A DNA stretch of 57,488 nt, filler included, from Platydemus manokwari (taxonomy: Eukaryota), in assembly GCA_037951405.1 (NCBI GenBank). It is 4 parts of 4 records of this genome, joined end to end, with 100 filler letters (N's around TTAATTAATTAA, not from the genome) between each part and the next. Parts side by side here need not be neighbours in the genome. Positions count along the whole stretch, not along the records: positions 38,569 to 48,451 come from JBBMOY011192877.1; 3 more parts are not named here. One strand, written 5' to 3'. How positions within the stretch are numbered: position 1 is the first letter of the stretch; each line of letters begins with the position of its first letter. Position numbers and translations under genes: made by a program. The notes beneath the pieces were generated by a model. It saw nothing but the letters and a program-made list of their open reading frames with translations, did no database searches and had not been told where the DNA came from. Below, piece after piece: positions 1-57,488 of the stretch.

Positions 1-3000
1 TATTTTATACATATTAATTTTTAACTGTGGCTTGTGTCGAATATCAGGATAATTACACATTTTACACTGCAAGTGATAGAGATTTATAATCACAATTTCT
101 ATTAACAATATAAATTATAATTTTTGTTAAAATAATTTATTTAAATATACTTTTACGTTGCTTGACTTTCGAAATCATTTTCAATGCGCGCTTTACGAAA
201 TAGTAGAAGATTATATTGATACCAGGTACTTGAATTCGACTTTGAGATTGTCAATGACTAAAAGGTTTAAAATATAGAACATAGTGACAATACAGACAAG
301 GTATCAGAAAACATAAAAAGCTAGAAGAAATGGAAATTTTAATATATCTCTAGAATCTGATATTGATATAAATCAGAATAAACAGAAAATGGAAGACTGT
401 CAAGTCAGCGGATAAGTGGATTTTAAAATTAATTAAGATTTTAAAGATTTATATACACATTTTATATTAAAGATGGAAATCATCATTTTTCCTGCTCAAA
501 TAAATTGTTTCAATATGCTTTAAGCGTTTTGACTTTTCAATTCCTTTTCAATACGTGCTATATAAAATAGTAGCGACTTAAATAAAGTTCAAAGGTTTAA
601 TATTAGATTTATTAGATTTATTACCAAATGAATATTAAAACAAACTGTCGACCTATTTTTTTACTGAAAACATGTGATAACAACTAATAATCGTGATTCC
701 ATATTAAAAATATCAGAAAATAATTTTCACTTTACAAAGAAATTTTGAAGAAAGTGTGGAAATATTGTCGACGGAGAATATTAAAAATCCGAATAAAATC
801 ATAAGTAATCTCAATGTATTATGTTAAATCGATATGAAATCAAGAGTGACATCACGTATCACGAACAATTCAATTCTAATGAAAGAAATTGCCAATGTTG
901 AGTGTGGGTTGAGATCTACTTGTCAATGTCCACTTGATAGAAACATCAACAATTGATAGATGTAAGTCTAACAGAGAATATTCATTTGACAAATCATAAT
1001 TGTTGAGAAATTTTTCCCCGAAAATATCTCCTTGGGTGGTTACAGATAATTTTATTTAATCTCGAATGCAAAGGATTTTTATTTTTATCTTTATTAAGAG
1101 GAACACATACAGAAATAATTGAATTCCTTTGGAACTTTGTTATCTCTGAACTTGTTTATAAGATTAGTGAAGCTGTGAGCATGGCCTGAAGTATTTTTCT
1201 ATGAAATTTGTTATTGATGAAAAATATTTATTGCTAGAATATTTTCTCATTGTTAAGACATTCAGATACATTTTGTGCTCAATCGCCTTTCTAACTCTTT
1301 AAGATCATTTGAAACAGTTAAATTTCCCATATTTGTTTCTTCTTCTGTGATTGGATGATGTTGAAGAGTCTGGAGATCCTTGGGAATCGAATTGGATTGC
1401 CAGTTGATAGTTTTTTCCAAGCTTTATCAAAATATAATAATACTATCAACTAATACTATTATTATGTAAATACAACATTTATCAAATCCATCATCGTTCA
1501 ACTTCAATAATATCCACAAGCTCCCCTTTACCGCTGTAGGTCAATACTGAAATTTCACCTATTTTAAGAGTATAATGAGTGCAAAGATTTTTTATAACAT
1601 TAAAGTTTCAATTTCTTAAATCGGTCATGAAAATTCCATTTTCAAACCTAAAATTGTTGTAGATTGATCGACAATGTACTCACCAACAATGCCAGAAATA
1701 CTCTTCAATGAATCTTGAATTGATGACAGATGAAATGAATTTTAATTCTGTCGTATATTGATGTGAAAATATTTAATATTTCTCTTTATTTTAACTTATG
1801 ATTTTAATATAAAATATTTATGGAAGGGGGTGAATTACCACTGCAAAATCAAATAGCTCATATACATAAGAAATTATTCAACAAATCTAGCTTTGAAACC
1901 ATTCCTCAATTAGCGCGATGAATCTCCAAAAAAAATTTCAGAAACAAAAATAAATTTTCTAATTTTATCCTGCAAAACTAATTACGGGTTTACAATTACG
2001 AAATTCTCAATCTCAGATTTATTATAGCAACACCAATTTATTGCAATTAAAATCTCAACTCGGCTTCAGTGTTGAATATTCTCATTATTTTCCCTCCAGC
2101 TATGTTGGGAGTTGCAGACAAAACGAAGGAAATAATAATTGGTGTCAACAATATTTGTAAATCGAAAAATATTTTTTTCTCCATTCGATCTATACGAGCT
2201 GATATGTGACAGGAATTATTATTATTCTTGTTAATATTATGGTAATATTATGGTTTGTTTTTATTATCATTATTAGCGTTGTTGTTGATGTTATTATTAT
2301 TAAGTTAAAGACTTGATAAAGACTTGATTATATATAATATTATAATTTATAATTTATGTTCAAAATACCAGTGTGAAATTTGTAAAAATTTAATTATATA
2401 AGCTTATCTGGACTCCAATCGATTAAGATTGTTGCTGCTAAATGATTCCCGGATAATATAATGAAATAATATTTAAAATATAAATACTAATAATATCACA
2501 AATACCAGCAATTTCGACAAAACAATCGACTGTATTGGATTAATTGAAATATGAGTTCAGATAACTGGTTGATAAATAATGAACCTTTATGAGGACGTAA
2601 AATAACCTCAATGGAACAGTAATGGAGGTGCCGCCTAGGTGACTTTAAAAAATGAAGACGGGGAACCAAAAGCGTGTTCTTATCGGATTTTAAAAGACCA
2701 CAAGGCTAGAAATAGCCATGGGACTGAAAATAATTATAATGATGATAAAAACCCTGTCTCGGATGGCTCAGCACAGTTATTATTATCTTATCATTATTGT
2801 TGCTGTTTGCGTTATTATTGTGACAGTTGGTGTGATTTCAGCCATTATTATTGTTGTTGCTATTCTTGTTATCATTAGATTGTTACATGATCTTGAATCG
2901 TGTTGAATTTATAACTTCAATTTTCTGTTGGTTTCATTTTGTGATTCATTTCTTCCTTCAGATTATAAAATTTAATTACTATCACCGATTTAATAATATT

Positions 3001-3006
3001 TTCTTC

Positions 3007-3051
<45 letters not shown>
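3007..3051. repeat. (TAA)n microsatellite
   Basis: Pure trinucleotide run. It explains the poly-Ile and poly-Tyr spurious ORFs at 2851-3153. Confidence 0.9.
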
Positions 3052-4080
3052 TCTTCTGCAGCTATTATATATAAATATCAACTTAATATCGATATAAATT
3101 AGTTTGTAATTGTGAATATTGATTTCAGTTTTGATCTCCATCCCCAAAAGCACTTCATAACGTGGTCAATAAATGAAATTTCCATTGCAATTATTTTTTA
3201 TTAACTTAAACACAACAAATTATGATAATCGAATTTATGGTTGAAAGCTCTCAGTACTTGACTTATTCATTAGTTTTAAATCATAAATTTTATATTTCAC
3301 TAATAAATTAATGTGAAGTGATATTATCACTCTCTCTCTCTCACATACACACACGCGCGCACACGCACACACATTTTATTATCGCGATATCAACATACAG
3401 ACATTAAAACAAATTTTGCAAATCTTTATCAAATAATATGAAATATGGTTTTGAAAAATACTGTTTCCACTTAATCAATTTAGATTCCCAAAACATAAAT
3501 CAATAAAATGGTGGTCAAGCAAAACCCCATAATATCGAAACTGTCTCATTCAGTCGTATATTTATGTCATGGTCGAATTATCACCACCAACTCTATGGTT
3601 GAAATATCAATCCATTATTTTCATTATTCTTAATCATTAGGAAAACATTTTCGTGAAACAAATGCCGTATATTGCCAACATCTTTCAAACAAAGATCCAA
3701 AATTTCCAAAAACCAGTCAAAACAAAAATACTCCATATTTGTTTAAATGATTGATTTGAAGCACTTCCTTTTAAATATAGCCTTGAAATTCTAAATTTAA
3801 TGACTAACACACATACACACATTATTAGAGATGAGTTGTAACACACATGCACACACACACTCGAAATGATAGAAAGATCAGAGAAAACATTTTTAACACC
3901 GCATAAAATCAATTATTACAAATATCAAGAGATAAAATTATGCATTTAAATTTGTCTCGATCGAGCAAAAAACATTTGAAATGGTAACCATAGCAACGGG
4001 AAACCATCCCATAAATGAGAGCGAGTGTATTATAATAATAGAAATAGCAACAGCAAATCAAGACAACAATTATCAACAAT

Positions 4081-7000
4081 TTATTTCACCATAGCAACAC
4101 ATGAAGGACACACAAAATTCAATAATTTCGGATCCAGATGTGGATTAACGCAGTTGACATCGATGCTGGCACAAGCACAATGCAAATGCAGAACGGTAAA
4201 GCAACTCAAGCAATGCACCAAGATTCTCGATCGAGAATTATCGATGATGAGATCTAGTAGACAGATTGGACACAAAGGTGGTCGTGTTGTCATGGAGATC
4301 TCAACATCTACATCGTTGTTATCGATTTCAAAACTTTTCTCATTTTCATCCTCGCACAAATCAATAATTTGCGGCTGTTCTGGTTTCGACGATTTGTCGA
4401 CAGGAATGGCTTCATTCCAAGTAATCATTGTTGCTATTGGTAACGGTTCAGTGATATTCCATGAAAACAGTGCCTTATCGACTGATAGATTCTCGCCTTT
4501 AACGATGCGACGCGTAGAGAAAAGTCCTGAAATATTTCAATCCAGCATTGGCCAGCAATAACCAATCGCGTTATTTCTTACCGATTCGCGTGGTTCCCGC
4601 AACAGATAAATGTTTGGCCCGCAGATTTGGTCTATCAGATGGCTGGATAAATCGAGCCAGATTGCAATATCGGCTGCAATCAATGACGGATTCGCCAGAC
4701 AAGCTGACAGAGCATGAGCTGGCATTATTTGATGAGGCTCGAGATCTGATTTGTCCCACAAGTTCCATCACGAGTATGTCCTGCAATCAAATGATTCAAA
4801 TAATATAACCGGGGAGAGGGATCTCAAATAACCTTGACAACAGGCTCCTCAAGTACCACATTGATGGCGTTATTATCAAGCTCATTTATTAAGCGACAGC
4901 GCGGATAATGACGCTTTTGCAAACGCCTATTTCTGCATCGCAACGCGTCACAACAATTATCAGCGGTGCATTCAATATTGGCCATAACATTGGGACATTT
5001 TATTGTTGTACAACAATCGGTACAAGCACACTTCACGCTTGATTGAATTGATTCGAATCGCTACGAATATAAATATCGATTAGGAATAAGAATTTGAATA
5101 ATCAATGGTGCAATTTCATCAAGGCTAATGACGAATAGATGAGAGATACAAAAATAATACCCCTCCCTCACATTGCCATGGTAACGCATCATTGATTATA
5201 TAATCAATTCAATTTCCACTCACCCCTGAAGGGCGATCGATATCGATATTCTCTATTATTGGAAATAATCCAGAATAATGCAATACAAAAGCATTGCGAT
5301 AAAATGTTTGGCGCATTTTTAATCGATCACGGACATGTGCCACGGTATGGGATAAATGTTGTAAAGCTCGTTGCATATCTGAAATGAATACAGATCGAAT
5401 CGATCAAAACATGAGTATTCAATACAAATAGATCAATTGTACCATCGAAACGACTGAGACCAAAACAAGCCAACTGGTCGAGTGATTGTAAATTGATTGA
5501 TATTATTCTCGACATATCCGTTACGGTCCATTGATCATATTCATGATGATGATGATGATGATGATGCTGATGTGTAGCAATGGAATATTTGTTATCGATA
5601 ATATTGTCATCAATTTTGGGATAAACAAATTGATAATCATTAACACTAGTTGGTGTTTCGATATTGGCTGGCACCATCAAATATGGATAACTAGCACGAC
5701 GAGCAAATGGGAAACTTTCAGGAAAACAATGAACAGATAATGTATTATGAGAATATCATTTCAATTGATCACATCATACTTGCAACCGTGACAAATGAAT
5801 GTTTTCTCATCTATTGACGATGATGATGATGATGATGAAGGCAATTGATTCTGTTGGTGAATGATTGATGATGTCATTGATGATGTATTGGGTAAGCAGA
5901 TATCATTGTTGTGATAAGTGACAGAGCAATATTTGCATGATATCTATCATATCATATTATCATATAATCTTTCCATAATATATTATCATTATATTTCCAA
6001 AATATATATTATTACTATATTTTCTCATATTATATTCCCATAATATATTATCATTATATATTATCATGATGATTGATATCAATTAATGAGTAATTATTTA
6101 ACTATTAAATCACTAAAATGGTAATAAAGGCCCAAATCAATAATAAAATAATCAATATACAGGGTAATTCAAAATCAGAAATCTGTTTGAAAGATTGCCT
6201 GAAACAACAATTTAAACACTCGAAATGATTTGTTCCAAACGTTACACACATTGCATAATACCTATCCAACCCCACCCAATCAAATAAGAGCTATTGTGTA
6301 ACATCACGAATTACAATGAAACCTATCGATATCATTGCGTTTCATTGAATCAAAAATGTGTCGTCATGAGCTTGAGCCGTGATTGTATGCATTGTGTGCA
6401 AAAATATCATGACGTGTGTGTGTGTGTGCAGAACAAAAATATCTCTGCACCTTTGTGCCACTTGGTTAATTCATTTCATACAAGTTTGTCAAATGAGATG
6501 CCTATCCAACACACATACACGCACACATGCACAATGACGTCTCTCCATGTAGCGCGGTAAGTTATTACAGACCATCAAAAATACATTTAAATAATTAATA
6601 ATGGAAAATTAATTATAAACAATTATTAATAAATAATTAATATTAATTAAAAAATAATTAAAATAAAATGATAATTAATGAAATAGCACAGTGATATGAT
6701 TATTAATTAAGCCACATAAAATCGATAAACATGAAATAAATTGATAAAATAAATAAAAATAAAACCCAATTTTTGTCGCCATCATCAAACCGTTTGGTAC
6801 ACGCAAAGCAAAACCGGGAAACATTGGATGGCAAACAATGAGATTGAATCAAATGCCGATAGCAAATCATCAGATGTGATGTTATCGGAAAATATTTGGC
6901 TGGCAAACAAGCAGGATTGTTATGAAATGATAATTTGCATCTATGAGAAAACATGAGATCATTATTGGCATCTTTGATATGATGTGTGTGTGTGTCTCAC

Positions 7001-8071
7001 TTGATACAATGAACCAGATCATTGATCGCTTGATCTGGATCATTATTATTGACAGATGGCACGATATAATCGAGATTACAATTGACACAATGATGTAATG
7101 GGCATTGTTTTATATCAGCACCATTCGACCACGACAACATATCCACATGAGCACTCAAGCATGACCGATGATACGGTCGCATGCATTGATGATTCTGATA
7201 GGAAATATATTATCAATTATAATGCAAGGCTCATATCTCAACAATATTCCTTACATCGCACACAAATAATTGAGCCACACTGATTGATTGATCACAAATA
7301 TTGCATATCCAAACACTCTTGTTGCAACTACAGATCAAATCTAAATCCAAACAATGCTTATATTTCGTGGACAATATTTCAAACATGTTTACCATTTTCA
7401 TCTCTTACACATGCTTCATGATATTTCCAAATGCAATAATTGGCACATTTCTTCTCTTTGCCATCAATATTATCAATGAATATTTTTGATAAATATCTTT
7501 CTACATGTCGACATTAAACAAATTCACCAATAAGAATATCATTAATACTTCGATCTTCGCCATTCATTTCTAATAAACTCTTGTTTAAAGAACTAGAATC
7601 AAATTCAATCATTTTATTCAAGCAGATTTCACAAGGTTGCAAATTAGTTTTATCAATTTGGTCATTATTTGTGATCATTTTATCTACATCCATGTTGTCA
7701 CCATTTTTTGTCTTTTCGCAATAACTTAAATTTGTCTTTTGAAGTTTATCATAAGATTTCCAAGCTTTATTGTATACATCAACCATTGCTGGTGGAACAT
7801 AATTTAAATATTTGGAGTTTGGACTATTTATTTGTAGTTGACTCAAATAAATTTCCATATCGTGTTTAGAAGTACAATTTATCACATTACCAACTTCGAT
7901 CCATGTTTCAGTGTTAATTTCGAGTAATTTAACAAATACTTGCCGATTGTTTTCGAGCTCATTATAATATTTATTAGTTTTAGAATCTCTTATAATTATT
8001 CCTGGCCACCATGGATTGGTACCCAATTTTCCAATAACCAATTCTTTTTCTGAATATTGATGATTTATCAT
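4081..8071 (-). CDS. NSD: NSD/MES-4-family chromatin protein (PWWP, PHD cluster, AWS, degenerate SET, PHD), ~849 aa, probably catalytically inactive
   Basis: Hand-spliced GT-AG exons with consistent phases: 8071-7549 (alternative donor 7528), 7500-7393, 7340-7255, 7194-7001, 6940-6766, 5943-5780, 5714-5443, 5378-5224, 5060-4833, 4780-4582, 4526-4081 (TAA). Motifs: PWWP KLGTNPWWPG; NSD-type PHD signatures CPLHHCVNC...LVHCIKCKLSFH...CLPA...ICYRH and NVSRFCFAC; AWS CAC..CC...CPN.....EC....C....CRNRRLQKR; SET-like ELVG / ID..YCNLARFI / TRIGLFS; terminal PHD CPIC...HCLSCFTVLHLHC...FVCPSC. Additional upstream exons cannot be excluded. Confidence 0.85.
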
Positions 8072-8479
8072 GGAGATAGACAATTAAAATTGGTATTAAA
8101 AGTTATGTAATTCTAAATTAATTGTAAAATTAAAATATTATTTTGAATTCACTCATTATTCAAACAACAATATTTTTAAATGGAAAAAATAAATGAAAAA
8201 TATTTTAAAAGAACTTCGAAAAAATAACTTTCGCTTGGTTTGAACATTACTGAAAAATAAGTTTATAATTACTTCATTGTTACTTACTGTTTCCTAATGT
8301 TTGATTGTAAATAATTAAAAAATATGCTTAAGTGTTCTAGAAAATATTTTTCTGAATTTCATTCATCGTATTCACATGATTTGTGTAGATGATAAATATG
8401 TTTTATCTTGTGAATAAAATAAAACGGCATCAAGAAAACTTAACACGTGAAATTTATTTATAAGTGAATTTATTCATCA

Positions 8480-10250
8480 AATTACCAATTAATAAAGTAT
8501 CTCATATATTATGATGCACTTTTTAATCAAAAATCCCAGGAATATTAGTGCTTGATTATCACAATTTTTGGAATAAATTATGACATCATTTACATAAATC
8601 ATTGAGAGATGTAAGTCCATGAACATGGGTTTCATTTCTCCAAATGGCATTACTACGTGGATATTAGTGTGTCATCCATTTGCCAGATTAAGTCTAACTT
8701 TTGAAAATTAATTACGCCATCCTTTCTTTGTTCACTATTTCATCAATTAATGGTTATGAAAAGATGTCTTCTTACTTATTCTTTTACCTTCCTGTAACTT
8801 ATGCACATCCGTATACTTACTTCTCTCTTTTTCACAATTACTATGAGCTATCTTCATAATGAGAAAGTCGGTTTATTTCATTCTTATTGTAATGATTCAT
8901 CTTTTTTTGCTGGATTTTGGCTTCTATTTTTACAGACATGTTGCTATACTAGTTCTTTCAATGAATTATTTATTTATTTAGAATACTTATCCTTTTCCAC
9001 GTAGTGATTTGTCTATGCAAAATATATTGTCTTCATTATGGGTGGAGTTATGAGATCATTTTCCATATATGTAAACGGCAACTTCTATTGCAATTTTTGA
9101 CATTTTCACAAATTGCCTTCTGCGCGTTTGTATACAACATTCTTTAATTGTGATATTACATTTTTTATTAAGCACTCTTAAGATCAGAGATCCGATAATC
9201 CTCCAATAACAAATATACTATGTTCTACTAAATGTATTTTGCAATTCATTATTTCTCTAAACTGTAATATGTCTCCTCCTACTTCACGAATTTTAATTCC
9301 TGCTCGTCAGATTAGCTGTCAGATTTCTTTAATATTCAATGTTCTTGAATGCATAATCATGGTATTAGCTCCCGTGTCAATTAATCTCATTAACTGATGC
9401 TTATTTAATCTTATCCTGACCTGTTTGACTCATCTTACAATTGTATTCCGTGAATTATAATTGCTTTTGCCTATGTAAAGTACTGTCCCTTTTAGTCGAG
9501 TTTATCTGTTAATCATGTTCTTGAGCTAGTTGTGTGATTTCATTGAACAGATAAGAGTCATTGCTTAACCATGATTGTTTCTCACTTGATCCGCTGGCCT
9601 TTAATAAAGATAAAAGATCACTTAAAAATGAGATTAAGTTGGTCTTTTAGCCTAATGTTTTTTTTATATCCTGATTTGTTTGTTATGACACACTTTTAAC
9701 TTTACGGTTATAAATTTATAGAGCATATAAGAATTGTATCCTATAACGACTGTGTTTGTACAATATAGAATTCCCTACGACAATGAAAAATTCATATGTG
9801 AATTCACTCAAGCATCCAAATAACGTGTAAATATGATACGTCATCATTTCCTGATATATTTCTGATTTAATTATGATTATTATGAGGTATATTCCTGCTC
9901 ATACTGCCATAAATGTTACTAAATCTGTGAATATTCTTCATATTTGCTGTACTACGTTATTTGCAATATTGTAAAATGTTTTGCTGCGAAAATTTATCAT
10001 AATTTCATCCTAGATTTCCGTTTGTACGAATGGTTCCAATGATTTCTGATAATTCTGTACCCCTTAGTTGTGGGAATACCAGTGTTTTGCGTGCCTCTTC
10101 CATGTCCATTAGTGTGTAAATTACTCTTTTCTCAATATTTTCTATTGAATGAGACTAAATATGTCTATATAATATTCAGAAATCTCAAGATTATTTCCCT
10201 TCTCTGAGTGGTCATCTATTTCTAATCGATACCCATTGTTCATCTATTTT
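8480..10250 (-). mobile_element. Highly decayed Ty3/gypsy gag-pol remnant (protease and N-terminal RT)
   Basis: Minus-strand translation gives protease QVRIRLNKHQLMRLIDTGANTMIMH (~9430-9350) and RT fragments IRMCISYRKV, PLIDEIVN, VVMPFG, MIYVNDVIIYS. These parallel the element at 41048-42755 and contain many stops and indels. The gag boundary is approximate. Confidence 0.7.
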
Positions 10251-10256
10251 GTATAA

Positions 10257-10960
10257 TGTATTAAAAGAGCGGATTAATTAATAATAAACTATATGAAACA
10301 TTCTAACAATTTTTATAACAATCATATTTTTTATGCACGACAATACGTATGGCATGTGCATTCATCTTTATTGTATTAATTTTTATTTAACCTGTGTGTG
10401 TTATTAACGTCTTAACAACTCTCAGAGCATTTGAGTGAAATTAGCTTAACATATTATAATATATTAGTATTTATAATAATTATTATCTATAAATATCTAA
10501 AATAATATTACCTGTAAATCTCCATTGAAGAAAAAACCATTAAAATCCATAAATAATAAATTAATTCATGAAATAACAATACACAATATATTATCGCGCA
10601 ATTACATCGACAAATAAATCACCACTAATTATCGCGCACATAAATTCTGTCAGTGAATAAGATATTCACTCCATTAAATTTAATCAGAGAGAATATTCCT
10701 CTGTTTAATAAATTTAATCGAAGGAATTTTCTCTCTCCGATAAATAAATTCCATCGATAAAATCATAAATACTCTGGCATTAGATTCAATCGCACAGAAT
10801 ATCTAAGAGTTATCCACCACTGCTTATAAAAAGCAGCAGCCACAATTAACACTGCCACAATTTCACAATTTCACTTTACTGAAGACACAGTTATTTCGAT
10901 TGTCATATACGGAAGAAGACATAATTTTACATTCAGTCAAGACCATGTTCTCATTCGTTG
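10257..10960 (+). mobile_element. LTR-like repeat (probable solo or partial LTR), homologous to 25500-26627 on the opposite strand
   Basis: Collinear shared blocks with the reverse complement of 26040-26560, e.g. tgcacgaca.tacgtat, ttgtattaatttttatttaa, taataaattta, atcgataaaat, ggcatta.att.aatcgca. TATA-like tataaaaagcagcag at ~10826. Ends are approximate. Confidence 0.65.
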
Positions 10961-11571
10961 ACTATAAATAGGCTATATCTAAAAATTTAATTGTTTCAAG
11001 GGATTAGGATGTTGATTTTTAAGATAAATTCTGGATAGGTAAATAATGGCTGATACCAAACATCGAAGACTGCAAGCTTTATTTCTATTATATGTTCTAA
11101 TCAATAAAACTCTACGATTCAATATAACGTATAAAAACGCAACCAAAACTTGGCTTCCAACTGATAGTTGGCCACCTTTACATCGGTATTTATACTGGAG
11201 GTCTGTGTTAAATTTTATATCACTATATATTACGTTTCCCATGTTTCTATTGGACTTGTTGATTTTTGTATGTGAGGGACCGGTCAATCCCTATTTTTGT
11301 TGCTGTGTGACTAAGTCCCTTTTTCAAATTATAGTTTTCCATGTAAGTCGCATATGATTGGTTGATTGCCATTCTTGTATGATTGTGTAGGCAAGCAAAT
11401 GTGTAAAGTGTTAAAACAAGAGCTCCAAGATGCGAATCCGTTTTTCTTTTACAAGATTTCTACTCTACTCAACATAAATAACACAACTGGAATTAAAATC
11501 AGCCTCAAGATTCTAAAAATTAAAGGATAATCGCTAAACTAAAAGTCAGGCCTATTAAAATTTCGCCACGA

Positions 11572-11746
11572 AATTTTAGCTTGGTGATGAATGAAGTACG
11601 AGGTGATCGCGGAACGAGAAGATTAGACCACAGAAAAGCACACAGTGAACATGCTCATGCCTGTGAAAACTGACTACGACTTGCAAAATTTGGCCATGGA
11701 AACCAGAATTTCAGACTTTGATTTTCAAAAGAGAAATTTTTGTTTT
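11572..11746 (+). repeat. Dispersed repeat, second copy inverted at 33782-33955; possibly a DNA-transposon (hAT-like) remnant
   Basis: Shared cacagtgaacat..tcatgcctgtgaaaac.gactacgac and aaccagaatttc..actttgatttt.aaaagagaaatttt. The copy at 33.9 kb reads SLVIDEKRD, weakly like the hAT FSxxxDESTD motif. Confidence 0.6.
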
Positions 11747-14128
11747 AAAATAAATCTTTGCGTCTTCAACTTGAATTTGTTGTATCGAAACAATATCAAA
11801 CAGCAAGTAAATATGTCTTCTTCGTCTTGGTAAGTCAAGCTGTGCTCAACAAAATCTATAAGATATAAAAACATTTCACTCTTTTTCTTCCTTCAACTTA
11901 AAATGGCTCATTGACTAGCCTTGTTAATTCTTTTTAAATCATTTCCTTAGCACACTCCAATGACGTGACTCTTGATTTGGCCTCAATGTTAATACTCATT
12001 AGCAGTTACAATTTTGTCGATAATGACCGATTATTAGCAATTTTAATTGTAAACGACTATTTTTAACTTTAAATATTGAAAAAGAATTAATTTATGAAAA
12101 TATTTTTAATCATTTCTAAATCGTGTTTATTTTTGTTCTCCTGGTTTAACTATTTTCTTGTGATTTTATTGATTTTGTTCGCATTTTATTATTTATGATT
12201 TAACAAAAATCTATTTTATGTTTATCTAATATTACATTGACTAGCCTGGCTTACACTTGACATTCTCGATCAATATATATTTCAACAAATATCTTTATTC
12301 TTCACAATTATTACATTAACTGCTAATTCTTCTTCAATCAATATTTTCTTATAAATCAATATATTCTTCTCAAATCAACTCTTCTCTCCAGCTCATAATT
12401 TACTCTTAAAATGATATTTTCATCAATAATTTCATCGCTTCATTCAACTTATTCTATTCAGATGTTACATTTCAATCAATAAATCCCTTTTGATTTTAAC
12501 AACATTTAGCTCGGAAATTTCTATTTTTCACCAAATCTGTTTTCTGTTGATATTAATCTCTCTTCTTTTCTCTCTCTCTCTCTTATTCCCATTGTCTCTG
12601 AGTTTTTATATCAGATTTGTACCGAATTTGTATCAGATTTATTATTTCAATGCTGTCGAATTATTTGATTCTTCTGATTGGTTATAAATAAAATGAAAAT
12701 CATTTATTTTAATCCGGTTATTCACTTTGCTTGTATTGATTATTCCGTGCGAATTATATTTTGCTAATCCGCTAATCATTTGAGCGATTTTAAATCTATT
12801 TTCATCTGCTGCATTAGTTTTTTATCCATTCTATTATAAATAACACACACATTTATATACATTATATATAATTATATTATTTCTAATTATAATAGAGACA
12901 TTATATGATAATATTATTTAATATTCTTTCATCAAGTCGATATTATTATTTGGGGCCATTTATCTTGTATTATAAAATCACATTGGATAACGAATTCAAT
13001 ATAAAATGCAACTTTCGATCCAGATATAAATGTTTCCAAATCAAAAATAGGATCAATATCGAATTGTTAATCATCAAACATCAAACGAATCACTTCTATG
13101 CACACTGATGCTGTTGAATGCTCACAGAACTAAATTCGTATAGAGTTCTTAATTAATCGAATTTGGACTTGAATTACCTGTGTTATCAGGCAAGTCCCCA
13201 TCTAGAAATGATGGAGAAACAACTATTATGCGAACTAGTCCAGTCAAGAAAATCTGAAACAGCTTCGCTGCTATCCCAAAACTTTTATCTTGGTTAAAAC
13301 TGCTTTACGTAAGAATTTATGCTGATCTTCTGTACACACGTAATGCATGGCCATACCTACCGTACATATTTTCCCCAAAATGGTTTAAAATAATCCATTT
13401 TAACGAAATTCTATTTATTTCATAAATAATAGGCAGCATTGTTAGGCATTTACTTTATTATATTTTTGTCATCTCTTTGCAAGCTTTTAGCAATGCCCTC
13501 AATCTCGCAAGTCCATAATTCGGTGCGCGATAATTGGTATGAGAGAATTGCGAATTTATTATATTAGACACCTTTAGAATCAATCAATATTTCATTTTAC
13601 GTTGGATTTTTATTCAGCACACACTCAGCAAGTTCTCAGAAATTTAATATTTTTCAGCGAAAAAATTGCGATATTAAAAAGTTCCAACAAACCCCCCCCC
13701 ATTAACCCCCCCCCATTTAAACACATCAGAAAGAGATAAATTATTTATAATCGCAGATATAAATAACTGGAATTTATAAATATAAAAATGCTTTGTTTCG
13801 ATTTTGCTTTAGCCATTTAAAACCACCGAATAAAGCTGAAAGAATTTAACAAAATCTTCTGTAAATATCGAGCGCGTTGAATGAATAAGTGTAATAAAAA
13901 TAAAACAAGAACCATAGCAACCGTCATTTCTACAACATAAAGCCATACATATTGAACCAGCTGTTACGCTTTATTAATCAGATTCTGATAAACTGCTCTG
14001 AGCAATCAATAATTCTAAATAAATTCGTTTTTCCTCAAAATAAAATCGATATTAATAAATGATTTTTAAATTTTCCCAGATTCATGAAAAAGAGAAAATT
14101 TTTGAAAAATAAATTGTTTTCAAAAGCT

Positions 14129-14347
14129 CGATAATAACGTCACGGGAAATAACTCCTTCGATAATAACGTCACGGGAAATAACTCCTTCGATAATAACGT
14201 CTCGGGAAATAACTCCTTCGATAATAACGTCTCGGGAAATAACTCCTTCGATAATAACGTCACGGGAAATAACTCATTCGATAATAACGTCACGGGAAAT
14301 AACTCCTTCGATAATAACGTCTCGGGAAATAACTCCTTCGATAATAA
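14129..14347. repeat. 30-bp minisatellite, 7 copies plus a partial
   Basis: Unit ataataacgtc(a/t)cgggaaataactccttcg starting at 14131, 14161 ... 14311. No spacers. Confidence 0.97.
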
Positions 14348-17300
14348 ACGCCCTCGAATCAAGATAAATGAGGAAATATAATTATTAAAAACACCAAATA
14401 ATCAATTGATGAATTAATTAATAAATCTATAATTCTAGTTTTCATCAATATAATCAATTTTGTTCCAATAAAGTACCAAAAGCAATTAATTAATTCGAGA
14501 AATAAATCACAATTGCAAAAAATTTTTAATTATAAAACATTATGGAATCTCCTTGACAACCAGATCAGTTCTCGTGGCAACACACAAAAATCGTATTAAA
14601 TAATCTAATTGGTATGGCATTATAAAATTGAGCTAATCACAATTTAATTATCCAAATATAAATATGCACACGAAAGAAAGACCAATTATTATAAAAAATT
14701 GATAGAAATTTCATTAACAGCATATTTAGTTACCTCGGCTCAAGCACCTACAGACATTTTAAACATCGAACCCCCTTTACAATTTAATTTAATCCATCCT
14801 TGCATCGTTCGAGCTCGTAGAGCAGTTAATTAATTGGGTATTTCTATCAAATATCAAATTAGCATTTTCTCATAAATTTGATTCCATGCAAAAGTGAATT
14901 TCTTTTCTTGATATTCACGGGTAAAATTTCTCGTGAGGGGAACACCTTTTCGTAATCGTTACTGAAGTGTTTCACGCGAGAAAAACATTCACCGGGTATT
15001 GACCTAGCCAGGCAGCACTTAATTCCAGTCGAGTATTTTGTCAGAACTGGTTTGAAAATCTAAAATTTTACACAATTATTGATGTCATTTATGATTGGTT
15101 CAATAAATTGTCGTCATTGACAACACAACCTGGTCAACATTTAAGAGTCAAATATTTGTCGAATCAAACTCAACGAATAATTAGTGATAAATTTATCTAA
15201 TCATTCATTGGTGTAAATATCGATAATCGATTATTGATAAAAGTTTGAATTTCAATTCCATGAGCACAACATACGATCCCACAAATAATAATAATAATAA
15301 TAATTCATTGGTGGAGTCAGTATTGCGAATGAATTTGTGAGTATCAACATCCATGGACGAATTATAAATAATGTGACCCATTAACGTATCGAATGGAATC
15401 CATAATGAATATGTTTATAAATAATTGTTTTACTGCTATTATGAGGCTGTGTTAAAAATATTTATAAAACTAAAATTGTAAAAAATTAATCTATTTCGAT
15501 ACACTTCCTTAAATCCCATCAACTATTATTTGTATCTCACAGCTTCTCGTAACGGATATCGATATTTTGAAAATCAGTGCTCAACTCAATGAAGAACATG
15601 TGTTTTACGTGAATCAGATTTAGTTATAATTTATAAAAATATTAAACAGATATTTGTGATTTCTTTTAAAAAGCTTTTTGCTAAAGTGATATTATTAATA
15701 TATAATGATAATGTAATAATAATATTATTAATTATAATTTTAACATTAAATAATTATCATTGTAACCATAAATTATTATTACGAGATAATGACAAGATAA
15801 TTATAAAATGTCACAAATATTTTGTCATCAACATCTGTGAGTTTGTACTCGATTATGTGAGATGAAATGACTGTTCATTGGGTGGCTCCATGGTGTCTAT
15901 TAAAACAAATACAAAGAACGCAATAAAAGTAGTGGCAAGTTGTGATTTACACACAGAGAAGCCAGCATGTTATTTCTTATCGCCTCTTTTGTAAAAAACA
16001 TATTTTTTGTAACCCACTAAACGACTGTTAGGATTCATATAAGAAAAGTTTATGAGTCGTGTTGAGAAGTATCGAACGTGACCATAAAGATATTGTCATT
16101 AGTTATATAAATAAAATAATCAAGTTCGTAATTAGGATCATCAATAACTAGGATCCGAAATGAGAAAAAAGAGCAAATTGATTAATGAACGATAAATTTC
16201 GAATGATTAAAGCGACATTGCTGTTTGCAACCAAAAATGCACATAAAAGGAAGCATTTTCGCTATAATAAATCGCTCCATTCTGCAGCAGACATTTCTCC
16301 ACGAAATGCATTGTTTTGATTTCATTTCTCTTTGTTTTTTATGACATCTATGAGGTGCGTTCCGGACAGGTTAATTTGTTTTTTCTCCACCGTTTCATTG
16401 GTTTATTTAAAGATCTTTAAGCCATAATAACAACTGATAAATGAGAAACAAATTAATTGCGTATCGAAACAGATCCGATGCTGCCATATTCCATAGCAAC
16501 CAGATATCTCAAATTATACAGCTACCAAATGATTCCTTTAATTATGTTGCTATCAACTTTTCTCAACTGTAATTACTTTTCAGACTGGCATGTTCAAATG
16601 TGAATCTCGTTTTTACAACAGATTTTTATGAAAGAATTAATTTATCGAATGAAAATGAATATTCAAGTATTTCATTTCCGATGGAATCCACCATATCTTC
16701 TAAATCCTGAGAATATTTTCATCAATATTTATTTATTCATTTTCAATCCACACACACACACACCCACCCATCTCATTAAATAACTTGATTGTTGAAAAGC
16801 GAAATTAAAAATATTAAAATAAATATTCCGGTTAAACATATTATAACAAAATTATCTGTGGAAACTTCTTTGCCACACAATTTCTCCCAGAACAAATATA
16901 AACCCTTGTTGTTGTTTATATTTTATTTATTATTATTGATATTTTATTTTTATCAAACCACCTGATTTCTAGATTTGATTGATGATTTCATGTCTGCTTG
17001 CAAGCCAAATTCGACATTGACAGTTCAGTGTGATGAACTAGTTATTCTGTGTTCTGGAATAATAAATGTTTCGAGGATAATATTGATGACGCAATGTATG
17101 ACAAAATGAATAATAATGTGGCCCGATTATTGGATCATTGATCAGTTGTTTGTTATGATCCTCACTATTCGATAAAAACTGTCCACACAAGCACATATAA
17201 TGATGCCATTAATAACGCCAACGTGAAAATTAATTGATATAAATTAGTTTTCCCGGCTATCGTCGAAAGATGAAAACATTTTCCATGAAAATAAGGAATA

Positions 17301-18288
17301 ATTATTACAAAAAATTTAAGAGAAAACATACTCTAATCAGGTGTTGCCAATCATTCTGTGCCAACACAGACACAATTTGTTGTGAATGCATGCATGCTGG
17401 CACAGACACACAGATGCCAGCACACACGTACACTTGATCTTATTGGACACTGGCATGTGCATCTTGATATGACACTTACGTCACTGTTGCCATTATTGAT
17501 GGCGGCTGTCTGTGAATATTGGAATGCTATTTTCTCAGTTTGTTTTCACGGACACCACGAATTATTATAATTGGAGATTGGATTTCTATTTTCATTATTC
17601 TCTAATGAATTTCTTCGCGTTTTTTCTAATTCTTCTGGTGGTCGGTAAGATTTATTTAAATACATTATAATGAATATTTTTTTATGTTATTATTGTCGGA
17701 GATGGATATGATAATGATCAAGTGGTTATCATTGACATCAAGCAGAACCATAGATTTTCAATTTTATCATCTATGTGTTAACCATCAGTGACCGATAGTC
17801 TTGTAATAAAATGTTATTTTAAATTTATTGCTGTTTTTTGGCGGGTGTTCAGATTTATGGCCGTCATAGCGCTTTCATGGTTGATAGATTAAAATAATTG
17901 ATTTGTTACCATAGCAATTGTATTGAATAACACATTTCAGACCCGTTACAGAAATATCACTATAATAATTTTTCGATTCTCAATTTCGGATTCGTTCCTT
18001 CACAACACACCGATGGCATGTGATCAAAGCGCGGTGTAATCGCCCTATTATTGCAACTCTAATTGATTTGATAATATGATGTAAATTGCTGTTCTGAAAT
18101 TATGCTTTTGATTGCGTCATCAAGAGAATATCACGTCACAATTCCATGAATAATATTTAAGAGATTCTCCTTATAGATTGACATTAAATACTCTAAATGA
18201 CTCCCAGAATTCATCAGATTTGTCATATTAATTTCTCAAACAGAATATTTCTTTCATAATTCATCTCTAACTCCATTTTTATTAACAG

Positions 18289-18677
18289 AAACCAAAACAA
18301 ATGTCATAAATAACTGCCCGGAAAATTATCATTGGGATGTTGAACTGGCCATGTGTAAGCAATGCGATCCAAATATGGTGTACATCACAGAATTACGGAA
18401 ATGTCTGCATTTATCTGATGCTCAAAAGAGCTGCAAGAAAGGCTTTAAATTTGACGAATTAGAAAGAAAATGCTTGGGTAAAATGGAGAAGAGAGATCAC
18501 TTGTGATGAGATATTGATGAATATTGATTGTTTCAGATATTGATGAGTGTAATCAGGTGATATATCCATGTCAGAAAAATGAATACTGCAGAAATCTTCC
18601 AGGAAAATTCATATGTATTGTGAAACATTATTGTGGACAAGGATATGAGTTTGATACCGTCACTGAGACCTGCAAGG
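18289..18677 (+). CDS. Two internal exons of a fibulin-like calcium-binding EGF-repeat protein (partial gene)
   Basis: Symmetric phase-1 exons 18289-18477 and 18537-18677 with AG/GT borders. They encode ...SCKKGFKFDELERKCL-DIDECNQVIYPCQKNEYCRNLPGKFICIVKHYCGQGYEFDTVTETCK, matching the cbEGF consensus DIDEC...CxNxxGxFxC. Other exons were not identified. Confidence 0.8.
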
Positions 18678-19163
18678 GTAACTAATAGCTATTATGTGAT
18701 ATTGTATTTTCAATTCTTAAATTTTTCTCTACTGATTTTCTCTTTAAGAGATTTAATTGATTTATTCCTGACAACCTCTATTGTCATGACAATTTCTAGA
18801 CAAGTATTACCATTTATTGATTTATAATAGAAAAATCAATAATCAATAATTCATCAATTATTCTCATTCTAAAATGTCTTGTAGAATTCTATAAATTATT
18901 TAAGATTCGTGGCAACAAAATAGAGAAATTATAATTTATATTCAACTCAAATAAAGGGTTGTCTACTCCCTATTCAGGTTGTCAGATCGGCATGGTAACA
19001 GGAGAAATTAATCTCTCCAATTCAATAAATGTTACAGATGTCAGAGATTTGTAGAAAATATATCATTTATTTATTTTTATAAACAATAGTTTCTGTACTT
19101 ATTGATGTGTTGACAACAGATATAAGACATCAATATTTCATTTGATATCGATTAGTGTTTATA

Positions 19164-19164
<1 letters not shown>

Positions 19165-19230
<66 letters not shown>

Positions 19231-19442
19231 TCTCTTATTATAATCATCATTCGACTATTTTCTTCTTCTTTTTATTATATGAACTATTATTCAAATAATT
19301 ATTATAAAGGTTTTTATTACAGGGATAATAATAATTATTATCNNNNNNNNNNNNNNNNNNNNNNNNNNNNNNNNNNNNNNNNNNNNTTAATTAATTAANN
19401 NNNNNNNNNNNNNNNNNNNNNNNNNNNNNNNNNNNNNNNNNN

Positions 19443-19517
<75 letters not shown>
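19165..19517. repeat. (TTA)n / (ATA)n microsatellites flanking an assembly gap
   Basis: Pure runs at ~19165-19230 and 19443-19517. Confidence 0.85.
19343..19442. other. Assembly gap with artificial TTAATTAATTAA six-frame stop spacer
   Basis: 44 N + TTAATTAATTAA + 44 N. Identical structure at 38469 and 48452. Confidence 0.95.
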
Positions 19518-20742
19518 TCCAATTCATATTAGAACAGCTAAAAATCTATAATAAACGTCTGGTTTTAGCGAATAATATCATTCATTGAACAGTAACATAT
19601 AAGGTAAACGTGGTAAATATTGTTGATTAGCGTATTAAGCACAGCAATGGGGTGTATTTATGAAAGATGGTTTGTAAAAAGTTAGAAAACTCTGGAAATT
19701 TGTCATTATTTTTAATTGTTTATCTTTGCAACCAAAATAATTGTGAAGCGATAAAATTACGGTTATGTAGTTATAGTATTTTAGTTACGGTTACATATAC
19801 AGAGTGTATGTTTAACGCTTGCTCTCGTATCTCGTAATTAGAATCACTTATACATGGAGTAGTTTCTAAGCCGGTTTTTCCAGATCAATTATAGGACCAG
19901 GGCACTATTAAATTGACCACTATTAAATGGTTGCACCCCATCGAATTATTGAATAGAGTATGATAATAAATAGAACAGTTTGGTATTACTATTAATGAGA
20001 ACCTATAGGTCAAAATGAGTCGGATGCAGAAATATACCCACTTAAGTATGACTACCAAACCTAACAATAATAATAGAATTAGAGGCTAACTTTGTGGCCA
20101 CACATTTAGATTCGATTTTAAGAAGATCAATGACGTTAAAATATAGGTGAGAGTAAGATATAGAGTGGAAATGAAAATAGTGATGGAAGAAATAGAAATT
20201 TTATATGATTAATATCAAGAGAATTTGATAGAGATAGTTAAAAATACATAGCAAATCAAAATAGTAACCAGCTTACAAGTATAATAAAAAATTATAATAA
20301 TAATAATTATTATTATTATATTGTTATTATAATAACGTGATGTCTATAAAGTTTGATTAGTCGACTTTTATCATTTTACATTCATTTTAATGTTAAACTA
20401 ATGGATAGGATTTTGAAATAATATTGTTTGATATCAAAATCGGTGATCATTTATCATGAGCTGTTCTGACAATTTCAAGGAATTAGTTTTCCAATAAAAG
20501 GGTTTATTACTTGCTGGTATTTTAGATGAAATAGAATGAAATTTGATTTCAATGTGTTGTTTTTATTGGAGCATATTTGTAACAATTTCAATGATAGTGA
20601 TTTTGTTAAATGAATACCCAGTAATTATTTGGTAGACATTTGAAGAAATCTGAATTACAAGACGAACAATTATATGGTTTGAAATGTTTTATGAGGTCAC
20701 CTAACAACACTGAAATTTGGAGAATTTTGTTCATTATTTGTT

Positions 20743-20902
20743 NNNNNNNNNNNNNNNNNNNNNNNNNNNNNNNNNNNNNNNNNNNNNNNNNNNNNNNNNN
20801 NNNNNNNNNNNNNNNNNNNNNNNNNNNNNNNNNNNNNNNNNNNNNNNNNNNNNNNNNNNNNNNNNNNNNNNNNNNNNNNNNNNNNNNNNNNNNNNNNNNN
20901 NN
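20743..20902. other. Assembly gap (160 N)
   Basis: Run of N. Confidence 0.98.
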
Positions 20903-23900
20903 CACGATTGTTATTATTAGTAGTAGTAGGATTAGTATTAATCCTCATGAGATCAATAAATAATGAATTAATCAGGTTGAAGTTTGCCACAAATTTCGTT
21001 CGGAGTTCTCTTAATTTCTAATATTGATTGAGATAATTTGAAAACAATATTTTCAATCACGATCCGGAAAATGTTCAAAGTCCTTTAAAGTTTTGCTTTT
21101 TGATGGGCAAACAAAATCTTTTTCACTTCTGTTTTTCTTAATTATTTCGAGTTTAATTTCAAAGAAAAATAAATTTAAATATGATTTCAAATACGTTGCA
21201 AGTGTATTGTTATGTTGTAGTCTTTCATGCTATGTTATCAGTAACACCTCAGAAACAAAACCAGCAATGATAAGACCTAACTGTACATATTGACCAATCA
21301 TAAACAGAGCATGTAGAAACGAATAGATACTGTCATTGAAATATTTTCTCCCAGAAAACAGAGATTAATCCTGAAGAAACCTTTGGCAATATCAAGACAG
21401 AACAAAACAAGTAGAGCAAAACAACTAATATGTTCAACAATATGATAATGTGATTTCGGCTCCAAAACAAACGTGCTTGATCATAAAAACCTTATTAACC
21501 CAAAACCATAATCAAATTAGGAATATATTCCTTCCCTTGGATTAATTGTTTTTCATTCTATCGAAGGTGAAATTATAAACATTTCTTAACTCCGAATCTG
21601 AGTAAAAATACTTCTCATTCTATTATTGACTATAAAAATCGTGGACTATAAAGTCCAATCTTTATCATTGAATTGTAAACAATATCCTACTGATAAACAT
21701 CAGCAATAAATGTCAGCAAATTTTAGTTACCCAAAACTAAGATTTTGTTTAAGTTGAATCAATGATAATGGACTACAGTAATAGAAATAACGATAACCTA
21801 ATACTAATTATCTATAGAGAATTGTAACAATTTATTTTTTGAATGTTTGTTCGTCCCAAGCATCAATAAGGTGTTTTATGTGAGGAGATCAGACCCGTGA
21901 TATATCCAATGACGAATGTTATGGTTTGGGGTGATCAACGTATTGACGTTAATTTTTCCATTATGCATTTGGATATTGGAAACGCATCATGTTTCATTGC
22001 GTCCACTTTTCTTGAAGTAAGGCTCCTTATGGATCATTGTACTTCTCTTTTTGACAGTCTCTTTCGAATAAAGGAGTGTGTTTTTTCTTAATATCGATGT
22101 ATGCATAGTATAAATGTGGGCACTTATATCTTTCCTCTATATGAATATTGTCTCGACTGGATTTTGATATTAATGTCACCGGTAAGGCTGTGAATACAAT
22201 TCTTCCTTTCAGTGCTATGTCGTCGCAATTGTACATCTACTATGCATGATACCTATCAATTAAGATAGCTTCATCTGGGGGTGAAAGAATTATGGGAATT
22301 TGGGTTATTGTGGTTGCACTTGTTCTGCTTTTGCGATATGCACAAAGTTTTGGAATAGCCAGGTGAATTGACTATCTATTGGTTATGTATACGATTACGG
22401 TTCTTCTGGGAACTTTATGTTGTTAAGTAGATTGATTTAACTTATAAATACATGATATTAATGGCCATTCTGTTCCATATAAGTATGGAAATTATTGATG
22501 ATAAGTGTGTCTAGCGAGTAACTCTTGAATTACTTTTAGAGAAAGTTCTAAGACCGAGTATGTTGCTATGTCCCCTTTCATCAAGGTTATAAATATTATA
22601 TTTAAAATTTTAGTCAATTATTGATTCTTTTTGACGAGGTCTAGTGTAGTTTTGGACTGATTTTCTCTGGGATGTTCTAAATTGATATTTCTGAAATATA
22701 AGCATAGTCATTCATTCTACTCTTTCAACGAAAATTCGTAATCAAAGGCATCTGACTTCAATCATTGAATAAACCAATATATATCTTTATTGGTAGATTA
22801 ATAGACGAGACTAGTTTTGCTTTATAATGCCTTTTCCTTTTTTCAATAAAGTCAAATATTTCCTCATTAGTCGATCGTCGTCTGTGTATGGATAGAGTTG
22901 AATATCCACCACATTGTAATCTGTTTAGCTACGATTATTTTTAACATAACACCATTGTTGCATGGTGATTGTCATATTTTGATTTAGTTTTCAGTCTTCA
23001 AAGACATGTTTATTTGTAACAACAGCTTTACCTGTTATTATTTTATTGGAGTACAACCATATTTTATAGTAATTTCAAATTTATTCGGCTACATGCATAG
23101 TAACCCAAAATTCTGATCAATTTTATACTTCTCCTTGAGCTTTGTGTGTTAGTAGGATGATTGTCCTCCGAGAGTCTAATATTGTTTCGATTATCATTAA
23201 TTTCTTTTGTGATATTCCTCTTACTTTTAACGTCGGTCTTCATGTACCCAGATAGGATACGATTTATCTTTCCCCGCTGATCTTATTACCAAATTTGTGT
23301 CAGACGTTTTTAGTACAGCGGCTTATGTGGTCGTATTAGTTTTGTTTAAATCACTCTTTTACAGGTTTTATTCTCTATCGAACTCTTGTCACCAACTTTT
23401 ATTTGATGATCATTTCGATTTCTATTGTAGTACTCTTTGACTTATTCCTGACTATATTTGACATTTAGTTCAGTTATTTTCCATGTCTCGGGTTATTTTT
23501 CTTTCATTAGAACAACTTATTTATTAAATATGTTCATGGGTTGGGGTGGTTCATTATTTGTTAACTGATCCTATGAGGGCTTCAATAGCTCGTATGAGGA
23601 CGAAGCTGTCTGAATCTAACTGAAAATGGACTAAAGGTTCAAAACTATAATTATTAACTGTTACAGTAAGAAATCGAATGTCTTGCTGTAACCAGTTGAT
23701 ACACTATATGACGAAATAATAGATTGATGATTAATTAACGATGACGAAATAAATAAGAATATTAAGTTAATTTATGAAAATGTTTATTTATGAACAAATG
23801 TTTATGATGAACAAAATACAATTAACAAAAATAACAACGAAGAGATGTGGTTAAAATATACAGTACAATACGAAAGTAGGTTGTTTTGTGATATCAAAAG

Positions 23901-25499
23901 TACTGGATACCAAAAAGAGATTAAGAGGAGCTATAAAACCACACAAATTAGATAGTTAAGTTAAACTAAGTTATAATTAATTATGCGACGCCAAATAGTT
24001 ATTATAATCAATGAAACTTGCACTTACGATTAAACTCGGATTTTTCAAAGAAACGCATTGCTCGTCACACAGATATCGAAGTCGAATGTCAAGTTTTTTT
24101 GGTGCGTTTTTAAATTATTATTTTTTTCTTGTGTAGTGTTTTCGTTGGTGCAATTTGTATGATTGACGCCATTTTTTATTCTTTATTGAATATTTATTCC
24201 ATACGGTTTTTCGTCATAATGGCCGTTACTATATTTATTTTGTTTTGACATATATTTTATTTCTTTGTTATATGCCTTTTTTCAGATAAAATCAGATATA
24301 ATAAAATATTATCTGTTACTATTTTTATTTCTTTTGCTGTTTTGATCCGGTATCTTTTCTTTCGGATCAGGTAAAACTAAATGTTTTATTCTAACTTCAG
24401 AAATTGTACTATTATTACTGCAGGTATTATTACTGTCACTATTGTAATTGTTATTGCTGTTATTATTATCATGTTTATTATTATTCATATTATTATCATT
24501 ATTCTTTCTTTCTTATATTATAACTATTTCTACTGTTGTTATCATCCTATTGCTATGATTTATTTCTAACTGTTCACTATTATTGCTATTGTGATTTTGC
24601 TCCTTTGTTTATAATTTAATTTTTGATTAACATTGCTCAACCATGTGTCGCTATCTATAACCTCCATCTTCCGCTTTACAAATTAAAAGAAAGAATGCAC
24701 AATCACAGGAGAACTATTTCACAAAACAAAGATAGTTAAAGTGTTTAGAAATTAATATCAAATTGAGGCATGCAATATCAGGAAATAGGTTATTGTTTAT
24801 ATTGGAGTATTTGTTGGGATTGGTGAATGAATAATCGAATAATTGTTGAATAGCAAATCGGATAATTATTGAATGAGATGACTCGGGAATTGCTACTGTA
24901 GAGTGGGAAATGCTCTAGTTAAATTTGGGTGTCAATTGATATTGAGTTTGGTTTGAAGATTGAAGAGGGCTCTTGGCTTGGAAATTGATTAATTGTTTTT
25001 TCGATATTGTTTCAATTGGGATTAGTTAGATGTTTTGTTGAATAGTGGATGTTCTCAATATTGTTTCGATTAGGTGTATTCGAATTATGGTGAGAATTGA
25101 TTTAAAAATTGGTTAATAGACGGGCGGTTGGGTTGTAGGATTTGTCAGATGTTTCGATGAGATTGTATTGTGGAATTGAATTAGGTTGGAAATTGGTTTG
25201 ATGTTTTTGATATTTTTTTTGTTCGATAGATTCTATCCTCTATATTCATGTGTTCTGGTTGAATAATTAAATCAACTTATATGTTACAATCTCTACGATA
25301 AGTGAGAAAGAAATGAGTATATCTGTTAAGTTCAGCCCTTATAAATTTATTTGTTTTACTAAGCTTAATCCTATTTCATACCACTACTGACTTAATCAGT
25401 CTCTTAGAGTTCTTGATTAAGGCCACAGGTGTAATATACCTTATATTGTTGTTCTTTCACCTCGCACAGCTTTATTGTGTGATGACAATAGGTGTGGCA

Positions 25500-27235
25500 A
25501 TAGGGATACGTTTAATTAACTTAATTATCAGTTTCAAAAATAATTAACCCTATTTAAACTATTAACTATATTTTCTTTCACAATAATTATGAACTATGAT
25601 TAAGAAAAAAAACTAAAACTTTTATGCTACAAATATTTATTAAATATGACATCAATACTAATTAACAAACATAAAACAAATAAAATAAAAGATTAATGTT
25701 AAACTACACTATACATAAAAAAACGTTTTCAAGACTGCTTACAATTTCAAGATGATAGCGGTTTATACCTCCTTCTCTTGGATTAAAACCGATTACCAAA
25801 GATGTTTGAGCAACAAACTCTACAGTATGAAATACAAGATACCATATATAATATAGATTAGTATTTTACAGGTACGGTCTTACTTTGGGTATTCCAGCAA
25901 ATGCCGGGCATATACACGAAAATTGATCTTCAGCATCTGATGATCTTCTTCTGTGCGTCGAATGAAAATTTGAATGATGGTTCTTCTCCATTTGATGTAA
26001 CGTCTTCTATGGAATCGTGGCAGCAAAAATAATGGCAGTAATATTGAGTCTAATAGTGTCGATGTTATTTGAAATCACTGCCTTATATAGGCAGAGAATC
26101 ACTCGCAGATATTGTCTGCGATTAAATTTAATGCCACTTATTTTATCGATATAATTTATTCACTGGTGAGAGAAATTCTCCCTGAATAAATTTATTAGGC
26201 AGAGAAAATATCCCTCGATTAATGTAATCGAGTGATATATTTTATTCTGCTATAGAATTTTCATGCGCAGAAACAGATTATAATTTATTTGTCACTGTTA
26301 GTAAGCGATAGTCTATTACGTATTAATATTTTATAAATTAACTTATTATTTTTAGGGAAAATCGATGGATTTGATATTGGTAATTTTATTGGTATTATAA
26401 TTTTACATATATATAAATAATTATTTACATAAATATCAATATTTCAGAATAGTTGTTGCTCAAAAATCCAAGAGAAGTAAAATCATAAATACACATGCAG
26501 ATTAAATAAAAATTAATACAATAAAAATTAATACACATTTTATACGTACTGTCGTGCAAATGTTATACACATATTTTTCAATGTAAATTAATTGTTTTAA
26601 GTAACTAGTTGGGCCATAACCCCAACATAACCTGTAGTTTCGTGCACAACATTCCGTATAATGAAATGAGCACGTCCTAAAAGTTTCGAATCGTATTAAC
26701 GCACGATGTAAGCATATTGTGTAATGTACCATTAATGCTTTAAATCAGTTCGTCAGTTTGTCGTTAGCATGGAAGTGTTTAATTTGGTTTATTGAAGATA
26801 ATTATATATTTCTGTGAGTGTGCTGCTTAGAAATTCGGTCACTGTCATTTTGTAACTTGTAAGCCTTTTAGACTATATTGACTTGCTAGATTTCGTATGC
26901 TTCTAGTGTGGCCCCGGCATTTTCATTATATTTTCTTTTCTGTAACATATTGTCATGTTGTATCATTTGAATTTAAGAGCCTATCTGATTGATCTCAATA
27001 CTGTATTTCTGCATGGTAAAAGCCAATTAAGGAAACTGTTATCGGTATTCACGTGGATTTCTTGTCCGTAGATATAAGTTCTAAACTTTTCTATTGCGTG
27101 CACTATTGCTAGTACCTCGAGTTCTAATATTGCGTAGTTCTTCTCGTGAGCTTTTAATATTCTATAAACGTATATGATGATACTATTGTTATATCAATGG
27201 AGTAGCTACTGGCATCTGTCATGATTAAAACATAT
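25500..27235 (-). mobile_element. Internally deleted Ty3/gypsy remnant: RNase H, integrase fragment and LTR
   Basis: Minus strand LIMTDASSYSI...LKAHEKNYAILELEVLAIVHAIEKFRTYIYGQEIHVNTD..LNWLL (27235-26930) closely parallels RNase H at 42760-43100. Decayed integrase follows at 26850-26640, then a TG-starting LTR from ~26627 with a TATA (cctatataaggcag, ~26085). The left end is uncertain. Confidence 0.75.
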
Positions 27236-28795
27236 TATGAATGAAATTACATTTTCGGTATTTAGATTCGTATATGGAAGTGATTTTAAATTTATTTCGA
27301 TAAATAACCATCTTAAGCCTGTATATTTCGGTTAACTGACGACAATAATTCACATAAGAGTCGTGGTATTTTATTAACTGTTGAGAATTCAAACGATAGA
27401 TGATAAATTGCTAATTTATTTTTACTCCTCATTATTGGTAACATCCTCGAATTCACCACCGAATTAGTTTCGATTAATGTTTGACTTGACTTAATATTTA
27501 TTGATGAGTCAAAGGATTACATATCAGAATAATCTTTGGTGAGCTAAATATATTATTAAATTTTATTGCATTTATTAAAAAAATAAAAATAACTAGAGGA
27601 TGTGTAATAAGGTCTTTCATTTGGTTGCCCAGAAAACAAAGTAAAAATGGTGCTTAATTATATCATATAAAATTATAATTATAAATAATAACTTAAATCA
27701 TAATATTATTAGAATAACAAATATTTAAAATTACTTGAGATAAAGATTTAAAATATACTTAAAAGTTTCAATAGATCAAAGTTAAATAAATGGAAACATA
27801 AATATTTAAAATATTTAAAACTAGAATCTATAATTAAAATATTTTTACAACAATTTGTTCAAGTTTCTTTAAAAATCTTATTCTAATCGATCTGTTAACT
27901 TTTTATTGGTGAAATGATATTGGTATAGATAAATAGATGATTTAACTTTAACTAACACTGAAATAATTTTGTAAATTAATGGACCAATAAAAAATAAGCA
28001 ACTTAAAGAAATAAATCTAAAAGGGTTCATCCAGCCCATGATAAATGTATTGTTAACAGTGTTTTGGGTACCACGAAACAAAAACCTATGAGAGTTAAGA
28101 GAATTTCCCCCAATCGGTAAACCGATAAAACGACATTTGGGCCAAAGTCTAAATTTATCTCTTGGAGTTAATTATCGATTTGAAAACTTGAATATGAAAC
28201 TAAATAAATATTTGTTATTACACTAAATGGATCAACAAATATCTTGGTAAATTTGATTTATATAAACAAAAAGATTATTAAGCAAAATGATACCAATCCG
28301 CCCTTTGGGATATCAATTAAATTATTATTATAATCTATTCTTTTAAAATCATTAAGTGTAAATGTAATTCTTGCGAAAATTTTATCATTTTGAAAATGTT
28401 ATCGAATGAGATAAATTGTACGATTATTTGTGTATGGAATTTTATGACTCAGTTAAATTTCAATGAAATAAATAAAGGGTAAAATACTTCAACAATTAAT
28501 ACATCTAAAACTCACGCTGTTGAATTTGACAAAAACTTTTTAGTAACACAAACTCAATAACTGTGATAATTAAGCGTGACGAGTATTTTTGTTTAAAATA
28601 TATCATTGTTTGAAATTATAAATCCTGAAATGATTTAAGCTCCAATTAATAATTATAATTATAATAAAATACCATTATATTTGAAATTTCCTTTCGTATA
28701 ATTCTTAAATCCATGTCATCCATAATTACTAAATATAACAACAAAATCCACATCTTTTGAATTGATTAATAAAAATTTTTATTTTACCACGTCCA

Positions 28796-29376
28796 TTATA
28801 CTCTGGATTTACGTCTGTACCGCCGTTCTATTTGAATGTATTGCTGATTCTGATTGGGATCATCATAATTTGGTCCATTATCATTTTGGATATCATAACC
28901 ATACTGGGACATGTAAGGAGATGAGAGTGAATTGTAATTGTTAGCCTGTTTGAGAATCGGTTGATCACTGCCATAACCGTATCCGTATTCTGTAATTTCT
29001 TTAGGCATATCTTCGATTTTCGGAGCACACCAATTTGGATTGACATCTTCGGGAATATCAGCCCATGGCTGTTTCTCTCCGGAAGCGAATATCGCATAGA
29101 ATATCACACCAACAATGTGAATCAAACTGGCTATTAGAAATACGTACGACCAAGATTCTCGAGTCTTAAAACAAACATAATAATTTTAATTATTATTATT
29201 ATCACAATCGAATTTTATCATATTTTGCAACACAACTGTTATTGTAATCTACAATGAAGCTTCATTTATCATGAAATATATTTATATATAAACACATATG
29301 ATACAAGAATTGATACGAATAAAGAGGAAACAGAAAACGGAAATTGTAATTATTTATGAGGTGGAAACTCATAAAA

Positions 29377-29413
<37 letters not shown>

Positions 29414-32400
29414 GACGATGACGTATGAATAAATCAATAAGTCTATTACCATATAAATCATCATTTTTAACAATCAATAACTTTATCAACAAACTAGTTG
29501 TACTTTTTATCTTTTATTAACACTGTGATTATATTTTATAAAAAATGAAAATCTACCGATGCATCAAATAGAAAATGGGAACAACGTAAATTTTGGATTA
29601 TATACGAACAAAATTATGGATATTATTCATTGAAGCATGAATAGAATTCTCAATAGGATTATTGTCAAAACTTAAAGATCTCTATTGCTGATGGAAAACA
29701 GTATTTGATATTGGATAGCTATATTGGAGATATATATATCCATGGTTAGGTGATCATGCATCAATAATTCAATGTCTCGCTTGGTGAAATAGCCTATAAA
29801 GCGTAACAAGTTTTGTGTTTCAAATGAAGCTAACAATAATGAGAATATTAACAAACATGAGGAATGTTTTGAAATATCGATAATAATAATTTCAATAAAA
29901 TGATAATATTAATAATATTATGATATTGGACAGATCTATTGAGTAATTAATTTGATTCCATAACAGGTAACTCATTAATATTTTTCTATTCTTCATTATC
30001 AAATTGAATTGGAAGTCTTAAACAAATGAATCCATTTTACAACCTCTTACCAACAAATATCAAGGATTAATCGATGAAATAATTGTAACGACGATAATCA
30101 TTATCCTTCACAGATTAAACATTCGCATTGATCACAAAACTTAAGTGTATCGGTTATTTATTTATCTATTTTAATAATTATGTGAAATGAAAAAGATCTT
30201 TGATTGTACATAGGAATAATTGCGATACATTATATATATGATTAAAAAATGATGTTATGACAATGTTTCGAGCTATGATTTTAAGATATTTAAAACTGTA
30301 AGAATAATTATTTATTTTTGATGGAATATTGTGCTTAACATTGCCATTCATTAAAATACCGATATATGTGTCATCTTTTATCTCAGTTTATGTTATTATG
30401 CAAATGAACTCCATAGTAACGTATCCAGTTAAGTGGACAGCATGAATCTTTCAGAAACAACCAAGTAACAGTCAATATGAAACATATATAATTTCCAAGA
30501 ACAAATGTGCTGATAACGCAAAGTATGCAGTGATAGTGAATGTTGGTTCGAATCCATAAACGAGAGAATTATTATATGGCGGGTTTAAGTTCTTATTCGA
30601 TACAAATGATCAATGAAAATTACGAAACTCATCTTTTGATGGACTATGTGATGGGATTGTCAATTGTTCAATGAAATAACTCTTAACAACAATTACATGT
30701 CATCTCTGTGCTTGAGCAAAATAATTCGTAAGCTTGTCTTTGATAAATAATTATTTAAAGTTCTTTCATACTTGGCTCTATCAATTCAATATTATGATAA
30801 AATAAAGAAAATAATAAAACGATTAAGTAGAAAACCAAATTAAACTGAAATTAAATTTATTTAGGTTATTTTATTATTATTTAAAATTGTTTGTGTTGAT
30901 TAGTTTTTTTCATTTTTTAATTCAATAGATTTAATGAATTATTACGAATTAATGGATCTATTTTAACGAAATGAAAACACTTGTAATTGTCATTGTTAAT
31001 AATTATTGATATTAATCATAAATTATAATATCGAGATAATAAAATCTGTAATAATAAAAGTATTAACATTGACAATATAATTATAATCATATTATATATT
31101 TTTATAAATTCCGAAACATTAAATGCCTTCATTTCCTTTATATTTTTCATTATATTTAAAATAAAAATAATAATATTAATATAATTACTAATAATAATAT
31201 TCTTTTCTCAACTTTATAATTCCATTCGTTAATTACATTTACAACTCAAATGTTTTCATCAAATATGAGAGCGTATTTATCCATGGAAAATTTTAATTAA
31301 AAATATATTTCGATTTCTCCATTACTCCTGAATCTCGTTGTCCGCATGGTGATTTAAGATCCCCAGAGAGTTCATATTAAATATTCATAGTAATTTCTCG
31401 AATACAAAAAACAAAAAAAAATAAAATCAATAAACCTATAAGGCAATATAAAATTAATAATATTAATAGTAATAATAATAATTATTATTATTATCATTAT
31501 CATGGTCCCAGAAGAGAATTAAGATTGAAATAATAATAATTTTTCAATTAAACATATCATTTCCTTGGCGATAGATTATTAGATGAACGATTTTTGCACA
31601 GTATTCAAAATATCTATTTAATCCTCCATTTGCTTCTGCTCTGCTAGAAATAGAAGCTCGAGCTTTGAGTAATTAATAAATGCTTTGTTTTCTATGAGAC
31701 TACATCAATGGCCTTTCAATAAACAATATTGACAGATTAACATAAAGACTTTCTCTGTTGCTAGATGTTCCTGTCCTTGCAGTTGAGAGGGAAAGAGCTT
31801 TTCGTCAACTCCCAAAGGAAAGCGTGGTAATTTACGATGAATTCCGAAGTTTAGATGGAAAATAAGCTTGTCGTGTTTGATTACTGCTGTTGGTCTTAAT
31901 GATTTATCAATAATATTTTAATCTTATAATTATAGTTGGAATGTTTTAGATGCATTTTTATGGACTTCGAATATGAGAATAATTATTAATAACAAATATA
32001 TTAAAGTACTTACGATTATAACGATAATAGTAATTATTATAATCATTATTATTATTGTTAAGAAATGAAAAATTCTTTGATGTTATAAATGACGTTGTTA
32101 TTAAAAATAAACTTTGTCAAAAAGTTTTATTTTATTTAGATTTTTTTCTTAATGACCTTGAGATCCTTTTAACGAATTGAAAAATTGAATTTGAGTTAAA
32201 ATAAATTTTTGCTTTATTTAATTTTAAATTAATTTTTAAATTTGCATTCTGTTTTTAAATTCAAATAATTTGAAATCTTTTTGTGTTTTTGCTTATTTAT
32301 TGATTGATTAAAGGATTGTCATACACATATCCGATAATTACATGTGCCAACAACCAATTAGATTCTTTCTAATATTAATCCATATTTAGAAGTTAAAAAT

Positions 32401-35400
32401 CGACAGGCACATACCTACAGATGGCCACAAACTCAAACATCTACCAATGGCATAAGACATGCAAGGAAATTCATGAGCAGACCTGTTTGCGAGCAAATTC
32501 AGCAAATAACAAATGAAGCTTCAGGACATTAAACGGAAATTATCAAACGGGCACATCAATAGATCTATAAAAGAGGTTATGTTCCATGAGTAACTGCCAG
32601 TCTCATTTGGTCGGTTATCTATGTTCTATGCTTGAATTTTACGTGATTTTCAGCAGCCAGTCTTTTTGATTGTTTTCTATTCTCTGATTGACTTTCAGGT
32701 GCTGATCCCGCTTTGTATGATAATCCATTATTGACTTGTGATAAGATTTTCATTGTATCTGTTCATAACCGAGCTTGTGATATAATTTTCAGGTTTTATT
32801 TCAAATGGTTACCTAACATGTATAAAGGGAAAATCAGTTTTAAAATGATTGTGATAAAGAAATACATTATTTGAAACTTTGAGAATAAATTTCTTTGAAT
32901 AATCTGTGTGTTGGAAATATATTCTACAAAGACTAGCTTATGACTAATTTAAATAATTTGTATACCATAGATAAAATAGATGCGTCTATCATTATTATCA
33001 TTATCATTATTATTACCAAAATAATGATAATGTTGTGGTTGATATCATGATTATTGTTTCTTAGAATAATAAGAAATATTAAATAGAAATATTTCTGTTA
33101 TTATAAATTACCATTTTGAAAAATATTTCAAAAACAAAATTGATAAAAGCCTCCGAATTTCAAAAATCATGAAATTAGTAAAGAGTTTATTAATGCCATG
33201 GTGATCGTCAGATTAAATTACACATCGCAATCACATGAGAAAACCGTAGTAAATTTAATTCTTATAAAAATAAATATTGAATATTTTTTACATTTAATAT
33301 AAACTAAACATATATAAATGCGATTATTTTGTTTAAATTAATCAACTTCAATGTATATAAATAAATAAATGAAATACAAACCTGAGCGAGATTATTATGC
33401 AATAGATCATGAAGATATTTAGACTTTTGATGATTAGCAAATAGAACGACCAGCTCCGAGCGAAATTTGCAACGATTATCGCATAGACTGGCATGGATGT
33501 GAAAATCTTTCTCCATGGTATTGGTAGTTTCTGAAAATAGATTTAGCTTTATATTAAATATATTAATTATTTATATTTTATTTAAAATCTTTTTTTTATT
33601 TATTTTCCAAACCCTTTGTTATTTTTTGATAAATAAGCTTTCGATAGATTTACAATTTATAATATGCGAGGATTTTCAAGCAAATGAAAATTAAGAACGA
33701 TAATAAAACTTTATATTAAAAATATTAATTTTATAAAATTTGTTTATTTTAACTTTAATATTTTTGTAAGAAGATGTAAAACATAAAAATTTCTCTTTTT
33801 AAAATCAAAGTGCGAAATTCTGGTTTTTTGTAGTCTAACTTTTGTACGTCGTAGTCGGTTTTCACAGGCATGAAAATGTTCACTGTGTTCTTTTCTTTAA
33901 TTCAGTCTTCTCGTACCGCTATCATCCCGTTTTTCATCAATTACAAGGCTTAAATCTAAAACACAGAATATAGTCATGTAACAATAATAAAACTCAATCG
34001 ATGAGCAGTCGACGTCTACATTATATCCTAAAACAATAAGCCTTTTTGCTAAAATTGCAAGTACTGCATTATGCTTAGAGGTCGCCCTATAAGGGTTACC
34101 AATGCAATTGTTGAGTACGTGGGCCATCTTTTCCACTGCAGTACCGCATTACACGGAAAGGCCGGAAATTCAGTGGTAAGAGATTATTTCTACCCAAGTC
34201 CAGGAAGTGCCAAACCTGTGGTGAGAACTCAATTGAGTCCAAAACTCCCATTGAAACCATAAATAGCGCAACAGTTTTGACTAACATACCCTGGCGCTTT
34301 TTTTCAGTCCAAGAAACCAAACCCATCATGAAGAATAGAACACAATTTATCCTTCGCTTTGTTGCCTATCATATATTGTGAATCCCTACAGATAACCTTA
34401 ACAAATATATTTCCTTCAAGCAAGACGAACTTAAAATCTATTCCTCTTTTCCGCAGAGCCCGGACTCCCAACCGAACCTTCGACCACCAAGAGCACGGTC
34501 CAGCATGTTCATCATCAATTGTGTTATTTAGCCAGTCAAGAGCCCTATGGAATTCGTCAACTTTAATTCGATTGAAGCACTTGTTCACTACTGAGATTAA
34601 TCTCTTTTTGATAAAAGAAGCAAAGACAGAGTCAGAGCTGTTCAACAACCGAAAACCTCAAAAATATTAATTTTATAAAAATATTTTAACTTAACTTTAA
34701 TGTTTTGTAATTTTTGAATTAGTTTTCAATACATGGATAATAAAATAGTATTCGGATATTAAATTAAAATGTAATCCGATAATGATTCCTTTTATCTGGA
34801 TATAATTTCTAGTGAAGGTCTAGTAAAGTATGGGGACCGTGGGTTCAAATACTTCTGTGAATAGAAGTATGGAATTTTCAATCCGATATCTAATCAGGTA
34901 CTGACGAGTAGAAACAGCTATGAGACCTGATTCTTTTTGTGGATTATCGAATAGAATTGGAATTCATGATGATGATCAGGGAAATGCATATAGACAACTA
35001 CAGTGAATAATATCATTAACTGATATATTTATCCTCCACCGATAATTTATTGGAATTTATCTCAATATTTCCAAAACCTTGGATTCAGTCGTACAAAAAT
35101 TAAAGACACAACATATATACAAACCAATGACATATTGTTTCTTTTTCTAACAGTCGTAGAATGATAATTATTATTCGATTCTAACTGCCGTATTCTGTGA
35201 AATATCATTGGCAGATAATTTGAATATAGTGGGTTTGGAAATTTAATTAATTTTTCAGTACACCAGTGTAATCGAATCTCGAGTCAGTAATCATATCGAG
35301 AAAAACACAGACAAAGAGGAATAAATTTTCACTGAACTAATTTCAACGGATGGAATCGTTGGATTGAATAAAACAGTATGGCTTGCTGTCAACTGCTTAT

Positions 35401-37482
35401 GCTGTATGGTTAATAATAATAACACAATTTGCCATTAGCGAATTTATGAAGATATTTTTTTTGATTTCCGTTTTCTTCAACAAAAGCTATTAGAATCATA
35501 CGAAAACTAAAATCTCATCTTCATTGATCTTTGAAAATGTGATGTTTGTGTTGGGCGATTACATTAATAAAAATAGGCTTTTGATTTGTAGCTAGTAGCA
35601 ATTCGTTTCGCTGAAACATTGATACTGGGATTATATGGATTCTTGCAATAACTCATAACATATTATATTTAATTGATATTAGTTTTGTTTTAATGAAATG
35701 AATGATTTTTAACATAAAACACATGATTTAAATCATAATTTAAATTCCAATGGTTCATAGGCCTTCATTTATGTCAGCCATATTCGATCTAAAAATTTAG
35801 AAAACGCTGGACCCGATTATTTCTGAATAATTTTCTATTCAGGCTTATCTTATATCGAATAATGCCTTTCCTATTTTGTATGATGTAATAGATGAATTAG
35901 TATGATATATTTCATCTGTAAGGTTTCTACACCACAAAAATCAATACGTTTATAATTGCCTGGATATCGTGTCGAGGAAAAGATTCACGATTAAAATGAA
36001 AGAAATCATTTCTACACAAAATATGGTGTCAATGTTCTCAAATTAATTTAACCAATCAATCGCAATTGCTTATCATTTCCTGATTGCCGACATTATCTAT
36101 GGTAAACGAGCTAGAAAAATGATGAGAATATTTATTTTTATTCTCGAAAAAAACATAATAGAGAGTATAATCGATAAATTACGAAGACTAACAAACTCAT
36201 AATACATTAATCTATGATTCTATATGTCCCGGTTTATGCTTTTATATCTATTTCCTTGTGGGAATCATTCATCTATAATTTGACAGAGCTTCCTGTTCTC
36301 TGTATTCTTATCTGAGCTATGAATGCATTATGATGATTCAGGTAAAATATTTTCAGGTAAAATATATTTAGTATTTATCAATTATAATCTGTTGAATTCG
36401 GGATTCAGTTTCATCATATTGGGTGGCTGATAAAGATTTTACCTCATTGACCACCAAATAAAAACTAAAGCAAATGCCGCTTGAATTATCAATGGAAAAC
36501 AATGAGGTAGATTTTGCCCGATCATTTCTGCTGGAATCTTCTAATATTATTGACAAATGGAAACATTAGCAGGGAATGATTTTCGAAGTTGCTTCAGACG
36601 ATTCCATTTCTATTAATGTATTCGAATTGTTGACATATTCGGTTCGTTGTCGATTTCTCAGCTGACTCGTTTTGTTTGCCCATTATAATTGCTGTTTTAT
36701 CCATTCTCTTTCTCTCCATTTTCGGCTTATCCACATTTGTTTAACTTCGACTGTCGATTTGTTTTTATCAAAAAAAGAAATTATTTTTGTCACTCAACAC
36801 ATAAAACAAACGACTGCGATTAGCAAAAGGTAGAGAAATGAGTGATCTTTCATCTCGGGGAACGAAATACAAATGGAAACATTATGATGATTAAAGTTGG
36901 AGAAAAATAATTATCTAATTTCGTGTCGACATTTTCGTTCTTTATTTCTATAATGGATCGATGTTTATGATGCATAATTTATCGGGTTTAATGTTTTTTA
37001 TAATTGGTTTGTCTTTCTGTTTCGATTTGTGTTTTTTGTATGTCGATTAATTGTGGTGAAAAACGATTTGAAAGATTTAATTTATTAATTATATTTGCTT
37101 TGACATGGAATAATCGATATAGCTTCGAATATTATTAATTTATTGATTATTTCGATTTATTTTAAATAAATCAATAATAATATTATTAAAATTAATAATC
37201 GGATTATTATTAACAAAAATAATAATTATTATTAATAATTATTAAAAAATAATAATTATAAATAGAAAAATAATAGAGTTTCAACCAAATTTAAATCAAT
37301 CCACTGCATATGATAAAATTTGAAAAAATCAATAAAATTAATATTAACCGAATCTGATCCTGAACCTTCTGCCAATGTGCCTTCAATGTATATTCGTTCA
37401 TCGTCACTTATATACGGATGTACTGATGGTTTTTCGTAAAAATTTGTGAACCAAATAATTCCCCAACCGATTCCAGTGACTC
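28796..37482 (-). CDS. VGLUT: Vesicular glutamate transporter (SLC17A6/7/8, eat-4-like), partial; frameshifted in this assembly and possibly a pseudogene
   Basis: Three exons with AG/GT borders: 37482-37349 ([29 protein letters not shown]), 33530-33382 ([28 protein letters not shown]) and 29164-28796 ([36 protein letters not shown]...stop). These are diagnostic VGLUT motifs. The 5' exons and the TM8-11 exons were not found. Confidence 0.85.
33782..33955 (-). repeat. Dispersed repeat, inverted copy of 11572-11746
   Basis: Direct sequence similarity (see the partner feature). Confidence 0.6.
33990..34660 (-). mobile_element. 3' fragment of an RLE-type non-LTR retrotransposon (Utopia/NeSL-like), frameshifted
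   Basis: Three successive frames give FRLLNSSD...LDWLN...SWWSKVR, then KKRQG...[15 protein letters not shown], then [10 protein letters not shown]...[10 protein letters not shown]. These match the post-RT region, zinc knuckle and RHN motif of R2-group elements (WRFIHRARLNxLPLN; ETLxHVLxxC; RHNAV). Confidence 0.7.
34870..35950 (+). mobile_element. Heavily decayed LINE (CR1/L2-like) reverse transcriptase remnant
   Basis: [14 protein letters not shown] at ~35050-35090 resembles xxFLDLSKAFDSV. Scattered upstream and downstream LINE-like motifs occur in the expected order, with no ORF. Confidence 0.45.
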
Positions 37483-38468
37483 CTAGACAAAATATATTTG
37501 ATAATTCTAATTCTAATTTCATTATCATTTTTAGTATATTATTTATTATCATCAGGTCGATTAATTAATTAATTTTTCGGTGAGATTTTAAAATGTCTTT
37601 ACATTCAACAATATAATATCTTCATAATTTTCATAATCAGCTAAAAATATTCAAAACCATAGAAATGTCTTCAAATGAGGACGCAATATGTTTTATGAAT
37701 TTTCTGTGCACTGCACACACCTCAACTTGAACACACTCGATAGTTCAAACACACACTCACACAAGTTGAGGTAATGTGTAACATCGGATTGTATATTCAG
37801 ATGAAAGGCAATTTATTTGCACTTTGATAAAAAATGCTATAACAGATTCCATTCAGAGTATACAATGCTGTGACAGATCATTCAAAAAGGTTCTGTGTCT
37901 TGATTCCACCGACTCCTAATTTGTTCTCCAATACAATTGTCTATAATAATAGATTATAAAAGTTTGTGCTGAAAGAGTGAAAATTAAATATAACACTTGC
38001 GAGTAAAGTCTTATAAACAGTAAAAAGCAAAACATGTCATCAAAATTGATTCGTTTAAACCCAAGTTCAGTCTTGAATTGTAAATTGAAAGAAATAACTT
38101 TATAAAACGAGTTAGTGATAGAAATTGACAATAATCACTCTTAAAAATAAATAGGTTGGAATAACCATTGGATAAAATTAGAGAGCGCCAGTCTTGTCTT
38201 TCTTCACCTCTTTTACATTTTCGCAATTCAAATCAATTGCGATCATTTTCCGATTGTAAATGTTTATCCAACGAATTCATTTCGAATATATTTGAATAAA
38301 ACTTCAATATTTATGAATATTAAAAAGTTTTAATTGAAAATCGCAGATAATGGGTGTTAAAAAATATTTTGTCCAAATTGAAATCTAAAATTCTAATCTT
38401 ATCGATTTTTATTTTGTCAAGGATTTCATGAAAATATCGAAGTTGAGAGATGCATTAAACATGAAATG

Positions 38469-38568
38469 NNNNNNNNNNNNNNNNNNNNNNNNNNNNNNNN
38501 NNNNNNNNNNNNTTAATTAATTAANNNNNNNNNNNNNNNNNNNNNNNNNNNNNNNNNNNNNNNNNNNN
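38469..38568. other. Assembly gap with artificial TTAATTAATTAA spacer
   Basis: 44 N + spacer + 44 N. Confidence 0.95.
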
Positions 38569-38922
38569 AATTACTTGCTAACTTTATTTTTAGATGCTAA
38601 TGATATAAAGAAAAGATTTGAAAGTTCATGAACATTCTATTAATGTATAATATAACAGATTTTGTTACAAGATTTCACTTATAAATATTTTATTGTGATC
38701 ATACAAAAGTTCATTTAGTTATTTCCGTTACATTAATTCACATGAACAATACAAAAATCTGGTTTATTTCAAATTATAAACAAGGTCAAAATAAAAACCT
38801 AAAATAATTATTTAAAGCTAGACAAAGCATATAATTGAATGTTTTTTTATTTTGAATAAATTTATGTTCTAAATTTGCATTATTGAGATTGTCACGCCTC
38901 AACCGACGTTGACGGCAATCGT

Positions 38923-39133
38923 ATAAAGTGCCAAAAATGTGGAAAAGATAACCACAAAACGGCCGAATGCAAGGCCACGAATTTACAATGTGAAAAATGC
39001 GGGAAATTAGGACATCTGGCAATCATCTGCCGAACGTCTCAATATTCTCCAGTAAAACGATATGACGTAAACCTAAGCGGCAAAATTAAATGTTTTGATG
39101 CGGGCAATTCGGCCACATAAGCTGTGTATGTCC
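38923..39133 (+). pseudogene. gag: gag nucleocapsid with three CCHC zinc knuckles
   Basis: CQKCGKDNHKTAEC, CEKCGKLGHLAIIC and, after a 1-nt deletion, CFxCGQFGHISCVC. Confidence 0.85.
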
Positions 39134-40419
39134 CTGCAATCCAGCCAACCAAGTTAACCATGAACAGGGTCACAAACCCTCCGACCAAGCAGTTGTAGCA
39201 CATGGGCAAGCGGTCTATGATGGATGGACCCGCCTACAACAATTAGAGCACGAATATACCGAAGAAAGAAATCGCGTTGAACGTCTACGAGCACTCAACG
39301 AACGATATTTAATGACAATATGAACTCCGGTCAGCAACGACAGAGATAATAAGGCCACAGCATGGCCAATCACTAAACGAATGTGCCTCGACGCACCCAT
39401 AGCAGGAAACTTTTGTATTTAAGGTATCAGATACGGTTGGTTTACCTCGTCACACTATGCCCATCCGGCAGGCAAACACGACGGTCAAAAGCACCGATCT
39501 GCTTTGCCAACATTCTAATAATATATATGAACCAAGGTCCACAGGCCTTTACACCTGTCACCAAGGTAGCACACATGACGCAAACAATAGGGATATTATA
39601 CATGAACCGAAGTTCGCAGGCCTTTACATCTGTAACCAAGGTCGCCCATTGATATACAATGAATTACAAGAGACGAGCCCATCTAACGCAACTATTGGAT
39701 GTGTAGCTGAACTCACGGGCCCGACGCTCAACATTACTGAACGGACAGTAGATATAAGCCCACCCAATGCGAGGCTACACACATTGGCACGACGCCGACA
39801 ACTAAAATTGAATCCATGAGTGATTCTGACTTAAAAAAAAACCGTACTCAACCAAGAGAACGCGATAGTTACAATTGAGATGTTCAAAGCCGACAAAAAG
39901 AGATTGACACAGTTTCCTACGAATTACAGAAACCGATGACGAAAAGATGAAGAGCCTTTTATGCTCTCACATTTATGTAACGATACCTACGGACACATTA
40001 GCCAGAGTAGTACCTTTACTTACTCCATTATTGGAACGAACGACTATTTATCGGAGCAAGGTACAGCTTCTACTCCAGAGATACGGTCTCGCACTACGCA
40101 GTAGTTTACTCGGACAGCCTCCAGTGACTATAAACATCCGGATTGTAGACAATGGCAGCTGGATAAAACATTAGTCAGTTTATACGAAAATAAAGAAAGT
40201 TAGACAAGACTTTAAGACAGAGAAAGTCATTACAGACCCATTCGCGCTCACTATTTGGGAAAATCCCGTCGACGACGATAAATATTTGGTAGATGTCGGA
40301 CGTCTACCAGGACATGCAATGGTTATGAAGGTCATATCAGTACCTATCCAATCCAATCAATACGGTCATAATCAAGCCACCCTAACTGACGGTTTAGGAG
40401 GGCTGAATGGAGGATTTCT

Positions 40420-41010
40420 TAACACCCTCATTAAACTCATTTTAATCTGTAATCTTTTGGGAAAGACGTCTATGCTAACCGCATATGACTGTGCTAAACC
40501 CAAACTCTACGATATTTTCGCTAGTGGATTTAATGGAATGGCCTGCCTTACGATTACACAAAGTACAACGAGAACCATCGGAATTTTACTACATTTATCA
40601 AAAAATAGAATTTTATCGCACACCAGTCAATGAGTGCCGAGTCACAAAATTCGTTTTCTAATACTATTGTGGAGCGTTCAGCCGAGCCTCTGTACTTGAC
40701 ACCAAACTGATATCCAGGAGAATCAACATCTCACCTGAAGCGTGTGATGATGCTTTTGTACACGGGAAACTCAGAGTCGATAGTGAACTAACTCTCACAG
40801 CCAAAATAGGAAAAACTTTAGCAGAAATCGTTAGCTGATAGAGCATGTATTGGTCGAGGAAAAACCAGATAAGGGGAACACATATCTCATGTGGTCGAAA
40901 TCGAAGACTTTACAGTGGAGTTACGACAATATGAAGGAACATACGACATACACACTGGAAAAATGACGCAATACCCCACTTGTAGCTCAATGCACAATAG
41001 CTGTAAAGTG
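40420..41010 (+). pseudogene. env: N-terminal fragment of a chuvirus/herpes gB-like (class III) viral glycoprotein, env-like
   Basis: Hydrophobic signal-like TLIKLILICNLLG, then AYDCAKP / NSTIFSLVDLMEWP...YIYQKIEFYRTPVNECRVTKFVF*YYCGAFS...ISPEACDDAFVHGKL... / VVEIEDFTVELRQYEG...CSSMHNSC. The spacing matches the recalled chuviral G pattern GYDC..SLLDVGEC..LLQ...QCKI...YHCGMHS..ISREAC. Confidence 0.7.
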
Positions 41011-41047
41011 AATTGAGCAGTTTTAGCATTACACCGAACGACATTAT

Positions 41048-44000
41048 ATGATTAACGACGAAAATGCATCTCAGAAATTAATTCAAATACGAGTCAATCG
41101 ACATATTGCTTTAGCACTAGTGGACACTGGCGCTGATTCCACTATAATACATCCGAGTATTCTTAATATATATGAACTACAAGGAATCGAAGAAACTAAC
41201 ATAGCAATCACAGGCATCAACGGAAGCGTCATACCACTAATGGGAACATTAAATTCTAAACTTCATTTATGTGGTCAAACAGTACCAGTTTCTGTTAGAG
41301 TTTCTAAACTCTGTCCATATGACTGCGTAATCGGAAAAGATGTATTACGACAATTGAAAGGAATTATGTACGAATGTACCACAGGAGCACTCTTGAAAAT
41401 AACTCTCGATAAACGAAACAAAAAGGGATAAGTCTACCTGGTAAAGGAAGAAATTATTCCATCACGCATGGAAGTCGTATGCTTGCACAAGCAAATACTG
41501 CAGACGATATTGAAGTTTTATTCGAACTAAATACCGCATTCATGGAACAAACAGCATGCCACTCAGTGTATGCATTGCAATAGTTAAAAACGGACCCATC
41601 GCTAATATAACAAAGGAACCATGGAAAATATATGCGGATATCAGATTAGGACAATTATCTGAGTATGTTCTCGAGTCTCAAGAAAAGACTTCTACAAAAT
41701 TATACGGACCATTACAAGCACAAATAGCGGGCATTCTCCCGCAACAATGCCAGCAATTGACACAAATTTTGAGTAAATATGCCAAAGCCTTTGCCAAGCA
41801 TGAACATGATTTGGGCAAATGCAATCTCATACAACATCGAATCGAGTTAAATGATCATCAGCTTATTTGCCAACGCGCATATCGTACACATATAGCAATG
41901 GAATCCGAAATACAAAGACAGATAAATGAATTACTCGATCAAGAAAGAATCAGGCCTAATAATTCACCATGGAAATCCGCAATAGTCATAGTCAAGAAAA
42001 AGGAAGGTACGATGCGAATGTGCATAGATTACCAATAGGTCAATGAACAGATCAGAAAAGATAATTACCCATTACCACTCATTGATGAGATGGTGAATCG
42101 AGTAAGAGGAGCAAATTTATTTTCTACACTGGACCTCCAGACAGGGTATAACAATATTGAAATGCATGAGGACTCCATACCAATTACAGCTTTCACTGAG
42201 GGAAAAGGGTTGTACGAATATACGGTCATGCCATTCGGACTCACCGGAGCCCCGGCAACTTTTCAACGTGCTATGAATCTTATGTTAATAGATGCACACC
42301 ACGCCATGGTGTACAATGATGATGTTATCGTTTTCTCCAATGGTTTTGATGAACATATTCGAGATATAGAAGAAGTGCTGAAGAAAGGTGTCACGACTTG
42401 TGTCAAATTGAAGCCTACAAAATGCAAATGGGCGAAAAAGGAAGTTAAATATTTAGGGCACATTATATCCGGACAAGGATTCAAACTGGTCAGAGCATAT
42501 ATTGCTAAAGACGTATTGTATCCCATGCCCAAAACGAGCAAACACATTCAAGAGTTTCTCAAATTAGTTAATTATTACAGAAAATTTATACGCAATTGTG
42601 AGGCCATACCTAGGCCATTAAACGAATTATTACAGAAAAACAAACCATTGCGATGGGAGCCTGAACAGGAACAAGCATTTGTAGCATTAAAGCAAAGCCT
42701 TATTGCAGAACCAATTCTCAGACAACAGGACATGGTAAACCCTTCATCATTATAACGGATGCAAGATGTTATGCCATCGGGGGAGTCCTAGGTCAAGTGG
42801 ACAACAATGGGAACGAATATGCCATAGCATATGTAAGCAGAGGCCTTAAGAGTCACGAAAAGAATTATACTGTTATTAAATTAGAGGCGTTAGCAATAGT
42901 CTACGCAGTAGAAAGGTTTCGAACCTTTATCTACGGTCACTAGATACATGTGTTAACTGATCATAGACCACTCCAATGGCTCTTACAACATCGCGATACA
43001 GCGTCTCGATTAATTAGATGGGCGCTTAAACTTCAACAATACAATATAAAAATTTGCTACAGAAGAGGCAAAACAAATGGGAACGCGGACGCACTATCCC
43101 GAGCAGACCCGGCTAATTATGAAATAGATAATGATAATGTTTTTACTGCCATCCATTCATTAGGACAGAATGCAGATATTAGTCGATTACAAAAAGAAGA
43201 TGAGGAAATAAAGAAATATTTGATGCACATAGACGATCTCCTACTGAGCTGTAGAAATTGCCAAGAGATTGATAACAAATTCCGAGTCCCTCGTGGACAA
43301 AACTTATTAAAAAATATAGAGATCAAATTCTACTTGAAGGATATATTTTGAAAATACAAGAGGCGGACAGGCACACTATTATCGTACTACAATCACTACA
43401 AGATACCTTGCTACTTCAGTATCATGACGGCACCTTAGGGGGCACTTATCTGCAAGGAAAACGCATTTTCGACTAAAACAGAAATACTTCTGGAGAAATA
43501 TGAAAGTAGATGTTAAGAATTGGTGAGCATCTTGTAAAGTCTGCCAAACCCGGAGAAATACGGGACAAAAAAGTAAAGATCCACTAACGCCAATGTCAAT
43601 GCCAAGTTCACCAATGGAAACCGTAGCAATGGATTTAATCGGTCGATTGTCCCTATCGAAAAATGGTAACAAATACATTTTGGTCTTCTGCGACTACCTC
43701 ACCAGATGGCCAGAAGCTTATGCAATTCCGGATTTAACGGGTAACACAGTAGCCCGAATATTTATCGAAGAAATAGTATATCGTTATGGTGCTCCAAAGA
43801 AATTGCTCACAGACAGAGGTACAGAATCCCTTATAGTACATTGGATGAAATCAATCGTATCTTTAAAATAACAAAGCTTAATACTTCACGATACCACCCT
43901 CAAACCGATGGGTTGATACTCTCACTAATATGTTATCATCATATACGAGCACAAGCCAAACAGATTGTGATGTTCACATTTCATCTTGTCTATTCGCATA

Positions 44001-44430
44001 TCGAACCTTTGAACAATCCAGTACCAACTATACTCCATTTTATTTAATGTATTTAAGCCATAGTCATATGCCTGTTAACATCACAATTGACTCACAGTTG
44101 TCACAATATATGGATGAGGAAGACTATGTAATCGCCATGAAGAAACGATTAGCCATCGCATGGCATAAGGCAAACCTAAACGTCGTTATAGACAAGAAAA
44201 AATTAAATACACATACAATAAAAATAAAAAGGATCACACTCTCCCAATAGGTAATAAAGTCATGCTTGAAAGCAAAGCATGCAAGCAGTCTCGATCAAAT
44301 TAAGTCGGCCTGTCAAGGGCCCTTACATTATCGAGCGAGCTACTGACAAACTTTGTAATCAGGCCAGTTGCAAAACATTTACAGAGCCAATATGGGTGCA
44401 TGTAAATCGTTGCAAACGCTACGAAGAGAT
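41048..44430 (+). pseudogene. pol: gypsy pol: aspartic protease, RT, RNase H, integrase (stops and frameshifts)
   Basis: PR ALVDTGAD (41048-41431). RT SPWKSAIVIVKKK..MRMCIDY, LDLQTGY, MPFGLTGAPATFQR, YNDD, YLGH. RH TDA..., ELEALA-like, TDHRPLQWL, NADALSR. IN HDGTLGGH...CKVCQ, AMDLIG, DYLTRW, TDRG, YHPQTDG. C-terminal GPY and VHVNRCKRY. Confidence 0.95.
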
Positions 44431-44599
44431 TACATTACAATCGCGTAACCACAGCAATATACATCGATGAACCCGGCAAGCATGCAATCAGCAAACTTTT
44501 TCCTTATACTCGAAGTGCTCACATAAAAGAGAGAACGGCTTACATCGCAGGTGTGCAAGAACCCTTACGGTTAGACAAAAACACTAAATATTCAACAAT

Positions 44600-45842
44600 G
44601 CGACGCACGCTTATACCATGGGCATTTTAAATGTCCACCGGTACCCACAACTTTAGTAATGGAAATGGGTTACGATGATATTTTCAATATCATCTGTACA
44701 CCCCACGAAGAAAATGATTACAGAGCTACCCTTGCTGATATCAGCAAATATTTATCCTTTACAAGAGCCACTATGGGACTCGAAGAGATCAGAAAAAGAC
44801 TTTTAATTATTGCAATTCGTACTGTAGCGAGAGCACCATACCTACAATCTTCCGTAGTCGCTATCACAATCCTAAATAACCAAGGAACAGTGATCACCAA
44901 CTCTAGAGTAACCCGAGAAATTATGTAAGACACTGGCGAAACGAAGGCAATGATCGAGTTTCAGAAGCAGACATCATCCACCAATGGGATGAAATGTCTT
45001 GCATCAAACAAGTTAACCAGCTAGTAGATAAACATATTTTAGTCAGTTATAAAGTAGCAGATATGTTGGACACATTAAAAATCACATCACTGCGTCTTCT
45101 AGGTATTAGAGACCTTGCAAGAGCAAAGTGTTTGGAGAATTAAGGCTTAATACAAGCCAGTCAGCTAAAATTCTCAAAAATCCTTCGAAAAGTAATCCCA
45201 TATTACACACTTTGAAAATTGCATGAACATAAAACGACACAGACGGCCGAGGAAATTCGAGCCATTTACCTACAAATCGAAGATCAATGGAGAGATCACT
45301 TTCCGCCTAAAGAAACAATAACAAATCAGAACACATATAAATCATTACCAACAAACACGGAAATTGCCCCAAAATTAGTATAAACATATAAAGAGCCCAG
45401 AGCACCATCCATGGAGGTGGAACAAATTCATTCTGTTGACACACAGTCACAAGTCACTGCCAGTGAAATTGTGGACGACCCAATCGATTGCGAAATCGAT
45501 GAAGAGGCCACTACAGCGGCCATGGTACAGATGGCAAAGAGACCATCCACATCAACACAACGAACCACTAAATTTCTTAACGTCGACATCAACGCAGAAG
45601 AGCCACCTAAACGCATAAGGAAGGGCAAACCCTATTTGCCAAAACATATGTACAAAGCAATTACAGATGAGCACAAACGTTGGCGCATGACAGCTATTCA
45701 ATACACATGCGAGGGGACCTTCGAAACTATGAGCTTACAATTTCGAAATCGACATCTTGAAATTAGGAAACCCAAGAAACCCGAACGAATGGACGATGAC
45801 GGCGATGACGAACCGAAACTTATGATCGACCTCGAGGAATGA
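44600..45842 (+). pseudogene. Broken accessory ORF of unknown function downstream of integrase
   Basis: Sense-strand ORF pieces 44659-44928 and 45411-45842 with coding-like sequence between them. It lies inside the element, before the PPT. Confidence 0.55.
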
Positions 45843-46167
45843 GGCTCAACCTGTTCAACATGCTATCTGACAATTGACACCGACATCAAATCGTGTGACA
45901 TTCCATAACGTTTTATTTGTGACAGTCCTATTAATTTATCTATATCCCATTGTGTGACATTTTATGACAATTCTATCAATTTGTGTAATGTTTATAATAT
46001 TATATTCTGACATTTTATTATTACATTGGTGTAACATTTTATTGAAATCGTTGACTATGTATCCTCTATCATTTTTATGAACGAATATTGTGTTGATTTT
46101 GTATTAGACCCTCAGTATCTTGTCTGCATCTTACACTAATAGCTTATTTTCGAGGACGAAAATCTTT

Positions 46168-46180
46168 AAGGAGGGGGAGA
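46168..46180 (+). other. Polypurine tract of the gypsy element
   Basis: aaggagggggaga, 3 nt before TGTGGA and preceded by the ttttcgaggacgaaaa hairpin. Confidence 0.85.
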
Positions 46181-46183
46181 TAA

Positions 46184-47815
46184 TGTGGAATCCGACCCTA
46201 TCCGAGAAATTAAAATACAACATATATACATAATTACATATAAGAATAAAAAGAAGTTGAAAAATATAAAAAATTTAAATTTAAAAAATTTTACTTATGA
46301 CTGAAAAAATAAAACAAATAAAATTAAAAATTTTTGCAAAAAATTATATTGGTTTTCTTATGCAAGTGTTAGTAGATTATTGATGTTTAGGTGGTTTGGT
46401 TGCTCTTTATTTCTTACTAATGTGCTCGCTGATTCCAATCGGACTCCAAACGATTGGTTAGGTTCGATAGAGGTAGTTTATAATGTAAATGGTAATATAA
46501 TAATAAATAACAATAACACACTGAAATAAGATATAATTATGAATCAAAATAATACAACGAGGAATGAATACAATTAGTTAATATTTATGTTAAGAAAGAA
46601 CTTGCGAATCGTGGCTTGCTTAACCAGTGGGCAAGATTCACGAAACTTATTAAAAAGAATTAAAACCTATTAAAAAGATGGGAGAAAAACGAAGAGATAT
46701 TCAGTTGATACCGAATCTATCGACACAGTATGAAATTTACTCAATAAATCGCTTTATACCTTGCTGCTTAGTCAGTTGGCTTGTGACGGAGAGTTTATGT
46801 GCTTGTTTTGTCTCTAACGAAAAGTTTCTCTCTGCCTCTAATTTTCTGTTAGATCGCTGCTTAAAGCTGATAAATGTCAGTTAGCTGTTTGTCTAGTAAA
46901 ATTTTTGGCGAATTGTTTTGTTTGTCCTGCTGCTTTTATACTAATTTTCGTTATATCTGTGCCCAATCATAAATTTTCTATTTTTGGAATTCTAAAATCC
47001 TATTTTTATTTTCTGATCTATTTTTGGAATTAATAAATTCTATTCTTAGATTCTAATCTATTTTTGTAATTATTAAATTCTATTTATAGGATTTGATTTA
47101 TTTTTGGAATTTAATTATATTATTATATTTGTGGGCGTAATATGTGCTTATATGACTCATTGTGGGTGGATTCGGATCCTAAAATTTATTTTAAAAATAA
47201 ATAAAACAAAAATTTTGTTTATCTACAACAAATTCTTTTGTTTAAAACGAACTCAAGGTTAAAGCAAGAAAATAATCTCAAAAATCTATTTTTAGCAACC
47301 ACGTCATAGTCAATTTAGCAACTTAAGAAGCTAAAAACAGTAGGCTGTTGCTAAACTTGGGCATGACGTCTAGAGAGTTTCTAAATATAGAAACAAGAGA
47401 GAACAAAAAATAAACACACAGGTATGGCGCATTCGACCTACAAAATCAGTATATAAGAGCAAACAAATTCATTTTAATTGCACTTTATCATGCTCGCACT
47501 TGATTATACGCATTTACGACACGAAGCAATTCTGTTATTATTCAATTAAAGAAGCAATTATACGAAGAAATCATATTATTTATTCAATCCAAAGAGACGT
47601 TCACTATAGTTATAAATATTGAAGCAATATTTATCTACGGACATTACCTATTGAACGAAGCATCCCGTTTATTATTTAGAAGCAACATTTCACTTTATAT
47701 CAATGATGAGTAAATTTTTGTATTTTTATTACGCGCCCACAGCTATCGAGATAGCTGTGTGGTTGTTTTAAACTCATTTAAGTTCAAGTTTATATCTCCC
47801 TCCTTTTTATCCACA
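46184..47815 (+). repeat. Candidate 3' LTR, possibly interrupted by an antisense LTR
   Basis: Starts TGTGGA just after the PPT, with the complementary TCCACA at 47810-47815. TATA gtatataagagc at ~47450. There is no 5' LTR in the window to confirm the end. Confidence 0.55.
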
Positions 47816-48451
47816 GGGGTGTCTTGCCCATTAGTAAGGCACACCTGATTGAATAAAGACTTTAAATAAGCCAACATAGTTGAATTTTACATGATAACTG
47901 GGTTTTGTAAAACATTCATAATCGTTAAATCATTAAACAAGCTTTACAATCCCAATGAAATTTGTTTTTCTATTACTTTTTATCTTTGTGTGGAGAATTT
48001 CACAAACTCCATTATATATTTACATTATTTGTCGCATTAGATATGGTTTTTGTAAGCGATAGTGGTATTATTTAAATTATACTTAAATAAATCGAGTAGA
48101 GTATTTTTAATAAACAACTGCTTAAACAAATTTACTATATATTGAAAATAATATTCTTAGATATTCTTAAATTATATGAGCTGTATAATTTTAAATTTTA
48201 TAAATAACTTCAAAATATTTTATATATTTATTACTTTTAAATTATTCAATTTTTAAGATTTCAAAATCTCTCATTTTAAAAATTAATACTTAACATTCTT
48301 GTGATTTTGATTGGTTAATATTTGATTACCACCAAACAAAAGTTTTTATAAACAATTGAGAATTTTAAATCATACTTTTTTTTTAATAAAATGGCACTTC
48401 CATAGTCTTATTATAAACACGATTTTCTTACAAATCCCAAGTAATAACGAT

Positions 48452-48551
48452 NNNNNNNNNNNNNNNNNNNNNNNNNNNNNNNNNNNNNNNNNNNNTTAAT
48501 TAATTAANNNNNNNNNNNNNNNNNNNNNNNNNNNNNNNNNNNNNNNNNNNN
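48452..48551. other. Assembly gap with artificial TTAATTAATTAA spacer
   Basis: 44 N + spacer + 44 N. Confidence 0.95.
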
Positions 48552-48680
48552 AAGATGGCTTCGAGTCATTGAAAATGATGGACTGTACTTCGAGGAATAA
48601 TATGTTCAGCGTTATAACAATTTGTGTTTATAAAATATCCCTGCATAAAAACATGAATAACTTTTGACTCAACCTGGTAT
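48552..48680 (-). mobile_element. Tc1/mariner-like transposon end (copy 1), running into the gap
   Basis: The reverse complement reads TA-CCAGGTTGAGTCAAAAGTTATTCATGTTTTTATGCAGG...CACAAATTGTTATAACGCTG, near-identical to 57418-57488. Similarity begins at a TA. Confidence 0.55.
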
Positions 48681-49543
48681 ATATTTGAATAACTAAAATT
48701 TATAATTTTAATCATTAACCTAGTGTTGACAAGGACAGCTGATGTTTAGAGTTTCTTTTTGTCTATTTCTTACACTGCAACTACGAATTTCACAGGCAAC
48801 ATTGAGCTTTTAAATTTGGGCTGATTATGCATTGTATTTAGTGAATAAAATGCGCATTAAAATGATATTTGAATTGGTTATTCATTTGTTGAGGGATATA
48901 TTACAAAAATTGGTTGATAGATAATTATAAATTATTATATACTTCGATCACATAAAAATTAGAAATTAAATATTAATAATAATGTTGAAAAAAATTTGTG
49001 AAGAGTATTGTAATGGGTATGTTTTTATCTATTTAAAGAATTGTTGAAGTTATAGGATAAAATGTAAAACCATAATAATAATGATAATAATAATATTAAT
49101 AATACCGCAGTAGAATAATCTTATGTTGAATTTGTTGGAGTGAAAATATTAGAAAAATACAGCCCTGGAAAAGAACAATTTTTCAAAATCAATATAATGA
49201 TTAATTTCACATTTCTAGTTACTTTCATTTTAGACGGCTTGCCTATGTAATATAAAGTAATATTTTTATTTTGAGTCGATTTTCTGGAGAACAAATTATA
49301 TTCGGTTCATAAATAGCCAGTCAGATAAAATTAAATTGCAATCATAATTTGAGAAAGCTTAAAGACCAAATCAGATTTTCAACAAATTAAATCGATTCGT
49401 ACGAAAAAAATCATATTGTTTGTTTTGTTCAGTGTTTGTCTTAACAACACAACTTGAACATTATCAGCAATAAATCGAACTTGCCAATTTTCGAGTCACA
49501 TTAGTATGAGGTTTTCTATTATTAATAATATGGCTTTGCTTAC

Positions 49544-51192
49544 TTTTCTGAATAACTGCTGTTTTGTGGCTTCGAATTCCGTTTTACGATCGACCTCTGA
49601 ATCAACTGTAATAGATAAATATTAAATATTATTCATTTTTTAAGGCATAAATAATAAAATTATTATTATTATTATTAAAATATTATTAATCATATAATCG
49701 TTATTATAAAAAATTATAATAATTGGTTATAATATGCTTATCAATCCTAACACTTCCGCACTAGTTGGTATACATTATTCCAGGTAATCATATTGATACT
49801 TGAGTGGTGCTGAATCTGTCGGAGTTTATTAACACATTGACGGACAGCAAGAACAAATGAAGTTCGAAATTTAACACTATATGTGCGTACTTAAGCCGCA
49901 AGTGATGTAATAGGTGGAAAACAAAAGTCAACCTAAAGAATTGTTTCCAAAACATGACACTAGTCTTCTATTTGTACGACGGTAAATGCACATTTGTGCC
50001 GCTATAGCCGCATTGTCCAAAAAAGACCGTTTCGTTTTAGACGGCTATTGCCGTCATGACACATAGTGAACTTAGCTTTGACGGTTATAGACGCAAGTGT
50101 CCGTCAACGTGTTAATAAATATAACTCAAACATACGCATATGTTACTGGGATTTTCTAGTCTTGTACATGAACAACACAAAGATTGTACTTAAGATTATC
50201 ATCATTGTTATCATGTTTTTTATAATAATAATTATCATTATGATTTATTAATATTATAATATTTAAAAATATAATTTATATTATTAGTTTTAATATTAAT
50301 AACTACAATGTAGAATATTCTTTTTTTGAAGTTCTTCAAACGTCGATCGTTGATTTAATTGCCATTCCAATTTGCAACATATCTCAGATCGATCACTACT
50401 TTCATCCTCATCATCCGAAGTGGAATTACGAAGAAATGTTTTTTCAGCTATTTCAGTGCGATGTGCTTTCCGTTCGAGAAATATTCCAAGACTGTCTTTC
50501 CGAATCATCTATTAATACATATGAGATCATAGAACGTTTAATTTTGTTAAAACCTTTAAAAGATTCGAGCAACGATTATGGGGAATTGATCCTTCATCGC
50601 TATCACTAGAATTTACGGATACTGGGGAATTTAAATCTGAATCCACTGTTGGTGTAACATCTTGGGAATTAAACGGGTAGGAACTCAAAGTCTCTTCGGA
50701 ACAACTGATTTAATTTTCCGTAAATCAATTTTTAAATGAAAATTTTGACATGCCTGTGTTTCAAAAGTTTATTCGATCCATTAATTCGGTAAGTGATTTC
50801 TGATTCTTTTCCTTGAATTGTGGGATCTGTCGCTTCTGATTGAAAGACTTCAAATCTTCAATAACACCAATAAAATTCCGTAATATCAATACCTTTGGTT
50901 TTCTGATTTTGTGCTAATTTCGATGCGTCGGTCAAATTTTCCGAGGAATCTGATGATTCTGAAAGGTTTTGTGTGGACTGGTGAAAATTGAAATTATCGT
51001 TATCCATAAATGGAACTGGAGTCACCGGAGCGGAATCAGTTTGGGGTAACGGTGTGGCGATCACACAAAAAGGATCATCATCATTATCAAATATGAAATA
51101 CGTAAACTTGGCCATGTCGTTTGATAGCTTGGATTTTGATTTTATATCAGCTTCAGTGATTCCAATAATCGTATGTTGGCTCAAAGAAACAT
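49544..51192 (-). CDS. PHACTR: Phosphatase and actin regulator (Phactr)-like RPEL-repeat protein, partial
   Basis: Phase-consistent exons 51192-50893, 50847-50754, 50704-50554, 50508-50307, 49605-49544. RKDSLGIFLERK..EIAEKTFL...KLEWQLNQRSTFEELQKKNILHF-DSEVDRKTEFEATKQQLFRK aligns to Phactr RKDSLAIKLSNRP..ELEEKNIL...LSQRPTAEELEQRNIL...IKRRLTRK. The start and the last RPEL/PP1-binding exons were not located. Confidence 0.75.
49833..50111. mobile_element. piggyBac-like MITE (279 bp) in a Phactr intron
   Basis: TTAA at 49829-49832 and 50112-50115. 14-bp TIRs CACATTGACGGACA / TGTCCGTCAACGTG (1 mismatch). Internal gacggctattgccgtc palindrome. Confidence 0.85.
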
Positions 51193-54100
51193 CTAAAATG
51201 ATGAGTATCTTTTTAAATCAGCTCATGACGTTTGATTGAAAAAATTTAGGTTTTTTAACAGATAATGAAAATTTAAACTTTTTGAATTTGCTTTTGATTT
51301 CATGAAAGTCTTTTATAATATAGCTGATTCTATATGTGATCTCATTATTCTGTAAATCTTTCTCACCGCAATATTCATCAAAGTAAAAATAATAATGGCA
51401 TCATTACTTTAATAATAATAATAATAATAAAATAATAACAATAAATTAATATAATAAAAATATAGTATGTAATTATTATAATGGTTATAATATTATAATA
51501 ATAATCATAACTATAAATTTATAATGATATTTATAACTGCATAGGTAATGAGAAAAGAAAATAGTAGTTTTGAAAACATGAATATGTAAAATAATTTTTC
51601 TAACATTTCGAATATTATTGAGAACAGTTTCGAAATTAGATTCAATTATTTGCGAACAATTGGTTCTTAAACAAGTTGCTTTTACGGAAATTCTTTTTAT
51701 TTCGTGGAGACACTATTTTCGCTTTACACAAATTTGCCGCATATCCTGCTGATACATAATGGTGATGAAGAATTTTCATCGCCACAACAAATGTCCATAA
51801 AATAAAACAATAAATTGGTCAATGTTCATTGCGAGTATACTTGTCAAAAACATTTACAAGGTTGAAAAATAGCCAATTCTTTTCGGGAACTCTCACTTAA
51901 TTTGAAGAGCAAAAGTTTTCAATATCAAATTTTTCTCAATAACACTGGTAAGTCTATACAGTAAATCATTCAATAAAATTCCAAAATTAATTGATTCAGA
52001 TATTAAAGTCTGTGTTTAGGTGGGCGTGAACTTCCCAACTGTCAACATTATATTTTGACTGTCGTACTTAAATTGTGACAATTTCTTATGAATTCAAAAG
52101 ATTTTACTAGCTCCTTTAGAAATCACATTGTGATCAATAGATTTATTTACAAAAAATTTCAAAGCTTTATCATGTTTGTTTAATAATCGATAAATTCTAT
52201 TAGTCCAGGTTTTTATGGATCACATTGGAACAAAACCCATTTCCATTGTTGTACAAATATATTTCAATCGTTCTTATTGTAAAATGCGTGTGTGGAAATT
52301 ATAAAAGAAAATTGAAAGGTAGTTTGATAATAAAACATACGTCGAAAAAACTCAATAAAAAAATGTCGCCTATCATTTTAAGAATTTTCAATCTCAACAA
52401 AAAACCATGCAGCCCATGGTTGAGTATTTGCTTATTTATGGTTTTGGAAAAATAAAAATAAATCTAATTCGAATCCTAATCCCACTTTGTTAGAAGAAAA
52501 AATCAATAATCATCAAAAATGAAATTTATATTTTGAACAAGAATAAGACTTTGATTGTTGTAAACCCAGTAATTAACTTGAATCAATTTATTCTCAATAA
52601 CATTGGATAACACTTGATTAGATCACAATATGAATTATCGTTATCATTGAATGACATAAATCGATTTTCATTAAATATTTTCAAGATATTTTATCCTTGA
52701 ATAATTCAAACGTTTTCGAAGTCTAGACATGATAAAATTCACGAGACTTATATTGGATTGAATCAATAAACATATTGTATTGATTATGTCAAGAAGTTTT
52801 GATTAGATAATCAAAACTTTAAAACAAATAATGGTATCAGTAGGTTCAATTTAAAAACACGATTAATGTATTACCATTTAATATCATATTAAATGTATCT
52901 ATTTTAAAAATTGACTTATAACAGCAATTGAGCACAAAATCGTTATAAAATCTTCAGCAATTCATTTTATCTCTTTCTAAGATGGTATCGATGATATATT
53001 TGATATATTATTTTCATTTCAAGCTCAATTGTGCCGATTTCAGAGTGTGATAAGAACTATGTTTGAGATTGGAGATACATTTTATATTGTTGTGGTTCTA
53101 GCTTCATTAAAAAGAAATTACTCGAACTTTAAAAAGTAATTCTAATCCATATATAAAGGTTTTGAATACTTTTGGGTTACGAGTGCCCGACACTCACTTT
53201 ATTAAAATAATTAATAATACAAATCATTAAACATATCTCAAAAATCCCATGAAGAAATTACTCTGTAAATCGGTACTTCGATTTGGTTTCAATTATAACG
53301 CAGATTTATTCAAGCTTCATTTATTTTCTGATAAAATTCGTATTTTTCACTCATATCTTATTCATATAACATTCTTCAGTGTGTCAAAATACACCCTTTC
53401 ATTTTGAATATGAAGCTCACCATATTTGATAACTTCAAAATTCAAATCGGTTATCGTTTACCATAATTAATAATCGACATGTTCTTTTATAGTGATCACA
53501 GTGACATTTGTTTCTCAATATTGACGATTAAAACAAAAAAACACCTTGAATGCTGAGGGGTGTTAAAAATCAGGATACACGATATGCCAGATTTAAGCGA
53601 ATAAAAAACATCTTTGTTAGTCATCTTTAACAATGCTTGATACTTTCTTCAAAACACTATTTCTTCAATAAATCAATAAAAAAATCCAGATGAAATTAAA
53701 TAAATGAAGAACCTTCAGTAAGCATATGCCAGTTTATTAAATAAGAAATTCCTAATTTCTTTGCAAACAAATCCACTTCTACTTTTTAAATAATGAAAAA
53801 TTATTAACCGAGGTTAGTAAGAACTACAATGTTACGTAAAATTAAGATAACTGGTGGATTTTGGATTGTTCTCCTGAAAGCTAAGGAATTCATCAGTCAT
53901 TATGATCTCGCATATAATATTAAGATTTAATTTCGATTAATCAATAAATCAATTTAATTTTATAGAAAAAATATCGAAAGATATGATTACAGAAAAAATA
54001 ATTCATTATTCAATTAAATTACTTTTGACTTTTCTTAATCACATGAAGATAAAAAATTTGCTAATTGACCAAGCTAATTTATGGGGTGACAAATTTTAAA

Positions 54101-56714
54101 AAATTTAAACAATAAAAAATTCCATAATCCGTTGTCAAATAATGATAAATGAAAATCAATTTAACCTACTCGAACCCATTTGCACTCCACTAAACGAATA
54201 CCAAAAAACTATGTGACTAAGGAAATGAATCGTGATTTGTAAACTGGTCTCGACCACAACATAATATAAATACCAGCCTTATAATCCCACGCGAATTTAA
54301 ATCTTAACATGTTTCTATTTCAATATTGGATTGATATATCAATAAAAATTAAACACACACACATAGAACACATTCACTTGCCATTTACTCACATGCAAAC
54401 ACGACTCCGATTGAACGGGCTTATGCAAGAAGAAATTACAATCAATATGTATAATGACATAGCTTACTTTTACACAATTTGTTTTAATATTTGTTATGAC
54501 CGCCAAAATTCAACATTTCGAATTTGAGTTTTTCACAAAGGAATCCCACATTTCTAGAAAATAAATTAATATTTCAAATTAATTGCAAGAGTTTATTGTT
54601 ATCTGGAACAGCAGCAAGTGTCTTGGTATGTATTGATTTGATTAGTCATTTTAAAGTAGCTCAATTTTTCAGATAATATTGATTTTTAAATTTATGTATT
54701 GCACCTAGTCTGTTTTCTTGGCTATTGGGAATGAAATGAGAAAATGTGCTTAAATGGTTGTTTCCGAAATTGATCGGAATAAGTTGATGGGTTATTGACA
54801 TCAATATTTAATCCTGTGTACCAAATATTTAGCCAGAATTTTGTCGATATACATGGGATTTTTGGGTGGAAAATAGTTGATTTCAAATGATTTTATATTT
54901 GAGATTGTTAGAAACGGGTTAAAAATAAATAAAAGAATAGCAACGGTGACTTATTATCAACGATACATAGATTAACTGAGTTAATGATGCTAATAATTGA
55001 TAGTGACCGTGATAGTATTCTACATCGTCTGATAACACAATACAGGTTGGGCGTAGTTTAAGTAGTTTGTCTCTAAGTTCACATGGATAACGATGAAGTC
55101 AAGATGATTCTTTATTAATTTTAATCAATGATAAAACATAACGTGAAACAAAAATATGATGTGGGATTTTTCAAATTGAACTACAGACACTGCTGGACAA
55201 ACAATACTAACCACTAGTGAAAGAGAAATCTGTAGAAGAGAAGTGGTAAATCTGGATCAATTTTAAATTTCTTGTCAACTTGACGGTTTTTCTTAGTGCG
55301 GTTTCTTGGCTAAAAAATCACAAAGATAAAAAATGTGATTGACTACAAATCAAAATATATATTTCCGTAAAACTTAATTGAAATACCAAGTATTACTTCA
55401 TTAAAATCACAAAATGTCGTGTAAAATATGGCCAATTAAGTAATCGATAAAATTAAAGACAGTTTCCGATCAAAAAGATTGGATTATTCTAGATAGTCGA
55501 CTTTATAAATCACTTTGAGTTAGTTTTCATGCTTAAAATTTCCCGTTATCTCTTATGCAATTGGCGTGCTTTGATGTTTGTAATTTTTTGTGCGTATGCA
55601 CTGAAAAGAAAACCGAAATTCAATCAAGTGCTATTATTTTGAATGACTGCCATCGGCTATTGGAGTGATGTGCTATTTGACGGCGCGTATTGCATAGAAG
55701 GCCTCATTCCAATGGTTTGATCATGATTTTTGAGTAATTTCTCTCACAATTCACGGAATCTATGTTCAAATTGTAATTTTTCCTGTATTTTCATTGGTTT
55801 GTGATACAGTGCTTTATATCGTTTCTATTCTTGGGATGTTACTGTAATAGCAATTAGTTTGATTATCATAGCAACTAATTCGACTATCGGTATATTATAT
55901 AGTCTAAATATTTTTGTAATTAATTTAGTGTATCATTAAGATATCAGTGCATTAATTTATTTCTTAAATAACAGCTTTTATTCATGAATATACACTATAT
56001 TCACTCGCAGCCATTTTACAACTATATAATCATTCGCACAACATTTTCATACAATTTGTTATTCATATCTACTAAGAATAAATGTAGAAATTATAAGGAA
56101 TTACAATATTACAATTTATTTTACTGGTTCCTATGGGGCTTCAACAACGGGTATAAAGACTTCGTATTGGTGAACTGATTACTAGCACGATCTTAAGGTT
56201 TGATATAATTAATTTATTCCACCTTGGTAATGACGAGAATTGGTTGAGAATGGTGCAATGTTAAATTAGCTAGTCAATTACCTCAACTCAATTAAATATT
56301 ATATAATAAAATTATTTACGTTACGATGTAAATCGATTACCCCAACCCAATCAAATCCTATTCGATGTTATTATATTAAACTCAATTCCAAAAGACAATT
56401 GTGGTATAATAAATATATATTTAGAAAAACAAAATTAACGCAGTGGAAATGTTAAACACAAAGATAATGAGTGAATAGCCAGCGCGTTGCCTCAGCACGT
56501 AACCAGTATAGTCCGAAGCGGGCGGAGAAATGATCCGTTAAGTGGAAGAAAAATTTTGACAGATCACTATAAATACAATTGGTTATAATGATCATACAGT
56601 AATATTATTATAAAATGTTATTATTACGGAATGATGCCGTTAAAACTTTATTACAATGGCCGGTGATATTTAAGATTAATTTGATGTGATGAAACATGAA
56701 CTATTAATGAAAAA

Positions 56715-57003
56715 TACCTTACACCGCTCTTGTTGAAAAATAATATGAGAATTTCTTCTTTCGTAAGTCGATGTTGAAAAATATCCTCCTTTTTTGACGA
56801 GTTTTCATACGTGAATATTTGTAATATAGATTCAAATTTTTCAATGAAAATCCGATGTACTTCTGCTGGTCACTGTAATGTTGAATGGACAGTTCTGATT
56901 TCAATTCGGTGTTTATATCTCGCTTTGCCGTCCCCCGCACTTCTATTTTTGGCAACATCATCGCCATCGGGGTAATTTGCATTTTGGTGTATTTTACTGA
57001 CAT
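56715..57003 (-). mobile_element. Possible decayed 3' end of a CR1-like LINE ORF2
   Basis: The ORF ends KTRQKRRIF...KFSYYFSTRAV, resembling the CR1-type TR.....FFSNRVV terminus. Weak evidence. Confidence 0.3.
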
Positions 57004-57417
57004 TCCGATGTATTTTGACGACTTCGTTTAATTATCTATTTTTATTATAAATATGTAATGCGCTTTTATTGATATATTTTATCATTTATTTTTGATATAT
57101 TTTATAATTTATTTATTGTGACTTATTACGGATATATTTTACTATTTATTCCCTTATAATTATTTATAAATTATTATGTCTATTTTTCATTATTGCTTTA
57201 TTGTGTTCTTTTTCTGTCGCATTTTTCTTATTATTTTATTTTATTAAAATCTGCCAAACTTTTTCACTTTCTTTCCTCCGCTCTTTAACATTTTACATTT
57301 ATAAAAACTATTCACTGTTTTTAAATAAAAATGTCAAGAACAAATATATAATTTTTGATGTAATAAAGTTTGATGATAAAGATTATCAACTATCACTACA
57401 CACGGATAATGTCAATA

Positions 57418-57488
57418 TACCAGGTTGAGTCAAAAGTTATTCATGTTTTTATGCAGGTATTTTATTAACACAAATTGTTATAACGCTG
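57418..57488 (+). mobile_element. Tc1/mariner-like transposon end (copy 2), continuing past the window
   Basis: About 70 bp of near-identity to the reverse complement of 48608-48680, starting at TA-CCAGGTTG. Confidence 0.55.

What the first reader, a model, noticed from the sequence alone, without database searches (positions are those of the whole stretch)
4400..5060. NSD-family gene with an open reading frame but a catalytically stripped SET domain (candidate pseudo-methyltransferase)
Seen: the spliced SET region reads NNAINV instead of the SAM-binding GWG, ELVG instead of EYVG, SSCSV instead of FYML, RFIQPS instead of RFxNHS and ENLSVDK instead of ELTFNY, with no post-SET CxC...C cluster. 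The PWWP, PHD and AWS cysteines are kept, and the frame stays open over 11 phase-consistent exons. Known: the NH motif, these tyrosines (NSD2 Y1092/Y1118/Y1179 positions) and the post-SET zinc site are needed for H3K36 methylation. Inference: selection retains a reader/scaffold NSD without writer activity. It may be a decoy or regulator of H3K36me2, or a sign of remodelled H3K36 biology in this lineage.
Basis: partly seen in the sequence, partly recalled or inferred. Interest (0 to 1): 0.72.

Follow-up and report, generated by a model that had tools for sequence, protein, structure and literature searches.

The report
Catalytically dead NSD gene copy
An AT-rich animal genome carries an intact, selectively maintained extra copy of the NSD histone-methyltransferase gene whose enzyme core has lost every residue needed for catalysis, next to normal NSD genes, so it most likely works as a non-enzymatic chromatin protein.

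Summary
On the minus strand (4081-8071) I built a 12-exon, all GT-AG, phase-consistent model of 830 codons with no stop. Domain order is NSD-like: PWWP1, PHD fingers, degenerate PWWP2, AWS, SET, C-terminal PHD. All AWS cysteines are kept. GWG, the Tyr of EYVGE, FYM, NHSC, the catalytic Tyr of ELTFNY and the post-SET CxCxxxxC are all replaced. Three of these positions (NSD2 Y1092, H1142, Y1179) each abolish activity when mutated alone. No alternative canonical SET exon exists in the window.

It is not a decaying pseudogene. The chance of 830 open codons at the local stop density is about 1e-29. Exon 1 has a 52%-identical relative in a metagenome (dN/dS about 0.3). A second, 38%-identical copy of the C-terminus also lacks the post-SET zinc motif.

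The genome keeps intact H3K36 writers: two canonical NSD genes, an ASH1-like gene and other AWS-SET genes. "Remodelled H3K36 biology" is therefore not supported. "Reader" is doubtful, because two of three PWWP1 cage aromatics are lost and the PWWP2 motif is deleted.

No RNA data exist. The SET core itself has no comparative data. Verdict: a new non-catalytic variant of a known family, of moderate interest.

The parts
7549..8071 (-). Exon 1: ATG at 8071, PWWP1 domain (GKLGTNPWWPG), first Cys pair of PHD1. An in-frame stop lies 15 nt upstream with no AG between it and the ATG.
   Evidence: Pfam PWWP E 4.2e-8. A profile built with P0001 hits NSD3 and NSD2 PWWP1 structures best, E 6.5e-6. 52% identical to P0001 over 173 codons, dN/dS 0.31.
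7393..7500 (-). Exon 2: second half of PHD1 (C-ANY-C-IWKY-H-EA-C)
   Evidence: GT-AG, phase 1 in and out. The donor A|GT of exon 1 lies at the same Arg-Ser position in the relative L047.
7255..7340 (-). Exon 3: PHD-type Cys pairs (LICSCNKSVWICNIC...)
   Evidence: Splice model.
7001..7194 (-). Exon 4: PHD2/3 zinc ligands (C..H..C, CPLHHCVNC)
   Evidence: Cys/His columns are invariant with both canonical NSD genes of the genome (A6).
6791..6940 (-). Exon 5: PHD3 end (CKLSFHNNPAC) and start of PHD4 (CFAC)
   Evidence: Splice model. Read by eye against L045/L042.
6161..6261 (-). Exon 6: middle of PHD4 (YYAMCVTFGTNHFEC). The donor is ambiguous: 6218, 6209, 6206 or 6161, all phase 1.
   Evidence: This is the least certain exon.
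5780..5810 (-). Exon 7: 31-nt micro-exon, end of PHD4 (FICHGC)
5443..5714 (-). Exon 8: degenerate PWWP2 (SYPY--LMVPANI, PWWP motif deleted) with a His8 run
   Evidence: Local alignment to the PWWP2 of the second canonical NSD (NYRYWPAQILHPTMVPANI). CAT repeat at 5543-5572.
5224..5378 (-). Exon 9: linker between PWWP2 and AWS
   Evidence: Splice model.
4833..5060 (-). Exon 10: AWS zinc cluster (all Cys kept) and first SET strand, with NNAINV in place of the GWG SAM-pocket motif
   Evidence: Pfam AWS E 0.013, below the cut-off. PDB hits are only Set2/NSD. A3. The donor K|GT is at the same place and phase as in the canonical NSD.
4582..4780 (-). Exon 11: SET core with ELVG (Y lost), SSCSV (FYM lost) and RFIQPSD (N, H and Cys lost)
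   Evidence: phmmer against PDB: the first 55 of the 60 listed hits are all SET-domain methyltransferases, best E 0.04. 39% identical to the canonical NSD core. A4.
4081..4526 (-). Exon 12: last SET strands (GENLSVDK, catalytic Tyr to Lys), no post-SET cysteines, conserved Q-I-I-D-L-C-E-D plus acidic run, C-terminal PHD finger, stop at 4083-4081
   Evidence: A5. A2 with second copy L049, 38% identity, dN/dS 0.27. Pfam PHD E 0.04-0.11.

Best explanation
This is a real, maintained, protein-coding paralogue of the NSD family (H3K36 methyltransferases) whose SET domain has become a pseudo-enzyme. It keeps the zinc-binding scaffolds (PHD fingers, AWS, C-terminal PHD) and about half of the structural skeleton of the SET fold. 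It has lost the SAM pocket (GWG, NH), both active-site tyrosines, and the whole post-SET zinc site including its SET-borne ligand. It therefore cannot transfer a methyl group (inferred from sequence plus published single-residue knock-outs). It most likely acts as a non-catalytic chromatin or partner-binding protein through its zinc fingers and the inert AWS-SET shell, working beside or against the canonical NSD enzymes that the genome retains (inferred). It is probably not a classical H3K36me reader, because PWWP1 keeps one of three cage aromatics and PWWP2 has lost its motif. Where the post-SET motif should be, both known copies carry a conserved [IV]IDLC plus acidic stretch that resembles a SUMO-interacting motif. 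That may be the new interaction handle (a lead only).
For: Gene model: 12 exons, 830 codons, all GT-AG, no stop. P(open by chance) is about 1.6e-29 at the local stop density of 7.7%. NSD identity: domain order is colinear with canonical NSD. PWWP1 best matches NSD3/NSD2 PWWP1 structures. AWS and SET exons are most similar to the genome's own NSD. One intron position and phase is shared. Loss of catalysis: A3-A5. Canonical-invariant columns kept are 12/21 in AWS/SET-N (all Cys, no GWG), 13/24 in the SET core and 1/9 in SET-C/post-SET. NSD2 Y1092A, H1142G and Y1179A each eliminate activity (PMC5935725), and the window has L, P and K there. The roles of the catalytic Tyr and post-SET are described in PMC3178901. 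No canonical SET exon elsewhere in the contig. Selection: exon 1 vs L047 gives pN 0.31, pS 0.62, dN/dS 0.31. Exon 12 vs L049 gives dN/dS 0.27. L049 also lacks post-SET Cys and any Tyr at the SET end. Canonical writers are retained. The sequence is reproduced in independent contigs.
Against: There is no RNA evidence of expression or of the splice model. No orthologue covers the SET core, so constraint on the dead domain itself is untested. dS values are near saturation. L049 is a 257-nt contig that may come from another organism in the sample. AlphaFold on single exons failed (pLDDT 30-35). The proposed mode of action (scaffold, competitor, SUMO binding) is inference only.
Confidence: 0.75

Rival explanations
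1. An unprocessed pseudogene: a duplicated NSD that lost function and is drifting, with the frame open only by luck or youth.
For: Every catalytic motif is gone, PWWP2 and the PWWP1 cage are degraded, Pfam fails on the SET exons, and no RNA data exist.
Against: Divergence from the canonical copies is deep (26-39% identity), yet 830 codons and 22 splice dinucleotides are intact. The chance of that is about 1e-29. dN/dS is about 0.3 against two independent relatives. All zinc ligands of AWS and the checked PHD fingers are kept.
Confidence: 0.08
2. A still-active methyltransferase with an unconventional active site or a non-histone substrate.
For: The SET skeleton (E.VG, ID, RF, S.PN, V.G.R) and the AWS zinc cluster are kept.
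Against: All three positions whose single mutation kills NSD2 are replaced at once. GWG and the whole post-SET lid, which forms the lysine channel (PMC3178901), are absent.
Confidence: 0.03
3. A mis-modelled gene: other exons, here or beyond the contig, supply a canonical SET/post-SET in the real mRNA.
For: Exons 6 and 7 are ambiguous, and there is no RNA to confirm the model.
Against: A six-frame Pfam SET search of the whole genome finds nothing on this contig. A motif scan of all six frames finds no RF.NH or EL.F[DN]Y; the two C.C....C and single GWG matches lie in short, unrelated frames. Exons 10-12 join with strong GT-AG sites and 52-55 nt introns and run into a stop after the PHD.
Confidence: 0.04
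4. A functional gene, but the SET remnant is only a neutral linker between the useful zinc-finger modules, with no role for the SET shell itself.
For: Comparative constraint was measured only on exon 1 and on the PHD part of exon 12. SET-C/post-SET keeps 1 of 9 invariant columns.
Against: The SET core is the part most similar to canonical NSD: 39% identity against 26% for PWWP1. It has no stop in about 178 codons (P about 7e-7).
Confidence: 0.1

Closest known systems
NSD family H3K36 di-methyltransferases (NSD1/2/3, Drosophila NSD, C. elegans MES-4), including the two canonical NSD genes of this same genome (contigs C744425, and C84121 with C1886167)
   Same: Same domain order: PWWP1, PHD fingers, PWWP2 position, AWS, SET, C-terminal PHD. 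PWWP1 is closest to the NSD3/NSD2 PWWP1 structures. AWS cysteines are all kept. One SET intron is shared with the canonical copy.
   Different: GWG, the Tyr of EYVGE, FYM, NHSC and the Tyr of ELTFNY are all replaced. There is no post-SET zinc motif and no C5HCH finger. The PWWP2 motif is deleted. Two of three PWWP1 cage aromatics are lost. The protein is only 830 aa and starts directly at PWWP1.
NSD3-short isoform (adaptor without the SET domain; PMC10815784, abstract listed)
   Same: An NSD-family product that works without methyltransferase activity.
   Different: NSD3-short is a splice isoform that simply lacks the catalytic half and depends on a functional PWWP1. Here a separate gene keeps a full-length but inert AWS-SET, and its PWWP1 cage is degraded.
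Inactive SET-domain proteins such as KMT2E (MLL5)/SETD5, Arabidopsis SUVH2/SUVH9 and many PRDMs (from general knowledge; the Atlas lead to 'inactive KMT2E-like' scored 0.78; PRDM post-SET remark in PMC3178901)
   Same: The SET fold is retained as a non-catalytic module next to reader or zinc-finger domains, and is kept by selection.
   Different: They belong to different SET subfamilies. None is an NSD-type AWS-SET with a lost post-SET. No homology beyond the SET fold.

Membership tests
NSD family (evolutionary membership) | Colinear architecture PWWP1 - PHD fingers - PWWP2 - AWS - SET - C-terminal PHD | tested here: met
   Exon-by-exon reading and alignments. PWWP2 is present only as a degenerate remnant.
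NSD family (evolutionary membership) | N-terminal PWWP of the NSD type | tested here: met
   Pfam PWWP E 4e-8. The profile of exon 1 plus P0001 hits NSD3 (E 6.5e-6) and NSD2 PWWP1 first among all PDB chains.
NSD family (evolutionary membership) | AWS zinc-cluster cysteines | tested here: met
   All Cys columns shared by the canonical AWS-SET proteins of the genome are kept. The Pfam AWS score of 16 bits is below the cut-off of 23.3.
NSD family (evolutionary membership) | SET domain recognised by the family model | tested here: inconclusive
   There is no Pfam SET hit on single exons or in the six-frame genome search. phmmer of exon 11 against PDB returns SET methyltransferases as its first 55 hits, but at E 0.04. 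Exon 11 against the genome's NSD gives E 4e-8 in the pairwise search and 0.03 genome-wide.
NSD family (evolutionary membership) | post-SET CxCxxxxC and the C5HCH finger after the C-terminal PHD | tested here: not met
   A5. The protein ends 6 residues after the last CxxC of the PHD. The canonical copy has both.
Active SET-domain lysine methyltransferase | SAM-pocket motifs GxG and (R)FxNH | tested here: not met
   NAI/NNAINV for GWG; RFIQPS for RFxNHS.
Active SET-domain lysine methyltransferase | Active-site tyrosines (NSD2 Y1092, Y1179) and the His of NHSC (H1142), each essential | tested here: not met
   L, K and P at these columns. Essentiality from PMC5935725. The NSD2 numbering was mapped from my recollection of the sequence, checked against the full-length chain 29hg_B offset.
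Active SET-domain lysine methyltransferase | Methyl transfer to a substrate | not testable with these tools
   Needs a recombinant protein assay.
Pseudogene | Frame disruptions or lost splice sites | tested here: not met
   0 stops in 830 codons; 11 of 11 introns are GT-AG.
Pseudogene | Neutral evolution (dN/dS about 1) | tested here: not met
   0.31 (exon 1 vs L047) and 0.27 (exon 12 vs L049), with dS near saturation. Not testable for exons 10-11.
Pseudo-enzyme (dead paralogue kept by selection) | Expressed as a protein | not testable with these tools
   No RNA run holds the locus.
SUMO-interacting motif (type b, PIAS-like VIDLT plus acidic tail) | Hydrophobic core [VI][VI]DL[TC] followed by an acidic/Ser run, conserved between copies | tested here: inconclusive
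   QIIDLCEDENE (window) and QVIDLCDESTDSREE (L049) align. The PIAS VIDLT core and the role of acidic flanks are from PMC3901395. This is a sequence resemblance only.

The most novel reading that the evidence does not exclude
A lineage-restricted, conserved 'pseudo-NSD' family (window gene, P0001, L049) in which the post-SET zinc lid was replaced by a SUMO-interacting acidic motif. The inert AWS-SET shell plus PHD fingers would then act as a SUMO-dependent chromatin scaffold or as a competitive antagonist of the canonical NSD enzymes on nucleosomes.
Probability: 0.12. Interest if true: 0.6.

Novelty: new variant of a known kind. Interest (0 to 1): 0.4.

Why it matters
Dead paralogues of chromatin writers (for example the inactive KMT2E/SETD5 or SUVH2/9 proteins) have repeatedly turned out to be regulators or recruiters. 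I found no report of a full-length NSD paralogue with an inert SET domain, either in the paper library or in 1.8 billion representative proteins. If it is expressed, it would be a natural separation-of-function allele: NSD architecture without catalysis. That could help to separate the scaffolding roles of NSD proteins from H3K36me2 deposition. The value is limited by the obscure, poorly assembled host genome and by the absence of expression data.

Tried and rejected
1. Pfam on single exons. Only PWWP passes; AWS and PHD are sub-threshold and SET is absent.
2. RNA evidence. No RNA run exists. Run X2, first taken for a relative, holds identical sequence, so no dN/dS could be drawn from it.
3. 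Search for orthologues covering the SET. Word searches with exon 1, exon 12 and L049, a full HMMER search with exon 1 and two metagenome scans found only P0001, on a 913-nt contig.
4. P0002-P0004 are unrelated PWWP or other proteins.
5. AlphaFold of exon 1 and exon 12 with two-row alignments gave pLDDT 35 and 30, so no fold search was run.
6. Organism identity. The Atlas taxa were uninformative, and the tools hide the name. I describe it only as an AT-rich (about 28% GC) animal genome with introns of about 50 nt.
8. The joined spliced protein was never built for, or sent to, any search or fold tool. The whole-domain Pfam scan and structure prediction were therefore left out.
9. The 'remodelled H3K36 system' idea is rejected because canonical writers are present.
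10. Literature searches for a known dead NSD paralogue found none.

Full report
**What is there.** The finding lies on the minus strand. The piece is AT-rich (26-34% GC per kb) apart from a 41.5% GC block at 4001-5000. Three-frame translation and the DNA allow a 12-exon model:
- Exon coordinates: 8071-7549, 7500-7393, 7340-7255, 7194-7001, 6940-6791, 6261-6161, 5810-5780, 5714-5443, 5378-5224, 5060-4833, 4780-4582, 4526-4084. The stop is at 4083-4081.
- All 11 introns are GT-AG and 48-529 nt long. Phases are consistent, the sum is 2490 nt = 830 codons, and no exon carries a stop.
The difference lies in the small PHD4 exons 6 and 7, where several donors, all phase 1, are possible.
- The ATG at 8071 is preceded by an in-frame stop with no AG in between, and the relative P0001 starts at the same Met.
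- Logan contigs of run X1 reproduce 3600-5530 and 5579-9500 without a difference. The only break is the CAT repeat that encodes His8.

**Is it NSD?** Yes, by descent.
- Exon 1 is a PWWP domain (Pfam E 4e-8). A profile of exon 1 plus P0001 finds the NSD3 and NSD2 PWWP1 structures first among all PDB chains (E 6.5e-6 and 0.005).
- Exons 1-7 carry PHD-type Cys/His patterns. For exon 4 the ligands are invariant with both canonical NSD genes of the genome (A6).
- Exon 8 sits where PWWP2 should be, but the motif is deleted: SYPY--LMVPANI against NYRYWPAQILHPTMVPANI.
- Exon 10 is AWS plus the first SET strand, exon 11 is the SET core, and exon 12 holds the last SET strands, an acidic stretch and one PHD finger.
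- Singly, the SET exons do not reach any Pfam threshold. However, phmmer of exon 11 against PDB returns SET-domain methyltransferases (SETD2, ASH1L, NSD1-3, EZH, MLL) as its first 55 of 60 listed hits, best E 0.04. Exon 10 returns only Set2/NSD chains.
- Against the genome's own canonical NSD, the exons align colinearly: PWWP 27%, AWS 32%, SET core 39% identity.
- The intron after the AWS/SET-N exon (..K|GT, phase 0, just before G[DE]FV) is at the same place in both genes. The next intron is shifted by five codons.

**The catalytic strip-down.** I aligned each exon, by reference, to the canonical AWS-SET proteins of the same genome: NSD on C744425, the ASH1-like ORF in L043, the AWS-SET ORF in L044 and a SETD2-like AWS piece (A3-A5).
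- All AWS cysteines are kept.
- RGWALR/KGWGIR is replaced by NNAINV.
- EYVGE is replaced by ELVGQ.
- Nine residues of the SET-I insert are deleted.
- NFYMM/HHYCL is replaced by SSCSV.
- RF(M/V)NHSC.PN is replaced by RFIQPSDRPN.
- W.VNG is replaced by LSVAG.
- GEELTFNY is replaced by GENLSVDK.
- The C.C....C.G post-SET motif has no counterpart.
- Of the columns invariant among the canonical proteins, the window copy keeps 12/21 in AWS/SET-N, 13/24 in the SET core and 1/9 in SET-C/post-SET.

In NSD2 the single mutations Y1092A, H1142G and Y1179A each eliminate H3K36 methyltransferase activity (PMC5935725). The window copy has Leu, Pro and Lys at these columns. The mapping of the NSD2 numbers uses my recollection of the sequence, checked against the offset of the full-length chain. 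The catalytic Tyr at the SET C-terminus and the post-SET lid form the lysine channel (PMC3178901). The Cys of NHSC is Asp here; that it serves as the fourth post-SET zinc ligand is my recollection of the NSD1 structure, not a tool result. No other frame of the window encodes RF.NH or EL.F[DN]Y (the two C.C....C and single GWG matches lie in short, unrelated frames), and the genome-wide six-frame SET search has no hit on this contig. Alternative exons that restore catalysis are therefore not available.

**Gene or pseudogene?** The stop density in non-coding frames of the window is 7.7%. The chance of 830 open codons is about 1.6e-29, and for the roughly 178 SET codons about 7e-7. Two relatives exist.
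- P0001 (196 aa, on a 913-nt contig of JGI metagenome 3300031718 and an ENA assembly) is 52% identical to exon 1. Its donor lies at the same Arg-Ser codon. Nei-Gojobori gives pN 0.31, pS 0.62 and dN/dS 0.31.
- Contig C282139 of the same assembly (L049, 257 nt, 44% GC) encodes a 38%-identical copy of the C-terminal exon, with dN/dS 0.27 and saturated dS. It too has no post-SET cysteines and no Tyr at the SET end, and it keeps Q[IV]IDLC[ED][DE] and the PHD finger.

The loss of the post-SET site therefore predates a deep split and has been kept in an open frame. This argues against a pseudogene. Two gaps remain: no orthologue covers exons 10-11, and no RNA run exists.

**Genomic background.** The genome (911 Mb in about 2 million contigs) retains canonical H3K36 writers:
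- NSD-A on C744425, with PWWP1, PWWP2, AWS, EYVGE, NHSC, ELTFNY, CKCGASNCSGFLG and PHD-C5HCH.
- A second NSD on C84121, with PHDs, PWWP2 and AWS with GWA. Its probable SET core lies on C1886167, with EYVGE, FYFM and RFMNHSC.
- An ASH1-like ORF with AWS-SET-Bromo-PHD-BAH, and another AWS-SET ORF.
- SETD2-like AWS fragments.

**How it probably works.** Shown: the architecture, the loss of every catalytic determinant, the retention of zinc scaffolds, and purifying selection on both ends of the protein. Inferred: it is a non-catalytic chromatin or partner-binding NSD paralogue. It is unlikely to be a methyl-lysine reader. The NSD2 PWWP1 cage is Y233/W236/F266, and Y233A or F266A abolish ligand binding (bioRxiv 10.1101/2020.11.25.398586). 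The window has N/W/L and P0001 has N/W/F at these columns, and PWWP2 is gutted. What remains is PHD fingers, AWS, an inert SET shell, and a conserved [IV]IDLC plus acidic stretch at the place of post-SET. This stretch resembles the high-affinity PIAS-type SUMO-interacting motif VIDLT with acidic flanks (PMC3901395); this is a lead, not a test. A scaffold or a competitor of the canonical NSDs is the most economical reading. NSD3-short is a precedent for catalysis-independent NSD function (PMC10815784).

**Limits.** Single-exon AlphaFold runs failed (pLDDT 35 and 30).

Noticed in passing
G000:C744425 (L042/L046), G000:C84121 (L045), G000:C1886167 (L019): The NSD family is expanded in this genome. 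There are two canonical-looking NSD genes about 50-60% identical to each other in AWS and SET core, plus the dead copy and the L049 fragment.
   Followed up: partly
G000:C282139 (L049, 257 nt, 44% GC): A second, 38%-identical copy of the dead gene's C-terminal exon sits on a tiny contig. It is unclear whether it is a paralogue or DNA of another organism in the sample.
   Followed up: partly
window 4335-4375 (minus) and L049: A conserved Q[IV]IDLC[ED][DE] plus acidic/Ser run sits where the post-SET motif should be. It resembles a PIAS-type SUMO-interacting motif.
   Followed up: partly
window 18351-18682 (+): Exons of a neighbouring gene with a calcium-binding EGF domain (Pfam EGF_CA E 4.9e-8) and a weak chitin-binding-like Cys pattern. 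This points to an animal genome.
   Followed up: partly
window 14128-14347: A clean tandem array: 30-nt unit, 7.3 copies, 97% matches. It is open on the minus strand as LLSKELFPET/VT repeats. Function unknown.
   Followed up: no
window 6555-6751 (intron 5): An AT-rich dispersed repeat. Contig depth jumps to 172 in X1 and 100 in X2, and many contigs end or join here.
   Followed up: no
window 4582-5060 versus 7393-8071: The SET exons are markedly GC-richer (42-48%) than the 5' exons of the same gene (27-29%) and than the introns (24-38%).
   Followed up: no
L012/L014 and L031/L036 (short contigs of G000): Pairs of near-identical but distinct SET1/MLL-like and SETD2-like fragments (about 85-95% aa identity) on short, GC-richer contigs. 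They suggest diverged haplotypes, recent duplicates or two related organisms in the assembly.
   Followed up: no
run X2 (organism B), window 3991-4255 and 4899-5080: A run filed under another organism label and study holds pieces of this locus with zero differences. It is either the same species under another name or cross-contamination.
   Followed up: no
window 3007-3051, 19159-19241, 5543-5572: Trinucleotide arrays (ATA x15, TTA x27, and CAT/ATG x10, the last encoding the His8 run inside exon 8).
   Followed up: no

Follow-up and report, generated by a model that had tools for sequence, protein, structure and literature searches.

The 57,488-nucleotide stretch of Platydemus manokwari DNA analysed here (the window) contains what is, with high probability, a decayed Ty3/gypsy retrotransposon, likely a Burro-like planarian one, in which a gB-type envelope gene (env) separates gag from pol; the order was likely inherited, with most of env lost afterwards by internal deletion. 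The domains seen are, in order, gag knuckles, a SUMO-like domain (X), the env N-terminus, protease, reverse transcriptase (RT), RNase H, integrase, a polypurine tract and an LTR-like repeat. The env fragment is real, was correctly identified in a sequence-only reading of this DNA, and stands in an order already described for the host group. That reading had also offered, as one of two options, an undescribed element with gag-X-env-pol-ORF order, an option overtaken by two published accounts of env between gag and pol (PMC6431247; PMC13524379).

The degenerate LTR element lies on the plus strand at about 38885–45900 and forms a GC-richer island (0.37–0.44 versus about 0.28 in the surrounding DNA). 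It begins abruptly with a gag nucleocapsid remnant at 38887–39146 (PF00098, E 3e-6, and motifs), in which three CCHC knuckles are found, the third past a frame change. Upstream of this remnant no capsid, primer-binding site or 5′ LTR was seen, and contig depth at the gag start is 173 inside the element versus 21 upstream. Two copies of a 56-nt direct repeat, 82% alike and 75 nt apart, lie between the knuckles and X (39518–39648). On the far side of env, and on the same strand, comes an aspartic protease at 41027–41431 (PF00077, E 5.3e-9; LVDTGAD at 41117), followed by a broken RT and RNase H at 41556–43300 (PF00078, E 1.7e-27; PF17917, E 2.4e-7) and an integrase spread over several frames at 43312–44416 (PF00665, E 1.9e-7, and tblastn). 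The RT active-site motif is YNDD, at 42312; it is YIDD in 11 of 11 relatives. No Pfam match was obtained for 41514–42035, between protease and RT, where Burro has a dUTPase-like domain. With pol ordered protease-RT-RNase H-integrase and an RT of gypsy type (by Pfam on window pieces, and with gypsy polyproteins as its RT relatives), the element classes by sequence as a decayed Ty3/gypsy (Metaviridae) LTR retrotransposon.

One or more broken reading frames follow the integrase (44575–45842, plus strand). They gave no real Pfam match and have no counterpart among the 265 proteins collected, and their first piece has no Atlas match; they end in an acidic and basic tail. A polypurine tract at 46168–46180 (plus strand) precedes a likely 3′ LTR of about 1.6 kb at 46184–47815 (plus strand), recognized from sequence and contig depth; we infer its TGTGGA...TCCACA ends from this LTR, there being no second one for comparison. 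Contig depth reaches 1,363–16,336 over 46160–48139, versus 74–414 inside the element; such depth gives no copy number, but it suggests that solo or related LTRs are very numerous. The surviving internal sequence amounts to about 7.3 kb, in a copy that is both 5′-truncated and internally deleted.

Between these gag and protease matches, as the sequence-only reading had placed it, lies env. The region 40412–41043 encodes about 200 N-terminal residues of the protein, spread over three frames, and the motifs named in that reading are all found there on the plus strand: AYDC at 40481–40492 (frame a), FSLVDL at 40515–40532, YQK at 40596–40604, ECRV at 40632–40643, YYCGAFS at 40662–40682 and ISPEAC at 40728–40745 (all frame b), and C-x6-C at 40981–41004 (frame c). 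The frame shifts near 40510 and again near 40835, and there are stops at 40659, 40870 and 41014. The signal-like peptide of the reading corresponds to a hydrophobic stretch directly ahead of AYDC (40412–40480, plus strand), which may function as a signal; it shares its frame with X and AYDC, and the hydropathy threshold is passed at the corresponding place in 7 of 14 relatives. The remainder (40481–41043, plus strand) is a truncated N-terminal portion, roughly a third of the whole envelope protein, delimited by profile, tblastn and by-eye collinearity, with a match extending to about 41025–41043.

Profile searches argue for a viral fusion glycoprotein. Frame b matches PF24664 (Monjiviricetes_fusion) at E 3.8e-5 over profile positions 62–125 of 653, with 22.3 bits; a fragment would be expected to fall short, as this one does, of the 27-bit cut-off that the family has for whole proteins. 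In a search of 1827 window pieces, a profile built from nine natural env ectodomains scores three of them at 26.5–34.7 bits (E 6.5e-10 to 1.9e-7), compared to 4.4 bits for the best of 20 shuffles. The env match is not due to chance. A comparison of the env sequence profile with the PDB found nothing, the link to gB coming from the fold search alone. For this search the ectodomain of a natural relative, P0261, was modelled; mean pLDDT is 60, and values in the N-terminal half, the part that corresponds to the window fragment, are mostly 70–95. Among PDB entries the model matches herpes gB best (VIA Z 9.7, rmsd 6.2 Å, 242 aligned; Foldseek E 2e-9), and among viral proteins chuvirus-type G (E 1.7e-25). 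TM-scores are low (0.2–0.5) because the C-terminal half is poorly modelled, and the fold evidence comes from relatives' models rather than from the window's own pieces. With PF24664 matched on the fragment itself and the fold on P0261, the predicted protein is of class III, gB-like/chuvirus-type, in agreement with the sequence-only reading.

The Pfam and fold matches to chuvirus-type G could also be taken to mean that a chuvirus glycoprotein gene was independently inserted into an ordinary gypsy element, as a non-retroviral endogenous viral element. We consider this scarcely credible and already largely refuted: the fragment matches retroelement envs (24–56% identity per piece), env shares its frame with the X domain ahead of it, just as it does in the relatives, and the known gene order fits.

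A search with the RT gave P0005 as a close match (49%), and its cluster mate P0252 is a single ORF of 3735 aa with the order capsid, CCHC, X, env, protease, RT, RNase H and integrase. The P0252 env matches PF24664 at E 1e-91 and has membrane segments. Searching with this env region yielded 13 further polyproteins, and hence 14 relatives in all (P0252–P0265). All 14 are single-ORF polyproteins in which env comes ahead of the first protease; 11 reach RT and 11 have CCHC upstream. One caveat here is that this count is biased to fused forms, because the search was limited to proteins of 2054–6537 aa, a set in which elements with env in a separate ORF could not appear. The window env pieces are collinear with all 14 relatives (tblastn sum E 1e-11 to 6e-23). 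X and env are 70 aa apart in the window element, compared to 240–432 in 10 relatives. Another phmmer match, P0241, was rejected as a repeat protein without a tblastn match to the window. Most of the 14 polyproteins have two or three aspartic protease motifs, with one after the integrase in 7 of them; no mention of multiple proteases was found in the available parts of the literature on these elements. Ankyrin repeats occur in 2 of 13 relatives and a weak Bcl-2 match in 1 of 13, as in Burro.

The RT tree comprised 131 sequences, namely the window RT and 130 of 134 candidates (one duplicate and three RT-less proteins were dropped), with no named Burro or Schmidtea mediterranea (Smed) errantivirus sequence among them. 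The window RT falls inside a 14-tip clade with support 0.98 that contains all 11 env-pol RTs, at an identity to these relatives of only 48–51%. This placement indicates that pol and env belong to one lineage, and argues against a chimera of unrelated elements, in which gag-X-env of one element would have been joined to the pol of an envelope-less gypsy element. The junction is abrupt, with a frame change, and none of the 14 relatives has anything matching the 3′ ORF, as a chimera might predict; however, both sides of the env-protease junction are matched collinearly by the same proteins, and together with the RT clade this makes such a chimera very improbable. A join between two sister families of the env-before-pol clade is conceivable. 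The gag-env-pol order is thus likely inherited rather than chimeric.

The X domain (39908–40354, plus strand) is predicted to consist of three helices and a ubiquitin/SUMO-like β-grasp, interrupted in the window by a stop at 40172, and its region matches the relative P0242 by tblastn (37% over 133 aa, E 1.8e-22). An X-domain profile gives E 3.5e-12 and 6e-8 on the window, scores that are partly circular since the profile seeds were chosen by their match to the window; an independent check on non-seed proteins gave E 4e-27 for P0252 and 8e-28 for P0254. The domain is strong in 12 of the 14 polyproteins (10 of these 12 being profile seeds), weak in one and absent from one, which is cut at its 5′ end. 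Among aligned members, Pfam finds ubiquitin in 5 of 12 and Rad60-SLD in 4 of 12, and the 60 matches listed from a PDB search with the profile are ubiquitin-family proteins or their fusions. The model of P0242 (pLDDT 86.5) superposes on SUMO/ISG15 with Z 11.9 and rmsd 1.6–1.8 Å over 74–76 aa. Of the 12 proteins whose motif could be placed, none has a di-glycine after the domain, and X is therefore likely a binding module rather than a conjugated tag. A second, weaker copy of X is present in four of P0252–P0265. The idea that X is undescribed was dropped, as a SUMO-like domain is already reported for Burro (PMC6431247); in the portions of the PMC13524379 text and supplements at hand, a SUMO-like domain is not mentioned.

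The junction between env and protease lies, by comparison with the relatives, at 41025–41045 (plus strand). The env match stops at about 41025–41043, and the match upstream of the protease motif starts at about 41027 in a different frame. Just 38 codons lie between the last cysteine of env and the protease motif, versus 500–1016 residues in the 12 of 14 relatives in which this distance is measurable. Env is short of at least 460 codons, among them those for the membrane anchor and the remaining ectodomain. An internal deletion is the likely cause. The second option of the sequence-only reading was a deletion or recombination joining a gag-env element to the pol of another: a deletion at 41010–41050 agrees with the short env-protease gap, whereas a join to another element's pol is not supported by the RT phylogeny. 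We infer the deletion from the relatives because no contig joint or loose end is listed at the junction (none at 41010–41050 among 15 of 91 joints and 6 of 706 loose ends listed).

The contigs come from one sequencing run that contains the stretch and covers 30 of its 30 bins, with no RNA data set listed as containing it; this may be the source sample, so they do not constitute independent support. They show the family to be multi-copy, with 2752 contigs matched, 2394 of them less than 99% alike and 358 at 99% or more. Other copies have internal skips of their own (40506–40916, 40801–40946 and 39295–39850), indicating that such deletions are common in the family. A short-read assembler could nevertheless have merged copies of one repeat family, skipping the middle, and so have produced the junction as an artefact. 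The window has seven N gaps, the family is multi-copy and diverged, and none of the contigs listed is shown to span the junction; yet the element itself contains no N gap, and the skips in other copies offer real deletions as a ready precedent. We judge an artefact improbable, and the gene-order conclusion holds either way. Somewhat speculatively, the env-truncated form may be a subfamily that spread in the planarian after the anchor was lost, representing envelope loss in progress in a compact Burro-like lineage with a 3′ accessory ORF that has no known relative; we think this unlikely.

A second, older relic at 8564–10150 (minus strand) shows, from profiles, an env C-terminal ectodomain (E 1.1e-6), a membrane segment (E 7.3e-6), a protease (E 2.5e-5) and weak RT scraps (E 0.005–0.17), in that order. 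It holds the env parts missing from the main copy. No match between the two was found by blastn, and the relic therefore provides separate evidence for the env-before-pol order in this genome, the order being seen twice in one 57 kb window.

Elsewhere in the window, isolated gypsy scraps (RNase H and integrase C-terminus) lie at 27228–26936 and 23516–23139, both on the minus strand; the RNase H scrap has 69% DNA identity to the main element. Frame pieces at 33897–34657 (minus strand) resemble, by eye, the end of a non-LTR element with its RT and endonuclease, and the piece scanned from there gave no Pfam match. A tandem array of about 7–9 copies of a 30-nt unit occupies 14098–14377. Host genes are also represented. 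A vesicular glutamate transporter exon at 28799–29185 (minus strand) matches Schmidtea mediterranea Slc17a-1 with 85% identity across 95% of the query, versus 40–59% for flukes and tapeworms. On this one gene, the host is likely a triclad planarian, though not S. mediterranea itself. Cysteine-rich EGF-like exons are found at 18201–18685 (plus strand), and a PWWP/PHD gene at 7517–8083 with 4084–5060 (minus strand), which resembles an NSD-type methyltransferase.

The ancestor of the main copy would have made one long polyprotein. In the working we propose, the env ectodomain would enter the secretory pathway by way of an internal signal. Membrane segments at the C-terminus would hold env in the membrane and bring the chain back to the cytosol, where capsid, envelope and enzymes would be released by signal peptidase together with the element's protease or proteases. 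The class III fusogen could then let particles pass from cell to cell. None of this should apply to the present copy, which, relative to P0261, has six stops inside aligned pieces and many frame changes. Judged from its sequence, with the 5′ end missing, the anchor lost and the reading frames broken throughout, it is inactive and would be unable to make an anchored envelope or a whole Pol. The suggestion that the element points to a potentially infectious lineage may accordingly suit the lineage; it does not suit this copy.

The closest described systems are planarian. Burro/GYPSM1 elements (Arkhipova and Yushenova; PMC6431247) are giant gypsy elements of dugesiid planarians in which gag, env and pol form a single polyprotein, with env in frame between the other two, and decayed Burro fragments are reported in Dugesia japonica. 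Errantiviruses of Nematoda, Bryozoa and Platyhelminthes have only gB-type env and the GAG-ENV-POL order, the elements with this order do not form one clade, and the entry mechanism of gB-type elements is called unknown (PMC13524379). The same source gives six GAG-ENV-POL elements from Schmidtea mediterranea, Smed_errantivirus_1-6 (Chary and Hayashi), and its supplement 6 lists ENV-POL search regions with 16 pol and 5 env in Dugesia japonica and 59 and 20 in Girardia tigrina. The window element likewise has env between gag and pol, in a host that the single exon at 85% identity places in Platyhelminthes.

The Smed errantiviruses share with the window element the host group, the gB-type env and its position ahead of pol, and their ENV rows are collinear, by eye, with the window env pieces (PMC13524379). 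In a hand count against the Smed_errantivirus_4 ENV row, 35 of 83 and 25 of 57, that is 60 of 140, ungapped positions are alike; the six Smed ENVs are 27–64% identical among themselves. With about 43% env identity and a host other than S. mediterranea, the window element would be a family distinct from them. The Smed elements are intact and present in 1–215 copies, whereas the window copy is broken, 5′-truncated and missing most of env. Intact ORFs and a full ectodomain with anchor, by which PMC13524379 lists its elements, are lacking here, and the copy reads as a relic of a GAG-ENV-POL element rather than an intact member. More distant parallels are the nematode non-canonical ERVs (Sacco et al. 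2022, as cited in PMC13524379), with flipped env/pol order in a different phylum, and mosquito BEL/Pao elements (Dezordi et al., PMC7642597), in which an LTR element has likewise captured a chuvirus-like glycoprotein, in an insect host and in BEL/Pao as opposed to Ty3/gypsy.

With Burro the window element shares a gag with CCHC knuckles (2–3 in Burro) and a SUMO-like domain, which is Ubi2/SUMO-like (PF11976) in Burro and lies between gag and env here (PMC6431247). Burro env has been likened to gypsy Env and mononegavirus fusion proteins (PMC6431247), and by analogy is likely of the same type as PF24664. The Burro internal region reaches up to 25 kb, compared to about 7.3 kb surviving here with an LTR of about 1.6 kb, and Burro carries extra Smc, MATH, BCL-2, BIR and ankyrin domains (PMC6431247); Pfam found none of these in the window pieces scanned, and they could lie in the lost parts. 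The element is likely Burro-like; with neither the giant size nor the accessory domains seen in what survives of it, we do not file it as Burro proper. The likely link to Burro and the Smed elements draws on gene order, host and by-eye comparison, the named sequences being absent from our alignments and tree. As a discovery this amounts to little: a class already described gains a decayed family from a further planarian. The 14 polyproteins share the Burro-type core, with SUMO-like domain, gB-type env and pol in one ORF, and may serve as compact natural cases in which to study how a single polyprotein gives rise to both a membrane-crossing envelope and cytosolic enzymes.
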